A DNA stretch of 64,000 nt from an uncultured Acidobacteriota bacterium (GCA_963699175.1 OY969418.1:5959101-6023100); one strand, 5' to 3'. Shown: positions 1 to 64,000, counted from the first letter of the stretch. Notes: generated by a model not told the origin, from the letters alone. Numbers and translations are program-made.

Positions 1-315
1 ACGCTCGCCCGCGAAGGCTATCGCGCGCCGCAGATCCGGCAGGACGTGCTCGTGTTGGGCGAAGCCGCGCTGACTAAATTCAAGCTCGGCATGCACATGA
101 TGAAACGCGGCGGATACATCTCCGACCACGATGCGTTGATCGGGCTAAAGATTGCGACGGTAATGTCGGGCGGCAATCTGACGCGCCCAGCGCGGGTGAG
201 CGAGCAATACCTACTCGACATTGAGCGCGAGGCCTTTGTCAGTCTATGTGGAACAAAAGCTACGCAGGAGCGTTTGGCGCACATGCTGAAGACGGGCAAG
301 CCGCTACGCAATTAA
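1..315 (+). CDS. 3-hydroxyacyl-CoA dehydrogenase/enoyl-CoA hydratase (FadB/FadN type), C-terminal part, 5' truncated by window edge
   Basis: Frame open from base 1 (TLAREGYRAPQ...). Ends in ...EQYLLDIEREAFVSLCG...RLAHMLKTGKPLRN, the typical FadN-type C-terminus. Lies upstream of thiolase and acyl-CoA dehydrogenase. Confidence 0.9.
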   Translation, partial: TLAREGYRAPQIRQDVLVLGEAALTKFKLGMHMMKRGGYISDHDALIGLKIATVMSGGNLTRPARVSEQYLLDIEREAFVSLCGTKATQERLAHMLKTGKPLRN

Positions 316-330
316 TCACGGAGGTAAGCG

Positions 331-459
331 ATGAAGCTGCCAAAGTTTTTCTACAAGTTTTCGTATCAGCGCGAGCCGCTCTGGCTGCTGATTTTCAGTC
401 TTTTGCTGCCGCTGATTGGGATTTTAGCTGCTGTTGTGCTTCACCGCATGAGGCGGTGA
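331..459 (+). CDS. small 42-aa single-pass membrane protein (not in ORF track)
   Basis: GGAGGT RBS just before ATG 331. Reads MKLPKFFYKFSYQREPLWLLIFSLLLPLIGILAAVVLHRMRR*, with one hydrophobic helix and a basic tail. Fills the gap between fadB and the antitoxin. Confidence 0.65.
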   Translation: MKLPKFFYKFSYQREPLWLLIFSLLLPLIGILAAVVLHRMRR

Positions 460-477
460 AGCAACGAAGGAGGTTGT

Positions 478-792
478 ATGAACGCGAATGAAGCCGCTAA
501 TGGTGAAGGCATTCAGCAAGCGGTGATTGAAAAGCTGGCCTTGCTTTCACTCGACAAGCAAAAAGAAGCGTTGGCCTTCATTGAAGACTTAGCCAGTGAA
601 GCAGCGGCCACTTCAACCAAAGCGGGCCAAACGCTTTGGGAACTGGCCCAAGAATGCATTAAAGACGTTCCGCCGGAAGCCTTCGAGGAATTGCCAACCG
701 ACGGAGCGTTGAATCACGACCATTACCTTTATGGTGCTCCGAAAAAGTATGACGAACACGGCGCGCCGATAGATTATGAACCACTGGGGTAA
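478..792 (+). CDS. putative antitoxin of a PIN/VapC toxin
   Basis: AGGAGG RBS. Acidic 104-aa protein with LPTDGALNHDHYLYG motif seen in PIN-associated antitoxins. Directly upstream of the PIN gene. Confidence 0.75.
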   Translation: MNANEAANGEGIQQAVIEKLALLSLDKQKEALAFIEDLASEAAATSTKAGQTLWELAQECIKDVPPEAFEELPTDGALNHDHYLYGAPKKYDEHGAPIDYEPLG

Positions 793-804
793 GCCGGAGC
801 GTTC

Positions 805-1212
805 ATGAGAACTGTCTTTGTTGACACCTTCTTTTGGGTCGCCATCTTGAATCCGCACGATGAGCCGCGCCGCACGGCCCGTGCGGTTGAGTTGGGCTTG
901 GGCCAGCCTCGCTTCGTCACGACCGAATCGGTCTTAATCGAGGTTCTTAATTTTTATGCGGAATTCAAACCGCACATGCGCCAAGCTACGGCCAATCTGG
1001 TCAAGCAGATTCTCGTCAGGCCGGATGTCGAAGTCCTCCCGCACACCCGGCAGGCGTTTCAAGCCGGTTTGCAACTCTATGAAGCGCGCCTCGACAAGGG
1101 CTACAGCCTGACCGATTGCATCTCAATGAATGTGATGCGTGAACGTGGAATCTTGGAAGCACTAACTCACGACAACCATTTCGCTCAGGAAGGGTTTGTC
1201 GTTCTGATTTGA
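805..1212 (+). CDS. vapC: type II toxin-antitoxin VapC-family PIN-domain ribonuclease
   Basis: [28 protein letters not shown]: the acidic PIN motifs, 135 aa. Confidence 0.9.
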
Positions 1213-1223
1213 GGAGAAAATTT

Positions 1224-2420
1224 ATGCGTGAAGCAGTCATCGTCAATGCACTCCGCACCGCCATCGGCAAAGCGCCGCGCGGCACTTTGAAAGATACGCG
1301 GCCCGATGATCTGGCCGCCACCGTCATCAAGGAGTTGATGGTGCGCACGCCGGAAGTCAATCCCGCCGAGGTCGAAGACGTCGTCATCGGCTGCGCGACG
1401 CCCGAAGCTCAACAAGGCATGAATATGGCGCGACAGGCGGCCTTGCTCGCGGGCCTGCCCAATTCGTCGTCGGCCATCACGATCAATCGTTTTTGCTCGT
1501 CGGGCTTGCAAGCGATTGCGCAAGCGGCGGAGCACATTATGTGCGGCTTTTCGGAAGTAGCGATTGGCGGCGGCGCGGAGTCCATGTCGCTCTTGCCAAT
1601 GGGCGGGCACAACTTGTCGCCCAACCCAACGCTGGTGGATGTTTATCCCGACACTTATTTGAACATGGGTTTGACGGCGGAGAACCTAGCACGCAAGTAC
1701 GAAATCTCGCGCGAGCAGGCGGATGAATTCTCTGTGCGCTCGCACCAAAACGCGGCGGCGGCAATTGATGGCGGGAAGTTCAAAGACGAGGTTGTGCCCT
1801 TCGCGATCAAAGCGCGCGAACTCGAAACCGATGCCAAAGGGCGCGGCAAGATACGTGAACGTGAACTGGTCTTTGAAGTGGACGAAGGTGTGCGGCGCGA
1901 CACGACGTTGGAAGGCTTGGCGAAATTGCGCCCGGCTTTTCACGTGAAAGGCACGGTCACGGCGGGTAATTCGTCGCAAACATCGGATGGCGCGGGGGCG
2001 GCGCTAATTATGTCAGCAGAGAAGGCTGCCGAGCTGGGGCTGAAACCGATGGCGCGCTTTGTTTCTTTTGCAACAGGCGGTGTTGCGCCGGAAGAGATGG
2101 GCATCGGCCCGATTGTGGCGATTCCGAAAGCGTTGAAAGCCGCCGGACTCGAACTCAAAGACATTGATCTGATTGAGTTGAACGAAGCCTTTGCCGCGCA
2201 GGCGTTGTCGGTCATCAAGGTATTGAACCTCGACCTGGAACGCTTGAACGTCAACGGTGGCGCGATTGCGCTAGGCCATCCGCTCGGTTGCACGGGCGCG
2301 AAGTTGACGGCGACGCTGCTTTACGAGATGAAGCGGCGTGGCGCGCGCTACGGCATGGTGACGATGTGCGTGGGCGGCGGCATGGGCGCGGCGGGCATCT
2401 TTGAGAACTTACAGAGGTAG
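1224..2420 (+). CDS. fadA: acetyl-CoA C-acyltransferase (3-ketoacyl-CoA thiolase)
   Basis: [33 protein letters not shown] motifs. ATG 1224 follows a GAGGAG RBS. Confidence 0.95.
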
Positions 2421-2424
2421 CCTG

Positions 2425-2727
2425 ATGGCTCAGACATTCATGGTCATCTATCGCCCCGGCCCTGGCTGGCTCGCTGACAAGCCGCAAGCAGAACAACCGT
2501 TGCAGGAGCACGGAAAATATATCTTGCAGCTTCACGTGGCTGGCAAACTGCGCTTCGCTGGGCCATTTGAGGGCGACAGCGGTGGTGCAGCAGTATTTGA
2601 AGCTGAGAGCGAAGCGGAGGCGCGCGGGATTGTGGACAACGATCCGGCGGTCACTAGCAAAGTGTTTGACTATGACTTGCATCCGTTCCGGCTGATTCCG
2701 TGGGAGCAATATGCGAAGCGAAGTTAG
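2425..2727 (+). CDS. YCII-related domain protein
   Basis: ~100 aa with EH..Y...L...GKLRFAGPF, GGAAVFEAESEAEA and DP motifs. Confidence 0.85.
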   Translation: MAQTFMVIYRPGPGWLADKPQAEQPLQEHGKYILQLHVAGKLRFAGPFEGDSGGAAVFEAESEAEARGIVDNDPAVTSKVFDYDLHPFRLIPWEQYAKRS

Positions 2728-2781
2728 AAACGAATATTTGCTAACGAGTAATCATTACTAAACGAAAGGACGACACGAACA

Positions 2782-4566
2782 ATGGCAGCAGCACTCGAAA
2801 AAGAAGTTGTTAAAGGCGGCGGGTTTCTTTTGACCGAAACCTTGCCCGCTTCTGTCTTCTCGCCGGAAGACTTCTCTGATGAACAACAGATGATTGCGCA
2901 AACGACGCAGGAGTTCATGGAGAAGGAAGTTATCCCCAACAGCGACAAGATCGAAACCAAGGATTACGAAATCCAGCGCAGCCTGATTAAACAGGGTGCC
3001 GACCTCGGTCTGATCAACGCCAGCATTCCCGAAGAGTACGGCGGATTGGAACTCGACCACGTCTCGAACATGCTGATCGCGGAACACACCTCTGGGCAGG
3101 CGTCGTTTTCGACCGGATTTGGCGCGACCAGCAGCATCGGGCTGTTACCGATTGTGCTCTTTGGCACCGAGGAGCAGAAACAAAAGTACGTGCCGAAGAT
3201 TGGCTCGGGCGAGTGGGTGGGCGCGTACTGTTTGAGCGAATCGGGATCGGGGTCAGACGCGTTAGCGGCGAAGTCCACCGCGCGTTTGAGTGAAGACGGG
3301 CAGCATTGGATTTTGAACGGCGAGAAGATGTGGATCACCAACGGCGGCTTTGCCGATGTGCTTTCGGTCTTTGCCAAAGTGGACGGCCAGCATTTCACCG
3401 GCTTCATCCTTGAGCGCAACGATCCCGGCGTAAGCCACGGGAACGAGGAGCACAAGCTGGGACAGCGCGGCTCTTCGACTACGCCGATTCTGATGCAGGA
3501 CGCAAAGATTCCGAAAGACCGCTTGCTGGGCGAGGTCGGCAAAGGCCATCTGATCGCTTTCAACGTGCTCAACTTCGGGCGCATCAAGATGGGCGCGGGT
3601 TCCATCGGCGGCTCAAAGCGCGTGCTGGCACAGTCGGCAAGGTATGCTGCCGAGCGTCACCAATTCGGGCGTTCCATCGCTACCTTCGGTGCAATCAAAT
3701 ACAAGTTGGCCGAGATGACAGCGCGCATTTACGCGAGTGAGTCGGCCGTCTATCGCACCGCCGGGATGATCGAAACCAAAGAAGAGACGATTGACAAGAA
3801 GAACCCGGCGGAGTTCATGAAGGCCATCGAGGAGTACGCGATTGAATGTTCGATCCTCAAAGTCGCAGGCACGGAAACCCTCTTCTATTGCGCCGACGAG
3901 AACGTGCAGATTCACGGCGGCAATGGCTTCACCGAAGACTACCCGGCGGAAGGTGTCTACCGCGATTGCCGCGTTAACCGCATCTACGAAGGCACGAACG
4001 AGATCAACCGACTGTTGATTCCGGGCCAACTAATCAAACGCGCGATGAAAGGCGGCTTGCCGCTCTTTGCTGCCGCAATGAAGTTGCAGGAAGAGTTGCT
4101 GGCCGGGCCGTCATTCGACACCGACGAAGACGATTCGCCACTCGCCCAAGAGCGCAAGCTCGCGGCCAACGCCAAGAAGGTTGCGCTGGCGCTGATCGGC
4201 TCGGCGGCCCAGAAGTTCCAGGCCGCGTTGCAGGAGCAACAGATGATTCTCTGCTGGACGGCAGATGTCATCATTGACACCTTCCTACTCGACAGCGCGA
4301 TTGCCCGCACCGCCAAGCTGATCGCGCGTGATGGCGCAGACAAACATCAAGCCGCGATTGATGCGACGAAGCTCTTCACGCACGACGCGATCAACCGTAT
4401 CGAGGTCGCCGCGAAGAATGCGCTGGCCGCGATTGTCGAAGGTGACGAGTTGCGGATGATGCTGGTGGCGCTGAAACGCTTTACCAAGATGGAGCCGCTC
4501 AACACTGCGGCTATTCGTGAACGATTGGCGGATAAGGTTGTCGCAGCGGGCGGTTACATTTTCTAA
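2782..4566 (+). CDS. acyl-CoA dehydrogenase (long, FadE-like)
   Basis: CLSESGSGSD, LNGEKMWITNG, KLGQRGSST, QIHGGNGF, RIYEGTNEINR motifs. Confidence 0.95.
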   Translation: MAAALEKEVVKGGGFLLTETLPASVFSPEDFSDEQQMIAQTTQEFMEKEVIPNSDKIETKDYEIQRSLIKQGADLGLINASIPEEYGGLELDHVSNMLIAEHTSGQASFSTGFGATSSIGLLPIVLFGTEEQKQKYVPKIGSGEWVGAYCLSESGSGSDALAAKSTARLSEDGQHWILNGEKMWITNGGFADVLSVFAKVDGQHFTGFILERNDPGVSHGNEEHKLGQRGSSTTPILMQDAKIPKDRLLGEVGKGHLIAFNVLNFGRIKMGAGSIGGSKRVLAQSARYAAERHQFGRSIATFGAIKYKLAEMTARIYASESAVYRTAGMIETKEETIDKKNPAEFMKAIEEYAIECSILKVAGTETLFYCADENVQIHGGNGFTEDYPAEGVYRDCRVNRIYEGTNEINRLLIPGQLIKRAMKGGLPLFAAAMKLQEELLAGPSFDTDEDDSPLAQERKLAANAKKVALALIGSAAQKFQAALQEQQMILCWTADVIIDTFLLDSAIARTAKLIARDGADKHQAAIDATKLFTHDAINRIEVAAKNALAAIVEGDELRMMLVALKRFTKMEPLNTAAIRERLADKVVAAGGYIF

Positions 4567-4584
4567 TTGCCCGCCTGTCAAATC

Positions 4585-4622
4585 GCCCCAAGCGCGCGAG
4601 TCATCTGCGCGCTTGGGGCTTT
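4585..4622 (+). terminator. rho-independent terminator
   Basis: GCCCCAAGCGCGC...GCGCGCTTGGGGC stem followed by TTT, just after the ACAD stop. Confidence 0.75.
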
Positions 4623-4651
4623 AACGTCACAGCTTAAATGAGGTGTGAAAT

Positions 4652-5140
4652 ATGAAACCTGAACAATGGCTGATGACACTGATTATCTGGGGCTTGCTGG
4701 CTGGGGGCGACGTTGTTAACTCACAGGGAAGAGAAAAACCTTCCTGGAAACACATGGCAACGGATAAAAATCATGGCTGGGAGAATTATTATGACAGCAA
4801 GCGTGTGATTCAAACGTCTGATGGGGTTGTGAGAGTTTGGGTCAAACAAGTTCCGATCTACAAAGACGAGGAAGAGAAGAAAGCTAAGATGGAAAGACTC
4901 ATTGAAAACAGAGAAGGACTAGGCATCAAAACAGATGGCTATAGGGATTACGCGTATTCCGTTACATTGATCGAGATTAAATGTGAGGCAAACGAAGGGC
5001 GAAGCGTTTCCATCGTTGATTACGATAAAGCAGATAAGGAGTTAGGCGAAGACGCCTTGAACAACCCTACCTGGGCACCAATTTCGCCCAGGTCTTGGCT
5101 GATAGCGTTGATACCGGAAGTCTGTAATCAGAAGAAGTGA
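4652..5140 (+). CDS. secreted hypothetical protein (surface-adhesin E-like)
   Basis: GAGGTG RBS and signal peptide. W....TD......YYD...VRVWVK, IKC and C-terminal W.PI.P.S.....EVC pattern. More AT-rich than neighbours. Confidence 0.6.
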   Translation: MKPEQWLMTLIIWGLLAGGDVVNSQGREKPSWKHMATDKNHGWENYYDSKRVIQTSDGVVRVWVKQVPIYKDEEEKKAKMERLIENREGLGIKTDGYRDYAYSVTLIEIKCEANEGRSVSIVDYDKADKELGEDALNNPTWAPISPRSWLIALIPEVCNQKK

Positions 5141-5195
5141 CAATAGCTACGAGATAACAGCACACACAAATAAGGACCTGCTAGCAGTTTGAGAC

Positions 5196-5222
5196 TTCCG
5201 CCTGTTCCGTTATTTCCGTCTG
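5196..5222. repeat. 9-nt-period degenerate tandem repeat (TTCCGnnnn)x3
   Basis: ttccgcctg ttccgttat ttccgtctg in the intergenic region. Confidence 0.6.
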
Positions 5223-5273
5223 TTTTGTGATTCCCTCTGCTTCTATTTCCAAAACTACAACGCTACGAATTTC

Positions 5274-6218
5274 ATGCGCATCGAGAAACTCATCATCCCC
5301 ACGCCTTTTCCCGTCGGCCCGATCAACATCTACCTCGTCGTTGAAGAGCCGCTCACGCTGATTGATGCCGGGCCGAAAACGCCGGAGGCTCTGGCTGCTT
5401 TGCGCGAACAGTTGCGCGCGCTCGGTTTCAAACTGGCTGACATCCGCCGCGTCATTCTCACGCACACGCACGAAGACCATTGCGGCTTGGCCGGGACGAT
5501 CCAGGCCGAATCGGGCGCGCGCGTGCACGTGCACGAATGGGAGTATCACAACATCTCTAAACACCGCGCGACCCGTGTCAATCGTGATTTGCTCAGGCGC
5601 GCCGGGGTTCCGGCGGAAGCGGTGGAACAGTTGGCGGGACGCTACGAATTGATTCATACCTTCGCCGACGCCGTGCCAGACGTGGCGGCTTACCGCGACG
5701 AGCATGAGTTCCTCTTTGCCAGCGGCTCGTTACAGGTTGTTCATACGCCGGGACACACGCCGGGCAGTTGCTGTTTGTTGCGCGCGAGCAATCGGTTGTT
5801 GATCGCAGGCGATACCGTGCTCAAGAACATCACACCCAACCCGGTCTTGAACCCAGACCCGCTTGATCCGCAACGCCGCTTTCCCTCGCTCGGTGAATAT
5901 CTGGTCTCGTTGGCCCGCTTGCGCGAGCTTGCTCCGACACTCATCAAGACAGCGCACGGCGATGATGTGACTGATTACGAAGAATACTTTTTTGCGCTCA
6001 CTCGTCACACGCAAGAGCGTCAAATGAAAATTGTCAGCCTGGTTCCCGCTCAAGGCATCACGGCGTGGGAGGTGTCGAAGCTCATTTTTCCTACCGTAAA
6101 AGACATCAATCGTTTCCTCGCTGTTTCTGAAGCCGTCGCACACTTAGACTTTGCCGTAGCCGAGGGGCGATTGCGGATGGAGCGGGGCGCAGAAGCCGAC
6201 TCATATTTTTTGCCCTGA
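5274..6218 (+). CDS. MBL-fold metallo-hydrolase
   Basis: THTHEDHCG (HxHxDH), HTPGHTPG, AGD and AHG metal ligands. Confidence 0.92.
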   Translation: MRIEKLIIPTPFPVGPINIYLVVEEPLTLIDAGPKTPEALAALREQLRALGFKLADIRRVILTHTHEDHCGLAGTIQAESGARVHVHEWEYHNISKHRATRVNRDLLRRAGVPAEAVEQLAGRYELIHTFADAVPDVAAYRDEHEFLFASGSLQVVHTPGHTPGSCCLLRASNRLLIAGDTVLKNITPNPVLNPDPLDPQRRFPSLGEYLVSLARLRELAPTLIKTAHGDDVTDYEEYFFALTRHTQERQMKIVSLVPAQGITAWEVSKLIFPTVKDINRFLAVSEAVAHLDFAVAEGRLRMERGAEADSYFLP

Positions 6219-6315
6219 GCCTCCTTGCCAATTTCTGCCCTCGGCATTTCTTCGCCACACAAACTGATTTAGAATCCTCACGCTCGAAGTCAAATTCATT
6301 ATCCCAAGTCAAATC

Positions 6316-7905
6316 ATGAATCGAATCGTCGAATGTGTGCCGAATTTCAGCGAAGGGCGCGATGCCGCTAAAGTCGAACAGCTTGCCGCCGTCATTGCCG
6401 CCGTGCCCAATGTCGTATTGCTCGCCCGCGAGCTTGATGCCAATCACAATCGCTCGGTCATCACCTATGCCGGTGAGCCGGAAGCCGTCGTAGAAGCCGC
6501 CGTGCGCGCGGCGGCGAAAGCGGTCGAGCTGATTGACCTTAATCAGCATCAAGGCGAACACCCGCGCATCGGCGCGCTCGATGTCTTGCCTTTTGTGCCG
6601 CTCGAAGGCGTGACGATGGACGATTGCATCGAACTGGCGCATCAGGCGGGCGAACGGTTGGCGCGTGAATTAAAGATTCCCGTCTACCTCTATGAACGAG
6701 CGGCGACCAGACCGCAGCGCATCAACCTGGCCGACGTGCGGCGCGGCGAGTTTGAAGGCTTGCGCGAAGAGATTGAAACCGAGCTCGCACGCCAGCCCGA
6801 TTATGGCGAGCCGATCATTCATCCGACCGCAGGCGCAACCGCCATCGGCGCGCGTCCGCCGCTGATCGCCTACAACATCAATCTCGGCACAAACAATTTG
6901 GAGATTGCCAAAAAGATTGCGCGCGCTGTGCGCGGCAGCAACGGCGGGTTGCAATACGTCAAGGCGCTCGGCATTGATTTGAAAGATCGCGGTCAGGTGC
7001 AAGTCTCCATGAACCTGATCAATCACGCGGAAACGCCGCTCTTTCGGGTTTTTGAACTGGTGCGACTGGAAGCTGAACGCTATGGCGTGCCAATTGTTGG
7101 TAGCGAGATCGTCGGCCTAGTACCGCAGGCCGCGCTCAATGATTGCGCCGATTTTTATCTGCGTTGCGAGAATTTCAGCGAAGACGTGATTCTCGAAAAA
7201 CGCTTGCAGGACGCGCTTGCCGCGCGGGCGCTGCAGAGCGGTGGGCCGACCACTGCCACGCCGTTCAAAGACGAATTCAACCCTGATGAATGGCTAGGCG
7301 CATTCATTGATGATGTAGCGGCTGGCTCGCTCACGCCGGGCGGCGGCAGTGTGGCCGCTTACGCCGGGGCCTTGTCGGCGGCGCTCGGCAAGCTGGTTTG
7401 TAATCTGACCCTTGGTAAAAGGAAGTATGAAGACGTCGAAATGGAAGTGCGCGACATCTTCGACCAGCTTGAACAACTTGACGCTGATCTGCGCGCTGCT
7501 GTGGCTGAAGACGCTGACAGCCAGGAACGCCTGACCGAAGTGATGCAACTGCCGCGCGGCACCGAAGCCGAACGCCTCGCTCGCACGGGCGCTATCGAAG
7601 AGGCCACCAAAGGCTTGGTGAGCTTGCGCCTGCGCGTGGCCGAAGGCGCAATGGAGACGCTTGATCTGTTGGACGAACTGGCCGAAGTCGGCAACCCCAT
7701 TGCTTGTGCTGATCTGAGCGTCGGCGCGCAACTGGCGCTGACCGCGATTCGTGGCGCGTCCTATCAGGTCTTCGGCAATCTCGGCTTGATCAGCGATGAA
7801 GAATTCACGCGCCAACGCCGCGTTGAGCTTGATGAATTGATCGCGCGGGGGCAGGAAGTGGCGGATGCGATTGAGGAGCGGTTTTTCCAAATTTATCCGC
7901 GCTGA
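6316..7905 (+). CDS. ftcD: bifunctional glutamate formiminotransferase / formiminotetrahydrofolate cyclodeaminase
   Basis: VECVPNFSEGR, HNRSVIT, HQGEHPRIGALDV in the transferase domain. TPGGGSVAA in the C-terminal cyclodeaminase domain. Confidence 0.93.
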   Translation: MNRIVECVPNFSEGRDAAKVEQLAAVIAAVPNVVLLARELDANHNRSVITYAGEPEAVVEAAVRAAAKAVELIDLNQHQGEHPRIGALDVLPFVPLEGVTMDDCIELAHQAGERLARELKIPVYLYERAATRPQRINLADVRRGEFEGLREEIETELARQPDYGEPIIHPTAGATAIGARPPLIAYNINLGTNNLEIAKKIARAVRGSNGGLQYVKALGIDLKDRGQVQVSMNLINHAETPLFRVFELVRLEAERYGVPIVGSEIVGLVPQAALNDCADFYLRCENFSEDVILEKRLQDALAARALQSGGPTTATPFKDEFNPDEWLGAFIDDVAAGSLTPGGGSVAAYAGALSAALGKLVCNLTLGKRKYEDVEMEVRDIFDQLEQLDADLRAAVAEDADSQERLTEVMQLPRGTEAERLARTGAIEEATKGLVSLRLRVAEGAMETLDLLDELAEVGNPIACADLSVGAQLALTAIRGASYQVFGNLGLISDEEFTRQRRVELDELIARGQEVADAIEERFFQIYPR

Positions 7906-8027
7906 ATGAAAGTTCGCTCGCAGGTTTCCCCTATCCCGATTGCAAACCACTCTAGTCTTTCTGCTAATATGTCGCGCAACCGGCTCTGCCCTGGTTCTCA
8001 CAAATCGCATTGGAATGGAGTAATCCT

Positions 8028-9782
8028 ATGATCGCTCGCAAATCGTTTGTCGTCTTTCTCTGCTTCGCACTCTTCTTTTCATTGGCCTGTGCCCCGGCGC
8101 AACTCAACGCGCCGCCCATTGCCGAGTCTGCCGCGCGCCCGCCTGTCCGTGGCAAACACGGCATGGTCGCTTCGGTCAGCGAGATCGCTTCCAAAGTCGG
8201 CGTGGACGTTTTGAAGCGCGGTGGCAATGCTATTGATGCAGCGGTCGCCATCGGTTTGGCGTTGGCGGTGGTCTGGCCTTCGGCAGGTAACATCGGCGGC
8301 GGCGGGTTTATGGTGATTCGCCTGGCCGATGGCAGAACGACGGCCATTGATTACCGCGAGATGGGGCCGGCGGCGGCGCATCGCAACGTTTATCTGGATA
8401 CGAAGGGCGAGTATATCAAAGGCTCTTCGACCTTCGGCCACAAAGCAGCGGGTGTGCCAGGTGCGGTCGCAGGAATGGCCTACGCGCTCGAAAAGTATGG
8501 GACGCTGAAGTGGGCCGATGTGTCGAAGCCCGCTTACGATTTGGCGAAGGATGGCTTCCCAGTCTGGTATCAACTCGAACGCAGTTTGAAAGGCAGCCAG
8601 CGGGAACTCGAACGCGTGCCCGAATCCAAACGCATCTTCCTGCGCAACGGCAAGCCTTATGAAACTGACGAAATCTTTCAACAGCCTGAATTGGCCGCGA
8701 CGCTGGAACGCATGATGAAATCCGGCCCGCAAGAGTTCTACACAGGAGAAACTGCGCGCCTGATTGAGGCCAGCATGCGTAAAGCCGCTCACGAGCACGG
8801 CAACGGCAAACCGTGGATGACCGTAGAGGATTTGAAAAACTACAAGGCCGTCGAGCGCGCACCACTCAAGACCACCTATCGCGGCCACGAGATCATCACG
8901 ATGCCACCACCTTCGTCGGGCGGGGTGGCGTTGATCGAGATGCTAAACATCCTCGAACGTTACGATCTGAAAGCGCTGGGCGCAGGTTCATCGCAATCGC
9001 TGCACTTGATGATCGAAGCGATGCGGCGCGCGTTCGCCGACCGCGCGGAATTTTTGGGCGATCCCGATTTTGTCAAAGTGCCAGTCGCCGCACTCATCTC
9101 GCGCGCTTACGCCGACAAAGTGGCCGCGACAATTGATCCCAATCACGCTTCGACTTCTGAAGCGATCAAACACGGCGAACCGGCGCCTTACGAATCGAAC
9201 GAGACCACGCATTACACCGTGGTGGATAAAGCTGGCAACGTGGTGGCTTGCACGACGACGCTGAACGAAAGCTTTGGCAACAAGGTCACAGTCGAAGGCG
9301 CAGGCTTCCTGCTCAACAACGAGATGGACGATTTTGCGCCGAAGCCAGGCTCGCCGAATGCTTACAACTTGATTCAAGGCGAGGCGAACGCCGTCGCGGC
9401 GAAGAAGCGCCCGCTCTCTTCGATGACGCCGACCATCGTGTTGAAAGACGGCAAACTCTGGTTCGCGGTCGGCAGCCCCGGCGGTCCGACAATCATCAAC
9501 ACCGTTCTGCAAGTCATCCTCAACGTCGTGGATCACGGCATGAACATTCAGCAAGCCATCGAGTGGCCGCGTGTCCATCATCAATGGATGCCCGATGTCA
9601 TCACCTACGAGCCTTATGGGCTTGTGCCCGATGTACTGAAGACACTGGAGGCCAAAGGTCACAAGCTAACCGACAAGCCGCGCAATATGGGTGATGCCGA
9701 GGGCATCCTGATTGAAGACAAAACTGGTGTGCGTTTGGGTGGTAGTGACCCACGCCTGGACGGCAAATCGGTTGGTTATTGA
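8028..9782 (+). CDS. ggt: gamma-glutamyltransferase (secreted)
   Basis: Signal peptide, GGNAIDAAVA, autocleavage site ETTHY, LNNEMDDF, RPLSSMTPT, GSPGG. Confidence 0.95.
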   Translation: MIARKSFVVFLCFALFFSLACAPAQLNAPPIAESAARPPVRGKHGMVASVSEIASKVGVDVLKRGGNAIDAAVAIGLALAVVWPSAGNIGGGGFMVIRLADGRTTAIDYREMGPAAAHRNVYLDTKGEYIKGSSTFGHKAAGVPGAVAGMAYALEKYGTLKWADVSKPAYDLAKDGFPVWYQLERSLKGSQRELERVPESKRIFLRNGKPYETDEIFQQPELAATLERMMKSGPQEFYTGETARLIEASMRKAAHEHGNGKPWMTVEDLKNYKAVERAPLKTTYRGHEIITMPPPSSGGVALIEMLNILERYDLKALGAGSSQSLHLMIEAMRRAFADRAEFLGDPDFVKVPVAALISRAYADKVAATIDPNHASTSEAIKHGEPAPYESNETTHYTVVDKAGNVVACTTTLNESFGNKVTVEGAGFLLNNEMDDFAPKPGSPNAYNLIQGEANAVAAKKRPLSSMTPTIVLKDGKLWFAVGSPGGPTIINTVLQVILNVVDHGMNIQQAIEWPRVHHQWMPDVITYEPYGLVPDVLKTLEAKGHKLTDKPRNMGDAEGILIEDKTGVRLGGSDPRLDGKSVGY

Positions 9783-9788
9783 GCGTGC

Positions 9789-9844
9789 AAAACTGCTGGC
9801 TGACGCGGCGAGCCTGCGCTTCTTCACGTCGGCCAGCAGTTTTC
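9789..9844 (+). terminator. rho-independent terminator after ggt
   Basis: AAAACTGCTGGCTGACG...CGTCGGCCAGCAGTTTT inverted repeat. Confidence 0.7.
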
Positions 9845-10016
9845 TAATTGTGTAGAGACCGAACAGATTCAAGCTGCTTTGCACGGAAAAGCTACACCGG
9901 CTTTTTGTATTTTAGTTTGGGCATTTCAGTTCCGCCTTAAGTTTAAGTCAAGCACAGTCAGCCAAATCACCCACAAGAGAATCATCCAAAAAAATATGCC
10001 AGGCGATTGGCCTAGG

Positions 10017-10033
10017 CTGGCACAAGCATTGCT
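10017..10033 (+). promoter_or_regulatory. sigma-54 (-24/-12) promoter
   Basis: CTGGCACAAGCATTGCT matches TGGCAC-N5-TTGCW with exact GG-N10-GC spacing, ~95 nt upstream of the receiver gene. Confidence 0.75.
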
Positions 10034-10127
10034 CGCGCGAGAGGCAACTACACACGGCATCGGAGCAATGGTTCTATGCCCCAAACCATGCGCGCCTCCC
10101 TCGCGCATTTAAGTGGGAGAGAAGCAA

Positions 10128-10535
10128 ATGTTATCTATGAGCAAAAAAATTCTTGTCGTAGAAGACGACGAGACGATGCGCTTGACGCTGGCCGCATTAC
10201 TGCGCTGCGAAGGTTTTGAGGTACTGACCGCACGCGACGGCGAGGACGGCTATCATCAGGCATTGGCTGCGTGCCCTGATCTGATTATCACTGATTTGCA
10301 GATGCCAGTCTTGAACGGCGTCGAATTGGCCCAACGAATTCGGCAATGCGGACAATTGAGTCAGGCGCCGATTCTGGCCTTGAGCGCCAACCTGCAGGAT
10401 TACAGTTTGTCAGAGCGCATGAACGCAGGCATCAATCGCTTCTTCGATAAAGCGGCCAACGACCGGCAGACCTTGTTAACGACCGTTCGCTCGTTACTCG
10501 ACGGTTCATCGTTGGAAACCGCCTCCGTCGTGTGA
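10128..10535 (+). CDS. single-domain response regulator (receiver only)
   Basis: ILVVEDD, DLIITDLQMP, ILALSA and FFDK motifs. No output domain. Confidence 0.9.
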   Translation: MLSMSKKILVVEDDETMRLTLAALLRCEGFEVLTARDGEDGYHQALAACPDLIITDLQMPVLNGVELAQRIRQCGQLSQAPILALSANLQDYSLSERMNAGINRFFDKAANDRQTLLTTVRSLLDGSSLETASVV

Positions 10536-11066
10536 TGCTTCGCGCTCGTAAAACTCAGCGTTGACGAAGCGCAGCAGCGCAAAGATCACGCCTTGTTTGT
10601 ACAACTGCAACCGATCCAGTTTTCCATTGGAGAGCAGGCCAATCGCGCCTTCTTGTTGCTTGGAATTCTCTCGACCGAAAAAGCGGTCATCTGCTTCGCC
10701 AAGCTCCAAACCCACGCGCACGAGTTGCGCCACACCTTCAGGCAGGAGGAAGCGGCCCGTTTGGCCACAACCTACGCGGCCCGCGCGGTCAACGATCACG
10801 ACCCAGGCGTAAGCCCACATTCCATCCGCGCTGTCTTGCACGCCACCTTCAAGACCGACGCCATAGCTCGCTTCGGTCGTCTGTGCCAGAGCCAGGCGCG
10901 CTCGATTGAGCGCGCCTGTGAACATCTCGTGATCTGAGTCGGGTTGGTGGCTGACACCCGAATCAGTGGCGACACCGATGGCGCACGCTTCCGGCCAGAA
11001 CTCAGCGATAGCGGCAGCGACGCAGTTGATTTTGACTGGATTGGTCGAACCAACAACAAAGATCAT
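10506..11066 (-). CDS. yjjX: inosine/xanthosine triphosphatase (DUF84)
   Basis: VGSTNPVK, SGVSHQP, GALNRA, GLEGG and KQQEGAIG motifs. Start moved to MIFVVG at 11066. Confidence 0.9.
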   Translation of the reverse strand: MIFVVGSTNPVKINCVAAAIAEFWPEACAIGVATDSGVSHQPDSDHEMFTGALNRARLALAQTTEASYGVGLEGGVQDSADGMWAYAWVVIVDRAGRVGCGQTGRFLLPEGVAQLVRVGLELGEADDRFFGRENSKQQEGAIGLLSNGKLDRLQLYKQGVIFALLRFVNAEFYEREASHDGGGFQR

Positions 11067-11178
11067 GGCGGAAATCCCAGCGCGACTCCTTTGACAAAAA
11101 GATTGGTGAAAAGGTATTGCTGACGCCGCGCACTGTAACATTGCGCCTCGGATGATTGCCACTCGCGAAAGAATAAAT

Positions 11179-11742
11179 ATGCGCATCATTGATCTAACAC
11201 CGAACGACGGCGAATTGATTCAACAGGCCGCTCAACTTCTCTTCGACGCCTTCAAAACCAATTGGCCGGATGCCTGGCCGACGCTCGAAGAGGCAACCGC
11301 CGAAGTGCACGAATCGTTTGCGCCTGACCGGTTGAGCCGCGTGGCCATTGATGAAGATGGCACGTTATTGGGTTGGGTCGGCGGCATCGAACATTACAGC
11401 GGCCACGTGTGGGAGCTACACCCATTGGCTGTCAAAACCACTGTGCAAAGGCGCGGCATCGGGCGCGCGCTGGTCGGAGATTTAGAGCAGCAGGTCAGTC
11501 AGCGTGGCGCATTGACGCTCTGGGTCGGAACAGATGATGAAGCGGGCATGACCTCGCTGGCGGGCGTTGATCTCTATCCAAACGTCTGGGAGCACCTGGC
11601 GCAGATCAAGAATCTACGCGGCCACCCTTACGAGTTTTATCAGAAGTTGGGCTTTGCCATCATCGGCGTGATCCCGGACGCCAATGGGTGGGGCAAGCCG
11701 GACATCTACATGGCTAAGCGGGTGAAAGGAAACGAGCGTTGA
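11179..11742 (+). CDS. GNAT N-acetyltransferase, AAC(6')-Ia-like
   Basis: WELHPL, GIGRAL, GTDDE, HPYEFYQKLG, IPDANG.GKPDI motifs, as recalled from AAC(6')-Ia. Confidence 0.8.
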   Translation: MRIIDLTPNDGELIQQAAQLLFDAFKTNWPDAWPTLEEATAEVHESFAPDRLSRVAIDEDGTLLGWVGGIEHYSGHVWELHPLAVKTTVQRRGIGRALVGDLEQQVSQRGALTLWVGTDDEAGMTSLAGVDLYPNVWEHLAQIKNLRGHPYEFYQKLGFAIIGVIPDANGWGKPDIYMAKRVKGNER

Positions 11743-13071
11743 ATGGAAAGAGCACCCCTACGCGATATGGCCTTGCAGATTTTTCAACACACGCTGGCCG
11801 CGATTGACGTGGAGACGGTCATACGTGCGCACCTGCGGTTGGAAGACGAGCAGCTTTGTATCGGCGACACACGTTGTGATCTGCAACGCATCAGACGCGC
11901 CGTTATCATCGCCATAGGCAAGGCCAGCCTGCCGATGGCGCGCGCCGCCAGCCCGCTGCTCGGCGCACAATTTCACGAAGGTCTCATCGTCACCAACGAA
12001 ACGCATGGTCAGCCGCCGCCCAGCTTTCAGCTCTATCTGGGCGGCCATCCGACGCCGAATCAGGACAGCTTCGACGCAGCCAGGCACGCGCTGGATTTAC
12101 TGCGCCGCTGTGATGGCGAAGACACGCTCGTTTTGTTTCTGCTCTCCGGCGGCGGCTCAGCGATGTTCGAGTTGCCGATTGATCAGAGTCTGACGTTGGA
12201 AGATTTGCAGGCCGTCAATCGCGCGCTGGTCAATTGCGGCGCGGTGATTCACGAGATGAACATCGTGCGGCGCCATCTTTCGGCAGTGAAGGGCGGGCGA
12301 TTGGCTGCTGCTGCGCCACGAGCGCAACAAATCTCGCTCTATATTTCCGATGTCAACAGCGACGATCTTTCCACCGTCGCCTCCGGCCCAACGCTGCCAA
12401 GCGGCGCAACGCTTGCAGCTTTCAGGAGCGTAATTGAACGCTATGACCTACTGGCAAAATTCCCTCCGCATGTCGCCGCGTTGATTGCTGCAGGTAACAT
12501 TCCGCCCTTGCCACCAGCCGCTCAGCAAAACGAACGCGCCGCGCATTATCTGCTGCTCGACAACTCAATCGCTTTGCAAACGGCGCGGCGCATCGCCGAA
12601 GAAGAAGTTGGCTGTGTCGTCGAAACCGCCAGTGATTTGATCGAAGGCGAAGTCGAAACGATGGCGCGCACGCATCTACAACGCTTGCTGACTCTGCGCG
12701 CCAGACATCCAGGCCGAACGGTCTGTTTGCTCTCCGGCGGCGAGGTGATCTGCCCCGTGCATGGCAATGGCCAGGGCGGACGCAATCAGGAGTTTGTGTT
12801 ACGCGCAGCGATGGCTATGGCGGAGCAACAGCTTGATAACGTGGTCTGTCTAAGCGCAGGAACGGATGGGATAGACGGCAACAGTCCGGCAGCAGGCGCG
12901 TTGGCCGATGCTACGACAGTGTCCCGTGCCCAGGCATTAGGACTAATAGCGGAAGAGTTTTTACGAAACAGTGATTCGTTCAGTTTCTTCAACCTGCTAA
13001 GCGATGCCTTGATAACCAGGCCAACCGGCAACAACGTGCGTGACGTGCGGATTCTGCTGGCACAAGCCTGA
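11743..13071 (+). CDS. glycerate 2-kinase (DUF4147 + MOFRL)
   Basis: IGKAS, HPTP, LSGGGSA, LSAVKGGRL, GGRNQE, GTDGIDG, PTGNNVRD motifs. Confidence 0.92.
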   Translation: MERAPLRDMALQIFQHTLAAIDVETVIRAHLRLEDEQLCIGDTRCDLQRIRRAVIIAIGKASLPMARAASPLLGAQFHEGLIVTNETHGQPPPSFQLYLGGHPTPNQDSFDAARHALDLLRRCDGEDTLVLFLLSGGGSAMFELPIDQSLTLEDLQAVNRALVNCGAVIHEMNIVRRHLSAVKGGRLAAAAPRAQQISLYISDVNSDDLSTVASGPTLPSGATLAAFRSVIERYDLLAKFPPHVAALIAAGNIPPLPPAAQQNERAAHYLLLDNSIALQTARRIAEEEVGCVVETASDLIEGEVETMARTHLQRLLTLRARHPGRTVCLLSGGEVICPVHGNGQGGRNQEFVLRAAMAMAEQQLDNVVCLSAGTDGIDGNSPAAGALADATTVSRAQALGLIAEEFLRNSDSFSFFNLLSDALITRPTGNNVRDVRILLAQA

Positions 13072-13166
13072 GCGGAAAAATAACACTTTGCCCCCGCCAC
13101 AATTCAGTGTAAAAAGACAGCCGCATCCCACGAAGCCATTTCAATAGACGTTTTAAGAGATAGACC

Positions 13167-15074
13167 ATGAGGAAATGGGTTTGGTTAATTATATTGGCGC
13201 TAGGCGTCTGGTCATTGTATTGCGGGTCTGCCACGCAAGATTCGTTGATTACACACGCTACTGCGTTGCAAGAGACGGTGCCGCAAGCTGAGCCTGTCAA
13301 CTGGGTTGGCTTGATTAATTGTGCGGTCAGGCAGAACACCTTACAAAAGATTCGCGGGCGTGATGATTCACCTGACGCGGGCGCTTGTTCGACTCAGCGC
13401 ATCAATGAGGGCGCATATCTGGAATTTGCAGCGTCAGAAACCGGCAAGGAGCGCTACGTGGGGGTGAGCGCGGAGTGCGCTGGCGCCAGTGACAAAGCGA
13501 TAGACTTTGCCCTACACCTCACTACCATCATTTATCGCGGCGCACCTGTCGTGGAAGTGCGTGAGCGTGGCGTCTATCGAGCTGAAACTTCCTACTCGGC
13601 GCAAACCACCTTTCGCATCGCTGTCGAAGGCGGCGCAGTTAAGTACTACAAAGACGATGAGTGTTTTTATGTGAGCAAAGCCGAGCCGCATTATTCATTA
13701 GCGGTGGCCGTTTCCTTATTTAATGTTGGAGCAGCAGTGAGTAATGCTGTTGTGGTCAAAGGCAAGGTAGAAAGAGCCAAACCGCTTGCAGCTAAGTCAC
13801 AGACCCAAGCAAGTAACCCAACTGCTGCTAGTGATTCATCATCTACCCTGAAAGCGCCAGCCAATAGTCCGTGGGCCGGTATTCCAGACGATAACAAAAT
13901 CTACCTGCCTCCCGATTATGCCGCTTTCACACCGCCCAATGTGGGCAGCAAGTACTTTGACACAGTCTTTGGCACGACCTTAGTGCGCCTAAGCAACGGC
14001 CAGGCGCAATTCAACGATGCCGTTCATCATGAGTACGCAACCATGTCGCCGTTCAACAAGGATAGTAGTTTGATATTGCTGCAATCCGATCAGCATGGTT
14101 TCTTTATCGTTGATCGCAACGGAAGGCAGGTCGTGCCACCAGCCGCCTTGCAACTCGGTGGTTTGAGCGAGCCTAGATGGAGCGGCAAAGATACTCACGC
14201 GTTCTACTATCACGACGGCAACCAACTCAAGCAGTTCAATGTGCTAACCCAGCGAAAGAGCAACGTACATACGTTTCCGCAATACCAGAAAATTACTTTC
14301 GGCGGCGGTGAGGGCGATATTTCTGAAGACGGCGATCATTTGTTGATTGTGGGTGATGACCGTTATGTCGGTATGTACACGCTCAGCAACGACACGCTTG
14401 GCCGGGTGATTGATCTCAGAGCAATTGGCGAGTGGCACGAGGTCTACGTTACTGCGAACAACAATGTCTTGGTGCGTTGGTCGGCTGAAGGCACAGGCAA
14501 AAATAAGGGAACAGGTCTGTTCGACAAAGAGATGAATTTTCTTCGCCAAGTCGTGCCTTTTGTCGGCCACAACGATCAAGGGCGCGACTTGAATGGGGAT
14601 GAGGTATTACTGATTGCAGGTTATCGCGATACTTCGCCAGCGCCCGGCTGCGAGAACAATGGCGTGGAGAAAGTGCGGCTTGCCGATAGCAGGAAAACTT
14701 GTTTAGTACCGCTCAACTGGGAAACCGAGATACACGTCAGCAGTAACAGCGACGGGAGAAATCCCTGGGTGTTGGTTTCGGTTACCGACACAGGCAAAGG
14801 CACGGCTGAAGCCAATAACAGCTTACCGCCGGAATGGCGTAGCCGCTGGGGAGTCAGGTTCAACGAGTTGATTCTGGCCAAAATTGACGGCTCGGAGCGC
14901 CGCCGCATTGCGCATCATCGCAGCCGCACGCTGAGCGACTATTGGTTCCAACCACGCGCGGCCATCAGTAGAGATGGCAGATATGCCGTTTTCGATAGTA
15001 ATTTCGGCATCAATCCCTTGAAAGACTATACGGATGTCTTTCTAGCACACTTGGCCAAAGCTGGTGGAAACTAG
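13167..15074 (+). CDS. secreted two-domain protein (beta-sandwich + TolB/oligogalacturonate-lyase-like beta-propeller)
   Basis: Signal peptide, beta-rich N-domain, Ser/Thr/Ala linker, then propeller-like blades (SEPRWS, ISEDGD, QPRAAISRDGRYAVFDSNF). Confidence 0.65.
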   Translation: MRKWVWLIILALGVWSLYCGSATQDSLITHATALQETVPQAEPVNWVGLINCAVRQNTLQKIRGRDDSPDAGACSTQRINEGAYLEFAASETGKERYVGVSAECAGASDKAIDFALHLTTIIYRGAPVVEVRERGVYRAETSYSAQTTFRIAVEGGAVKYYKDDECFYVSKAEPHYSLAVAVSLFNVGAAVSNAVVVKGKVERAKPLAAKSQTQASNPTAASDSSSTLKAPANSPWAGIPDDNKIYLPPDYAAFTPPNVGSKYFDTVFGTTLVRLSNGQAQFNDAVHHEYATMSPFNKDSSLILLQSDQHGFFIVDRNGRQVVPPAALQLGGLSEPRWSGKDTHAFYYHDGNQLKQFNVLTQRKSNVHTFPQYQKITFGGGEGDISEDGDHLLIVGDDRYVGMYTLSNDTLGRVIDLRAIGEWHEVYVTANNNVLVRWSAEGTGKNKGTGLFDKEMNFLRQVVPFVGHNDQGRDLNGDEVLLIAGYRDTSPAPGCENNGVEKVRLADSRKTCLVPLNWETEIHVSSNSDGRNPWVLVSVTDTGKGTAEANNSLPPEWRSRWGVRFNELILAKIDGSERRRIAHHRSRTLSDYWFQPRAAISRDGRYAVFDSNFGINPLKDYTDVFLAHLAKAGGN

Positions 15075-16333
15075 CTTGGCCTGCTGGAAAACTTACGTTT
15101 GAGCCAACGTAACATTGGTAACACGGCCACCACCAAATCCCCTCCGCCTTTGCCCGTGGCCAGCAGCCACGTGCTCATGGTGCGGCGCGCGGGCCAGAGT
15201 TGATTGGTAAAGCTATTTGCCGCCGCGCATGAATCCATCCACTCAATAGTCTCGTCGCCGTGCAATCGGCGAATGGTCTCCAACTCCAACTGCCAACCGG
15301 GCGAGCCTTGTTCGTACTCTTCATCAAACGCAATCTTGAAAGCAAACGATCCCGCGCCCGCACGCAGACAACATTTAAGCGCAATGGGTTCTCCGTTGAG
15401 CCGCAACGCTAGCCACAACAAACGTTGCCGCCGCGCGCCTTCACACATGGCTTCGAGGAAAAACTGCCGCGACGCCGGGGTTGAAGCCAACGCCGAACCG
15501 GCGCGCCCCTTCCAGCCCTTCGCTTCCAATTGTAGAAATTGCTCGAGCCAAGTCTCAATCTCCGCGCCTGGTTGCCATTCGACATATTCGACCGGCCCAA
15601 GGCGTTCCAGCCGTCTTTCCTGTTTGCGTAGGTATTTGCGCCGCTCTTTGGAGAGCGCCATCGCCAAAAAGCTCTCGCCGTCCGTGCTGCGTTCGAACAG
15701 CGCGCGCGTATAACTCTCTTCCAACATAGCCGGACAGGCCGAATTGTTGAGATAGTCGGTCAGCAATTGAGTCAGCAAACCATCGCCGCCGATCTGGTTT
15801 AACACTAGCAGCGCGCCGCTGTCAGGGTCGTGCTCGAGCCAATCCAAAAAGCTTGTCAGGCAATCACGCGCGTATTCAGCGTGGATAAGCGGAGTGCAGA
15901 GAGTCGCGTATTTGTGGCGCCAGAGGCGCGTGCAAGCGAGTGGAAAACCTTTGTATCCACGCTGATGTTCAAGCGGAAAGAAACCACACAACACAGGCTG
16001 GCCTGACGGCCCAACGAGTTCTTCGGTGTAAAGCAGCACGAAGCGCAAACCCTGATCCGCGCCAAACGCTTTGAGGGCAGGCAACAACATCCACGATTCA
16101 TAAAAGGCGTTCGGTTCGATAGCGGCGGCGGCCAACTCATCCCAAGCGGCGACGTGTTGTACTAACTCTTCTGCGGTATGTAGCACGACGACGCGCATCG
16201 CTTGGCCTGTCGGCTCAAATTGGCATTTACGCGGGCGCTGCCATTGTGCCGCGCGCGTCGGTAGGTCGTTCGCTGTGACGGGTGACGAGGCGGTCTCTTC
16301 ACGCGCCAATAATTCGAGACTGCTTACAGCCAT
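15071..16333 (-). CDS. CelD/BcsL-like tandem GNAT (Acetyltransf_6) protein
   Basis: WDEL...EPNAFY, FLQLEAKGWKG, FKIAFDE..SPG, WMDSCA motifs. Close paralog of 18512-19786. Confidence 0.85.
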   Translation of the reverse strand: MAVSSLELLAREETASSPVTANDLPTRAAQWQRPRKCQFEPTGQAMRVVVLHTAEELVQHVAAWDELAAAAIEPNAFYESWMLLPALKAFGADQGLRFVLLYTEELVGPSGQPVLCGFFPLEHQRGYKGFPLACTRLWRHKYATLCTPLIHAEYARDCLTSFLDWLEHDPDSGALLVLNQIGGDGLLTQLLTDYLNNSACPAMLEESYTRALFERSTDGESFLAMALSKERRKYLRKQERRLERLGPVEYVEWQPGAEIETWLEQFLQLEAKGWKGRAGSALASTPASRQFFLEAMCEGARRQRLLWLALRLNGEPIALKCCLRAGAGSFAFKIAFDEEYEQGSPGWQLELETIRRLHGDETIEWMDSCAAANSFTNQLWPARRTMSTWLLATGKGGGDLVVAVLPMLRWLKRKFSSRPS

Positions 16334-17553
16334 AATCCTGCTGTTGAGTGAGCGGCAGGTTGGAAACGTGCACGCAACGCGCGCCGTACGCGGCCCAACG
16401 CCCGCCGTGTTTTCAAGCCGGTTTGATAGAGTGCCGCACGCCAGCCGGGACGGAAAAGCTCCAACTCATACGCCGCGCGCGTCTCTTTTGTCCATGAATC
16501 TTTGTACGCTGCGCCGCCGCCCATCAAATCGAATTCGCGGATCTCAGGGTCTGCGACACAGGCCTGGAGGCACTGCGCTACCATTACACTACCCAGGCTG
16601 TATTTCGCGTAGTTCATATCGAAGCCGCCCTGAAAGTAATGCGCGACGCCATTGTCAATGAAGGTCAACAAAGTAGCCGTGCATTGGCCATTCAGTTTGA
16701 GCGTCCAAAAGCCCAGGCGGCTTTCTGACAAGGCCTGATTGGCAGCAGTGCGCAGGAAAGCTTCGAACTTGGGGTAAGCGAATGAACCACTCTCGCCTTT
16801 GGCCGTCCAGCGCATTTGATGGAGCCTGACAAAGTCATCCAGCGCCGGTGCCAACTCATCTGGCGTTTCTACTCGGTGAAACTCAACGGCGTAGTCTTTG
16901 TGCAACTTGTTCACCCGGCGTTCGAGCGTGTGGCTGACTTGGCGCGACCAACCACGCTTGATTGTCTCCCAGTCACCATCGGTCGTGACGTGATAGAGCT
17001 GATCGCAAATGTTGATGCGCGCCGTTTCACCCAATGCCTGTTGAAAGTGCGGTAGAACCTTCGACCGATCAGGAATGTTCCATAACCACAACCGATCCCA
17101 ATCGCGGCGCTGCAAAAGAAAAGCCGCACAGGCTTCGGCGCAGGCGCGTTCGAAACCTCGTCGCGCAAGTATGTCCAGATGCTCGCTGGTTTTAATGCCT
17201 GCGCCTGTGCCCAGGAAATTCAGGTCGCGAATGTGCGGCACGCCTGCCCAGCGGCGTTGTTGCCAGTAGAGCGGGGCCAATCCCAGTAAATTTCCTTCGG
17301 CATCACGACAGGCCAGCAGATATAGCTGGCTTTCAGGCGGCGCATAGGTGCGCCACCACAGACGATTCCACGACCAGCAGAGAAAGAAGACACGCTGCTC
17401 GCTCTCTGCCAGCAATTGATCCCAGATTGTTTGGAGACTGTCGAACTCGGCTTCCGTAGTCAGCAACTCGACCTGCAGCGCAGTCGCAGAGATAAACACT
17501 TTGCGCGCGGGCGCAGCCGTGTCGAGCAATGCCTGCGAACCTTGAACGATCAT
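16324..17553 (-). CDS. CelD/BcsL-like tandem GNAT (Acetyltransf_6) protein
   Basis: GLAPL, SEHLDIL, LHQMRW, YFQGGFD..YAKYSLG, FDLMGGGAAYKDSW motifs. Confidence 0.85.
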   Translation of the reverse strand: MIVQGSQALLDTAAPARKVFISATALQVELLTTEAEFDSLQTIWDQLLAESEQRVFFLCWSWNRLWWRTYAPPESQLYLLACRDAEGNLLGLAPLYWQQRRWAGVPHIRDLNFLGTGAGIKTSEHLDILARRGFERACAEACAAFLLQRRDWDRLWLWNIPDRSKVLPHFQQALGETARINICDQLYHVTTDGDWETIKRGWSRQVSHTLERRVNKLHKDYAVEFHRVETPDELAPALDDFVRLHQMRWTAKGESGSFAYPKFEAFLRTAANQALSESRLGFWTLKLNGQCTATLLTFIDNGVAHYFQGGFDMNYAKYSLGSVMVAQCLQACVADPEIREFDLMGGGAAYKDSWTKETRAAYELELFRPGWRAALYQTGLKTRRALGRVRRALRARFQPAAHSTAGLWL

Positions 17554-17556
17554 CGC

Positions 17557-18492
17557 TTACCTGTAATCAGCGCGTGGTGCCTGAGTTTGTTTCTTGAGCA
17601 GTTTGCGCGCGCCCATCCAGGCGCGGAAGCTGTGATAGCCGATGCTGTCATATAACTTCGATTGGCCCAGCGGCATGGGCTTGAGTCCACGACGGCGCAG
17701 GCTTTCGTTGAGCGCGGAAACCACAATTTGGCGTTGATATTTTTTGGTCAGAAACGTGATGCTGAACGAGATGGAAACCTCCGGCCCGTTCTGCACCCAA
17801 TGCGGAGCTGCAGCGGGGAAATGCAGCCCCTTGCCGGGTGTCAGTTTGAAAACTGCCGCGCGCTGCTGAAATTCGTCTTGATAGACAAAATGTGGATTCT
17901 CGCCCGCCAGAAAGCTCTCCATTGCTGTGGCTGGAATGACGCTGTGATCGTCCGGTTCCCACAGGCTGACCTCTTTTTCGCCGCGAATCTGCAAGAGGAA
18001 GTTGTATTCCGGATCGAGATGAAACGGCGTGGTCGAGCCGGGCGAGGAGATAAAAATAAAACCTTCGCGCCTGAACATGCCCGGATCGAGCGGCTCTGCC
18101 AGCGCCTGGACTTGATCGAGACATTCATTGAGCAACGTCGCGTAGTCCGGGTCTTGTTCGACGTGCTTCAGCACCATCCACGAGCGGCATTCTTCGATCC
18201 GGTGAATCGTTTCTTCCACCGACAAACCGGTGCGTGGCCCTTGGTGTAAAACAGTCGTCAAGGGAACCTCGCCGGAGTGATAACTGACATCTTGCTCCGG
18301 CAAGCGTTTGGAAAGCTCGATCAAGCGCGGCAGTTCGAACAATGGATGCCCAGCCAACTGATGGTTGATCGGAAAGCCACGCCGGTTAAAGTCGCGGCGA
18401 AAGCATTCTTCGTCAAGTTCAAGCAATCCAGCTTGTCTGTTGCGACCAGCTTGGTTGGCGGTGGTCATTTCACTTGCATTCACGTTATACAT
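17557..18492 (-). CDS. JmjC/cupin-like Fe(II)/2-oxoglutarate oxygenase
   Basis: TPFHLDPEYNFLLQIRGEK (HxD plus Lys), distal His in APHWVQN, then SISFS. GGAG RBS. Confidence 0.85.
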   Translation of the reverse strand: MYNVNASEMTTANQAGRNRQAGLLELDEECFRRDFNRRGFPINHQLAGHPLFELPRLIELSKRLPEQDVSYHSGEVPLTTVLHQGPRTGLSVEETIHRIEECRSWMVLKHVEQDPDYATLLNECLDQVQALAEPLDPGMFRREGFIFISSPGSTTPFHLDPEYNFLLQIRGEKEVSLWEPDDHSVIPATAMESFLAGENPHFVYQDEFQQRAAVFKLTPGKGLHFPAAAPHWVQNGPEVSISFSITFLTKKYQRQIVVSALNESLRRRGLKPMPLGQSKLYDSIGYHSFRAWMGARKLLKKQTQAPRADYR

Positions 18493-18511
18493 CTTTGCAC
18501 TCCTTGCACCG

Positions 18512-19786
18512 TTACTCGCTTGACGATTGTCTCGGCGACCACGATTTCCAACGCCGTCGCGCCCAATTCAACAGCGGCATGGCGGCTAGGATCAGCTCAC
18601 CCCGATTGCCAATGCCAACCAACATTGATTGAATCGTCCGCCGTTCCGGCCAGAGCTGATTAATCATGAACCGATCGGGCGACGCGCATGAATCCATCCA
18701 ATCCAACTCCGGGCGCGCATGCAAACGGCGGATGTTTTCCAGCTCCAAGAGTACACCGGGCGAATACTTGCCAAACGTCTCATCGAACGCGATCTTGAAT
18801 GCGAATGAGCCGGGCTGGGTCAGAAAATTGCACTTGTGCGCGATAGGGTGCCCGTTGAAATCGAGCGCCAGCATCATCAACTGGTGGCGCTCGAAAGCCG
18901 CACGCGCCACCGTCTCAAAATACGCACGGTCGTTCTCGTTACTAGCCAGCGCCCGCCCCGCATAGCCTTTCCAGCTTTCAGCCTCGAATTGCAGAAACTC
19001 TTGAATCCACGCCTCGACATCGCCACCCGGCGCAAGCGCGCGATATTCGACGCGCCCCGTTTCCATCAAACGCCGCTCCTGTCGCCGGTATTCTTTGAGC
19101 CGGAAGCGCGAGAGCGCTGATCGCAGGTAAGTTTCTGAATCAGCCGACGGCTTGAACAACGCACGCGTAAACCGTTCGGTAACAAGCGTCGCGGCGCCGG
19201 TTGCGTGCAAGTGGTCAACGAGCGCGTGATAGATCTTGCCTTCGCCTGCGATCCAATCGAGTTTCAGTACAGGACAGCCGTGCTCGCCACGTGCCAGCCA
19301 GTCAAAGAAGGCCGCCAGCGTTTCGCGCGCGTAATCTGCTCGTAGTAACGGTGTGGTTAGATAACAAAACTTGTGACGCCAGAGGCTGATGACGCGCAAG
19401 GGCAGGCGGTTGTAGAGTCGTTTCCGCTCCAGCGGGAAAAGCCCACACAGCTTTTTTCCTTGAGTTGACTCGGCAAAGATCAACACAACCTGCAAGTCGC
19501 TGTCCGTTCCCAACAATCGCAATGCCGGCAACAATTGCCACGCCTCATAAAACACGTTCGGCTCAACTGCATTGGCAACCAGATCATCCCATTCAGGCAA
19601 ATAATCGCTCAACGCCTCGATGTTTCGAATCGCCACGACCGTCAGCTTGTTGTGTTCCGATGTGCTAAGTAGGGAAGACGCAACAACAACGGGTTTCTTC
19701 GTCTCTTGTCCTGTTCGGTTGGCGAGCGAAGAAAGAACAGCTTGTCTGGTGTGTAACCCCGTTGTTGTGTCGTCTACTTTCGGCAT
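18512..19786 (-). CDS. CelD/BcsL-like tandem GNAT (Acetyltransf_6) protein
   Basis: WDDL...EPNVFY, EAESWKG, FKIAFDE..SPG, WMDSCA motifs. Confidence 0.85.
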   Translation of the reverse strand: MPKVDDTTTGLHTRQAVLSSLANRTGQETKKPVVVASSLLSTSEHNKLTVVAIRNIEALSDYLPEWDDLVANAVEPNVFYEAWQLLPALRLLGTDSDLQVVLIFAESTQGKKLCGLFPLERKRLYNRLPLRVISLWRHKFCYLTTPLLRADYARETLAAFFDWLARGEHGCPVLKLDWIAGEGKIYHALVDHLHATGAATLVTERFTRALFKPSADSETYLRSALSRFRLKEYRRQERRLMETGRVEYRALAPGGDVEAWIQEFLQFEAESWKGYAGRALASNENDRAYFETVARAAFERHQLMMLALDFNGHPIAHKCNFLTQPGSFAFKIAFDETFGKYSPGVLLELENIRRLHARPELDWMDSCASPDRFMINQLWPERRTIQSMLVGIGNRGELILAAMPLLNWARRRWKSWSPRQSSSE

Positions 19787-19795
19787 AAATCATTT

Positions 19796-21001
19796 TCAAA
19801 CCGATGCGAGCGCATGTGCTGCAGCTAGCACAACTGGTTGCGCATTCAACTCACGAATCTGTCTCAGCTTGTAATTGCGATATTGGCCTGGATTGCCGCT
19901 GTGCCCATCAATTGCGGCCTGCGCAATGTTGAACGCCTCGCGCGCCGAAGCGAAATGGACTTTGAATTGTTTGCTGCGCTCGGCTAATTCCAACACTTCC
20001 GTCCAGAAGCGCCGCGCCGTCGCGCCTGTCGTGGCCTCTTCATCGCCGGGAAAGAAGCCGTGACAATAAAGTTTGATGAAGACCCATTCGGGGCGACTTT
20101 CGACAGCGATGTTGGCGTTTCGCCACAAATCGAAGCGTCGGCGATTGAACGTGCAATTGGCCGTCAACACACCTTCTTCAATACGCGGCACAGGCAAGCC
20201 TTTCTTGCGCCGTTTCCAATCAAAGACCAGTGGCCCGGTAATAATCAACGGCAGCGCAGGCTGCTGCCCCACTTTCAAACGAGGCCCCGAACGATGTGAC
20301 AGTGGCTGATCGAGCGGATGGCCGCATTCATACAACGAATTGATCTGCGGCACTTGCGAAGGCCAGGGAAACGCGGGCAGCGTAAAATCGGCCACACAAC
20401 CTGTCTCCACTAAAATCTGCATCTCGTCATCCACACCGCAGGCAAAGCCGCCACGCGAATTGGCTAGCGCAAAGTTGCCGTGCACGAAGCTGTACTTTGG
20501 TTGTGGATCATCGGCCAAACGCGACAAACAACCGTGCTCTTCCGCCAGCCGGTCGCGAAACTCGCTGATGCCTGCGCGGAAATTGGCCGAGTTGTCGGGC
20601 GCTTGCACGCCGTGGTGCCAGTGAATCTCGACTTCGCCGCAGCCATCGGCTTGCAACTCCGCCAGCCGGTCTAGCAACACGCGATGATATTGCTCGCCCG
20701 GATAAAAGTTCGTGTGTTGAAATGCCACGCCGTCGTGATCGCGCACTACACTGCCGGTCAGCCGTGCCGTGCGGCACCAGCTTTCCACTTTGGCAATCTG
20801 ATTAGGCAATTCGTCCAAGCCGCCACGCGCGCACCAGCCGGGTTCATAGTGATTGGCAATGACGAAAATCAAGTGGCGCGCGGCTACGCCATCCGTCAAA
20901 CGCCGCAATCGCTCGCCCGTGCGCCAGAACGGATAGCGCACCAGCCAGGGCAACGACCAATTCAGTTTATTGAACCAGGTATCTTTCAATTGCTTATTCA
21001 T
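19796..21001 (-). CDS. conserved hypothetical protein, possible NodB-like metallo-barrel
   Basis: His/acid-rich motifs NHYEP, HTNFYP, EIHWHH, FVHGN, KLYCHG. Sits in operon with the GNAT genes. Confidence 0.6.
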   Translation of the reverse strand: MNKQLKDTWFNKLNWSLPWLVRYPFWRTGERLRRLTDGVAARHLIFVIANHYEPGWCARGGLDELPNQIAKVESWCRTARLTGSVVRDHDGVAFQHTNFYPGEQYHRVLLDRLAELQADGCGEVEIHWHHGVQAPDNSANFRAGISEFRDRLAEEHGCLSRLADDPQPKYSFVHGNFALANSRGGFACGVDDEMQILVETGCVADFTLPAFPWPSQVPQINSLYECGHPLDQPLSHRSGPRLKVGQQPALPLIITGPLVFDWKRRKKGLPVPRIEEGVLTANCTFNRRRFDLWRNANIAVESRPEWVFIKLYCHGFFPGDEEATTGATARRFWTEVLELAERSKQFKVHFASAREAFNIAQAAIDGHSGNPGQYRNYKLRQIRELNAQPVVLAAAHALASV

Positions 21002-21018
21002 ACAATTGCTTATTCATA
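20987..21018. repeat. perfect 16-bp tandem duplication spanning a start codon
   Basis: CAATTGCTTATTCATA at 20987-21002 and again at 21003-21018. Confidence 0.9.
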
Positions 21019-21043
21019 GCGCGCGCCGCTCAATGCAATTAGC

Positions 21044-21808
21044 TTACTTGACCAACTCAATCACCTTGACGGTCGCGTAATATTCAAGGTGCGGGAATCG
21101 CCGCAACATGCGCTGGTCAAAACGCACCAACGGCTTTACATAGTTGCGCGCGACTGGCAACAGACCCGCCACACCGATGTACGGCAGATAGAATGACCGC
21201 GCGCGATAAGAAGCGAACCCGCTGGCGAATTCCTCTAACTCCGCATGCGGTAAGGGATCAAACCGCGCACGAAATCAAGCGTTGCTGAATTGCGCACCGG
21301 CTCTTTGAAAATTGCCCGCCCGCCTTTGCGCAAGATACGCTTAGCCTCGCGCGCAGCCAGCGGCAATTCCAAGTGATGCAGGATCGCAATGCCGAAAATA
21401 ACATCTACCGATTCATCTTCCAGCGGGATGTCGTACACCGACGCTGTGATGAATCGCACGCCGCTGTCAATCCCATTGACGCTCAAGCGCCGCCGCCCGA
21501 TTTCGATCAACTCAGGCGAGATGTCCACGGCCTGTACCTGCGCACCACGCCTGGCCAGCAGTAAAGTGTTGTCGCCCGTGCCGCAACCGAAATCCAGCAC
21601 CTGCTTGCCGCGCACGTCGCCCAGCAAGTGATAGGCGTATTCCAGCGGGTAAGATGTTTCTGCCGGTGGATTCAAATAGCGTGCGACGTTGCTCTCACAC
21701 TCGCGCAACGCTGCATCTTCTGCGCGCCGCTTCGAACGCACTGCGTTCGCGTTCAGCCTGTTCCCCCGTGCGCAGGTCTACTGCGCGTGTGGTCAAGATT
21801 TGATTCAT
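21044..21808 (-). pseudogene. class I SAM-dependent methyltransferase with two frameshifts
   Basis: AAGGAGG RBS and ATG 21808 (MNQILTTRAV...EAAR, stop at 21695). The core (VLDFGCGTG, FGIAILHHL) is in a second frame, 21741-21235. The tail ...HAELEEFASGF...VKVIELVK* (stop 21044) is back in the first frame. Confidence 0.75.
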
Positions 21809-21914
21809 TGGATGCCTCCTTATTGCTAATGCAGGAGGCCGACAGGTGCTACACCTGCGCACTGCAATATTGCAGCGTCACCCCAACACCCGTCCTTACC
21901 CAACGCAACTGCGG

Positions 21915-23228
21915 CTACCAGCAAATTCCTTGATATGATTTCGGACGTTCGTTGCTTTCAATCAGCCGCACCAGATCAATCACGGTGCGACCATTGTTCA
22001 GATAATCGTGGATAGCGCGGTACTCTTCGGACTTCTTGCCGATGACAATTACCTCGGAGCCTTCGATCACCTGGTGAATGTCTTCGCGCATCAGTGACGA
22101 GATATGCGGAATCTCGCGCTCGATGTAGTCGCGGTTCGCGCCGAAGATGCGCGCCAGCTCGACCTCTTTGTCGTAGATCGACAGCTTGTAGCCTTTGCCC
22201 AATAACAGTTCGATCAGCGTGACGGTCGGGCTTTCGCGCAGATCGTCCGTGCCGGCTTTGAAGCTCAAACCGAGAATGCCAATCTGTTTTTTGCCAGTCT
22301 GTGCGACCAATTCGGCGGCACGCTCAATTTGCAAGCGGTTACTGACCAGCAACGAATTGAGCAACGGCGTTTCCAGATCGAGCGTTCTTGCCTTGTAGGT
22401 CAATGCACGCACGTCCTTCGGCAAGCACGAACCGCCAAAGGCGAAGCCGGGCTTCAAGTAGTACGGCGATAAGTTCAGCTTCGTGTCCTGACAGAAAACG
22501 TCCATCACCTTGTGACTGTCCACGCCGAGTGTCTTGCAGATGTTGCCAATCTCGTTGGCAAAGGTGACTTTCAATGCGTGGAAGCTGTTGCAGGCATACT
22601 TGACCATCTCGGCCTCTTTGACCTTGATGCTTAAGACTGGCGCGTTGATGTGCGAGTAAAGCTTGCGCACCAGAAAAGCCGCCTCCTCGTCATCCGCGCC
22701 GACCAGCGTGAAGGGCGGATGATAGAAGTCATAGATCGAAGTGCCTTCGCGCAGAAATTCAGGATTGATCGCCACGCCGAAGTCACGCCCGGCCTTCTTG
22801 CCCGAATAGACTTCCAGCGTCGGAATCACCACGTCGTGCACCGTACCCGGCAGCATCGTGCTGCGCACGACCACTACGTGATAGCGGTGCTTGGTCTCCA
22901 AGGACGAGCCGATCTGCTTGCAAACGTGTTTGACGTGATTGAGGTCGAGACTGCCGTTGGTATTGCCAGGCGTACCAACGCAGATCAGCGAGACATCCGA
23001 ATCCATCACGGCTTCGACCGCTTCGGTGGTGGCACGCAAACGGCCTTCTTTTACGCCCGACGCAATTAACTCTTCCACGCCCGGCTCAACGACGGGTGAA
23101 CGACCTTCGTTGATGATCTGCACTTTAAGTTCGTTGACATCGCAGCCAATCACTTCGTGACCGCTCTCGGCGAAACACGCGGCAGAGACTGCGCCAATAT
23201 AACCTAAACCAAAAACGCTAATTCTCAT
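21915..23228 (-). CDS. algD: GDP-mannose 6-dehydrogenase-like nucleotide-sugar dehydrogenase
   Basis: GLGYIG, CVGTP, NPEFLRE, KLNLSPYYLKPGFAFGGSCLPKD, FKAGTDDLRESP and terminal GICW, closely following AlgD. Confidence 0.85.
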   Translation of the reverse strand: MRISVFGLGYIGAVSAACFAESGHEVIGCDVNELKVQIINEGRSPVVEPGVEELIASGVKEGRLRATTEAVEAVMDSDVSLICVGTPGNTNGSLDLNHVKHVCKQIGSSLETKHRYHVVVVRSTMLPGTVHDVVIPTLEVYSGKKAGRDFGVAINPEFLREGTSIYDFYHPPFTLVGADDEEAAFLVRKLYSHINAPVLSIKVKEAEMVKYACNSFHALKVTFANEIGNICKTLGVDSHKVMDVFCQDTKLNLSPYYLKPGFAFGGSCLPKDVRALTYKARTLDLETPLLNSLLVSNRLQIERAAELVAQTGKKQIGILGLSFKAGTDDLRESPTVTLIELLLGKGYKLSIYDKEVELARIFGANRDYIEREIPHISSLMREDIHQVIEGSEVIVIGKKSEEYRAIHDYLNNGRTVIDLVRLIESNERPKSYQGICW

Positions 23229-23242
23229 TTGAGTCCTGCTCC

Positions 23243-24508
23243 TTAACCTGCCGCTGCCAGCTTCGCGCCCGCGACTGCTACTTGCTTGTTCGATAACCGC
23301 AATACCTTTTCACACAGCGCTGCAAATTCATCGGCCACATTGCCCCAGCCGAAGCGCGCACGCACCGTTGCCGCCGCTTGTTGACCAATGCGCCGCGCCA
23401 ACGCTGCATCGCGCAACACGCGCACAACTGCATCAGCAAAAGCTTGCGGTTCGTCTGCCAAAAGCAATTCGGCGCCGTCGCGCACGGGCAAGCCCTCTGC
23501 GCCAATCGTAGTCGAGACAATCGGCTGCTCCATCGCCATCGCTTCGTAGACCTTCAAACGCGTGCCTCCGCCGATGCGCAGTGGAATGACGTAGGCAGCG
23601 GCGCGCTCCATAAACGGACGCACATCGTCAACGCGACCCGTCACAGTAATGGCCGGATCGCGCTGGCTTAACTCAAGCAAACTCGGAAACGGATTGCGCC
23701 CGACGACGGTCAATTTCACGTCGGGGATTTGCTGTTTGATGAGCGGCAAGATTGCTTCGGTGAAATAGCGGATCGCATCTTCGTTCGGCAGCCAATCCAT
23801 CGAGCCGGTGAAAACCAGCGAGTTCGGCTCGGTTTCAAGCTTCCCGCTCGGTTTGAAAAACTCCGTGTCCACGCCTGTCGGCACATCACTCACGTTGGTC
23901 ACGCCATACGCGCGACGCATGGTGTCAACATCGTCCGCTGAAACGGCCACGACGTAGTCGTAGCGCTGGCACGCGGCCTTTTCATACTCAACCGCTTTTT
24001 CCCATTGGCCTTTCAAGTAAGCTTTCTTAAGCGGCTGCGTCTGGACTTCGTAGTGGCGCTGCCAGATCATCGCTTCGACGTTGTGCTGGAAGAGCAGCGT
24101 CGCGCAATTGACGCGCTCCGGTACATTGAAGCTCGGATTCAAGAAATCGCAGACCAGCACATCTACGTCGCCTTTAGCCAAACGTCGCTCAATCGCTGTA
24201 CGCATCGCCGCCGATTTGTACTTCTTTACAAAGTAGGGCAACGGCGAAACCAGGTTCTGCGCCAACTCGGCATAAAACCGGGCGGAGAACTTCGCGCTTG
24301 TCTGGTGCGATACAGTGATAAGTTCGTGGCAATACTCTGTCGCTCGCTCCGCCGCGTCAGGCGCAGCCGTGCCATCATCCAGCGTCAAGTAGGTCACGCG
24401 ATGCTGGCGTTTCAGTTCCTTCAGCATGTGGTAGGTGCGAATCTTGCCACCCTTATCCACCGGATGGAGCAGTTCAGTTTTAAGCCAGAGAATGTGCATC
24501 AACCTCAA
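23243..24508 (-). CDS. glycosyltransferase family 4
   Basis: HNVE, FTGSMDWLPNEDA, PLRIGGGTRLKVYEAMA motifs. Confidence 0.92.
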   Translation of the reverse strand: MRLMHILWLKTELLHPVDKGGKIRTYHMLKELKRQHRVTYLTLDDGTAAPDAAERATEYCHELITVSHQTSAKFSARFYAELAQNLVSPLPYFVKKYKSAAMRTAIERRLAKGDVDVLVCDFLNPSFNVPERVNCATLLFQHNVEAMIWQRHYEVQTQPLKKAYLKGQWEKAVEYEKAACQRYDYVVAVSADDVDTMRRAYGVTNVSDVPTGVDTEFFKPSGKLETEPNSLVFTGSMDWLPNEDAIRYFTEAILPLIKQQIPDVKLTVVGRNPFPSLLELSQRDPAITVTGRVDDVRPFMERAAAYVIPLRIGGGTRLKVYEAMAMEQPIVSTTIGAEGLPVRDGAELLLADEPQAFADAVVRVLRDAALARRIGQQAAATVRARFGWGNVADEFAALCEKVLRLSNKQVAVAGAKLAAAG

Positions 24509-24511
24509 ATC

Positions 24512-26467
24512 TCAAATTGCCAGCGCCAAAGCTTCCTCTGTCTCTACCGCTTCAGCAATATCTTCCGCCGCTTCGCCGTCAAAGAAGCGCCGCAGCCAGA
24601 TTTCAAAATTGATCAGCAGCCACAACCGTTCCGCGTGGTTCTCGCCTGCTTGATGCCGCGCCACCAGGCTGCGCACAAAATCGGCGTCGAACAACCCGCG
24701 CATCAATGCGCGTTCGCTCAACACATACTCGTCAACGATATATTTGAAAGGCCCGCGCAACCACGCGCCCACCGGCACGGGGAAGCCCATCTTTTTGCGC
24801 GTCAAAATCTCGTCAGGCAGCACACCCTTCATCGCCTGGCGCAGAATATATTTTGTCGTTGTGCCGCGCAGCTTCATTTCAACCGGTAAGTGTGTGGCAA
24901 ACTCAATCAGCTTGTGATCGAGGAAAGGCACACGGCTTTCAATCGAAGCGGCCATACTCATCTGATCCTGCTTCATCAACAGCTCGTGTAGATAGGTTTT
25001 CAAATCCGCCGCCAACAACTGGTCAAGCAGGTTGTCGGCATCCGCCGCGTTTACGTATTCAAGCGCCGTGTGATACGGATCATCGTCCCACATATCGGCG
25101 TAAGTCTGCGCAGTGAACAACTCCTGCTGCATGGCGGGCGAGAAGACTGCGAAGTTGTCGAAGTAGATGTTCCGCAGCGCGGCAGGCAGACACAGGAACG
25201 TGCGCTGCAATTTCTGCCGCACGCGGTTTGCGCCGCCGAGTTTTTCAATCCGATGCCTGATCGCGTCTCGCACGCGCGCAGGCGCAAGGCGGTTGTAATA
25301 CGCGCCAAGTTGCAAATTGAAAATCGTCGCGCGGTACTTGTTGTAGCCGGCGAGTAATTCGTCCGAGCCTTCGCCTGTCAGTACGACTTTGACGTGCTTG
25401 CGCGCCAGCTTCGAGACGAAGTACAAGGGCACGCTCGATGGGTGCGCCAGCGGCTCGTCTTCCTGATAAACGAGCGCAGGCAGCGCAGCAAAAAACTCTG
25501 CCGGGCTGACTATGATCTCGTGATGCTCGGTGCGATAGGCCTTGGCCACAGTGCGCGCGTATTCCAACTCGTTTGCTTCACGTTCGGCAAAGGCGACTGA
25601 AAAGGTCTTGATCGGTTCTTTGACAAGCTGGCTCATCACTGCTGCAATCGCACTCGAATCAATGCCGCCGGAGAGAAACATGCCCAGTGGTACATCGCTC
25701 ATCAGGTGTGACTCGACGCAATCACGGAAGAGGCTGCGGAATTGTTCGACGTAGGCGGCGTCGCTGAGCCGTTGCGGCGGCTTGGTAAAACTCAAATCCC
25801 AGTATTGCTTGATCTCGACTTGGCCGTCACTCCACACCAGCGTGTGGCCGGGCGGCAATCGCTTGACGCCTGCGTACAAGGTTTCTGTGCCCGAGGTGTA
25901 GCGGTTGGCAAACTGATCGGCCAGCGCGTTGTAATTTAGTTCTGGTTTGAGCGCGCGCCCAGCGAGCAAGGCTTTGATCTCAGATGCGAAGTGCAGTGTG
26001 CCATCTTCTTCCAGCACATAATAAAGCGGCTTGATACCGACGCGGTCTCGCGCCAGCACGAGCTTGCGCTGTGGCGCGTCCCATAAGGCGTAAGCGAACA
26101 TGCCGCGCAAGCGTTGCACGCTGGCGGTGCCGAACTCTTCGTAAAGGTGAATGATCGTTTCCGTATCGCTGGCGGTGCGGTAGCAGTGGCCTTTGCTCTC
26201 GAGCAGCGGGCGTAATTCGCGGTGGTTGTAGATCTCCCCGTTGAAGGCAAGCCAGACAGTACCGTCTTCGTTCGACATCGGCTGCTGTCCACCACCCAGA
26301 TCAACGATGGACAGACGCCGGTGGCCCAACCCAACTGTGCTGTTGACCCACGTGCTGGCATCGTCGGGGCCACGATGTTCAAGTGCGTCACGCATCAGCG
26401 TCACGCGCGCATCATCAACACGCCGATTAAGTCGTCTTGGAATGGCCGTACCACAAATACCGCACAT
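24512..26467 (-). CDS. asnB: asparagine synthase-family glutamine amidotransferase (EPS-associated) 1
   Basis: [42 protein letters not shown] motifs. Confidence 0.93.
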   Translation of the reverse strand: MCGICGTAIPRRLNRRVDDARVTLMRDALEHRGPDDASTWVNSTVGLGHRRLSIVDLGGGQQPMSNEDGTVWLAFNGEIYNHRELRPLLESKGHCYRTASDTETIIHLYEEFGTASVQRLRGMFAYALWDAPQRKLVLARDRVGIKPLYYVLEEDGTLHFASEIKALLAGRALKPELNYNALADQFANRYTSGTETLYAGVKRLPPGHTLVWSDGQVEIKQYWDLSFTKPPQRLSDAAYVEQFRSLFRDCVESHLMSDVPLGMFLSGGIDSSAIAAVMSQLVKEPIKTFSVAFAEREANELEYARTVAKAYRTEHHEIIVSPAEFFAALPALVYQEDEPLAHPSSVPLYFVSKLARKHVKVVLTGEGSDELLAGYNKYRATIFNLQLGAYYNRLAPARVRDAIRHRIEKLGGANRVRQKLQRTFLCLPAALRNIYFDNFAVFSPAMQQELFTAQTYADMWDDDPYHTALEYVNAADADNLLDQLLAADLKTYLHELLMKQDQMSMAASIESRVPFLDHKLIEFATHLPVEMKLRGTTTKYILRQAMKGVLPDEILTRKKMGFPVPVGAWLRGPFKYIVDEYVLSERALMRGLFDADFVRSLVARHQAGENHAERLWLLINFEIWLRRFFDGEAAEDIAEAVETEEALALAI

Positions 26468-26484
26468 ACTTACTTCTCTACTGC

Positions 26485-28671
26485 TTAAACTGTTGCCAGA
26501 TCGCGTCGTTTGTTTTGTTCCGTCGGGCGGCTATTTTCCGTCAGCACCCATTGCGTGACGAAACGTTCGACCTCTTCTTTTTGCTGTTGATTGAAAGGCA
26601 CGATCAGCGTGCGCAACTCGCAACTCCCCTGTGCCTCAAGCGTATTGATTGCCAACGGCGCTAGTTCGCGTTGCCCATAGCAACGCGAAACCCAACCCTC
26701 TTCAAGCCGTATTCCAACTGTCGGTGACAGCTCCGTTGATGAGTGAGCGCTTGTAGCAATCGTTACCAAAATTAGCCCCTTCCCGTCCGGGGCGGTAACG
26801 TGGATGTGGCCATTCCCTACACTAGCTTGAAGACCGGCAGCGAAGTGCAAACGCAACTCGTAACGATGCGTTGACTTGGCTGTAAAGCGGTCACGCAATA
26901 CCAAATGTGTGATTGCGCCACACTGCCATAAAAATTGGCGTTGTTGCCGCACCGGGTCGGTCAGCCGCGCGTAACCGTTCTGTTGCCCGGTGAATTGCCA
27001 GCCGGTCGCAGTCTCGCTAAATTCCAACGGCAACACCTGCGCTACGTGTGACCAGGTGAAGGCGCTCAGCTTGACCGATTGGGACAGGCCATCCACCGCC
27101 ACCGTGTTGTGACCGAGTGATGACGTGAATGCCACACGCTCCTCCGCGCCACGCGTGTAGGTGTAGGTGCCTGGGTCAACCAGCCAAGTCACGCCCTGTG
27201 CGGCGAACTCGAACGAAAGGGCGTCGCTGTGCGCGTGGCCGCCGTTCATTACGCCGTGCGGGCCGCAATCAATGAACAGGTAACTCGATGTGCGTTCCCA
27301 ACCATCACGCAGCACATAAAAACCACTTTCAGCAAATGCTTTTGTGTGCATTGCTGGTGGTTGCGCGGCCAGATCATCGAAGGCTTTCAATCCGTGTGCG
27401 CCGAGCAGCCACAACGTCTCGATAGATGCTTCACCCGCGACGTACTTCCATTCGCCGCGTTGAAAAAGCGCCGCGCCTGTCGCCAGTGTGTCGCGGAAGT
27501 CGTCCGCGTTGCGCGTGCTCAACATCACCAACCGCCCGCCATCGTCGTCGCCGTAAAACGTCGCGCTGCCGTCCGGGCGCGTGACCCAGCACAGATGTTC
27601 GTACAGCGCAGTCAGCTTTTCTTCCACGACAGGCGGCAACTTGATGTTATGAGCACGACACAGCAGCGACAGGTGCGTATAAAAGTCCGTCGTATAGCGG
27701 TGGTAATACGAAGCCTGTTCGAAGTAGACGCCATCACGCCGCACCTGCCGCGGTAATTGTTCGAGCAAGATTTGCAAACCGCACTGCTGCCAATGTTCCG
27801 CTTGCTGCAACTCCGGTAGCGCCACGCCCAAATAAAACAGCCCCAACGCCTCGCCCGTCAGATGCGTGTTTGGGCTGAAGTAATGCGACAGATACGTTTC
27901 TATGTATCGTCCTTGCGCGATCAAGCTTTTCAATAGCCGCGTCACAAACTCCGGCGTCAACGCTTTCGCTTCGGCAAACAGATGCAGCGCCCAGAGCCAC
28001 GCGATCACGCGAAAGGACAACTCCAAACTGCTCGCCCAATTGATGCCGCGCTTGGGCGGATTGGCATCGAGCCAGGCGGTCGCCAACTCGACAAACTTCG
28101 CGGCGTAACGCTCATCGCTCGTCAGCCAATAGGCCTGCCCCAAAGTAACAAAGAACTGGTGGCGGTTGAGTTCCCAAGTAAACTTCTTGTCGCCCGCGAC
28201 CTCAGGGTTCAGAAAGTCGAGTTTGCTCCAATGCAAGAGCGGCGTGCGTTTGCCCGTAGTCGGCTCAAGTTGCCAGTCTACCGGCTCGCCGAAGCTCAAG
28301 CCTTCAGGCTCCCCTTTGTATTCAAAGATGTCGAAGCGATTGGTCAACACGCGGTCGGCGCGCGCCAGGATGGCGGCACGCTCAACCGGGAAGCGCGTTT
28401 CCATCAAGGCTATGATTCCCGCCCGTTGCTTGAGCGCCGGAAAGAAACGCTGTTCTTGAGGCTTGCGCCATCGCTCAATCAGCGCGGTTACAGATTCGCG
28501 CGCCGTCGGCTTCCGCGCCACCGCCGTGAAAGCGTGTTGCAACTGCCGGTCGGTCAGCTCTTGCGCGTCGCTGCCAAAGTAGCGTTCGCTCAGCTTGGCC
28601 AATTCTTGAGCGCCGCGCACGCGCAATTCGCGCCAACTCCTGCCGCGCAGTTTGCTGCCGGTCAATCTCAT
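26485..28671 (-). CDS. heparinase II/III-family polysaccharide lyase
   Basis: WELNRHQ, SPNTHL, FEQASYYH, GDDDGG, HAHSDALSF, LVDPGTYTY, GHNT motifs. Confidence 0.9.
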   Translation of the reverse strand: MRLTGSKLRGRSWRELRVRGAQELAKLSERYFGSDAQELTDRQLQHAFTAVARKPTARESVTALIERWRKPQEQRFFPALKQRAGIIALMETRFPVERAAILARADRVLTNRFDIFEYKGEPEGLSFGEPVDWQLEPTTGKRTPLLHWSKLDFLNPEVAGDKKFTWELNRHQFFVTLGQAYWLTSDERYAAKFVELATAWLDANPPKRGINWASSLELSFRVIAWLWALHLFAEAKALTPEFVTRLLKSLIAQGRYIETYLSHYFSPNTHLTGEALGLFYLGVALPELQQAEHWQQCGLQILLEQLPRQVRRDGVYFEQASYYHRYTTDFYTHLSLLCRAHNIKLPPVVEEKLTALYEHLCWVTRPDGSATFYGDDDGGRLVMLSTRNADDFRDTLATGAALFQRGEWKYVAGEASIETLWLLGAHGLKAFDDLAAQPPAMHTKAFAESGFYVLRDGWERTSSYLFIDCGPHGVMNGGHAHSDALSFEFAAQGVTWLVDPGTYTYTRGAEERVAFTSSLGHNTVAVDGLSQSVKLSAFTWSHVAQVLPLEFSETATGWQFTGQQNGYARLTDPVRQQRQFLWQCGAITHLVLRDRFTAKSTHRYELRLHFAAGLQASVGNGHIHVTAPDGKGLILVTIATSAHSSTELSPTVGIRLEEGWVSRCYGQRELAPLAINTLEAQGSCELRTLIVPFNQQQKEEVERFVTQWVLTENSRPTEQNKRRDLATV

Positions 28672-29042
28672 CTCTTCGTCTTGACGTAGCTCCCCAACCG
28701 GCTCAGCGCATCGGACAACGTGGCGCGCTGCTCAGTAGTTTCGAGCTTGCGCAACGCCGTCAGAAAACTTTCGGTTGGCTTTTCATCACGCTCTTCGTTG
28801 ACCGGTCGCGCATTCAAGCGCAACAGTCGCTCAGCGCGCGTTGAAGGCGTGCCGGGATCGAAGGGCAGAATCAACGCCCGTTCTGTTCCATCTTCTGCTC
28901 TTGTTTTTGCTCTCTCCTCTGATTGCTGGCGATGAAGCGAAAGCCTGCGTTCGAACTGCTGACGCAAGCGAGATACGAAAATGCTCAAAAGAGCGCGCAA
29001 CCCGTCAAGCGACGGATTGCGTAAAGGCTTTTCGCTCTGCAT
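28668..29042 (-). CDS. hypothetical protein
   Basis: Fills the gap between oxidoreductase and lyase. ATGA overlap with the lyase start. Charged and helical. Start uncertain. Confidence 0.5.
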   Translation of the reverse strand: MQSEKPLRNPSLDGLRALLSIFVSRLRQQFERRLSLHRQQSEERAKTRAEDGTERALILPFDPGTPSTRAERLLRLNARPVNEERDEKPTESFLTALRKLETTEQRATLSDALSRLGSYVKTKR

Positions 29043-31251
29043 GTGCGGTGCTCTCCTCTGGGTCGGCTGCCGGGGGGGCGAGCAAGGCCGCGTCTATGTC
29101 CAGCGCGCAGGGTTGACCCGTGCGCGCTGACTCCAACATGTGTAAACAACCTAAGGTAGCGCGCGCGCCATCGCGCACCGTGACAGCGGGCGGTTGGCCG
29201 GTGCGCAGGGCTTGAATAAACGCCTGCATCTGCGCATCGTAGCCTTTCTCGGCCCACCATTTCGATTTACTGCTGACAGAACCTGTTTTGAGTTGAACCT
29301 GTTTGAAATCTTCGCACGTTGCGCCGACGCCTTGCGCAAAAACCTCGACGCGTTCACCGCCCGAAGTTTTACTGCCGACCGTGCAGTAGGTCAAATTGCC
29401 AATCGAGCCGTCGGCAAACTTGAAGGTTGCGGCCAGATTGTTCGTGCCAATCGGCTCGCGCCGGTCAGTAGGCAGCGAGTAAGCCATCACACTAACCGGT
29501 TCGGCTTCGACCAGCCAATACATCAAGTCAACAAAATGGCAGGCTTCGCCCAGAATCGCGCCGCCCAGCGCCGGGTCGGCCATCCAATAATCACCGCTGA
29601 TGCCGGGCGAATTGATGCGGCAATTCATCACCGCCGGGCTGGTGCGCTTTTGCAAAGCTTGTTTCAACTCAAGGTAAAACGGCGCAAAGCGGCGATTGAA
29701 GCCGACTGTGAGTTGGCAGCCCGAGGCTTCGACAGCTTGGTAAATCTCGCGGCATTCATCAAGCGTCAAGGCCATCGGCTTTTCGACAAAGACGTGTTTG
29801 CCCGCGCGCAAGGCGGCAATGGTTTGCCGCGCGTGTTCCTGATTGCGGCTCAGAATCAGGCAGAGATCAATATTTGCGTCGCGTAGCACTTCATCAAAAT
29901 CCGATGTGCAATAAGTCGCGTTGAACCGCTTTGCATAAGACTTGCCCCGCGCGCCGTGCGTGGAATAGACGGCTTGCAACGCGACGTTGGGCACTTTCTT
30001 CAACGCAGGCAGATGCGCCCAGCGCGCCAGATTGCCCGCGCCGATCAGCGCTGCGCGCACTTCATTGCTGGTCTTGGCTAGACGTGCGGTGACCTCGACT
30101 TTGCGCACCGGCTTGAAATCAATCGTGCCCACTTCGCCACGCGCCGCTGGATAGCGCAACACAACGGCCAGGCTATTGGTCGCCGGATTCATGATCGTTT
30201 GATAAGCCTGCGCCGCCTCTTCAAGCTGAAACTCGTGTGTGATGAGCGGCTGCACATTCAAACGCCCGACTGACAATAACCGCAGAACCTCTTCCATATT
30301 CCGGCGTTCCGTCCAGCGCACATAAGTGATTGGATAATCGCGCCCGCGCTTTTCGTACTCGTTATCATAGCTGCCCGGCCCGTAAGCGCGCGACATGAAG
30401 AGTTGAATCTCTTTCAGATACATCTCATGCCAGGGCAATTCGATCTCGACCGCGCCGACAATCACCATGCGCCCGCGGTCACGACAGATTTGCAGCGCTT
30501 GTTGGCAGGGCAGCGGCGATTTCGCAGCAGCGGCGATAATCACGCAATCTGCGCCGCGCCCATTGGTCAACGCTTTGATTTGCTCCGGCAAGCTGCTGTT
30601 GCCGAACAGGCAATGATCTGCGCCGAGCTGTTTTGCCAAATCCAGCCGGTCTTGTTTCAAATCAATCGCAATCACGACTGCACCTTGCAACCGCGCCAGT
30701 TGTGCGACGAGTTGGCCGACCAAGCCGACGCCCATCACGGCGACGATGTCGCCGACGCCAATACCAGCCGTGCGGATTGAATTCAAAGCAATCGCACCGA
30801 GCGTGGTGAAACAAGCGTGCTCGAAGGGCACTTTCACCGGTACTTTGGCAACCAGGTTTTGCCCGGCCAGAATTGTTTCGCCGTGGCCTGTGCCTTCGCC
30901 GCCGTAGGCCACACGGTCGCCGATTTCGAGATCACCCACCGTCGCGTGTTTGGCCGCGATGATGCCTGCGCCGGAGTAGCCCAGCACGGCATACTCGCTG
31001 AATTTAGCCAACACTTCGCGCACCGTAGCAACCGGATGGTTGGTTTTCATCACGTTGAGCACTTTGTTGATGTGCGACGGATTTTCAGCGACGGCTTTGG
31101 CGACGCCGCCAGCGTGGATGCTGGCCGTCTCGGTGCCGCTGCTGATGAGCGAAGCGAGCGGGCGTACCAACACGTGATGCGCACTGAGCTGTGGGTCAGG
31201 TACTTCGTCAACGATGATCTCTTTGAGTCCCTTGCGTATGACTTGCTTCAT
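29005..31251 (-). CDS. bi-domain oxidoreductase (MDR-type dehydrogenase + Gfo/Idh/MocA)
   Basis: ISSGTE, GYSGAG, GVGLVG, RAYGPGSYD, then IGAG, HVFVEKP, VGFNRRF, EACHFVD. Start set at MKQVI. Confidence 0.92.
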   Translation of the reverse strand: MKQVIRKGLKEIIVDEVPDPQLSAHHVLVRPLASLISSGTETASIHAGGVAKAVAENPSHINKVLNVMKTNHPVATVREVLAKFSEYAVLGYSGAGIIAAKHATVGDLEIGDRVAYGGEGTGHGETILAGQNLVAKVPVKVPFEHACFTTLGAIALNSIRTAGIGVGDIVAVMGVGLVGQLVAQLARLQGAVVIAIDLKQDRLDLAKQLGADHCLFGNSSLPEQIKALTNGRGADCVIIAAAAKSPLPCQQALQICRDRGRMVIVGAVEIELPWHEMYLKEIQLFMSRAYGPGSYDNEYEKRGRDYPITYVRWTERRNMEEVLRLLSVGRLNVQPLITHEFQLEEAAQAYQTIMNPATNSLAVVLRYPAARGEVGTIDFKPVRKVEVTARLAKTSNEVRAALIGAGNLARWAHLPALKKVPNVALQAVYSTHGARGKSYAKRFNATYCTSDFDEVLRDANIDLCLILSRNQEHARQTIAALRAGKHVFVEKPMALTLDECREIYQAVEASGCQLTVGFNRRFAPFYLELKQALQKRTSPAVMNCRINSPGISGDYWMADPALGGAILGEACHFVDLMYWLVEAEPVSVMAYSLPTDRREPIGTNNLAATFKFADGSIGNLTYCTVGSKTSGGERVEVFAQGVGATCEDFKQVQLKTGSVSSKSKWWAEKGYDAQMQAFIQALRTGQPPAVTVRDGARATLGCLHMLESARTGQPCALDIDAALLAPPAADPEESTAHAERKAFTQSVA

Positions 31252-31252
31252 A

Positions 31253-32404
31253 TCAGTGGTCAGTGGTTGTCGGTTGAGCGATGACTTGATGATTGGCTTG
31301 CGTAGCTGATGCATCTGCCAGTTCACGGTAAAGCTTCAACCATTGGTCGCGCACCTTCTCCCAGGTGAATTGCTGCGCGCGGGCGTGGGCGTTGTGCGCC
31401 AGCCGCCGCGCCAACTCCGGGTCTTCCAGCAAGCGCATCGCATTCTGCGCCAGCCCCACGTAATCGCCGCAGTTGACGATCAGCGCGCTCTCTTCGTGTT
31501 TGACTAAGTAGGGAATCCCGCCCGCATTGGTCGTCACCAACAAGATACCGCAGGCGCAGCTTTCCGTCGCAGCCGCAGGCATATTGTCAATGTCGTTGCC
31601 GATTAAATAAATGTCGTGTTCGTCGTATAGCTCCGGCATCTTTTCAAACGGCACAAAGCCCAGGAAGCGCGTGTTGCGCAATTTCAAATCGCGCGCCAAT
31701 TGCTCCAACTCGCCGCGTTGCCAACCGTCGGCGGCGATGGTCAGGCTCGCTTCAGGGTATTGCTGCTGAACCAGATGAAACGCGCGAATGACATTGCCCA
31801 CGTTGTAGAGCGGTTCGAGCAGGCGGCCGCACAGGAATTTCGGTTTGAGCGGCGCGCGGTCGCGGAAGCGGAAGCGCTCAAGCTCGATGATGTTGAAGAT
31901 GGATTCGGCCTTCAATCCGAAGCGCGCGAACACGTCTACCAGGTAGTTGGACGGCGCAACGATACGGTCGGCCAAACGCATAAATGGCTTGGTCGTGAGT
32001 GGCCAGTTTTGCAGATGGTCTTCGGCCTCGCCGCTGCGGTAATTCAAAATGACCTTCTTGCCGTAGAGCTTTGCAATTAGGATGGCCGGGAGCGCCGAGA
32101 TCATGTACGAATAATACGAAGCGGAAAAGACTTGCACGATGTCGTAGCGCCAGACCCGCGCGAGCAGCAGGAGGGAATATTGCAGCGTCATCAAGAGCGT
32201 GCGGACGTATTTGATTCTGCGCACCCAGCGCAGTGGTTTTGGCGGACGTGGATTGTGCGGGATGAAGCCGACCGTGAGCGCTGGTTCTGAGCCGAGCGCC
32301 GTCAGCAAACGCACAGCCTGCCGAGACTGGCCGCCGTAAATGTCTAGTGAAGGCGCCGCGATGCAAACGCGGAGTTTTTCAGGTTGTGGGGACGAACGTT
32401 TCAT
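31253..32404 (-). CDS. glycosyltransferase family 4
   Basis: NYRSGEA, RLLEPLYN, DNMP...E, TTNAGGIP motifs. ATG 32404 with GAGGA RBS. Confidence 0.9.
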   Translation of the reverse strand: MKRSSPQPEKLRVCIAAPSLDIYGGQSRQAVRLLTALGSEPALTVGFIPHNPRPPKPLRWVRRIKYVRTLLMTLQYSLLLLARVWRYDIVQVFSASYYSYMISALPAILIAKLYGKKVILNYRSGEAEDHLQNWPLTTKPFMRLADRIVAPSNYLVDVFARFGLKAESIFNIIELERFRFRDRAPLKPKFLCGRLLEPLYNVGNVIRAFHLVQQQYPEASLTIAADGWQRGELEQLARDLKLRNTRFLGFVPFEKMPELYDEHDIYLIGNDIDNMPAAATESCACGILLVTTNAGGIPYLVKHEESALIVNCGDYVGLAQNAMRLLEDPELARRLAHNAHARAQQFTWEKVRDQWLKLYRELADASATQANHQVIAQPTTTDH

Positions 32405-32475
32405 TAATTCCTCGTGGGACAAACTCGAATGATTGAAGTGAACGCGCCAGCGCAAACATTACGGCACCGCCGTAC

Positions 32476-33882
32476 TCAGTTTCTGTCTTCTAACAATGCC
32501 CGCCCCGTCATTTGCTCCGGCACTGGCAAACCGAGCAAGGTAAGCAACGTGGGCGCAATATCCAGGTTATTGCATTCTTCCAGTCGCTCGCCCTTAGGAA
32601 TGCCCGGGCCGTAAAAGAGCAAAACGCCTTGCGGGTCGTGACAGCCAGATTTCACCAGCCCCGTGTCGTGCACCAGGTCGGAATAGCGGATCGAATTGCT
32701 CTGCTCGCCGTAAGGGAAATAACAGCGCGAATCTTCAGTCGTCTCGTCATAATGCCGCAACGTAGCCGTGATGCCATGCTCCACAGTGTCCACAGTAAAG
32801 AGCGGATAATTGGGTGAATTGATATAAGCCGAGCGCAACGCGTTGACGAGATAATCAGCGTTCGCCGGGCTGTTGGGGTAGAGATTGAATTGATCGGACA
32901 TCGTGGAGAGCGTGCGTGCCTGTCCCACCGCGCCAGTCAATTCCAGCAGCTTGTCTAACGAGCGAAGCTGCCCGATGCGCTTGCCCTTTTTCAACGGGCT
33001 AATAAATGGTTTTTGCCCCATGCTCGAAGCCACGACCAGAACCGTGTCGCGATCCAACAGCCGGAGCACGCGCTGCAACAATTCATCAGCCGTGCGGTAG
33101 CCGTATTCAATCGCCCCGCCGTAAATGCGTACTTGTTCAGGCGGAGTCGGATGCGGGAAGCGTTCCGGCTGCATGGCCTTCCAATAAGTGTGCATGTAAT
33201 GCGCCACGTGGTTGGTGTGGAAGGTGGCGAAATGCGGTTTGTTGCGGCGGTAAAGTTGGGAGAAGAAATCGAAATTGACCAGCGGTTGCAGCGCCACTCG
33301 TTGCCAGCGAACTTCCGAGTTGAGTTGCTCATTCGCCAATTGACGCACGATCCGCGCGGCGGTTTGCCAGCGCAGGCCCAGCGCCAACAGTTGCGCGCCA
33401 AGCTGCAGTTTGTACCACGGCCCATCGTGATCGGCGGGCAGCCGGATGGAGCGCGTGTAAGTAAGGTTCAACTGCTGGATGGGTTGCAAAGATTCCGGAT
33501 AGGTCGCCGTGTCCTGCGCGAAGGTTTCGGGGACGTAAAACCCGTTGACCGGTTGCGGCGGCCAGGAGCAGAGGCTGCCATAAATGCCGACGCGCAAGCC
33601 TTGTTGATGACACATCTCCCACAGACGTGGCGCACGAATCGTCTCCGGCGGTTGCTCCAAAAAATAGACGTTGTGTACTTCTTGCGGGCAGCCTGTGTAG
33701 ACGGTCGTCCAGGTGATCCACGGGTCTAGTTGCGGCGGCAGGTCTACACTCATAGGCGCTGCCCACGTGCCCTCCCGCTTGAGGTAGGCGAAGGTCGGCA
33801 GCTTGCCCTGCTCCAATAATGGATCGAGCAGATTCCAGGTGATTTCGTTTAGCTCTACCAGTAAGACTTTTTTGGAAGTCAT
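32476..33882 (-). CDS. alkaline phosphatase superfamily (phosphodiesterase-like) protein
   Basis: VLLVELNE, WTTVYTG, HYMHTYW, GCHDPQG, LDIAPTLLTLLG motifs. Confidence 0.75.
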   Translation of the reverse strand: MTSKKVLLVELNEITWNLLDPLLEQGKLPTFAYLKREGTWAAPMSVDLPPQLDPWITWTTVYTGCPQEVHNVYFLEQPPETIRAPRLWEMCHQQGLRVGIYGSLCSWPPQPVNGFYVPETFAQDTATYPESLQPIQQLNLTYTRSIRLPADHDGPWYKLQLGAQLLALGLRWQTAARIVRQLANEQLNSEVRWQRVALQPLVNFDFFSQLYRRNKPHFATFHTNHVAHYMHTYWKAMQPERFPHPTPPEQVRIYGGAIEYGYRTADELLQRVLRLLDRDTVLVVASSMGQKPFISPLKKGKRIGQLRSLDKLLELTGAVGQARTLSTMSDQFNLYPNSPANADYLVNALRSAYINSPNYPLFTVDTVEHGITATLRHYDETTEDSRCYFPYGEQSNSIRYSDLVHDTGLVKSGCHDPQGVLLFYGPGIPKGERLEECNNLDIAPTLLTLLGLPVPEQMTGRALLEDRN

Positions 33883-35081
33883 AGTCTTTCATCCTGCAAC
33901 GCCGCCAGTTCGTCATAAAGCTGTTCAGTCGCGGCGACAGCACGCTGCATGCTGAACTGCTCAAGCACAAAAGCGCGACCTTGTTCAGCCACGCGGTGGC
34001 TTGCGTCTTCATTGTTCAAAACTGCTGTAATCTGTTTCGCCAGCCGCACTTCATCCGCCGCTGGAACGAGATAGCCGGTCTCGCCATCCACGATCAATTC
34101 CGGGATTCCACCGACGGCGGTGGCGATAACCGGTACACCCGCGGCCAACGCTTCCAGCACAGTGTTAGGCAAGCCTTCGTGCAGCGAAGCCAAAACAGCA
34201 AGGTCGAAGCCTTGCACCAGCCGCGCCGCATCATTGCGCTGGCCCAGCAGATGCACGTGATTGCTGATGCCAAGCTCGGCAGCTTGCGCTTGGAGCGCCG
34301 CGCGCAGTTCGCCTTCACCGATCAGGATAAGGTGTGCCTGGGGAAACGAGCGCACTACCCGGGCCACCGCTTGCAGCAGATAGCAATGGCCTTTGACCGG
34401 ACGCAAATTGGCGACCGTGCCGATCAGCTTGGTCTCTTCCGGCAAGTTGAGTTCACTAAGCAGCGCCGCACGCGCCTCCGCGCGATCAAGTGGCTCTGGC
34501 ACGTACACGAGGCCGTTGCGAATCACCACGAGCTTATCGGCCCGCGTTGTGCCCACCTTGAGTACGTGCGTGCGGACTAATTCGGCATTGACGACGACGC
34601 GGTGCGCCAAACGATTTATGACGCGGCGGCCAAAGGCGTGAATCCAACGATCAGACAAACGCAGATGGCGTTGAGCCGCGATGACTCGCACGCCCGTGCC
34701 CAGCGCGGCCAGCGTGCCCAGCCAACCGGCGTAAAAATCGTGCGCGTGCAGCACATCAATCCGCTCTGCCCGCAGCAAAGCGCGCAAACGGCGCAGTTGG
34801 CGCACTGCGTTCGCGTTGTAAAGGCTGTTGAGTGGGAACTCGATTAAGTCGGGATAGAGCGGCGCAATTTTGTCATACAGCGGCCCTTTGCGTTGAATCG
34901 CCGAGAGCCGCACGTCGTAGCGCGTGCGGTCGAGCCGCTTCAACAATTCGACCGCTTGCCGTTCTGTGCCGCCTAGCTCGAAGCTGTTGATTAAGTGGAG
35001 CACGCGCAGCCTGTCACGCACACGCACGGCAGGGTGCGCTGGCTCTTGTTCCACTGTGGTTTTACTCAGCAATGCTTCCAC
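33879..35081 (-). CDS. glycosyltransferase family 4
   Basis: GGTERQ, ANLRPVKGH, EGLPNTVLEA, VGGIPE motifs. Confidence 0.92.
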   Translation of the reverse strand: MEALLSKTTVEQEPAHPAVRVRDRLRVLHLINSFELGGTERQAVELLKRLDRTRYDVRLSAIQRKGPLYDKIAPLYPDLIEFPLNSLYNANAVRQLRRLRALLRAERIDVLHAHDFYAGWLGTLAALGTGVRVIAAQRHLRLSDRWIHAFGRRVINRLAHRVVVNAELVRTHVLKVGTTRADKLVVIRNGLVYVPEPLDRAEARAALLSELNLPEETKLIGTVANLRPVKGHCYLLQAVARVVRSFPQAHLILIGEGELRAALQAQAAELGISNHVHLLGQRNDAARLVQGFDLAVLASLHEGLPNTVLEALAAGVPVIATAVGGIPELIVDGETGYLVPAADEVRLAKQITAVLNNEDASHRVAEQGRAFVLEQFSMQRAVAATEQLYDELAALQDERL

Positions 35082-35086
35082 AACCT

Positions 35087-37036
35087 TTACCCAACCGGCA
35101 CGACTTGCGTGAGCTGATCCAAACTCAGCGTCTTCGCGCCCTCAAAGCTCATCTCCGGACGCTGGTCAATGAAGGCACGATGCCAAAGTTCCAGCGTCAA
35201 CAAACCCCACAACTGGTGCGCGTGATCGCGGCGGCCAAGCTGATGCTCGGCAATCAGGCTGGCGACTGCGCGCGGGTTCAACAGGCCGCGCTCGCGCGTG
35301 CGCTGGTCGTTGAGCGTGTCCAGCAACAGGTCTTTCAGTTCCCGCTTGAACCATTGACGAAGCGGCACGCTGAAGCCCTTCTTCTGCCGGTGAATAATTT
35401 CGTCCGGCACGAGACCGGCGACTGCGCGTTTGAGAATATATTTGGTCTCCAGGCCGCGCAGCTTGAGCGAACCGGGAATCGTCTGCACGTATTCGATCAG
35501 CTTGTGATCGAGCAGCGGCGCGCGCGTCTCAATCGAATGCGCCATGCTCATCCGATCCACCTTCGTCAAAATATCGCCCGGCAAGTAGGTTTTGCTGTCG
35601 AGATAGAGTAGGTGATCCACGCGCTCCGGCGAGGCCGGCAAGTTGAACAAGCGGCGAAATTCGTTTGCCGAATTGTGATTCCGCAAAGTGCGCGCGGCCT
35701 TATCGTTCAATAAGCGCTGCTTCGCGCGCTCATCGAAAAACGACAAGCTGTCCACGTAGCGCGCCGCCGGATCGAGCGCGATGTTGCGCAGGAAGTTTTT
35801 GCCCGGCGTAATTGACGGCAGCGTTTGGCTCAAAGGCAAAAGCAGGTTGCGCCGCGCTGCTGCCGGCAAGTGCTCAAAGATTGCGCGCCGCTGGTAGGTT
35901 GCGTAGCGTTCGTAGCCCGCGAAGACCTCGTCGCCGCCATCGCCCGAAAGCACGACGGTGACGTGCTCGCGCGCCATCTTCGAGACGACGTAGGTCGGAA
36001 TGCTCGAAACATCGGCGAACGGCTCATCGTGATGCCAGACGATCTCTTCGACCAGGCGGCAGAGGTCGGGTGTGACGATGAACTCGTGATGGTCGGTGTT
36101 GAAATGTTTTGCGGTGAGGCGCGCGTATTCGAGTTCGTCATGGCTAGCTTCGGGAAAACCGATAGAAAAAGTCTTGACCGGTTGTTCCAGCGCGCGCGCC
36201 ATCATTGCCACAACGGTGCTCGAATCAATGCCGCCGGAGAGAAACGCGCCCAAAGGCACTTCACTCATCAGCCGGATGCGCACGGCTTCTTCCAACTCGT
36301 GCAACAGCCGCTCGATATATTCGCCCTCTGTGCGTGCTGGTTCTGCCTGTCCGCCGTAACTGAAATCCCAATAGCGGCGCGTGCTGACTTGGCCGTGCTG
36401 GAAACTCAGTGTGTGGCCGGGCAACAATTTGTGGACGCCGCGAAACGCCGTCTGTGATTCGGGCACGTAGCCAAACGAGAGGAAATCTGAGAGCGCCTCC
36501 AAATTGGCTTCACGCTTGAGCTGCGGATGCTGCAAGAGCGATTTGATCTCCGAGCCGAAGATCAGCGCATCGCCCACTTGCGCATAATGCAGCGGTTTTT
36601 TGCCTACGCGGTCGCGCGCCAGCAGCAACTTGCGCGCGCGCGCGTCCCAGATCGCAAAGCCGAACATGCCGCGCAGCTTTTCGACGCAACGGTCGCCCAG
36701 CTCTTCGTAGAGATGAACAATCGTTTCCGTATCGCTATTGGTGCGGAACTGATGGCCGCGTTTGAGCAAGTCGTCGCGCAATTCCCGGTAGTTGTAGATT
36801 TCACCGTTAAAGACGATCCAGACCGAGCCGTCCTCATTCGAGATCGGCTGGCGTCCGGTCGCCAGATCAATGATTGAAAGCCGGCGCATCCCGAGCGCCA
36901 CACACCCGTCCACATAAAATCCTTCATCATCCGGCCCGCGATGTGTGATCACATCACACATCCGCTGGATGAGTTCACGCCGTTCAATCGCAGACGAAGC
37001 CGCTACTGGCTCAATTATTCCTGCGATACCACACAT
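35087..37036 (-). CDS. asnB: asparagine synthase-family glutamine amidotransferase (EPS-associated) 2
   Basis: [51 protein letters not shown] motifs. Confidence 0.93.
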
Positions 37037-37097
37037 AAGTCCTCATTCGTGGGTCCGTTTTTTTTGGATAGTGCTAAAAATGTAAGGCCCAGTTCAC

Positions 37098-37196
37098 CGC
37101 AGAGACGCAGAGAACACAGAGGCCTCGCAGCCTTCCTTTTTGCGCCCACCCGTTTTTGATTTATGAGTTGAGTAGGAGAGCGGGAGAGCAAGAAAC
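37098..37196. repeat. short-period degenerate repeats in intergenic spacer
   Basis: cgcagaga cgcagagaa cacagagg, then ggagagcg ggagagca. Confidence 0.5.
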
Positions 37197-37225
37197 ACAA
37201 AGTCTCCATCTTTCCCACGCCCAAT

Positions 37226-38422
37226 TCATGCCGTCTGCCGAGCATTCGCCTCGGCTGGCAGCTTGTTGTCGCGCACCGATTGCCAGACTACGCGCGACTC
37301 ACCGCGCATGTGTTTGATAAACGCGACGACGACAGCAGTGTTTGCTAGCAAAAAATAGTAAGGCAGCGAAAACGAGCCTAGCTTGATGCTCAGCTTGTCA
37401 CCGATCCAACCGACCAGCCCCAGTGCAAAAGCCGCCAGTTGCGCAAAAAACGTGATGCTGTAGATGAAGTGCTCGTGGAGCAGCATTGCATTGGCCGCTA
37501 AAGCCAGTAGCAAAAAGACCGGCACCAGATAGCGCAGCACCTTGTGCGAGATCATTTGGAAGGCGAACAGCCCGTGTTTTGGCAGACTCAACACCTCGCT
37601 GTAACGTTGCAATGCGCTGAAAGTCTGCTGCACCACCCGCACGCGCATGCGAAACTCGTCCTTGCCCTTTTTGTTTGTGTCTTCCACCGAGATTGCTCCA
37701 GGTTCGTAGACCGTGCGCAAGCCTTGCAGATGGATTTCGGTAGCGATCACGAAGTCGTCAATCATATCGTTGCCCAATCTCTGATGACAACTTCGGCGCA
37801 CGGCGTACAGACAGCCGCTCACGCCGATCAGCGAGCCGACCTCGCTCTCGTGCTGCTTAATCGTCTTCTCGTAACTCCAATAAGATTTGCAGCCATCACC
37901 TACGACGGTGGACGCAAGGTCGTGGTAGATCAATTGTCCGGCAACGCAGCCAACCGTCGGGTCGGCGAACGGGCGTACGATCTGGCGTACCACATCGGGC
38001 CGATACTTCGTCGTCGCGTCAGAGAAAAGCAGGATTTCGCCGTTCGTGGCTTTCACCGCCGCGTTCTGCGCGATGGTTTTGCCGAAATGTTGCTCCTGCC
38101 GATAGAGCTTGACGCCACGCGGGGCATAGCTCTTAACGATCTCGTCCGTGCGATCAGTAGAACAATCGGAGGCGACGACAATCTCCAACCGCTCGCGCGG
38201 ATAATCGAGCGCCAGCGCGTTTTCGAGCTTAGCCGTGATGTCGGTCTCTTCGTTATGCGCCGCGATAATCATCGAGACGCGCGGGAAGATAGTGGCCCGT
38301 TTGACGGGCAGGGCGTAGACGCGGCTCAAAACAAACATCAGCGCCGGGTAGCCGATGTAGCTGTAAAAGAGCAATGCTAGCGCCGTGAGGAAAACTATCT
38401 CTGCAAACAATGCCAAATTCAT
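37226..38422 (-). CDS. glycosyltransferase family 2 (membrane-anchored)
   Basis: IIAAHNEE, SDCSTDRT, FSDA, IDDF, EFRMRVR motifs. N- and C-terminal TM helices. Confidence 0.92.
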   Translation of the reverse strand: MNLALFAEIVFLTALALLFYSYIGYPALMFVLSRVYALPVKRATIFPRVSMIIAAHNEETDITAKLENALALDYPRERLEIVVASDCSTDRTDEIVKSYAPRGVKLYRQEQHFGKTIAQNAAVKATNGEILLFSDATTKYRPDVVRQIVRPFADPTVGCVAGQLIYHDLASTVVGDGCKSYWSYEKTIKQHESEVGSLIGVSGCLYAVRRSCHQRLGNDMIDDFVIATEIHLQGLRTVYEPGAISVEDTNKKGKDEFRMRVRVVQQTFSALQRYSEVLSLPKHGLFAFQMISHKVLRYLVPVFLLLALAANAMLLHEHFIYSITFFAQLAAFALGLVGWIGDKLSIKLGSFSLPYYFLLANTAVVVAFIKHMRGESRVVWQSVRDNKLPAEANARQTA

Positions 38423-38440
38423 GTTTCATACTCCAGCTCC

Positions 38441-40006
38441 CTAGCCGCTCGTGGACGGGGGAGTCAATTGATGTTCGATAGCCGGAGTCGTGGGCAACTT
38501 CTCCAAATCGTTTTGGGGTGAAACCTCCTGCTCGAGTGCCGCGCTTTGGAAAGCGTGTCCGGGATGACGCGCTTTCCAAAGCGTTCCCCTGGCCTCATCT
38601 CCTACGTGGAACTCGGCCAGGTGTGCAGGGGCGATCACTTGTTCGCGGATCATCCGCTCCCGTTCGTAGATCAGCCGCAGACCGACGGCATAGGCTATTG
38701 GGTAGTAGACGAACCACTGATATTGAATAGAGCCAAAAAAACTGTTGGCGTAGTAAGCGACCAACGTCGCCTGTAGCCCTACGCTCAAGACGTAATTTTC
38801 AAAAGCGCGGCGGTCGCACGCGCCTAGCGTCTCGGCTTCAATTTGCCAGAGCGCTTTCAGCGGGTTGAAGATCAGCGCCAGATAGGCCAGCAATCCCATC
38901 AGCCCTAACTCTGCCGCGATCTCTAAGTATGAGTTGTGCGCGCGCCGCTCGTTGATGGATTGAATGTGGAACGTGCCCAGGCCGATGCCGGTGATGGGGT
39001 GGCGCGCTGCGATCAACAGGCCGCGTTTCAAAATATCGCGCCGTTCTTGTGCCGAACCGGTCGAATCGGAATCGGGTTTGACAATCGTCCACAAGCGGTC
39101 CCCCAAACCGCCTGGCATGCTCAGGAGGAGCACGCCTAACAGCATGCCTGCGGCGACATACGGAATCGCGCGATGCCGCCGCCGAAACTTCCAGAGCATT
39201 ACGCCCGCCACCGCCACCAATGCGAGAAAACCACCGCGCGAGAAGGTAATGAGCGTCGCCATCGAAAAGAGCACGATGCAGCAGGCATAGAGCACACGCG
39301 ACGGCCCACGACTTACGACCAGCAACACGACGGCCAGCGGCAGCAGCATGCCGAAGGTCGTCGCCAGATCGTTTGGGTTGCTGAACATCCCGCCGACCGT
39401 GCCTTCGATGCGCTGCGATTTCTCTGACAAATCTCCGGCTCTGAACTTCAAGATCGAGTCAAGCGCGATCCAGCCACCGCACAACACCGTCAGCCGCATC
39501 ATCCAATAGATGCGCGCGCGCGAATCGAGTGTGGCGACCAACAGGCCGAACATCAGCACGACCTTGATGTAAAGCTCGCTCAACTCGCGCCAGGTGTCTT
39601 CTTTGTTGATCGAGAACGGATAGAAAAGCACTGCCAGGCCCAGAATGACGAAGACCATCTTCAACTCGCGCTGCCACAGAAAGAGCTTTTCACCGCTGAT
39701 GGCTCGCGAGAAAAAGAAGATGGCCGGCGCCGCGACCGCAAAAATCTTGGCGAGCGGGATGGGGTATTCTTCAAAGAACTTCGGAAACAACTCGTTCGGA
39801 CGCAGGTAGAGCACCAGCGTGAAGCACCAGACGAAGATGAACGCCAGCAAATAGCTGCCCTGCTTCACGTCGAAATTCAGCAACTTCGCGCGCCGCAATG
39901 TACCGGCGAACCCCACTTCATTGTCGCGCCACGCCATCCCCTGCGGCTCCGGCTCGGCCCGGAACAGCGTAGCGGATTTTTTCGAGTTGAATAAAGCTCC
40001 TGCCAT
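38441..40006 (-). CDS. wzy: O-antigen ligase-family protein, probable Wzy polymerase
   Basis: Multi-TM. FSNPNDLA, TFSRGG, HPITGIGLG, AHNSYLEIAAELG motifs. Confidence 0.85.
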   Translation of the reverse strand: MAGALFNSKKSATLFRAEPEPQGMAWRDNEVGFAGTLRRAKLLNFDVKQGSYLLAFIFVWCFTLVLYLRPNELFPKFFEEYPIPLAKIFAVAAPAIFFFSRAISGEKLFLWQRELKMVFVILGLAVLFYPFSINKEDTWRELSELYIKVVLMFGLLVATLDSRARIYWMMRLTVLCGGWIALDSILKFRAGDLSEKSQRIEGTVGGMFSNPNDLATTFGMLLPLAVVLLVVSRGPSRVLYACCIVLFSMATLITFSRGGFLALVAVAGVMLWKFRRRHRAIPYVAAGMLLGVLLLSMPGGLGDRLWTIVKPDSDSTGSAQERRDILKRGLLIAARHPITGIGLGTFHIQSINERRAHNSYLEIAAELGLMGLLAYLALIFNPLKALWQIEAETLGACDRRAFENYVLSVGLQATLVAYYANSFFGSIQYQWFVYYPIAYAVGLRLIYERERMIREQVIAPAHLAEFHVGDEARGTLWKARHPGHAFQSAALEQEVSPQNDLEKLPTTPAIEHQLTPPSTSG

Positions 40007-40016
40007 TGTCTTTAGT

Positions 40017-40083
40017 GTTCAGAGTCCCGCCTTTAGGCGGTCTCGGTTTGGCAAGGTGACCGCCTAAAGGCGGGACTCTGAAC
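40017..40083. repeat. REP-doublet-like perfect 26-bp inverted repeat
   Basis: GTTCAGAGTCCCGCCTTTAGGCGGTC (40017-40042) and its exact reverse complement (40058-40083). Each arm holds an internal CCGCC-N4-GGCGG hairpin. Confidence 0.85.
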
Positions 40084-41669
40084 TATGCCGCCGATGACAA
40101 CCTTAAACGTGCTCGCACGCCCGCAAACTTTCGCAACAATCCACGCAGCAATTCTTTCTCTCTGTCCGATACCGCGCCGCACGCAAACGCCAAGGGCAAG
40201 TACGCCAATCCAAAGACCACGCTGCCCAGGAGAAATGCGACTAGCGGCAGCAGTCCCGTCAGCAGTGGCTGCGCCAGATGGGTCAACAACGCCGCGCCTG
40301 CCGCAGCCAGAGCGATGCGCAACAGGGGCACGGCGAAATGCCAATCGCCGCGCGTCATACCTAGACGGCGTGCCAGCGTGCGCGTCGTCAACGTCACATC
40401 GAGTGCGCGCGCAATTACCAGAGCCAGCATCACACCCGGCAACCCGATGAACCGCATGCCCGCATAAAGCAGCAGCCAGGTCAGCGGCATCAGCCACAAG
40501 TAAAGCTTCACCCGATAAAACTTCAGGTCTTCAAACGCGCGCAGCACCGCGCCCGTCAGATTTATCAACAGCACCGTGTTCAACAGCGCGACGGCGAAGA
40601 TCGGCACGGCGGCCTCGAACTTGCTGGTGTACAGCCCAACGATCAACTCGCGGCGCAACACGAACATCAATGCGCAGGCTGGAATGAAACAGAATGCCAG
40701 CGTGCGCACCGCGCCCAACCAGGTCGCCACGATCGCCCGATAAGCGCCCACTTTTTCAAGCCGCGCAACCTCCGGAATCAGTATGGTGTCGGTCGCATCG
40801 AGCAACACAATCAACAACAGAAGCTGGAAACAGCCCGTCGAATAAATCCCGTAACCCGCCACGTCGAAATAGTGCATCACGAAATAGTTGTGCAGGTCGT
40901 ACTGCCAACTCAGCGCGAACGCGCCCAGACCGAAGGGCAGGGCATTGGCCAGTTGCGCGCGCAACAGCGCAACATCCACCGGCCACCAAAAGCGACCAAA
41001 GCGGCGATAGAGATAGACGAAGAAAACGCCGCAATGCACCAAGCCAAAGAGTAGCGCCGCCATGACCATCGTGCGAATATCGCCTTGCCAGACGGCGGCA
41101 AAGACCAACAGGGCCGTCTTCGCCAACTGCAGCAAGACGGCGATGACTGAAGCGCGCCGCACGTCATTGTCGGCAATCATCACGCTCTCAAATGCCGAGG
41201 CGATCAGCCAGAGCAGGATCGTCGCGCCCAGCAGTGGGATGACCGGCACCAGCCCGTCGTCGTTGAAAGCCTGCTTCACCCACGCCGGATGCAGCGCAAA
41301 CCAGATAGCCACTGCCGAACCGATGGCGGTGTAGAAAAGCACCGCGTTCCAGGCCACCTGCGGCTTTTTGTCCGGGTGGCGCGGAATGAAGTAATAGAGG
41401 CTGCCGCTGATTTGCAGCCCCAGCAGCGCGAGCGCCGTTTGCAGAATTTGAAACGCCTGTTTGTAAAGACCGAACTCAGCCGTGCTGAGCTTGCGCGCGA
41501 GAATGAATGGCAGCAGAAACGAGAGTGTCAGCGCCACCAGGCGGGCCGCCGACAGCCAAACCGTGCGTGCTGCAAAGCTGTCGCCTGCTTGAGCGGTTGG
41601 CTGCGTGGACGCGTCGTCCAACAACCTGTTTTCAATCGGGAGAACTGACTCGCTGTTTTGCTTCATCAC
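40083..41669 (-). CDS. wzx: oligosaccharide flippase
   Basis: Many TM helices, ARKLSTAEFGLY, ALPFG, YGIYS motifs. Located in the EPS cluster. Confidence 0.9.
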   Translation of the reverse strand: MMKQNSESVLPIENRLLDDASTQPTAQAGDSFAARTVWLSAARLVALTLSFLLPFILARKLSTAEFGLYKQAFQILQTALALLGLQISGSLYYFIPRHPDKKPQVAWNAVLFYTAIGSAVAIWFALHPAWVKQAFNDDGLVPVIPLLGATILLWLIASAFESVMIADNDVRRASVIAVLLQLAKTALLVFAAVWQGDIRTMVMAALLFGLVHCGVFFVYLYRRFGRFWWPVDVALLRAQLANALPFGLGAFALSWQYDLHNYFVMHYFDVAGYGIYSTGCFQLLLLIVLLDATDTILIPEVARLEKVGAYRAIVATWLGAVRTLAFCFIPACALMFVLRRELIVGLYTSKFEAAVPIFAVALLNTVLLINLTGAVLRAFEDLKFYRVKLYLWLMPLTWLLLYAGMRFIGLPGVMLALVIARALDVTLTTRTLARRLGMTRGDWHFAVPLLRIALAAAGAALLTHLAQPLLTGLLPLVAFLLGSVVFGLAYLPLAFACGAVSDREKELLRGLLRKFAGVRARLRLSSAA

Positions 41670-41670
41670 T

Positions 41671-42744
41671 TCAAGCTTGGCGCACCGAGCTAGCCAGTTC
41701 TTTGGGTAAAGGGGGCGTCGCCGCAGTCAGCGGGTTTGGGGTAGGTGTGTCGAGCGAGCTGCGCAATTGCAGCTTCAACTGCTCGAAGCCGCTGGTGCTT
41801 TGCACAAAGTGCGCCAAATCGGGTTGCGGGCAGACGCGGCGCATCGCTAACAACGGCGTGTGCGTCGTGTTCATACCTAACACGTTGGTAACAGCGCAGC
41901 GATACCCGGCGTTGGCCGTGGCGCGTTGGACGCGCGCATCGCTGCGCCCGTTCGGATAGCAGAAGAGCGTCACCTGTCGTCCAAGCATTTCTTCGAGCCG
42001 CGCTCTGGAAGCAGTCAGTTCGTGGTGCAGATGATCATCATCCGCGACGTTGGGCAGAATCGGATGCGTCACCGTGTGCGAGCCAAGCTCGATTCCTTCC
42101 GCGTCCATCTCGCGCGCCTGTTGCCAATTGATCGCGCTGAATGCGGCAGGCGGCACAGACGGCAAGAGCACACCTAAGGAGGCGGCGATGCGTTTGATCG
42201 CTTCTTCTTTGTGTTCATTTGGAAGCGTCTTCAAGATGGTGTTGATCTTGTCGGCAGCGCGCAGGCGTGAGAGGGTGTCGCTTAAAGCCAGACGCAGCGT
42301 CCGTCCTTTGAGCACGGCCACCACTTCATCGGCGGGCGTGTGCAAGGTCAAGAAGCGCAGCTTGTCCGTCCAGAGCCAACCTTTGTAGTCAACAAAGTCG
42401 GTGATCAGGAAGAGCGTCGCCGGAATCCGGCGTTTCAACAGGAGCGGATAGGCGGTCTCGTAAAAATCGTAGTAGCCATCATCAATCGTGATGGCCGCTG
42501 TGCTCGGCGGCAACGTCTTGCCTGTGGCGATGCAATCGGCGATCTCGGACAACGGCAGAATGCGGTAATGCTCGGTCAGATACTCCAGATGTTCCGCAAA
42601 GGCTTCGACTGAGGTTTTGGCCTCTTCTTCAGTTTGACTGAAGCGGTGATAGGTCAGGATGAGTACTTTGGCGCGGTTCGCCAACCGGAAGGGGGCAAAC
42701 GCGCCAGTGACCCGCATTAAATTAAGCACGGTCTGTTTCAGCAT
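41671..42744 (-). CDS. polysaccharide deacetylase (CE4/NodB)
   Basis: LTYHR, ITIDDGY, GSHTVTHP, FCYPNG motifs. Confidence 0.92.
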   Translation of the reverse strand: MLKQTVLNLMRVTGAFAPFRLANRAKVLILTYHRFSQTEEEAKTSVEAFAEHLEYLTEHYRILPLSEIADCIATGKTLPPSTAAITIDDGYYDFYETAYPLLLKRRIPATLFLITDFVDYKGWLWTDKLRFLTLHTPADEVVAVLKGRTLRLALSDTLSRLRAADKINTILKTLPNEHKEEAIKRIAASLGVLLPSVPPAAFSAINWQQAREMDAEGIELGSHTVTHPILPNVADDDHLHHELTASRARLEEMLGRQVTLFCYPNGRSDARVQRATANAGYRCAVTNVLGMNTTHTPLLAMRRVCPQPDLAHFVQSTSGFEQLKLQLRSSLDTPTPNPLTAATPPLPKELASSVRQA

Positions 42745-42933
42745 ATTTCTTCCAATCCCAACGTACGAAGGCGCAGGCTTAGAAAGTCATAGGGAAGCCT
42801 GGGGAAGTCACTGACGGCCAATACGACAGGCTGACTTCTCAAGACTTCCCTCGGCCTTTCGAAACCTTGCCGAATTTAAGTGAGTTGGCGCAGCCAACGT
42901 TACGTCGAAGGAAGACTTTTATGCTGTACTTTT

Positions 42934-43413
42934 TTATCTGGCAGCGTGTGCACTTTGCGCTAACTCTTTGCCATAGGCTTGCAGTACTAAGTCGTGCAAT
43001 TCCATGCGGTCAATCAGTGCCAGAATTTTTTCAGGTGGCACAGATAGCCCAACTGACAGACGTAGTACGCTCTCCAAACTCAGATTGGTAATGACCGAGT
43101 TCTGAATCTTAGAAAGCAGGCCTTGATCGAAACGGTACAGGCGGCAAAATTCCGATTGCCGCACACCCATCTCCGAGAGTCGCTCACGCACGAGTTGCGC
43201 GAGCGGGGTCACTTCATTGACTTTCTTGTGCGGTGTCCGCCAAGGCCCGCTGTGGGAGACGGACGCAGCGATTGGTGGCGCCGGACGAAAGTTTTGTGGG
43301 GTCGGTTGATTTACTGCATTCTGGGAGTTGTGCCGAGCTTCTTCATCACCTGCGCCTTCCCAACCACCTCGCTCACTCCCCCCGTTATTTAGGAGTAGTT
43401 CCGAGTTCTTCAT
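42934..43413 (-). CDS. XRE/Cro-C1-like helix-turn-helix regulator
   Basis: LAQLVRERLSEMGVRQSEFCRLYRFDQGLLSKIQN...LSLESVLRLSVGLSV after a disordered N-terminus. Confidence 0.75.
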   Translation of the reverse strand: MKNSELLLNNGGSERGGWEGAGDEEARHNSQNAVNQPTPQNFRPAPPIAASVSHSGPWRTPHKKVNEVTPLAQLVRERLSEMGVRQSEFCRLYRFDQGLLSKIQNSVITNLSLESVLRLSVGLSVPPEKILALIDRMELHDLVLQAYGKELAQSAHAAR

Positions 43414-43460
43414 TGTCGCTTAGCCTCTGTGGATTTTTGTTTTTATCTATGCACCGGAAC

Positions 43461-43569
43461 TCAAAACACAAGCTCCAGCGAGCTTGCGTTTGAAACGATG
43501 ACAATTCTCTTTATGTTGATAGGGAGCTAAAGCTTGCGTTGCGACTAAATCAGTCACCAACGCAAGCTT
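43461..43569. promoter_or_regulatory. two related inverted repeats upstream of the HTH gene
   Basis: TCAAAACACAAGCTC/GAGCTTGCGTTTGA and AAGCTTGCGTTG/CAACGCAAGCTT share the half-site AAC(A/G)CAAGCT. Confidence 0.5.
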
Positions 43570-43617
43570 GGGGGAGTTTGTCAGGAGCTTAGTTTACTCA
43601 GGGGATGAAAGCCGCTC

Positions 43618-44745
43618 TCAGCGCGTCAACGCAACGAAGGTAAGAAATTGCGTGAAGCCTGCGAGCGTCGTGACATATTCGAGCTTCTTCAAAAAATTGC
43701 CGTGCACGATCACCGTATCACCGGGTTGCAGTGGCAAGTTCTCTTCAACATCAGCCTTGCCAGCCAGCAATTTTTTGATGTCAATGGTCAAGTTTTGATA
43801 GCGCCCGTTACGGCCTTGCCGCACCAGCGTAACGTTGCTGCGGCTACCGGTGCGAGCGAACCCGCCAGCCATCGTGACGGCGTCGAGCACCGTCAATGGC
43901 TCGCTCATTGTAAAGATGCCAGGCCGTGCCACTTCGCCGAGCACGCCGATCTTGGCGCTCTTGGCTTCCAGCAGTTGCACGCTGACCTCCGGCTCTTTGA
44001 TGTAGCGGCGCAAATCCTGCGTGAGCTTCTTCGTCAATTGCTCAGCCGTTAAACCACCAACCACCACATCGCCGAGCAAGGGATGAAAGACACGTCCGTC
44101 GGGCGAGATCTTGGCGCGTTCGATGGAATAGTCCGGCTCGAGCCGCACACGAATGGCGATCTCATCCGCCGGACCTAGCCGGTAGGTGCGCCGAAAGTTT
44201 TCATAGAGCAATTCAAAGACGTGAGCGTCATCGGCAGATGGTACGGCGGCTGCCGTTGCCGCTTGCTGCTTAGCCTGACTGTTTTCGTCAGGCAAGAAAT
44301 TACGTAAAGCGGGTGCAGATGCTCCCCCCCAGGACCTCTGCACCCGCAACGTTGAAGCCGCAGGGTCATTCCCACGAACACCCTCCGGCTTCAAACTCGA
44401 AATACTGTCAATAACCGTGCCAATAACCGTGCAGGACGCGGCGGACGCGAGTGGTCCCCCCCGGCTCACTCGCATCAAACCGCCGCGCACGGAGACAGAA
44501 GGTGTCTGTGCACACACACTGGCTGCCCCCGCAACTGTGACCGTCAAACCGACGGCAAACACGAACTGACCAAACTTCATTGCAAACCTGTGAGCGAAAC
44601 TCTGATGATTCATACCCGTTCCCATCCTGTCACCCGAATTACCGGCCCCTGTCCGACAAGCTGTCAGAGCTTGGCGGTTCTCGGCTAGCGAATCATTAGG
44701 TTTAACGTCGAGATTGTCGCCAAGCTCTGACAGCTTGTCGGACAT
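43618..44745 (-). CDS. wza: polysaccharide export protein (Wza-like, Poly_export + SLBB)
   Basis: YRLGPADEI, PDGRVFHPLLG, VLGEVARPG, MAGG, LQPGDTVIV motifs. True start probably downstream (MNHQ, before the signal peptide). Confidence 0.88.
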   Translation of the reverse strand: MSDKLSELGDNLDVKPNDSLAENRQALTACRTGAGNSGDRMGTGMNHQSFAHRFAMKFGQFVFAVGLTVTVAGAASVCAQTPSVSVRGGLMRVSRGGPLASAASCTVIGTVIDSISSLKPEGVRGNDPAASTLRVQRSWGGASAPALRNFLPDENSQAKQQAATAAAVPSADDAHVFELLYENFRRTYRLGPADEIAIRVRLEPDYSIERAKISPDGRVFHPLLGDVVVGGLTAEQLTKKLTQDLRRYIKEPEVSVQLLEAKSAKIGVLGEVARPGIFTMSEPLTVLDAVTMAGGFARTGSRSNVTLVRQGRNGRYQNLTIDIKKLLAGKADVEENLPLQPGDTVIVHGNFLKKLEYVTTLAGFTQFLTFVALTR

Positions 44746-46127
44746 CAGCGGCCAAACCTGCCGAAAAAGACCACGCGCAACGTCTCGAACAAAATGATTC
44801 CGTCGAGCAGCGGTGATTGGTTCTTGATGTAATAAAGATCGAATTGATGCTTCATCCGCGCATCTTCCACCGATGCGCCATACGGATACCGCACCTGCGC
44901 CCAGCCCGTAATGCCTGGCTTCACAAGCTGGCGCTGCGAATAATATGGAATGATCTGCTCCAACTGTTCGACGAACTGTTGGCGTTCGGGACGTGGCCCG
45001 ATTACGCTCATCTCGCCACGTAGCACGTTGAAAAATTGTGGCAATTCGTCAATGCGCAGTTTGCGAATCAGCTTGCCCACGCGCGTGACGCGCGGGTCAT
45101 CTTTGCTGGCCCAGACTGCCCCGTTCGCTTCGGCATCAAGGCGCATCGAACGAAACTTGATGATCTTGAACTTGCGGTTGTGCCAGCCGACGCGCTCCTG
45201 CGTGTAAAAGACCGGCCCGCGCGATTCGAGCTTGATTGCCAACGCCACGAGCAACATCAAAGGCGCGTTCAGCAGCAAGCCCAAGGCAGCGATCAGCAAG
45301 TCGGCGACCCGGCGCAACCGGCGATAAAAGCGCAGCCAGCGCAAGTTATCTGCGAAGATCAACTGGCTCGGCTGTAACCGCTCCGTGCTGATCTTTCCGG
45401 TTAAGCGTTCAAAGAACGAAGCCCAATCTTCAATCGCCACGTCATCGCGCAGTTTGAGGTTGAGCAACGGATCGAGGGGCATGTGCCCGCGCCGATCAGT
45501 CAATGCTACAACGATGCGGTCAACGTTATGACGCAACGCCAACTCTTCAATCTCATCCGCCGTGCCAATCACGCACGGGTTGATCAAGCTCTGGCCGACG
45601 AGCGCACGGTCATTACCGATAAAGCCGACGACTTCATAACCAGTTTCACGGCGTTGCAATACTTCGCGCGCCAGCTCTATCGCCTGGCTGTCAGTGCCGA
45701 GAATAATGATGCGCTCGGCAAAGCGCGGATGTCTGAGCAGCCAGCGCGCGACCAGCCGCCAGCCGGTCATCACCGTCAGCATCAGCGCCATCTGCACCAG
45801 AAAGACGCCGCGTCCGACCAGCATCTGCGGCAGCGCGTAAAAGATCATTGCTAGCAGCAACGCCGCCAAACCAAGCGCCTGACAGATGCGTAGGGCAAGC
45901 ACGCTCAGGCGGCGGATCATCGCAAAATCGTAAAGATCGAAGAGGTAAAACGAACCTTGCGCGACGGCCATTGCCACGAGCAGCTTACGCCAGCCGAACT
46001 GGTTGTTGAGTGCCTCGTCCGCTTCCTGCCCGAACCGCAGATAGAGCGCCAGCAACCCGCAACCGTAGATCAACGCTCCTTCAAAGAGCATCAAGAGAAA
46101 TGTGCGCTGCCAGTGTTTGGCTCGCAT
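44745..46127 (-). CDS. priming polyprenyl-phosphate sugar-1-phosphate transferase (resembles the PEP-CTERM-system type)
   Basis: N-terminal TMs, KFRSM, DPRVTRVG, RIDELPQ, GPRPER, KPGITGWAQV motifs. Confidence 0.93.
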   Translation of the reverse strand: MRAKHWQRTFLLMLFEGALIYGCGLLALYLRFGQEADEALNNQFGWRKLLVAMAVAQGSFYLFDLYDFAMIRRLSVLALRICQALGLAALLLAMIFYALPQMLVGRGVFLVQMALMLTVMTGWRLVARWLLRHPRFAERIIILGTDSQAIELAREVLQRRETGYEVVGFIGNDRALVGQSLINPCVIGTADEIEELALRHNVDRIVVALTDRRGHMPLDPLLNLKLRDDVAIEDWASFFERLTGKISTERLQPSQLIFADNLRWLRFYRRLRRVADLLIAALGLLLNAPLMLLVALAIKLESRGPVFYTQERVGWHNRKFKIIKFRSMRLDAEANGAVWASKDDPRVTRVGKLIRKLRIDELPQFFNVLRGEMSVIGPRPERQQFVEQLEQIIPYYSQRQLVKPGITGWAQVRYPYGASVEDARMKHQFDLYYIKNQSPLLDGIILFETLRVVFFGRFGR

Positions 46128-46170
46128 ACCAGGCTTGCCTCCCCATAAACTTGCACCCTCACCGTGCTCC

Positions 46171-47916
46171 CTAGCCAGCCACGCGGTTGAGCACTACACC
46201 GCAAATATCTTTCTCGTTAAAGAGCGAAACCGCCTTTGCCATCTGCTGCGTAGTCGTCGTTCCTGGGCGGATTACCAGCATCGTTGCATCGGTCAGCCCA
46301 GCCAGCAGATTGGCGTCTGCACTTTCGAGCAGCGGCGACGAATCGAACAGGATGAAGTCGTAATCCGGCTCGCAGATTTGCAACATCTCGTGAAAACGCG
46401 GCGCGGCGAGCAACTCTGCCGTGTGTTGAATCTTTTCGCGCGTCGGCAGAATGTTGAAGCCCGCCGGTTGCACACGCAGCGCCGCGCTATTCGGCCCCAG
46501 CCCGCGATGCACAGCCTCGCTCAAGCCCAACGGCGCATCAATGCCCAGCAGGCGCAGCACCGATGGGTTGGCCAGATCGCAATCCACGACCAGCACGCGT
46601 TGCCGCGCGCGCGCCAACGCGCCCGCCAGATTGAGTGTCACACAGGTGCGCCCTTCGCCGTGCTGCGCTGACGCGACCAGCACGCGTTTGCAGAGCCGTT
46701 TGTAAGAGACCGAAATCAGCGAGACCGCCACTTGATCGAAGTACTTTGCCGCGCGTGGATTGAAATCCGAGAGGGCGATCAGGTGCGGATCAATGCGCGT
46801 TGGATCGAGCAACACTTCGCGCACGCGCTCGATGGCGGGCTGCTGGCGCATTTGCGCTTCGAGTTGTTCCAGTGTGCTGCGGTTGAGTTTGCCGGGTTGG
46901 CGCTGCTCTAAGCCATTCTCGGTGGCGTCCTTTGCGCCAGGCAGTGCCAATGCTTCCGTGGTCGAAGTGTTTTGCCATTCACGCACGGGCAAGCGCGGCC
47001 TGGTCGGCTCGGCCTCTTGCGCGGGGGGCCGATATGTCGGTTGCACCGTGGGGAACGCGGTGGTCTGACGATTGGCCAGTCGTTGGGCCAGATGGTCTTC
47101 GATACTTGGCCCGCTCGGATGCGTCTCGTCGTAGCGGCGCTGAAATTCGAGCAACCGGTTGTAATCCAGCTTAGCCGTGACGCGCTGCTGGTTGGCAGGC
47201 AGCGGATGTGGCGTTGGCTGTGTTGTAGGCGGCGTTGCTCTACGCGGCTCGGTGCGTTTGGTCGCTACGTGAAAGGAGGTTGTCAATGGATGCGATAATT
47301 CTTTGTGTGTACCGTTTGTGGCAGCGTGATGCTCACCGTTGTGCCCGTTGTTATGAATTTCGTTACGCGCTTCTTGCCGTGCTTCCTGGCGGGCGGCGCG
47401 AATGCTGCGCCCAAATTCCAGATTCATTTGCTGCAACTCGGCCAGCTTTTTGTAGTAATCAAGCTTAGCTGTGGCGCGGCGTTCCTGAGTGCGCTGTGAA
47501 GGATTGGTTGGCGGCGCTAGATATTCTCCTGCAACCTGACGAGGCGGCAGTGGGCGCTCGTGCGTTGCGTAATGCTGTTCCACGCCATTGCGCGGATATT
47601 CGTCGAGTTGAACCGCTTTATTCTGCTCAGCGGGCAACGGTGCAGCAAGCTGGCCGTTGCTTCCCAGATGATTTCTTCTCGTCTGCGCGGCGTAGTCATC
47701 AAAGACCTGTAGGACATCATCTTCAGACGCATTGGATGCGACCAGTGCGCCACGCGCAGCCGGTGTGGCCAGGTAATCGTGCAGCGCCGGCAACACGTCG
47801 TCGTCATCGTAATGTCCGTTGGGGAATTGGTAATTGCTATTCACGTTCGACCGTTTGCGATAACCAGATTTGGTTCTCAGCTTGCTAAAATCCAGCGCCA
47901 TTGCATCCTTGCCCAT
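46171..47916 (-). CDS. CpsD/CapB-family tyrosine-protein kinase homolog with long N-terminal extension
   Basis: C-terminal domain SAQHGEGRT / VVDCD / LFDSSP / GVVLN. About 360 aa of low-complexity N-terminus. Confidence 0.85.
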   Translation of the reverse strand: MGKDAMALDFSKLRTKSGYRKRSNVNSNYQFPNGHYDDDDVLPALHDYLATPAARGALVASNASEDDVLQVFDDYAAQTRRNHLGSNGQLAAPLPAEQNKAVQLDEYPRNGVEQHYATHERPLPPRQVAGEYLAPPTNPSQRTQERRATAKLDYYKKLAELQQMNLEFGRSIRAARQEARQEARNEIHNNGHNGEHHAATNGTHKELSHPLTTSFHVATKRTEPRRATPPTTQPTPHPLPANQQRVTAKLDYNRLLEFQRRYDETHPSGPSIEDHLAQRLANRQTTAFPTVQPTYRPPAQEAEPTRPRLPVREWQNTSTTEALALPGAKDATENGLEQRQPGKLNRSTLEQLEAQMRQQPAIERVREVLLDPTRIDPHLIALSDFNPRAAKYFDQVAVSLISVSYKRLCKRVLVASAQHGEGRTCVTLNLAGALARARQRVLVVDCDLANPSVLRLLGIDAPLGLSEAVHRGLGPNSAALRVQPAGFNILPTREKIQHTAELLAAPRFHEMLQICEPDYDFILFDSSPLLESADANLLAGLTDATMLVIRPGTTTTQQMAKAVSLFNEKDICGVVLNRVAG

Positions 47917-47954
47917 CTCACCACCTCCTAAACACCAAGCCTGCCGTGTCCTAC

Positions 47955-49526
47955 TTACTTGTTGCCGAGCACCTCAAAGAGGCCGCTTTGGTTGAGCAAC
48001 AAGGCAAAGACCGGGACGGCAGCTACAGCGATAACCACTACCAGCGCTACGCGCGCAAATTTCTGACGGCGGACCCGGCTGTGCTCGACCGGAGTCAAAG
48101 TCTCCGGGATCAAGCCCATCACTGGTGCGCCAAGGTAGTATTCGACATCGCGCTCGTCACGAATTCTAAAGAACTGGCGCGCCTCCACGATTGCCACGGC
48201 CAGCAAACCAAAGCCTAAGGCCATGCCCAACGCAATCAGCTTGAGCAATGTGCGCTTGGGCGCTACTGGCTTGCCCGGTAAAAAGGCGTTGTCAATCACG
48301 CGAAAGAGATTCAAATTCGGCCCAACCATCAGATTGGCGTGCGCCTTTTGCAGCGCCTCTTGCCGATCCAGCAACCACAGATAACGTTTGCTCAACCGCT
48401 CATACTCGGCATCCACCGTCGCATCGGGCGGCGCCACTGTGTTGCCCGTCGCGGTGCTGGGTAAGGCGCTGGGCAGACTGGCCAGTTCCTGACGTTTGAT
48501 TTCGAGATTGCGTTGCGTGACGAGTAAGTCTGTCTTCTGCTTTTCCAGATCGCGCTCCAAGCCGCGCAACTCGCGGCCTTCGGGTGTAGAGATCAAGGCT
48601 GTGTTGGAGGGCGTGCCTTTCTCCATCTTCTCGATCTGGAAATTGATCTCTTGTAATTGCGCGCGCGCCTGTTTCAGCTTGGGATTCTCGTCGGTGTATT
48701 GCTTGGCGTATTCTTTGACCAGCGCCTCGAACTCGGCTTTTTTAGCCAGCAACACGCCATAAGAACCGCTGGTCATCGCGCCATTGGGAATTGGCGCGGT
48801 CTTGGCCAGCGTTTGCTGCTCGGCGACCTGTTGCTGTTGTAAAGCAATTTGACGTTCAAGTTGGAATTGTTTGTCGTTCAGTGCATTGACTTCAGACAAA
48901 AGCGCACGCCGCGTGATGCGCGGATCTTCCAGCAACACATTGCTGTTGATGCTCTGTCCACGACTGGCGTTAGCGCGCTGGCCGACTATTTTGCCGAGCG
49001 GCTCTTCCAATTCATTAAGCTGCTGTTCGATAGACTTGATTTCCTGCGCTGCCTGCTGGCGCAATGTTTCGTTGGTCTCTGTAAAGTTCGCCACGATGGC
49101 GGCCACGAGCTGCTGCGCCACTTCGGGTTGGTGATGTCGATAGGTAATCAGGATTGTTTCGGGAAACTCAGGATAAAACTGGCGCAGCTTCGTCTCAGCT
49201 TTGATCTCTTTGCGCAGCCGAGTGACGGTGGCCATCAAATCTTCATCGGGATTGTTCAGGTGATACTTCCTGATTAGCGGATCAAGGTTTTCGCGGCTGA
49301 CGGCGCGCTGTGTCAAAGCTGCGATCTGCGCCGCCAGCGATTGCGTGTCATCACTCGGTTTGGTAAGCACGGCCAATTGGGCTTGCGACTCGTAAACATC
49401 CGGTACTTTGTGGATCACCAGCAATGATGCTTGCAACATTGCTGCGGTCACTAAAAGAAGTAGTCCTTTGCGCCGCCAAAGCACTGCGCTGAAATCACCG
49501 AGACTTCTTGGTCTAAAACTCGCCAT
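47955..49526 (-). CDS. polysaccharide chain-length determinant (Wzz/GumC, Wzc membrane part)
   Basis: N-terminal TM, coiled coils, YTDENP, P.KPVAP, C-terminal TMs, LGAPVMGLIP. GAGGTG RBS. Confidence 0.9.
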   Translation of the reverse strand: MASFRPRSLGDFSAVLWRRKGLLLLVTAAMLQASLLVIHKVPDVYESQAQLAVLTKPSDDTQSLAAQIAALTQRAVSRENLDPLIRKYHLNNPDEDLMATVTRLRKEIKAETKLRQFYPEFPETILITYRHHQPEVAQQLVAAIVANFTETNETLRQQAAQEIKSIEQQLNELEEPLGKIVGQRANASRGQSINSNVLLEDPRITRRALLSEVNALNDKQFQLERQIALQQQQVAEQQTLAKTAPIPNGAMTSGSYGVLLAKKAEFEALVKEYAKQYTDENPKLKQARAQLQEINFQIEKMEKGTPSNTALISTPEGRELRGLERDLEKQKTDLLVTQRNLEIKRQELASLPSALPSTATGNTVAPPDATVDAEYERLSKRYLWLLDRQEALQKAHANLMVGPNLNLFRVIDNAFLPGKPVAPKRTLLKLIALGMALGFGLLAVAIVEARQFFRIRDERDVEYYLGAPVMGLIPETLTPVEHSRVRRQKFARVALVVVIAVAAVPVFALLLNQSGLFEVLGNK

Positions 49527-50597
49527 CCTGACACCTCACACTGACCAAACTTAACTTTTGTAACGAGACTCGATAAGCGAACTAGAAAAGTGTTCAGGCT
49601 GTGATTAGACGATTATGCAGCCTGAGAATGATTTTGTATCCGGCTATTCAATCTTCAGTTCTTTGTTTCTTTAGCTTCTTAGAGAGCTTGAGCTGCAAAC
49701 CCGTGGCGGCTGCTAAGAAGAGCAGGCCAAAAAGCATCAGAAAGAAAGGTTCAGCAATTGGGGATGTAAAACCGAACATCGTCTAACCTCGGCAGTAAAG
49801 TGAACCATCCGTAAAATCTGCTTTCGTGAGGAAGCAGGGACGCTGCAAGGAGAAAAGGAGAAAGCGTTGTGTGATGTTACGGGGACGATTGATACTCTAG
49901 CTGCCAACGCAGCCATCGGAGTTTTGTTAGCTAGTGAAAAGGGAAGCGGACTAAATTTGCCGCTGAGCTGGGCTGCCATCAGTGTAAATGCTGATCCGCT
50001 TACCACTCACCAGGCCATCAAACTCTGATTTCCCCAGTCACACCACAACAAACGCTTTCAATCAACGAACAATCCGACTTGGCTCTCATTTTGCTTTGCA
50101 AGCTTGCCAGGAAGCTGGATCCGTTCAGTAGAAGCAAACTTGAAAGACTCACAAGGCTTGAAATCGAGCTTGTTTCTGACGGCTATATGAATACAACATT
50201 TGTCGTGTTGCGCACATCGGTCTGCGTGACTATTTTGATCAGGCTAAATATGGCTAACTACTGCTATTTTCCTGCCTTTAGTACTCATGTGCTTGCCGCT
50301 GTATGGCAAGCATGTGTTGATTGGTGGTTGATTACACGAATGGGAGCTAGCAACTGAGACTACATGTACTATCTATCAGGCAAACCAAATCACTTCGTTG
50401 GCAAAGAACTACGATTCGTTTGAATTATGCAGATGAGATTAGCCGCGATTTGGAACCTCACTGGGAAAGAAAGGTAAGCGAAGATAATGAGACTGAAGGT
50501 CGTGCCAATAAAACACTTTGCGAGTGACGAAGCATCAGTCACCCTGTTTTTATGGGATATTGCGCCAGGCAAGCTGTATTGAGCAAACTATGCCCAA

Positions 50598-51374
50598 TTA
50601 CATCGGCGGTTTGGCCAGACCATGGCGATACGAATAGATAGCCAATTCAAAACGGTCGCCGACTTCCAGTTTGGAGAAGATTGAAGAGAGATGATGGCGC
50701 ACCGTAATCACGCTGATGCAGAGCCGGTCGGCAATTTGTTGGTTGCGCAAGCCCTCGCCGATCAAAGTGACAACTTCACGCTCGCGTTCAGTCAGGCGGG
50801 CAATCTTTACCGCTTCGTAATCGTCTTGTGAGTGGTTCTTGGGCCGCCACATCTCGGCCACTTGGCGTTCTTTCTCAGAAATATGATTGGCCGCTGCTGC
50901 CGCCGCCTCTGTCGCAGGCGTACGCGTATTCCAGAGGTCGCTGAGTACACGCGCCATCAAGATGCCATCCAGCCAAACTTCGCCTGCCGAAACTTTACGA
51001 ATGGCTTTGACCAGCACATCGCCGGCTTCGAGCTTGCGCACGATACCCATCGCGCCATTGCTAATAGCGGCGTGATGCACGTCGAGATCGTAGACGCCAG
51101 TTAGGACCAAGACTTTGGTCTTCGGTGCCACTGCGAGCAACTCAGTCAAGCACATCAGTCCGTGGCTATCACCCAAATCCAAATCCAGCAAGATGACATC
51201 CGGCTGTTCGACCTTCGCCAGTGCTGTAGCTTCTTTACAACTGGCGGCGTCACCTACCACGTGCAAGCCTGTCTGCGATTCGAGCAACAAGCGTAACCCC
51301 TCGCGTACGATGACTTGATCATCAATCAGCATTATGCGAATCGGTTGAGCGACGGAGCCGGGCATGGGTCTCAT
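50598..51374 (-). CDS. NarL/LuxR-family response regulator 1
   Basis: IDDQ, LLDLDL, VLTG receiver plus LTEREREV...NQQIADRL.IS..TVRHH HTH. Confidence 0.93.
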   Translation of the reverse strand: MRPMPGSVAQPIRIMLIDDQVIVREGLRLLLESQTGLHVVGDAASCKEATALAKVEQPDVILLDLDLGDSHGLMCLTELLAVAPKTKVLVLTGVYDLDVHHAAISNGAMGIVRKLEAGDVLVKAIRKVSAGEVWLDGILMARVLSDLWNTRTPATEAAAAAANHISEKERQVAEMWRPKNHSQDDYEAVKIARLTEREREVVTLIGEGLRNQQIADRLCISVITVRHHLSSIFSKLEVGDRFELAIYSYRHGLAKPPM

Positions 51375-52224
51375 AAAATTACTTCAAGCTCTAAGTTGAG
51401 TTATAGCGGATGTGGGCACAGTGTTTGACCAGCGTTGTGAAGATCAAACGGCTACCCTTTACCGGGTGTGGCGGTCTGCCTTTAATCACCAAATCGTCGG
51501 GATAAAGGCAATGGGGGAGGAACTGCCCGGCCAAGCAAGGTAGCTTGGGGCAGCTCATTTTGTGCGTGATGCGTCGCGAAGCCACTTCCAGGAGTAGCTC
51601 CGTCTGGCATCCTTAGATCAGGAAATCAGGCAAGCCGGGGGATGATGTTCGGCAGCTTGGTGAAAGCGAGTCAAAAATCTCTGCAAGGGAGAATCGCTAC
51701 GCTCACTTGCGGCCACGCAACGTCATCCCTTGCAAGAGCGGCAGATCATGCTTACTGGCTGTTTCAATCCTACAGTCGCTGGCAATCCAGCACCGACCTG
51801 CCTACTTTGTAAGCCCAGTGAAGACCGGCGTGAATTGCAAAGCTTGAACCGAAAAAGTCAGTCCACACTCCAATGTTCAGGCGGTAATTAAACCGACCTG
51901 AGACTTAGTCCCTGAAAATCCACAGACACCTAGTAGTGGAAGATTAAACGAAACATTACACTTTAGGACGAGGCCAGACGCGCGAAAGTTAGAGCGGAGC
52001 GATGCTTTGCCGCAATTGCAAACAGTGTTGGCAAGTACCTGTTTGTTGAGGCACACAGCAGCTATGCTTGGCGAGTTAAAGAGCCCCGTTAGACGTAATA
52101 GGATTGTTGAGAAGGTAGACTGGTAGTGCAATAGATGGCTGAATACAATAAGCCCGCAGCGCCTCAATCTTTATTCAAGCGAAGCGGTCTGCGGGCCGGT
52201 AAGAAACTCTGCAATGAAAAAACA

Positions 52225-53220
52225 CTATTCGCGGACGATCTGTATAAAGAACTCTTCAGCAGGCTTGAGTTCTTTGCTGGTTGTGATGCCAGTTAAGAGG
52301 ACTGCGTAATAGCCGTCTCGGAGCTTGTTGGCTGGCACCTCCAGAACCAGGCTCTTATCAGATTGAACGACCTGCGTGCTTATGCCTTGGCGGCGAACTA
52401 TCTCTTGTCCTTCGATAGTCTTCAACGCAGCGGTATAACTGGGATAAGCACTGTGCTCGCCGCCGCTCAAGAGCAATTGAAGCCGGAGCGTACTTGCATT
52501 AGCCGGAATAGTAATCCTCTTGGCATCCCCACTACCGCGCACACGGGATGGCCGCAGCGTTATACTTAACAAACTGAGCGCCGGGGCTGATTTACTGGAT
52601 GAAATGATGCCAGGTGTATCATCCAATGAAGCCTGCAACTGATCGGTCACCTCGGCCAACGACTTGAGATCATTGCGTTGCTTGGCAGACTGTCTTTCGC
52701 CTCTGGTTTTGGGTTTGGCAGTTTTCTTTTGCAAACTCGCCTGCTGGGTCTCACTAGCTTTGACTTCTTCGCGCAGTTCGGTGACGAATGTGCTCAGCCA
52801 CAAGGCGGTCAGTGAAAGTACGGCTACTGCAACCGTTGACCAGGCAAAACTCAGCTTAGGCGTAAAAAAACTATGCAGCCAGCGGGCGCATGATGCCCAC
52901 AGCTTAGGCTTGATTGGTTGCGCTGTGGTTGATTGCCAACCGCTTTGATCGGCAATAAAGGTCATCAGCTTTTTGGTAGACTCGAATTTGCGGCGGCGAC
53001 GAGCAGACTTGAGAAAGTTCTTTTCAAAGAGGCTGCCTTCTTCGGACGTCAACGCGCCACTCACATATTCGCAAATTAACTCTTCTTCCAACGCCAGCAA
53101 CTCTTCATAAAAACGCTGGTCGCGGAAATAACGTGTCTCGATCTGGCTTTGCTCCAACTCAGTAGAGGTACCTAGCAGATAAGACATCAGCAACTGTTCT
53201 TCTCGCACTCTAGTTTTCAC
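52225..53220 (-). CDS. putative membrane-anchored anti-sigma factor
   Basis: YLLG...IE.RYF.D...EEELI.EYV.G.L N-domain, one TM helix, coiled coil and beta-rich C-domain. Downstream of the ECF sigma. Confidence 0.7.
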   Translation of the reverse strand: MKTRVREEQLLMSYLLGTSTELEQSQIETRYFRDQRFYEELLALEEELICEYVSGALTSEEGSLFEKNFLKSARRRRKFESTKKLMTFIADQSGWQSTTAQPIKPKLWASCARWLHSFFTPKLSFAWSTVAVAVLSLTALWLSTFVTELREEVKASETQQASLQKKTAKPKTRGERQSAKQRNDLKSLAEVTDQLQASLDDTPGIISSSKSAPALSLLSITLRPSRVRGSGDAKRITIPANASTLRLQLLLSGGEHSAYPSYTAALKTIEGQEIVRRQGISTQVVQSDKSLVLEVPANKLRDGYYAVLLTGITTSKELKPAEEFFIQIVRE

Positions 53221-53506
53221 GGTATCACCTGCTCACAATCCCACGGATGGTGCTCATTCGATTGCCTATTGATTAATGGGTGATTAGTTATTGCGGATAG
53301 GGCTTTCGTGGATGCGGTGTCTGTAGTTGGGCATTTGATGTTCCGCACCTTAAAGTGCGGCGGCCACAGATTTATTACAGACAAATAGACCCAACGCGAT
53401 TCACCCTGCGGCTTTTGTTGGATTAGGCAAATCATTTCCAATCGCCGCAATAACGGCGGCCACGTAGGTAATTTGGCCGACAACCCGGTCAGCTCTTTTT
53501 GCCCGG

Positions 53507-54124
53507 TCAATTCTTTTTGTCGTTGAGACATCGGTTGATGCAATCTTCTAAAGTCGCTCTGAGTCGGTAGACACGCACACGCAAGACATTGAGGCTAACC
53601 CCTAGCTTGTTGGCCAGTGCAATTCGGTTGTCAATCTTAGCTCTTTTTTCGGTTTGATAATACTGGATGACAAGTTCCTGGTTTTCTTGTGAGAGCTGCT
53701 TCAGGCAGTGTTCAAAGCACTCGTACATCTGCTCACGGCTACGACGCTCTTCCGTATCTTCCTCCGGTGCGGAGAGGTGCTCGAATTCCGGCGGATCATC
53801 TTCTTGTTTGCTCTGTTTGGGTAAGACTTCCAAGGCCAAACGGCGGGCCACACCATAACAATAGTCTGGCAGGTTGCGAATGATTTCTCCCTCTTCCATC
53901 CGGCGCGCCACACGGTTGAAGGTCTCGTCGGCCAGGTCTTCGGGAAAGGCACAGCCGCGCCAATCGAAGAAAGTCACCAGCACGCGGCGCAAATGCTCGT
54001 ATTCTTCTCCAGCCAATTCCCGATCCGGATTTAGCCCTTCCAGCAGCCTGTTGAACGAGTCGGCGCTTAATGCCCAAACCTTCTCGCGCCGGGACGGCTC
54101 AGTTGCTCGTTGATTCTTTCTCAT
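53507..54124 (-). CDS. ECF-type RNA polymerase sigma factor
   Basis: Region 2-like EDLADETF..VAR...YCYGVAR and region 4-like CLKQLS...LANKLGVSLNVLRVRVYRLR. Confidence 0.8.
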   Translation of the reverse strand: MRKNQRATEPSRREKVWALSADSFNRLLEGLNPDRELAGEEYEHLRRVLVTFFDWRGCAFPEDLADETFNRVARRMEEGEIIRNLPDYCYGVARRLALEVLPKQSKQEDDPPEFEHLSAPEEDTEERRSREQMYECFEHCLKQLSQENQELVIQYYQTEKRAKIDNRIALANKLGVSLNVLRVRVYRLRATLEDCINRCLNDKKN

Positions 54125-54971
54125 AGCACCCTAAAGCATCAGATTTTGGGTGTCAGCGCGCTCGCGCTTGAGTCGTCACTTCCCAGGTACACGCAGCTTT
54201 GCGTGGCGGGAAGCTCACCTCCAGGCAGCGATTATCCCTAACACCTATGCCGCAGCTTGCGCCGTGTCATCACACGATTGCGCAGCTCCGACACCCGATA
54301 AACCTTTTATCAGCTCCAGCGCGCTGCTCCGAGAACTCGGTTCAGCGCTCACCTACACCAGACCTTCCTGCCATTGTTATTACCCACGAGCGTGTCTTGG
54401 AAATTTTGGGGCTCTGGATGGCTTCTATGGTCAGTTCGTTGGCTGTCTCAAAAGAAATTCCTGATTTTGCTCTCTCTTTATTAAGCTGCTCCGACGCTGT
54501 TGTGCGCACTGCTGCATGCTTATGTACACTTACTCCAATCAGGGAAGGGACGGCAACACCTCTGCTAAACATAAGGGATCGGCACAGCATATTGACTTGT
54601 CTACCTTGCGCGTATTGATCTTTCGTCTAACGGAGCCAGCGGGGTTGCAGGATGCATGCTTATGACGAAAGAAGTTAAGAACTAATATTTGGATGGGAAT
54701 GCGTTCGAATCCGGCTAAAGCGGCAACTGCTTAGCACCGAAGTTGTGTAGCCCAAGTACAACCTGCCGCTTCGCCTCAATATTTTTGGTGCTGTCCGAAA
54801 CATTCATGGTTTGGGGAATGTTTCGCGATTAGGGACGCGGCGCATTATAGACAAAGCGGTTGCTTAAATAAAGCCGAGAATTGCGATGCCGCAAACAAAA
54901 GATCGGATATTAGTTATAAGAAAGGGCGTGGTGTTTCCTTTTGGAGCGATACGGGCTTGTACGGGTAGTTT

Positions 54972-55745
54972 TTACAAGGGGAGTTTCGCCAGTCCATGCC
55001 GATAAGCGTAGATAGCCAATTCAAAACGATCACCGACATCCAGCTTGGAGAAGATTGAAGAGAGATGGTGGCGCACCGTAATCACGCTAATCGAGAGCCG
55101 ATCAGCGATCTGCTGGTTACGCAAGCCCTCGCCAATCAAACCGATGACTTCGCGTTCACGTTCGGTCAATTGGGCGATACGCGCGGCCTCATCGGGTGTA
55201 GACGGCTCGGCCTGATGTCGCCACAAATCAACCACCTCACGCTGCGGCTGGCTCAGGCGCACCTGTCCAACTCCGATGAATTCCAACGGCTGTCCGGCAC
55301 GCACGCGCCATAGATCATTCAGCACGCGCGCCATCAACGCACCATCGAGCCAGACTTCACCGGCAAAGACTTTTCGAATGGCCCTGACCAAAGTTTCGGC
55401 AGCTTCCATCTTGCGCACGATGCCTACGGCACCGCGCCCGACCGCTTGGTGGTGGATGTCCAGATCATAAACGCCGGTCAGCACGAGCACGCGCGCGTGT
55501 GGCGCGACGGCCAGTAATTCGGGCAGGCAATCCAGCCCATGGCTTGCGCCCAGATCCAAATCGAGCAGGATAATGTCAGGTTGCTCACGCGCAGCCTGTG
55601 CCACGGCGTCCTGGCAGTTGGCTGCCTCGCCCGCAACGGTCAAGCCTGTTTGGTTTTCCAGTAACAGGCGGAGTCCTTCTCTAACGATGACTTGATCATC
55701 AACCAATAAGAGGCGAATAGATTGTGCGGCAATTGTGGCTAACAT
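54972..55745 (-). CDS. NarL/LuxR-family response regulator 2
   Basis: Close paralog of 50598-51374. Start set at MLATIAAQ. Confidence 0.92.
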   Translation of the reverse strand: MLATIAAQSIRLLLVDDQVIVREGLRLLLENQTGLTVAGEAANCQDAVAQAAREQPDIILLDLDLGASHGLDCLPELLAVAPHARVLVLTGVYDLDIHHQAVGRGAVGIVRKMEAAETLVRAIRKVFAGEVWLDGALMARVLNDLWRVRAGQPLEFIGVGQVRLSQPQREVVDLWRHQAEPSTPDEAARIAQLTEREREVIGLIGEGLRNQQIADRLSISVITVRHHLSSIFSKLDVGDRFELAIYAYRHGLAKLPL

Positions 55746-56654
55746 GATTTTGACCGTTTTTCCGCAAGGCTTGACTGACAGAGTAGCACACCAGCCAACG
55801 CCAGAAACGGTTTGAGGGACACGTTGCTGTGCATTTCTATCGCCATCCCATAGTTCCACCAATCTCTCGCCGACACCACACCAATGCTTCTAGAGAACAG
55901 ACCTCACCCTGCATTGCAAAAAATCAGATTGAAAATGAACTTGCTCGTGAAGGAACCCTAAGCTTACGACAGAAAGACAGCCCCGCGTATGCACCATAAA
56001 AATCGGGCGGGTACGCTTGGGGGAACGAAGTGCCGTCAATTCGTCTCGCTTGAATTGAACGTTTGCTGATTGGTCTTGCGTCGGAAATTCTGTCGCGCTC
56101 GATTGTCTGTTTAAGACGGCTACAGGTATAGCTTCTAAATGCCTGATCGTCAAGACTGTTCACACTAGGTCTGGGTCTAACCGCTAAAAATAACAGACTC
56201 GCAGTGTCAGGCACGAAGTGATGACCATGCGTAAGAATTGCCAGCCAACCTGGCTTGATTTCGATTAGAGTCGAGAGATGCTTTACGAAACACCCCTACT
56301 ATTGAGAGGTTGAGTCATACTCAAGGCGGATTCTTGGCTTGCGCCGATAGTCCTGAAGAGCTTACAATCCGCGCCCAGGTAGATCGGTGCTCAATAGTTC
56401 CACAGTCCCAAAATCCAGCAGCACATTTGTCAATTATGTTGTTTTAGTTGGTTCATCATCAATATGTCGCTACAAGTTACTGTGTGCTATGTAATGAATG
56501 CGACGAAATGCTCAGCATGTATGGAGCTAATTTGATCGGGCAGACCAACAAAAAAACTTGGCAGAATGGTTGTGGGATTACGCACGGCGAACACCAGTTC
56601 TCCGCTACCGGGCAGCCAGCCGATTCACTGGAAGTACGCAGTAAGAAAGAAAAC

Positions 56655-59600
56655 ATGAACGGTAAACAAGCGAAGGCCCTGTTAATTGAAGATGATCCGC
56701 TTTATGCCCAGGCCATTCGCGGATTGTTCATGGCCAAAGGCGTAGCCTTCGAGCTGGAGTGGGCCAGTAGTCTAGCTGCCGGATTGGCACGGTTGGCGCA
56801 GAATGAGATTGACATCGTACTGCTCGACTTGGCCCTGCCTGACAGTGAGGGGTTGGAGACCTTCAACCGCATCCATCGTTCCGTCCCTGATCTGCCGATC
56901 ATCGTCTTGACCGTGACCAACAACGACGACCTCGCCATCCAGGCTATGCAGGCTGGCGCGCAGGATTATCTGGTCAAAGGCGAGATCAACCGTCACCTGT
57001 TGCAACGCGCTATGCGTTACGCCATTGAGCGCCAGCACGGCGAATCAGCCCTGCGCGAAAGCCAACGATTGATTCAAGAAATTGCCGACGTCACGCCAGA
57101 GATTATCGTTATCTACGATCTGGACGAGCAGCGCAGTGTTTACGTCAATCGCCAACTCTCGAACATTCTCGGTTACACCACCGGACAGCTCACAGAACTC
57201 AAGCCAAAAGACTGGGTTGTGCCTGATGACTATCCACATTTGGAAGAGTTGTTCAAACGCTTGCGTGGCAGCGCCGATGGCGAGGTGTTGGAGCTTGAAT
57301 ATCGTGCTCGGCACGCGCAAGGCGGCGTCCGCTGGTTGCACAGCGAGCTAACGGTTTTTGCCCGGCACGAAGCTGGTGAGGCGCGCCAAGTTCTCATCAC
57401 TTCGCACGATGTCACTCATCGGCGGCGCGCCGAAGAGGCGTTGCGCCAGAGCGAAGAACGCTACCGCGATCTGGTCGAAAACAGTGGCTTGCTGATCGGC
57501 ACACACGATGTGGAAGGCCGCTTCCTGAACGTCAATCAGCCCACTTGGAAGTTCTTTGGCGTCGGCAGCGCGCAGGAATTGGAAGGGCGTCGCATCAGCG
57601 ATTTACTGCCCTCCTCAGCCCGCGCTAGGTTTGATGAGTATCTGCAACGCGTCGTCAAGGAAGGCAGCGCCCAGGGCGTAATCCGCGTCCAGCTCGCCAA
57701 TAATGAAGAACGGCTGCTCGAATACGATAATTCACTGCGGCAAGATGTGCAGGGCCGGATTGTCATTCGCTACATTGCCCGCGACGTGACCGAGCGCCAA
57801 CAGTCCGAACGCAAAATCCGCGAAAGCGAAGAGCGCTTCCGGCTGATCGCCGAAAAATCCACCGATATGATCGGGCGCTACTCGGTTACGGGCGACACCC
57901 TCTACGTCTCGCCCGCCATCACGCGCATTTTGGGTTACGAGCCGGAAGAGTGTACGGGACGCTCGTTCTACGAATTCTTCCACGCCGAAGATGTCGAGAC
58001 GGTGCGGCGCGCGCACACTTCGCTGCTCGAAAGCCCCGCCACGCAGAATGTGACCTATCGCTGCCGCCACAAAGACGGCCATTACGTCTGGTGCGAGAGC
58101 AACGCGCGGCTGATCCGTCAACCGAGCAATGGGAGCAATGGAAAAAAGGCGAACGCTCCGCAGGAGATTCTCGCCATCACGCGCGATGTCTCCGAGCGCC
58201 AGCAGGCTGACGAAGCACTGCGCGAGAGTGAAGAGCGTTATCGCGACTTGTTCGAGAATGCCAACGACATCGTTTTCACTACTGATCTTGAAGGCAATTT
58301 CACTTCGTTCAACAAAGCAGGCGAGCTCATTACCGGTTACACGCGTGCAGAGGTAGTGGAGCAGGGCACGCTGGAATCATTCACGCAAAGCTTCCGCAAG
58401 GCAGTGCTCGAAATGCTGGAAAACAGAACCTCCGGCAAATCGAAGACGCGCTATGAACTTGCGCTGACTTCCAAAGAAAAACAAGAACTGATTCTTGAAC
58501 TCAGCGTCCGGCTGATTACCAAATCGGGCAAGCCTGTTGGCGTGCAGGCCATTGCGCGCGACATTACCGAACGCAAACGCGCCGACGAAGAACGCGCCAA
58601 GCTCGTTAAACAACTCGAAGCCGAACGCACGCTCTTACAGGCCGTGCTGCGGCAGATGCCGGCGGGTGTGCTGATCGCCGAAGCGCCGTCGGGCCAGGTG
58701 ATTTTGGTCAACGAACAGGCAGCGAAGATTATGCGCCGTCCAGTTAACGATCTGCGCAACGGCGTTAAATTCGAGGCCTTTCGTCTCGAAGGCAAACGTT
58801 ACAAGGTTGACGAATGGCCGCTCACGCGCGCGATCAAAGAGGGCGAGACGGTCACGGCTGAGCAATTGCAAATCCGGCGCAGCGATGGCGCATTGATTAC
58901 ACTGCAAGTCGAAGCTGCCCCGATTCGCAACCGGCGTGGGCGCATTGTCGCGGGCGTGATGGCTTTTAGCGACATCACCGAGCGCCGCCTGAGCGAAGAG
59001 CAGATTCGTGAACAGGCCGCGCTGCTCAACAGCGCGCAAGACGCCATTGCCGTACTTGATTTGGAAGGCCGTGTGCTCTTCTGGAATCACGGTGCGGAAC
59101 GGCTCTACGGTTGGGCTTCGGCGGAGGTCTTGAATCAACACTTGAGTGAAGTGCTCGATGCCGAGTCAGCGGCGCAGCAGAGCGCCGAGATGTTCCGTGA
59201 GTTGCTAGAGAAGGGCGGATGGAGCGGCGAGTTGCGTCAACACACCAAAGACAAACGCGAGATCATCGTCGAAAGCCGCTGGACGTTGGTGCGTGATGAC
59301 TCTTACAAGCCGAAATCTGTGCTCGTCATTAACACTGACCTGACCAGCCGCAAACAGCTTGAATCGCAGGTGCTACGCATGCAGCGCTTGGAGAGCATCG
59401 GCTCGCTCGCTTCGGGCATCGCACACGATTTGAACAACGCGCTCGCGCCGATCCTGATGGCATTGCACACACTGCAACAGCGCTTCACCGATCCGAACAG
59501 CCAGCACTGGCTCTCGCTCATCCGCAAGAGCGCCGAGCGCAGTCGCGATCTAGTGGATCAGGTCTTGACCTTTGCGCGCGGCGCGAGTGGCGCGCGTCTG

Positions 59601-60509
59601 CCGCTTGAACTCAACGAATTGCTGCTTGATCTCGCTACCATTCTCAAAGAAACCTTGCCGAAGAACATTAAGCTTGAGGTCAGCGTGCCCGATGACCTCT
59701 GGCCGATTGTCGGCGACAAGACGCAGGTTCATCAGGTCTTGATGAATCTCTGCCTCAACGCGCGTGACGCTATGCCGCAGGGCGGTCAGCTCAGCATCAA
59801 GGCTGAAAACGTGCAACTCAAACAGCAAGACATCTGGACGCACGAGGGCGTCAAGCCTGGCCCGTTCGTGCGCCTTACTATCGCCGACACCGGCACGGGC
59901 ATGCCGCCCGAAGTGCTTGACCGCATCTTCGAACCGTTCTTCACCACCAAAGAACAGGGCAAAGGCTCCGGACTGGGTCTCTCCACCTCTTCCGGCATCG
60001 TGCGTGGTCACGGCGGGTTTATCGAAGTCAAAAGCGAACTCAGCAAAGGCTCGCGCTTCACCGTTTGCTTGCCGGCGGACGAAGACGCGCTCGACTGGCC
60101 CGCCGAGCCTGAGAAAGAAGAAGAGCAGGGCGATTTAATCCTGGTGGTGGATGATGAGCCGACACTGCTCGAAGTGACGCAGGCGACTTTGGAGACGGCT
60201 GGCTACCGCGTGCTGGCGGTGAGTAATGGGCAGGAAGCTTTGGCGGTTTATCGTGAGCAGCACAAAAAGATCAAAGCCGTGTTGACCGATATGGCGATGC
60301 CCGGCATGGACGGCTTGGCCGCGAGTCAGGCGATGCAGGCCATCAACCCAGAGGTCAAGATCATCGCGACCAGCGGCCTGCGTTCACAGCAGAATATCGA
60401 AGATGCCAAGCGTACCGGCGTGCAGGCGGTTTTGTGGAAGCCTTACACAGCGGACGAGTTATTGGACAAGCTGGCGGAAGTATTACAGCAAGCAACGACC
60501 GCAAAATAG
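56655..60509 (+). CDS. cytoplasmic hybrid histidine kinase (REC - 6xPAS - HisKA - HATPase - REC)
   Basis: IEDD/LLDL receiver, six PAS/PAC units ending D[IVL][TS], AHDLNN, NARDA, DTGTG, FFTTK, GLGL, C-terminal receiver. Start set at MNGKQ. Confidence 0.93.
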   Translation: MNGKQAKALLIEDDPLYAQAIRGLFMAKGVAFELEWASSLAAGLARLAQNEIDIVLLDLALPDSEGLETFNRIHRSVPDLPIIVLTVTNNDDLAIQAMQAGAQDYLVKGEINRHLLQRAMRYAIERQHGESALRESQRLIQEIADVTPEIIVIYDLDEQRSVYVNRQLSNILGYTTGQLTELKPKDWVVPDDYPHLEELFKRLRGSADGEVLELEYRARHAQGGVRWLHSELTVFARHEAGEARQVLITSHDVTHRRRAEEALRQSEERYRDLVENSGLLIGTHDVEGRFLNVNQPTWKFFGVGSAQELEGRRISDLLPSSARARFDEYLQRVVKEGSAQGVIRVQLANNEERLLEYDNSLRQDVQGRIVIRYIARDVTERQQSERKIRESEERFRLIAEKSTDMIGRYSVTGDTLYVSPAITRILGYEPEECTGRSFYEFFHAEDVETVRRAHTSLLESPATQNVTYRCRHKDGHYVWCESNARLIRQPSNGSNGKKANAPQEILAITRDVSERQQADEALRESEERYRDLFENANDIVFTTDLEGNFTSFNKAGELITGYTRAEVVEQGTLESFTQSFRKAVLEMLENRTSGKSKTRYELALTSKEKQELILELSVRLITKSGKPVGVQAIARDITERKRADEERAKLVKQLEAERTLLQAVLRQMPAGVLIAEAPSGQVILVNEQAAKIMRRPVNDLRNGVKFEAFRLEGKRYKVDEWPLTRAIKEGETVTAEQLQIRRSDGALITLQVEAAPIRNRRGRIVAGVMAFSDITERRLSEEQIREQAALLNSAQDAIAVLDLEGRVLFWNHGAERLYGWASAEVLNQHLSEVLDAESAAQQSAEMFRELLEKGGWSGELRQHTKDKREIIVESRWTLVRDDSYKPKSVLVINTDLTSRKQLESQVLRMQRLESIGSLASGIAHDLNNALAPILMALHTLQQRFTDPNSQHWLSLIRKSAERSRDLVDQVLTFARGASGARLPLELNELLLDLATILKETLPKNIKLEVSVPDDLWPIVGDKTQVHQVLMNLCLNARDAMPQGGQLSIKAENVQLKQQDIWTHEGVKPGPFVRLTIADTGTGMPPEVLDRIFEPFFTTKEQGKGSGLGLSTSSGIVRGHGGFIEVKSELSKGSRFTVCLPADEDALDWPAEPEKEEEQGDLILVVDDEPTLLEVTQATLETAGYRVLAVSNGQEALAVYREQHKKIKAVLTDMAMPGMDGLAASQAMQAINPEVKIIATSGLRSQQNIEDAKRTGVQAVLWKPYTADELLDKLAEVLQQATTAK

Positions 60510-60903
60510 AGCGCCCCGGAATTGCAAATTTGAGTGCTGAGATTGGCAATTGCTGGCCGCCGTTCGACAAAGAATCTGCTTGCGTGGCTGTAGCGAACTT
60601 CCTACAATCGCCACGCCACGAGTTAGTCAACCGGCATCCCTGAAAAGCCCCGAATCATTCACTGGATTCGTCATTGAGGCAATCTTTCGCGCAAGCGAAT
60701 ATGGCTTGGCGCTGGCAAAAAGCCAGGCGCAACTAACGAAGCCAAAGCCTGGCCCCTATCAACATCGTTGCCCGCGCGATTTTTCAATGACACGGTGCTG
60801 CCCGCGCTTTGGCTGTGCGTTGCAGAACGAGTTGTTATCGTTATTTGAATTTATACCGCAGAAATTTATTTGAACTGGTGCCGCAAAGAGAACAGGTGCA
60901 ACG

Positions 60904-63312
60904 ATGGCAAAGAAGGTTTTGGTGATTGAAGGCGATGCGCTCCACGATCAGGTGATCGCCGGGTTGGCGCAGGCGAATGACAGCGCCTTCGAATTTGAAT
61001 TTGCGGAGCGTCTTTCCGCCGGGCTGGCGCGCTTGGATCAGGGCGGCATTGATGTCGTGCTGCTCGATCTGGCGCTGCCCGAAGTGGAAGACCTGGTCAT
61101 ACTGATCAAATCGCAGCAACGCCAGGCGGCCTTGCCGATCATCGTACTGGTGGGCACTGGCAATCAGGAAACGCTCTTGCGCACTCTGCAAGCGGGCGCG
61201 TGCGATTGTTTGCCCAAGACCGGGCTGGATCGGCAAACGCTGCAACGCGCGTTGCAAGCGGCGGTCAGCAACGGGCGCGAACAACGCTTTATTCAGCCAG
61301 TCCGGTTGAATGGCACAAACGGCAACGGCGGTCAACACAAGGCCGCCACTAGCAATGGTGAGGGTGATATGGTGTTGAGAGAGTCGAAAGATCAAAGTGC
61401 GGCTGAACGAAAGAATCTGGAAACAGCCTTGCGCGAGAGCGAAGCGCGTTACCGCCTATTGGCCGACAATTCGACCGAGGTGATTATGCGATGCAGCCTG
61501 GACGGGCGTTGTCTATATCTTTCACCCTCTACCCAACGCATTCTCGGTTACGAGCCTGCCGAGCAACTCAATCGGCCCTTTTATCAATTCGTTCATCACG
61601 ATGACTGGCAAAAAGTCGAACGCGTCACCCAGCATTTGCTGACCGGTGCGACCAGCTACACCGTGATCTATCGCTTCCGCCACAAGGATGGCCATTATCT
61701 CTGGCTTGAAACCGAGGCGCGCTTGCTGCGCCACCCGCAGACGCGCGAGCCGCTGGAACTGATTGCCGTCACGCGCGACATCAGCAAACACCGCCGCACT
61801 GAAGCGCAACTGCGCCAACAGGCCGCGCTGCTCGACAACGCGCGCGACGCCATCCTGGTCACAGACCTGGACGACCGCGTCTTGCTTTGGTGCAAAGGCG
61901 CCGAGCGCATCTACGGCTGGACGGCTTCACAGGCAAAGGGCAAGACCTTGCGCGAGCTGTTCTATCCTGAAGGCTCGCCCAAATTCGACCAGGCGCGTGG
62001 CAAAGCGTTGGAGCACGGCGAATGGTCGGGCGAAACCAAACAGCGCACCAAAGAAGGCCGCGAGATCACCGTCGAAGGCCGCTGGACGCTGGTGCGCGAC
62101 GATGCCGGACAGCCGCGCTCGTTTCTCGTCATCAATACAGACATCACCGACCGCAAACGCATCGAATCCCACCTGCTGCGCGCGCAACGCATGGACAGCA
62201 TCGGCGCGCTCGCTTCCGGCATCGCACACGACCTCAACAACGTGCTTGCGCCGATCCTGATGGCCTTGCGCCCGCTGCAACAGAAATTCACCGACGACAA
62301 CAGCCAACGCTGGCTCTCGCTGATTCAAAAGAGCGCCGAGCGCGGCAAAGACCTCATTAGCCAAGTGCTCACCTTTGCCAAAGGCACAACGGGCGAGCAA
62401 GCGCCGCTGCAACTCGCGCAACTCGTCAAAGACATCACGCGGATTTTGAAGGAGACCTTGCCGCGCAACATCGAGCTCGAAAGCGCGCTGCAAGACGATC
62501 AGTCCTACGTCATTGGTGATAAGACGCAGTTGCACCAGATGCTGATGAACCTCTGTCTCAACGCCCGCGACGCCATGCCGCAAGGAGGCAAGCTACGCAT
62601 CGAACTCGAAAGCTTGCTGCTCACTGAACAAGATGTGCCGACTCAAGCCGGCGCAACCCCGGGCCGCTTCATCCGCGTCACCGTTACCGACAGCGGCATC
62701 GGCATTCCGCAAGATTTGATTGACCGCATCTTCGACCCGTTTTTCACCACCAAAGAACACGGTAAAGGCACCGGGCTGGGCCTGTCCATCGCCATGGGCA
62801 TCGTGCGCAGCCACGGCGGCTTTGTTGACGTGAGCAGCGAGGTCAACAAAGGCACGCAGTTCCGCGTCTACCTCCCGGCGAGCGACGCGCTGGCCGAAGC
62901 TGAGGACGAAGACGTGGTGGATATTCTAGTTCCCGGCCACGGCGAATTGATCTTGGTAGTAGATGACGAAGAAGGCATCCGTGACGTGGTCGAAGCCACC
63001 CTCGAAGCCTCCGGCTATCGCGTGCTCAAAGCGGAAGACGGCGAAGTGGCTTTGCAGCTTTACGAACAACACAAGGATGATATTCGCGTCGTGCTGACCG
63101 ACTTGATGATGCCCAAGAAAGACGGCGTCACGGCGATTCGTGAGATGCGCGCGCTCAACCCGCAGGTCAAAGTCATCGTCACCACCGGCGTCAAGCTCTC
63201 CGGCCAATACACCGAAGCGGCCAAAGTCGGCTTCGGTGTCTTTTTGGCCAAGCCCTACACCGCCGATGAATTGCTGGCGGCGTTGGATCAGGTCTTGCGA
63301 AAAGAGTCTTAA
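60904..63312 (+). CDS. cytoplasmic hybrid histidine kinase (degenerate REC - 2xPAS - HisKA - HATPase - REC)
   Basis: AHDLNN, NARDA, DSGIG, FFTTK, GTGLGL motifs. Paralog of the upstream kinase. Confidence 0.93.
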   Translation: MAKKVLVIEGDALHDQVIAGLAQANDSAFEFEFAERLSAGLARLDQGGIDVVLLDLALPEVEDLVILIKSQQRQAALPIIVLVGTGNQETLLRTLQAGACDCLPKTGLDRQTLQRALQAAVSNGREQRFIQPVRLNGTNGNGGQHKAATSNGEGDMVLRESKDQSAAERKNLETALRESEARYRLLADNSTEVIMRCSLDGRCLYLSPSTQRILGYEPAEQLNRPFYQFVHHDDWQKVERVTQHLLTGATSYTVIYRFRHKDGHYLWLETEARLLRHPQTREPLELIAVTRDISKHRRTEAQLRQQAALLDNARDAILVTDLDDRVLLWCKGAERIYGWTASQAKGKTLRELFYPEGSPKFDQARGKALEHGEWSGETKQRTKEGREITVEGRWTLVRDDAGQPRSFLVINTDITDRKRIESHLLRAQRMDSIGALASGIAHDLNNVLAPILMALRPLQQKFTDDNSQRWLSLIQKSAERGKDLISQVLTFAKGTTGEQAPLQLAQLVKDITRILKETLPRNIELESALQDDQSYVIGDKTQLHQMLMNLCLNARDAMPQGGKLRIELESLLLTEQDVPTQAGATPGRFIRVTVTDSGIGIPQDLIDRIFDPFFTTKEHGKGTGLGLSIAMGIVRSHGGFVDVSSEVNKGTQFRVYLPASDALAEAEDEDVVDILVPGHGELILVVDDEEGIRDVVEATLEASGYRVLKAEDGEVALQLYEQHKDDIRVVLTDLMMPKKDGVTAIREMRALNPQVKVIVTTGVKLSGQYTEAAKVGFGVFLAKPYTADELLAALDQVLRKES

Positions 63313-63331
63313 ACAGCTTGCCATTTGCATA

Positions 63332-63373
63332 GAGTGTCAGAAGCCCTTGCTCGCGCGTGGGCTTCTGACACTC
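63332..63373. repeat. 15-bp inverted repeat (REP-like or terminator)
   Basis: GAGTGTCAGAAGCCC...GGGCTTCTGACACTC with no U-tract. Confidence 0.7.
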
Positions 63374-63451
63374 GAAATGATTTGCTCGTCCCGCCAACGT
63401 CGGCTATCCTCTCGCCTTCATTTTGCCCCTATCCAGTGAAAGACACCTGTT

Positions 63452-64000
63452 ATGCAGAATCCACCATTACTGACAATCCTGATGCCCGTGTATAACGAGG
63501 CGAAGACGATCCACGAAATTATCAAACGAGTCGAAGCCGCGCAGATCGGCGATGTGCGCAAAGAGTTAATCATCGTTGATGACGGTTCAAAAGACGGCAC
63601 GCGCGAAGTCTTGCGCGAGTTAAGTCAGAACTCGCCGCATCGGTTCTATTTTCACGGCCAGAACATGGGCAAAGGCGCTGCGTTGCGCACGGCCCTTCAT
63701 TACGCCAACGGCGACATTATTCTGGTTCAAGACGCCGATCTCGAATACGACCCGGCGGAATATGCTGAGTTGATCAAGCCCGTGCTCGAAGGGCGAGCCG
63801 ACGTGGTCTATGGCTCGCGTCTAACAGGCGGGAAAGTGGCGCGCGCCTTCAATTTCTGGCACTACATCGGCAACAAGTTGCTGACTTTCATCACGAACCT
63901 GCTCTACAACGCGATCCTCTCGGACATGGAGACCTGCTACAAAGTCTTCCGCGCTGACGTCATCAAAAACATCCAGATCAAATCGAACCGCTTCGACTTC
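63452..64000 (+). CDS. glycosyltransferase family 2 (DPM1-like), 3' truncated by window edge
   Basis: Read manually: MQNPPLLTILMPVYNE, IVDDGSKDGT, GKGAA, QDADLEYDP, VYGSR, DMETCYK. Confidence 0.92.
   Translation, partial: MQNPPLLTILMPVYNEAKTIHEIIKRVEAAQIGDVRKELIIVDDGSKDGTREVLRELSQNSPHRFYFHGQNMGKGAALRTALHYANGDIILVQDADLEYDPAEYAELIKPVLEGRADVVYGSRLTGGKVARAFNFWHYIGNKLLTFITNLLYNAILSDMETCYKVFRADVIKNIQIKSNRFDF

Follow-up and report, generated by a model that had tools for sequence, protein, structure and literature searches.

At the 3' end of an exopolysaccharide (EPS) operon, ORF calling places six minus-strand genes that run from 21741 to 15071 of the window, by which we mean the whole stretch of 64,000 nucleotides from an uncultured Acidobacteriota bacterium that was analysed. 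In the direction of transcription they encode a class I SAM methyltransferase (21235..21741, 168 aa; Methyltransf_11, E 1e-23), a deacetylase/GH57-like (beta/alpha) barrel protein that we call unk401 (19796..21001, 401 aa), a Fem-fold tandem-GNAT transferase, GNAT3 (18512..19786, 424 aa), a JmjC/Cupin_8 Fe(II)/2-oxoglutarate (2OG) oxygenase (17557..18492, 311 aa), a divergent transferase, GNAT2 (16324..17553, 409 aa), and GNAT1 (15071..16333, 420 aa), a paralog of GNAT3. Measured between longest ORFs, the successive gaps are 233 bp, 9 bp, 19 bp, 3 bp and a 10-bp overlap, and the true start of GNAT1 may be an internal Met, 44 codons into its longest ORF. With spacing of -10 to 19 bp everywhere except at the one 233-bp gap, the set is as co-oriented and mostly tight as the first-pass annotation had described it. 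Its placement at the end of the operon likewise fits the surroundings: a convergent gene adjoins the 3' end, and upstream, on the same strand, lies the remainder of a Wzx/Wzy-type EPS operon of roughly 34 kb (21915..49526, minus strand; gene content from Pfam and NCBIfam profile matches). This stretch encodes a UDP-sugar dehydrogenase, GT4s, two AsnB-type amidotransferases, a heparinase II/III-like protein, a GFO/ADH oxidoreductase, a GT2, Wzy, Wzx, a CE4-type polysaccharide deacetylase (41671..42744, minus strand; PgaB-like N-deacetylase NCBIfam matches, below cut-offs), an export protein, a priming transferase, a tyrosine kinase and a chain-length determinant. The priming transferase exceeds the TIGR03013 cut-off (453.7 bits vs 393.35), and other XrtA/PEP-CTERM-type NCBIfam models score under their cut-offs in the EPS operon. 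The methyltransferase is short and may be truncated; a 76-codon open frame in another frame follows its ORF at 21044-21274.

The oxygenase passes the Pfam Cupin_8 cut-off (29.9 bits vs 27.4) and scores 19.9 bits with JmjC_2, under that model's cut-off of 22. Its best sequence match in the PDB is JMJD5 (E 3.7e-5), followed by FIH and TYW5 at E-values up to 0.03, all of them enzymes that hydroxylate amino-acid side chains. Across 71 aligned JmjC sequences H158, D160, K173 and H231 never vary, N164 is kept in at least 90%, and in the HMMER alignment these five residues fall on the metal- and 2OG-binding stretch of JMJD5; the HxD...H triad, the Asn and the Lys are common to JMJD5, FIH, TYW5 and the window protein. 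Judged by this alignment, the Fe/2OG residues are all kept and the catalytic residues appear intact, as the motif and lysine had earlier been read. The gene is present in a single copy in this genome and has 2564 homologs at E <= 0.001; the family is bacterial, about 300 aa long, and has a conserved N-terminal region of its own.

All three transferases lie above the gathering cut-off (22 bits) of Pfam Acetyltransf_6 (PF13480; CelD/BcsL, BioF2-like GNAT), GNAT1 with 78.4, GNAT2 with 97.0 and GNAT3 with 56.1 bits, and at E <= 0.01 this is the sole Pfam family that they match, FemAB giving no match at that limit. GNAT1 shares 45.6% identity with GNAT3 over 373 residues, while GNAT2 reaches about 20% with each of them, which confirms the annotated picture of two close paralogs and one divergent protein. 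In a tree, GNAT1 joins the GNATs that neighbour JmjC in loci L039, L047, L050 and L058 (support 1.0), where unk401 homologs lie directly upstream of the GNATs. GNAT2 falls in a separate clade, together with GNATs that occur in other loci next to a deacetylase and a GT4; two GNATs from a second EPS locus of the same genome cluster with it. Single-sequence and profile searches of the PDB gave no sequence matches to the GNATs. A fold search with the predicted GNAT3 structure found FemX and FemA closest, both outscoring MprF, and the nearest folds belong to enzymes with sugar-peptide, lipid or small-molecule acceptors, so the FemABX-type tandem-GNAT fold that the first-pass annotation had ascribed to Acetyltransf_6 proteins is supported at the level of the predicted structure. 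Basic C-terminal tails are present on the window GNATs, GNAT3 included. Fold likeness alone does not tell which donor the GNATs use.

A check of gene neighbourhoods had been proposed to see whether JmjC homologs are linked to GNAT genes, and they are. Of the 73 loci whose sequence extends 1300 bp or more beyond the JmjC gene on its upstream side, 71 have a partner-clade GNAT that ends no more than 600 bp upstream on the same strand, and every adjacent GNAT in the tree (70/70) belongs to one clade, shared with window GNAT1 and GNAT3. In locus L052 the two proteins form a single 704-aa ORF, and 29 longer JmjC homologs (574-759 aa) are natural GNAT-JmjC fusions, with PF13480 found in 28 and the domain order GNAT then Cupin_8 in 9 of the 10 fusion proteins scanned. 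Given this adjacency, the single GNAT clade and the 29 fusions, the association of one type of GNAT with the JmjC gene far exceeds chance and marks the two as functionally coupled. The pair occurs in Acidobacteriota, Planctomycetota, Myxococcota, Rokubacteria, Proteobacteria and other groups, and a full-text literature search found no published description of a GNAT-JmjC module. Whereas the targets of JMJD5, FIH and TYW5 are proteins or a tRNA base, the window JmjC family is fixed beside, or fused to, a Fem-fold transferase.

Linkage of the pair to polysaccharide genes, also anticipated by the first-pass annotation, is only partial. A glycan gene lies near the pair in 47 of 80 loci, and a deacetylase or EPS-type GT2 is directly beside it in at least 14: the EPS-type GT2 directly follows the JmjC gene in 8 loci, and a CE4 deacetylase directly precedes the partner GNAT in six (L051, L057, L060, L077, L079 and L087), these being homologs of the 41671..42744 product, Pfam-confirmed in two loci. 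The remaining 33 have no glycan gene near, and 21 of them span at least 14 kb with none within about 4.5-6 kb. Because of these 33 loci, the module cannot depend on an EPS locus, and what it usually modifies may be another molecule. The four genes of the proposed GNAT-GNAT-JmjC-GNAT cassette are all present, but with EPS linkage incomplete the functional unit is the GNAT3-JmjC pair rather than the four-gene set, in which GNAT2 belongs to another clade. The pair is thus a self-contained two-enzyme module that has here been recruited into an EPS operon.

If the module can do without an EPS locus, one might ask whether EPS is its acceptor in this genome. The same transfer and hydroxylation could act on a lipid, a lipid A/core sugar or a peptidoglycan precursor, with the operon position incidental or a secondary recruitment. 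Such an acceptor would suit the 21 long loci that lack a nearby glycan gene, among them those in which the pair is flanked by genes for an outer-membrane barrel and a TPR protein (L032), sits between ftsK and leuA/valS (L062, L066) or is found beside lpxB-lpxA-fabZ-lpxD (L034), and the basic tails at the ends of both pair proteins suggest membrane association. But the window pair is only 3-19 bp from its neighbours within the EPS operon, glycan genes accompany the majority of loci, with deacetylase or EPS-type GT2 genes directly flanking the pair in at least 14, and MprF, whose type comprises the aminoacyl-phosphatidylglycerol synthases with their lipid acceptor, is the fold that FemX and FemA outscore. 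We consider a non-EPS acceptor unlikely here.

It is also conceivable that the pair modifies protein, with the GNAT acylating and the JmjC enzyme hydroxylating a target such as the secreted or envelope product of a nearby gene. Among solved structures, those most closely related to the oxygenase are protein hydroxylases, a secreted protein akin to that of window 13167-15074 neighbours the pair in 16 of 80 loci, and in several Blastocatellia loci a relative of 13167-15074 forms part of an fn3-containing protein of 1500-1670 aa whose gene is divergent to the pair. This neighbour, however, is confined to Acidobacteriota loci while the pair spans many phyla, the genes that recur beside the pair encode deacetylase, GT2 and GT4, and the acceptors of the nearest GNAT folds are sugar-peptides, lipids and small molecules, so that we regard a protein target as rather improbable. 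A further point in its favour comes from BspF, a full-length relative that shares PF13480 with GNAT3 and for which we know of no JmjC partner. The BspF model NF047385 is the best NCBIfam model for GNAT3 (150.8 bits, residues 17-393 against model positions 18-390) and for GNAT1 (116.1 bits), and with GNAT2 at 42.9 bits all three fall far under its cut-off of 775 and outside the family as so defined. Brucella BspF is a secreted effector with reported protein crotonyl/acyl transferase activity on host proteins (PMC8488576). Among the family members encountered here it alone has a reported activity, and this speaks against a glycan acceptor.

The closest parallel for EPS tailoring is HfsK, which acts on the holdfast polysaccharide of Caulobacter crescentus and which is described as a tandem-GNAT protein with FemX as its closest solved relative, with a short Arg-rich C-terminal extension required for membrane association, with genetic coupling to EPS systems and with a proposed role in acylating amines exposed by the deacetylase HfsH (PMC5362036). 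The window GNATs match that account in their FemX-like fold, their basic tails and their EPS and deacetylase context; unlike GNAT3, HfsK is not known to have an oxygenase partner. PF13480 also matches a Caulobacter control genome, which is compatible with HfsK kinship and not specific to it. We see the cassette as a variation on known HfsK/HfsH-like EPS tailoring, the added element being the JmjC partner of the transferase.

Two proteins of the operon could supply the free amine in such a scheme. One is unk401, which has 975 homologs and gave no Pfam (E <= 0.1), NCBIfam or PDB sequence match, falling short of Polysacc_deac_1, a domain present in 8 of 16 multidomain relatives. Its predicted structure is confident (pLDDT 93.3), with the CE4 deacetylases 5z34 (E 4e-5), 3qbu and 3rxz as best folds, followed by GH57 and GH38, and scores against the CE4 folds are moderate only (E 4e-5 to 4e-4, TMq 0.42-0.48). 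H51, H127, H129, H130, H174 and H314 are conserved, as are Asp and Glu residues, so the protein had rightly been called a His-rich barrel. On the modelled fold unk401 is a candidate deacylase that would free the acceptor amine. However, it carries Asn at position 50 where 38 of 42 sequences have Asp, and the window copy may be inactive as a deacylase. The other is the CE4 enzyme at 41671..42744, which could be an alternative source of the amine.

We propose that the cassette, with GNAT3 and JmjC at its core, acts on the cytoplasmic side of the membrane to decorate EPS repeat units while they are lipid-linked, a reading to which we would give an even chance; that the module attaches an acyl or amino-acyl decoration and subsequently hydroxylates it is probable. 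In this model a deacetylase-type enzyme, unk401 or the CE4 protein, would uncover an amino-sugar amine, on which GNAT3, with its Fem fold and HfsK-like basic C-terminal tail, would place an aminoacyl or acyl group. The JMJD5/FIH-like Fe(II)/2OG enzyme would then hydroxylate a carbon of the newly attached group, GNAT1 and GNAT2, being respectively a GNAT3 paralog and a member of the other clade, might add further groups or serve other amines, and Wzx, Wzy and the export proteins would flip, polymerise and export the unit. The gene content, the protein families, the catalytic residues and the coupling and fusion of GNAT and JmjC genes across phyla are observed; what we infer is which donor and acceptor take part, in which order the steps run, and that the oxygenase works on the GNAT product.

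Alternatively, transferase and oxygenase could serve independent sites of the same glycan, with JmjC hydroxylating a sugar carbon or demethylating an N- or O-methyl group in place of the group that the GNAT installs. There is a methyltransferase gene within the cassette, and Fe/2OG enzymes that hydroxylate glycolipids are known, among them LpxO and the Kdo hydroxylase KdoO. These two share a logic with the present system, in that an envelope glycoconjugate is hydroxylated on the cytoplasmic side, at a sugar or a substituent, by a 2OG oxygenase, but they belong to families other than Cupin_8/JmjC and are not known to be partnered with, or fused to, a transferase. Conservation of the methyltransferase beside the module is lacking, with only 2 of 80 loci showing it and at weak scores, and the recurrent GNAT-oxygenase fusion together with the 71/73 adjacency argues for consecutive steps on one substrate, which makes independent sites very improbable.

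As to what GNAT3 transfers under the proposed tailoring of the EPS unit, we favour aminoacyl-tRNA slightly over acyl-CoA as the donor. Read by eye, the C-terminal GNAT domain lacks a Q/RxxGxG/A-type CoA loop after strand beta4. A scan of the window and of 56 loci for tRNA genes found none, which counts against the proposal. Among the NCBIfam models that the GNATs matched at E <= 0.001, none was that of the PEP-CTERM-associated FemAB-like family (TIGR03019). Amino-acid activation genes do occur near relatives of the module: in L093 a more distant JmjC homolog lies beside a stand-alone amino-acid adenylation plus carrier protein (TIGR01733, 448.6 bits vs a cut-off of 317.4) in a GT4/DegT locus, and in L084 the genes ahead of the pair encode parts of adenylation domains, a carrier protein and a further GNAT. 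A tentative and somewhat doubtful extension is that the product is a tRNA-dependent, ribosome-independent amino-acid or short-peptide branch on the lipid-linked EPS unit, made of residues whose side chain is then hydroxylated by JmjC; by analogy, the three paralogs might act stepwise like FemX, FemA and FemB. The window GNATs differ from the aminoacyl-tRNA-dependent FemX/FemA/FemB and Sbb17/Sba18 in giving no FemAB or PDB sequence match, and the FemABX context is peptidoglycan or antibiotic synthesis whereas theirs is an EPS operon in a Gram-negative-type genome.

To our knowledge, nearly all JmjC-type oxygenases described so far modify proteins or nucleic acids; with a bacterial JmjC subfamily tied to a FemX-like transferase, their range would grow to include the tailoring of glycans or the envelope. 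Such a module could account for hydroxylated N-acyl or amino-acyl decorations on environmental polysaccharides. We know of no defined reaction so far for the Acetyltransf_6 (CelD/BcsL/HfsK) family, and one found here would be its first; the GNAT-JmjC fusion proteins are a ready-made bifunctional enzyme for biochemistry. If the tRNA-dependent reading proves true, it would mean JmjC-type amino-acid hydroxylation outside proteins, carried by a portable two-gene module in many soil-bacterial phyla. The spread of the module is patchy, a point against the proposed reading: within the phylum it turned up in 13 of 301 genomes, and within the family in neither of two. The JmjC subfamily is found at no fewer than 565 loci in species-representative genomes.

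The six genes at window positions 15071-21808 are all co-oriented on the minus strand, and their content had been read correctly in every point that can be checked. First in transcription order is a class I methyltransferase (21741-21235, 168 aa; Methyltransf_11, E 1e-23), followed by unk401, a 401-aa barrel protein without any family match (21001-19796), the tandem-GNAT protein GNAT3 (19786-18512), a JmjC/Cupin_8 protein (18492-17557; Cupin_8 29.9 bits against a cut-off of 27.4), GNAT2 (17553-16324) and lastly GNAT1 (16333-15071), with all three GNATs scoring above the Pfam Acetyltransf_6 cut-off. Measured between longest ORFs with predicted starts, the successive intergenic gaps are 233, 9, 19 and 3 bp, ending in a 10-bp overlap. 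A promoter and terminator scan of 14500-23500 returned no more sites than shuffled sequence, so the operon structure is drawn solely from orientation and spacing. The methyltransferase ORF is short, and a 76-codon open frame at 21044-21274 overlaps the gene's end in another frame and runs into the 233-bp "spacer"; the stretch 21044-21741 (minus strand) may be a frameshifted or truncated methyltransferase gene, or an assembly error.

As proposed, the cassette closes an EPS operon: a complete Wzx/Wzy-type set lies upstream on the same strand, reaching 49526. Its assembly and export genes encode a chain-length determinant, a tyrosine kinase, a priming transferase, an export protein, Wzx and Wzy, and the others a CE4 deacetylase, a GT2 and GT4s, two AsnB-type amidotransferases, a GFO/ADH oxidoreductase, a heparinase II/III-like protein and a nucleotide-sugar dehydrogenase. 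The operon's proteins resemble those of XrtA/PEP-CTERM systems, and the priming transferase exceeds the TIGR03013 cut-off; no exosortase gene was seen among the annotated window ORFs. The two amidotransferases, within 24512-37036 (minus strand), score close to the XrtA/PEP-CTERM amidotransferase model at 615 and 709 bits, its cut-off being 817, and the same stretch holds the heparinase II/III-like protein and the oxidoreductase, a 773-aa ADH-GFO fusion. Convergent with GNAT1, and overlapping it by 4 bp, is a plus-strand gene (13167-15074) whose 635-aa product begins with a signal-peptide-like stretch and matches no Pfam family; an Atlas search gave for it a weak lead to PD40/TolB propeller clusters (0.82-0.83). 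Of the 80 loci, 16 have a relative of this protein near the module, all of them from Acidobacteriota, and in several Blastocatellia loci the corresponding stretch is part of a larger protein (1500-1670 aa) that has fn3 and purple-acid-phosphatase-N domains and whose gene diverges from the pair. Further out, a 196-aa GNAT (11152-11742, plus strand) resembles AAC(6')-I aminoglycoside acetyltransferases, at 171.9 bits against a cut-off of 300 a non-member by the NCBI rule; a glycerate 2-kinase-like gene comes after it.

The JmjC gene travels with one particular type of GNAT. A scan of species-representative genomes gave 565 confirmed loci, of which the best 80 were analysed, and in 73 of these 80 the JmjC gene is preceded by 1300 bp or more of sequence. 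A GNAT3/GNAT1-type Acetyltransf_6 gene ends on the same strand within 600 bp upstream of the JmjC gene in 71 of the 73; the exceptions are L054 and L079, the latter with its GNAT 3.5 kb off. Even where the upstream DNA is truncated, the end of a partner-type GNAT is still visible in 3 of 7 loci. In a tree of 122 GNATs from the related loci, the window and the genome's second glycan locus (matches with fewer than 280 aligned residues excluded), one clade of 89 unites all 70 JmjC-adjacent GNATs with the window's GNAT3 and GNAT1, and GNAT2 belongs to the other clade, of 33 members. The description of two close paralogs and a divergent third holds: GNAT1 shares 45.6% identity with GNAT3, and GNAT2 reaches about 20% with each of them. 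The two activities also occur in one polypeptide. Locus L052 has a single 704-aa ORF with the GNAT N-terminal and the JmjC domain C-terminal, and among 29 longer homologs (574-759 aa) PF13480 is found in 28, the order Acetyltransf_6 then Cupin_8 holding in 9 of 10 scanned. Because adjacency is near-universal across phyla and fusion recurs in gene order, we see strong evidence that the two enzymes would take consecutive steps on one substrate; that they instead act independently on the same glycan strikes us as very improbable, the least probable of the alternatives we weighed.

At least 15 loci (L012-L018, L021, L023, L025, L027-L029, L038 and L071) carry tandem copies of the partner-clade GNAT upstream of the JmjC gene, L038 having three. 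The second copies sit at several separate positions in the tree, which suggests several duplication events in place of a single old A/B split. The orthologs of GNAT1 in L039, L047, L050 and L058 are themselves adjacent to the JmjC gene.

The oxygenase, a Cupin_8 Fe(II)/2-oxoglutarate enzyme, belongs to a family of 2564 proteins at E<=0.001, and among solved structures JMJD5 (E 3.7e-5), FIH and TYW5 resemble the window enzyme most in sequence. The intact HxD...H and Lys residues of the first-pass annotation were borne out, with H158-x-D160, N164, K173 and H231 aligning on the corresponding JMJD5 residues in the HMMER alignment. All five are invariant in 24 database homologs; across 71 sequences from related loci H158, D160, K173 and H231 remain so and N164 is at least 90% conserved. 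The solved relatives act on amino-acid side chains. That the pair would have a protein as its substrate we hold to be improbable, and we favor an acyl or aminoacyl group placed on a glycan.

Which group, and from which donor? GNAT3 is confidently modelled as a tandem-GNAT protein (pLDDT 90, pTM 0.85), and its highest-ranked Foldseek matches are FemA, FemX, the peptide synthases Sba18/Sbb17, which depend on aminoacyl-tRNA, and the MprF aminoacyl-PG synthase domain, in keeping with the proposal that the fold is shared with Fem-type enzymes. PDB searches by sequence, with GNAT3 alone and with a 72-sequence profile, gave no usable match, and although FemABX are the nearest enzymes in fold, the window GNATs fall outside that family by sequence. 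GNAT enzymes bind CoA through a loop with the motif Q/RxxGxG/A; read by eye, the sequence following strand beta4 in the C-terminal GNAT domain of GNAT3 has an invariant S-P-G and lacks this motif. The Fem-type fold ranking and the missing Q/RxxGxG/A loop favor a Fem-like donor for GNAT3. A search of the window and 56 related loci turned up no tRNA gene, so no dedicated tRNA lies beside the module. Within the same phylum, more distant JmjC homologs (170-190 bits) have no partner GNAT; they lie in glycan loci, next to other enzymes that activate acyl or aminoacyl groups. In L093 (7024-10014, minus strand) the neighbor is a stand-alone amino-acid adenylation and carrier protein (TIGR01733, 448.6 bits against 317.4), whose gene adjoins GT4s and a DegT aminotransferase; in the Wzx/Wzy locus L096 (6561-13814, plus strand) an ATP-grasp ligase, a class-III aminotransferase and an Acetyltransf_6 gene accompany the homolog; and in L084, which has the pair, the upstream genes include pieces of an adenylation domain, another GNAT and a carrier protein. 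Because of these activating-enzyme neighbors, and because the oxygenase's solved relatives hydroxylate amino-acid side chains, we lean very slightly toward an aminoacyl over an acyl group.

How far the pair is tied to glycans is a separate matter. Similarity to the window's own EPS proteins identified EPS genes in 34 of the 80 loci, and a Pfam scan of neighbors within about 4.5-6 kb in the remaining 46, using crude gene calls of at least 110-120 aa, added 13 with GT2, GT4, CE4 deacetylase, Acyl_transf_3 or a Wzx-type flippase. Linkage of JmjC homologs to Acetyltransf_6 genes, as had been anticipated, is nearly complete, but linkage to glycan genes extends to 47 of 80 loci, and these crude calls gave no glycan gene near the pair in 33. 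Of those 33, 21 hold at least 14 kb, and there the pair's neighbors are housekeeping or transport genes without relation to it. Among 301 sampled genomes of the window's phylum, just 13 gave the JmjC gene; it was found in neither of the two other genomes of the same family, and the window genome has a single copy. With glycan linkage incomplete and the gene so patchy, the pair is a portable accessory module, often but not always built into glycan loci. An acceptor that is a non-EPS envelope molecule would suit the glycan-free loci; we consider it unlikely, and still the most probable of the alternatives. Where glycan genes are present, a CE4 deacetylase lies immediately upstream of the partner GNAT in 6 loci, unk401 immediately upstream of the GNATs in 4, and an EPS-type GT2 immediately downstream of the JmjC gene in 8. 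These GT2s are not ArnC/GtrB-like polyprenyl-phosphate transferases, their best NCBIfam matches being repeat-unit GT2s of the TuaG, EpsD and WcaA types.

The barrel protein expected before GNAT3 is indeed modelled as a (beta/alpha) barrel with conserved His (pLDDT 93.3). It has 975 relatives and no family name, and a PDB sequence search gave nothing usable; in fold it comes closest to CE4 enzymes that deacetylate chitin, peptidoglycan or polysaccharides (E 4e-5 to 4e-4, TMq 0.42-0.48), with GH57 and GH38 enzymes next. Among 16 multidomain relatives, 8 are fused to a canonical Polysacc_deac_1 domain and others to beta-helix, hexapeptide-transferase or GT2 domains, and an Atlas search adds a weak lead to deacetylase clusters (0.81-0.82). 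The conserved His, Asp and Glu are compatible with a metal hydrolase, but the window copy has Asn where 38 of 42 relatives have Asp. With moderate confidence, we regard unk401 as a probable deacylase-like or glycan-binding partner that prepares the acceptor.

Taking gene content, folds, residues and gene coupling as observed, we infer a route close to the original proposal of a cassette that installs and then oxidises an acyl or aminoacyl group on the repeat unit. In the lipid-linked repeat unit, a deacetylase-type enzyme would expose an amine on a sugar, GNAT3 would load an (amino)acyl group, and the JmjC enzyme would hydroxylate it; GNAT1 and GNAT2 might add more groups or serve other amines, and Wzx, Wzy and the export proteins would complete the process. 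Fe/2OG hydroxylation of envelope glycoconjugates does exist, in LpxO and KdoO, which belong to protein families other than that of the window oxygenase. In the full-text literature searched, which covers journals outside subscription, no account was found of polysaccharide synthesis that involves a GNAT-JmjC or Fem-like/JmjC module. Among described systems HfsK/HfsH of the Caulobacter holdfast comes nearest; unlike the module, it has no oxygenase. According to PMC5362036, HfsK is a FemX-like, putative EPS acyltransferase tethered to the membrane by an Arg-rich 25-residue tail, and the basic C-terminal tails found on GNAT1, GNAT2, GNAT3 and the oxygenase resemble it.

The window genome has a second glycan locus (L009, G000:C1:8786000-8805999; 9056-19980, minus strand) that likewise ends in three Acetyltransf_6 genes, here with genes for a GT2, an unknown protein of 277 aa, a WecG-type transferase and a CE4 deacetylase lying between them. 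A DMFA2_C-like amidase gene adjoins these genes, and a JmjC gene is absent from the locus. In L029 (11938-16459, minus strand), and also in L014 and L023, the opposite strand downstream of the pair carries a thioester-reductase-like gene (NAD_binding_4), a 286-aa protein like a class II aminoacyl-tRNA-synthetase core, an AurF-like N-oxygenase and a KAS III-like gene, which together look like a small natural-product-type cluster.
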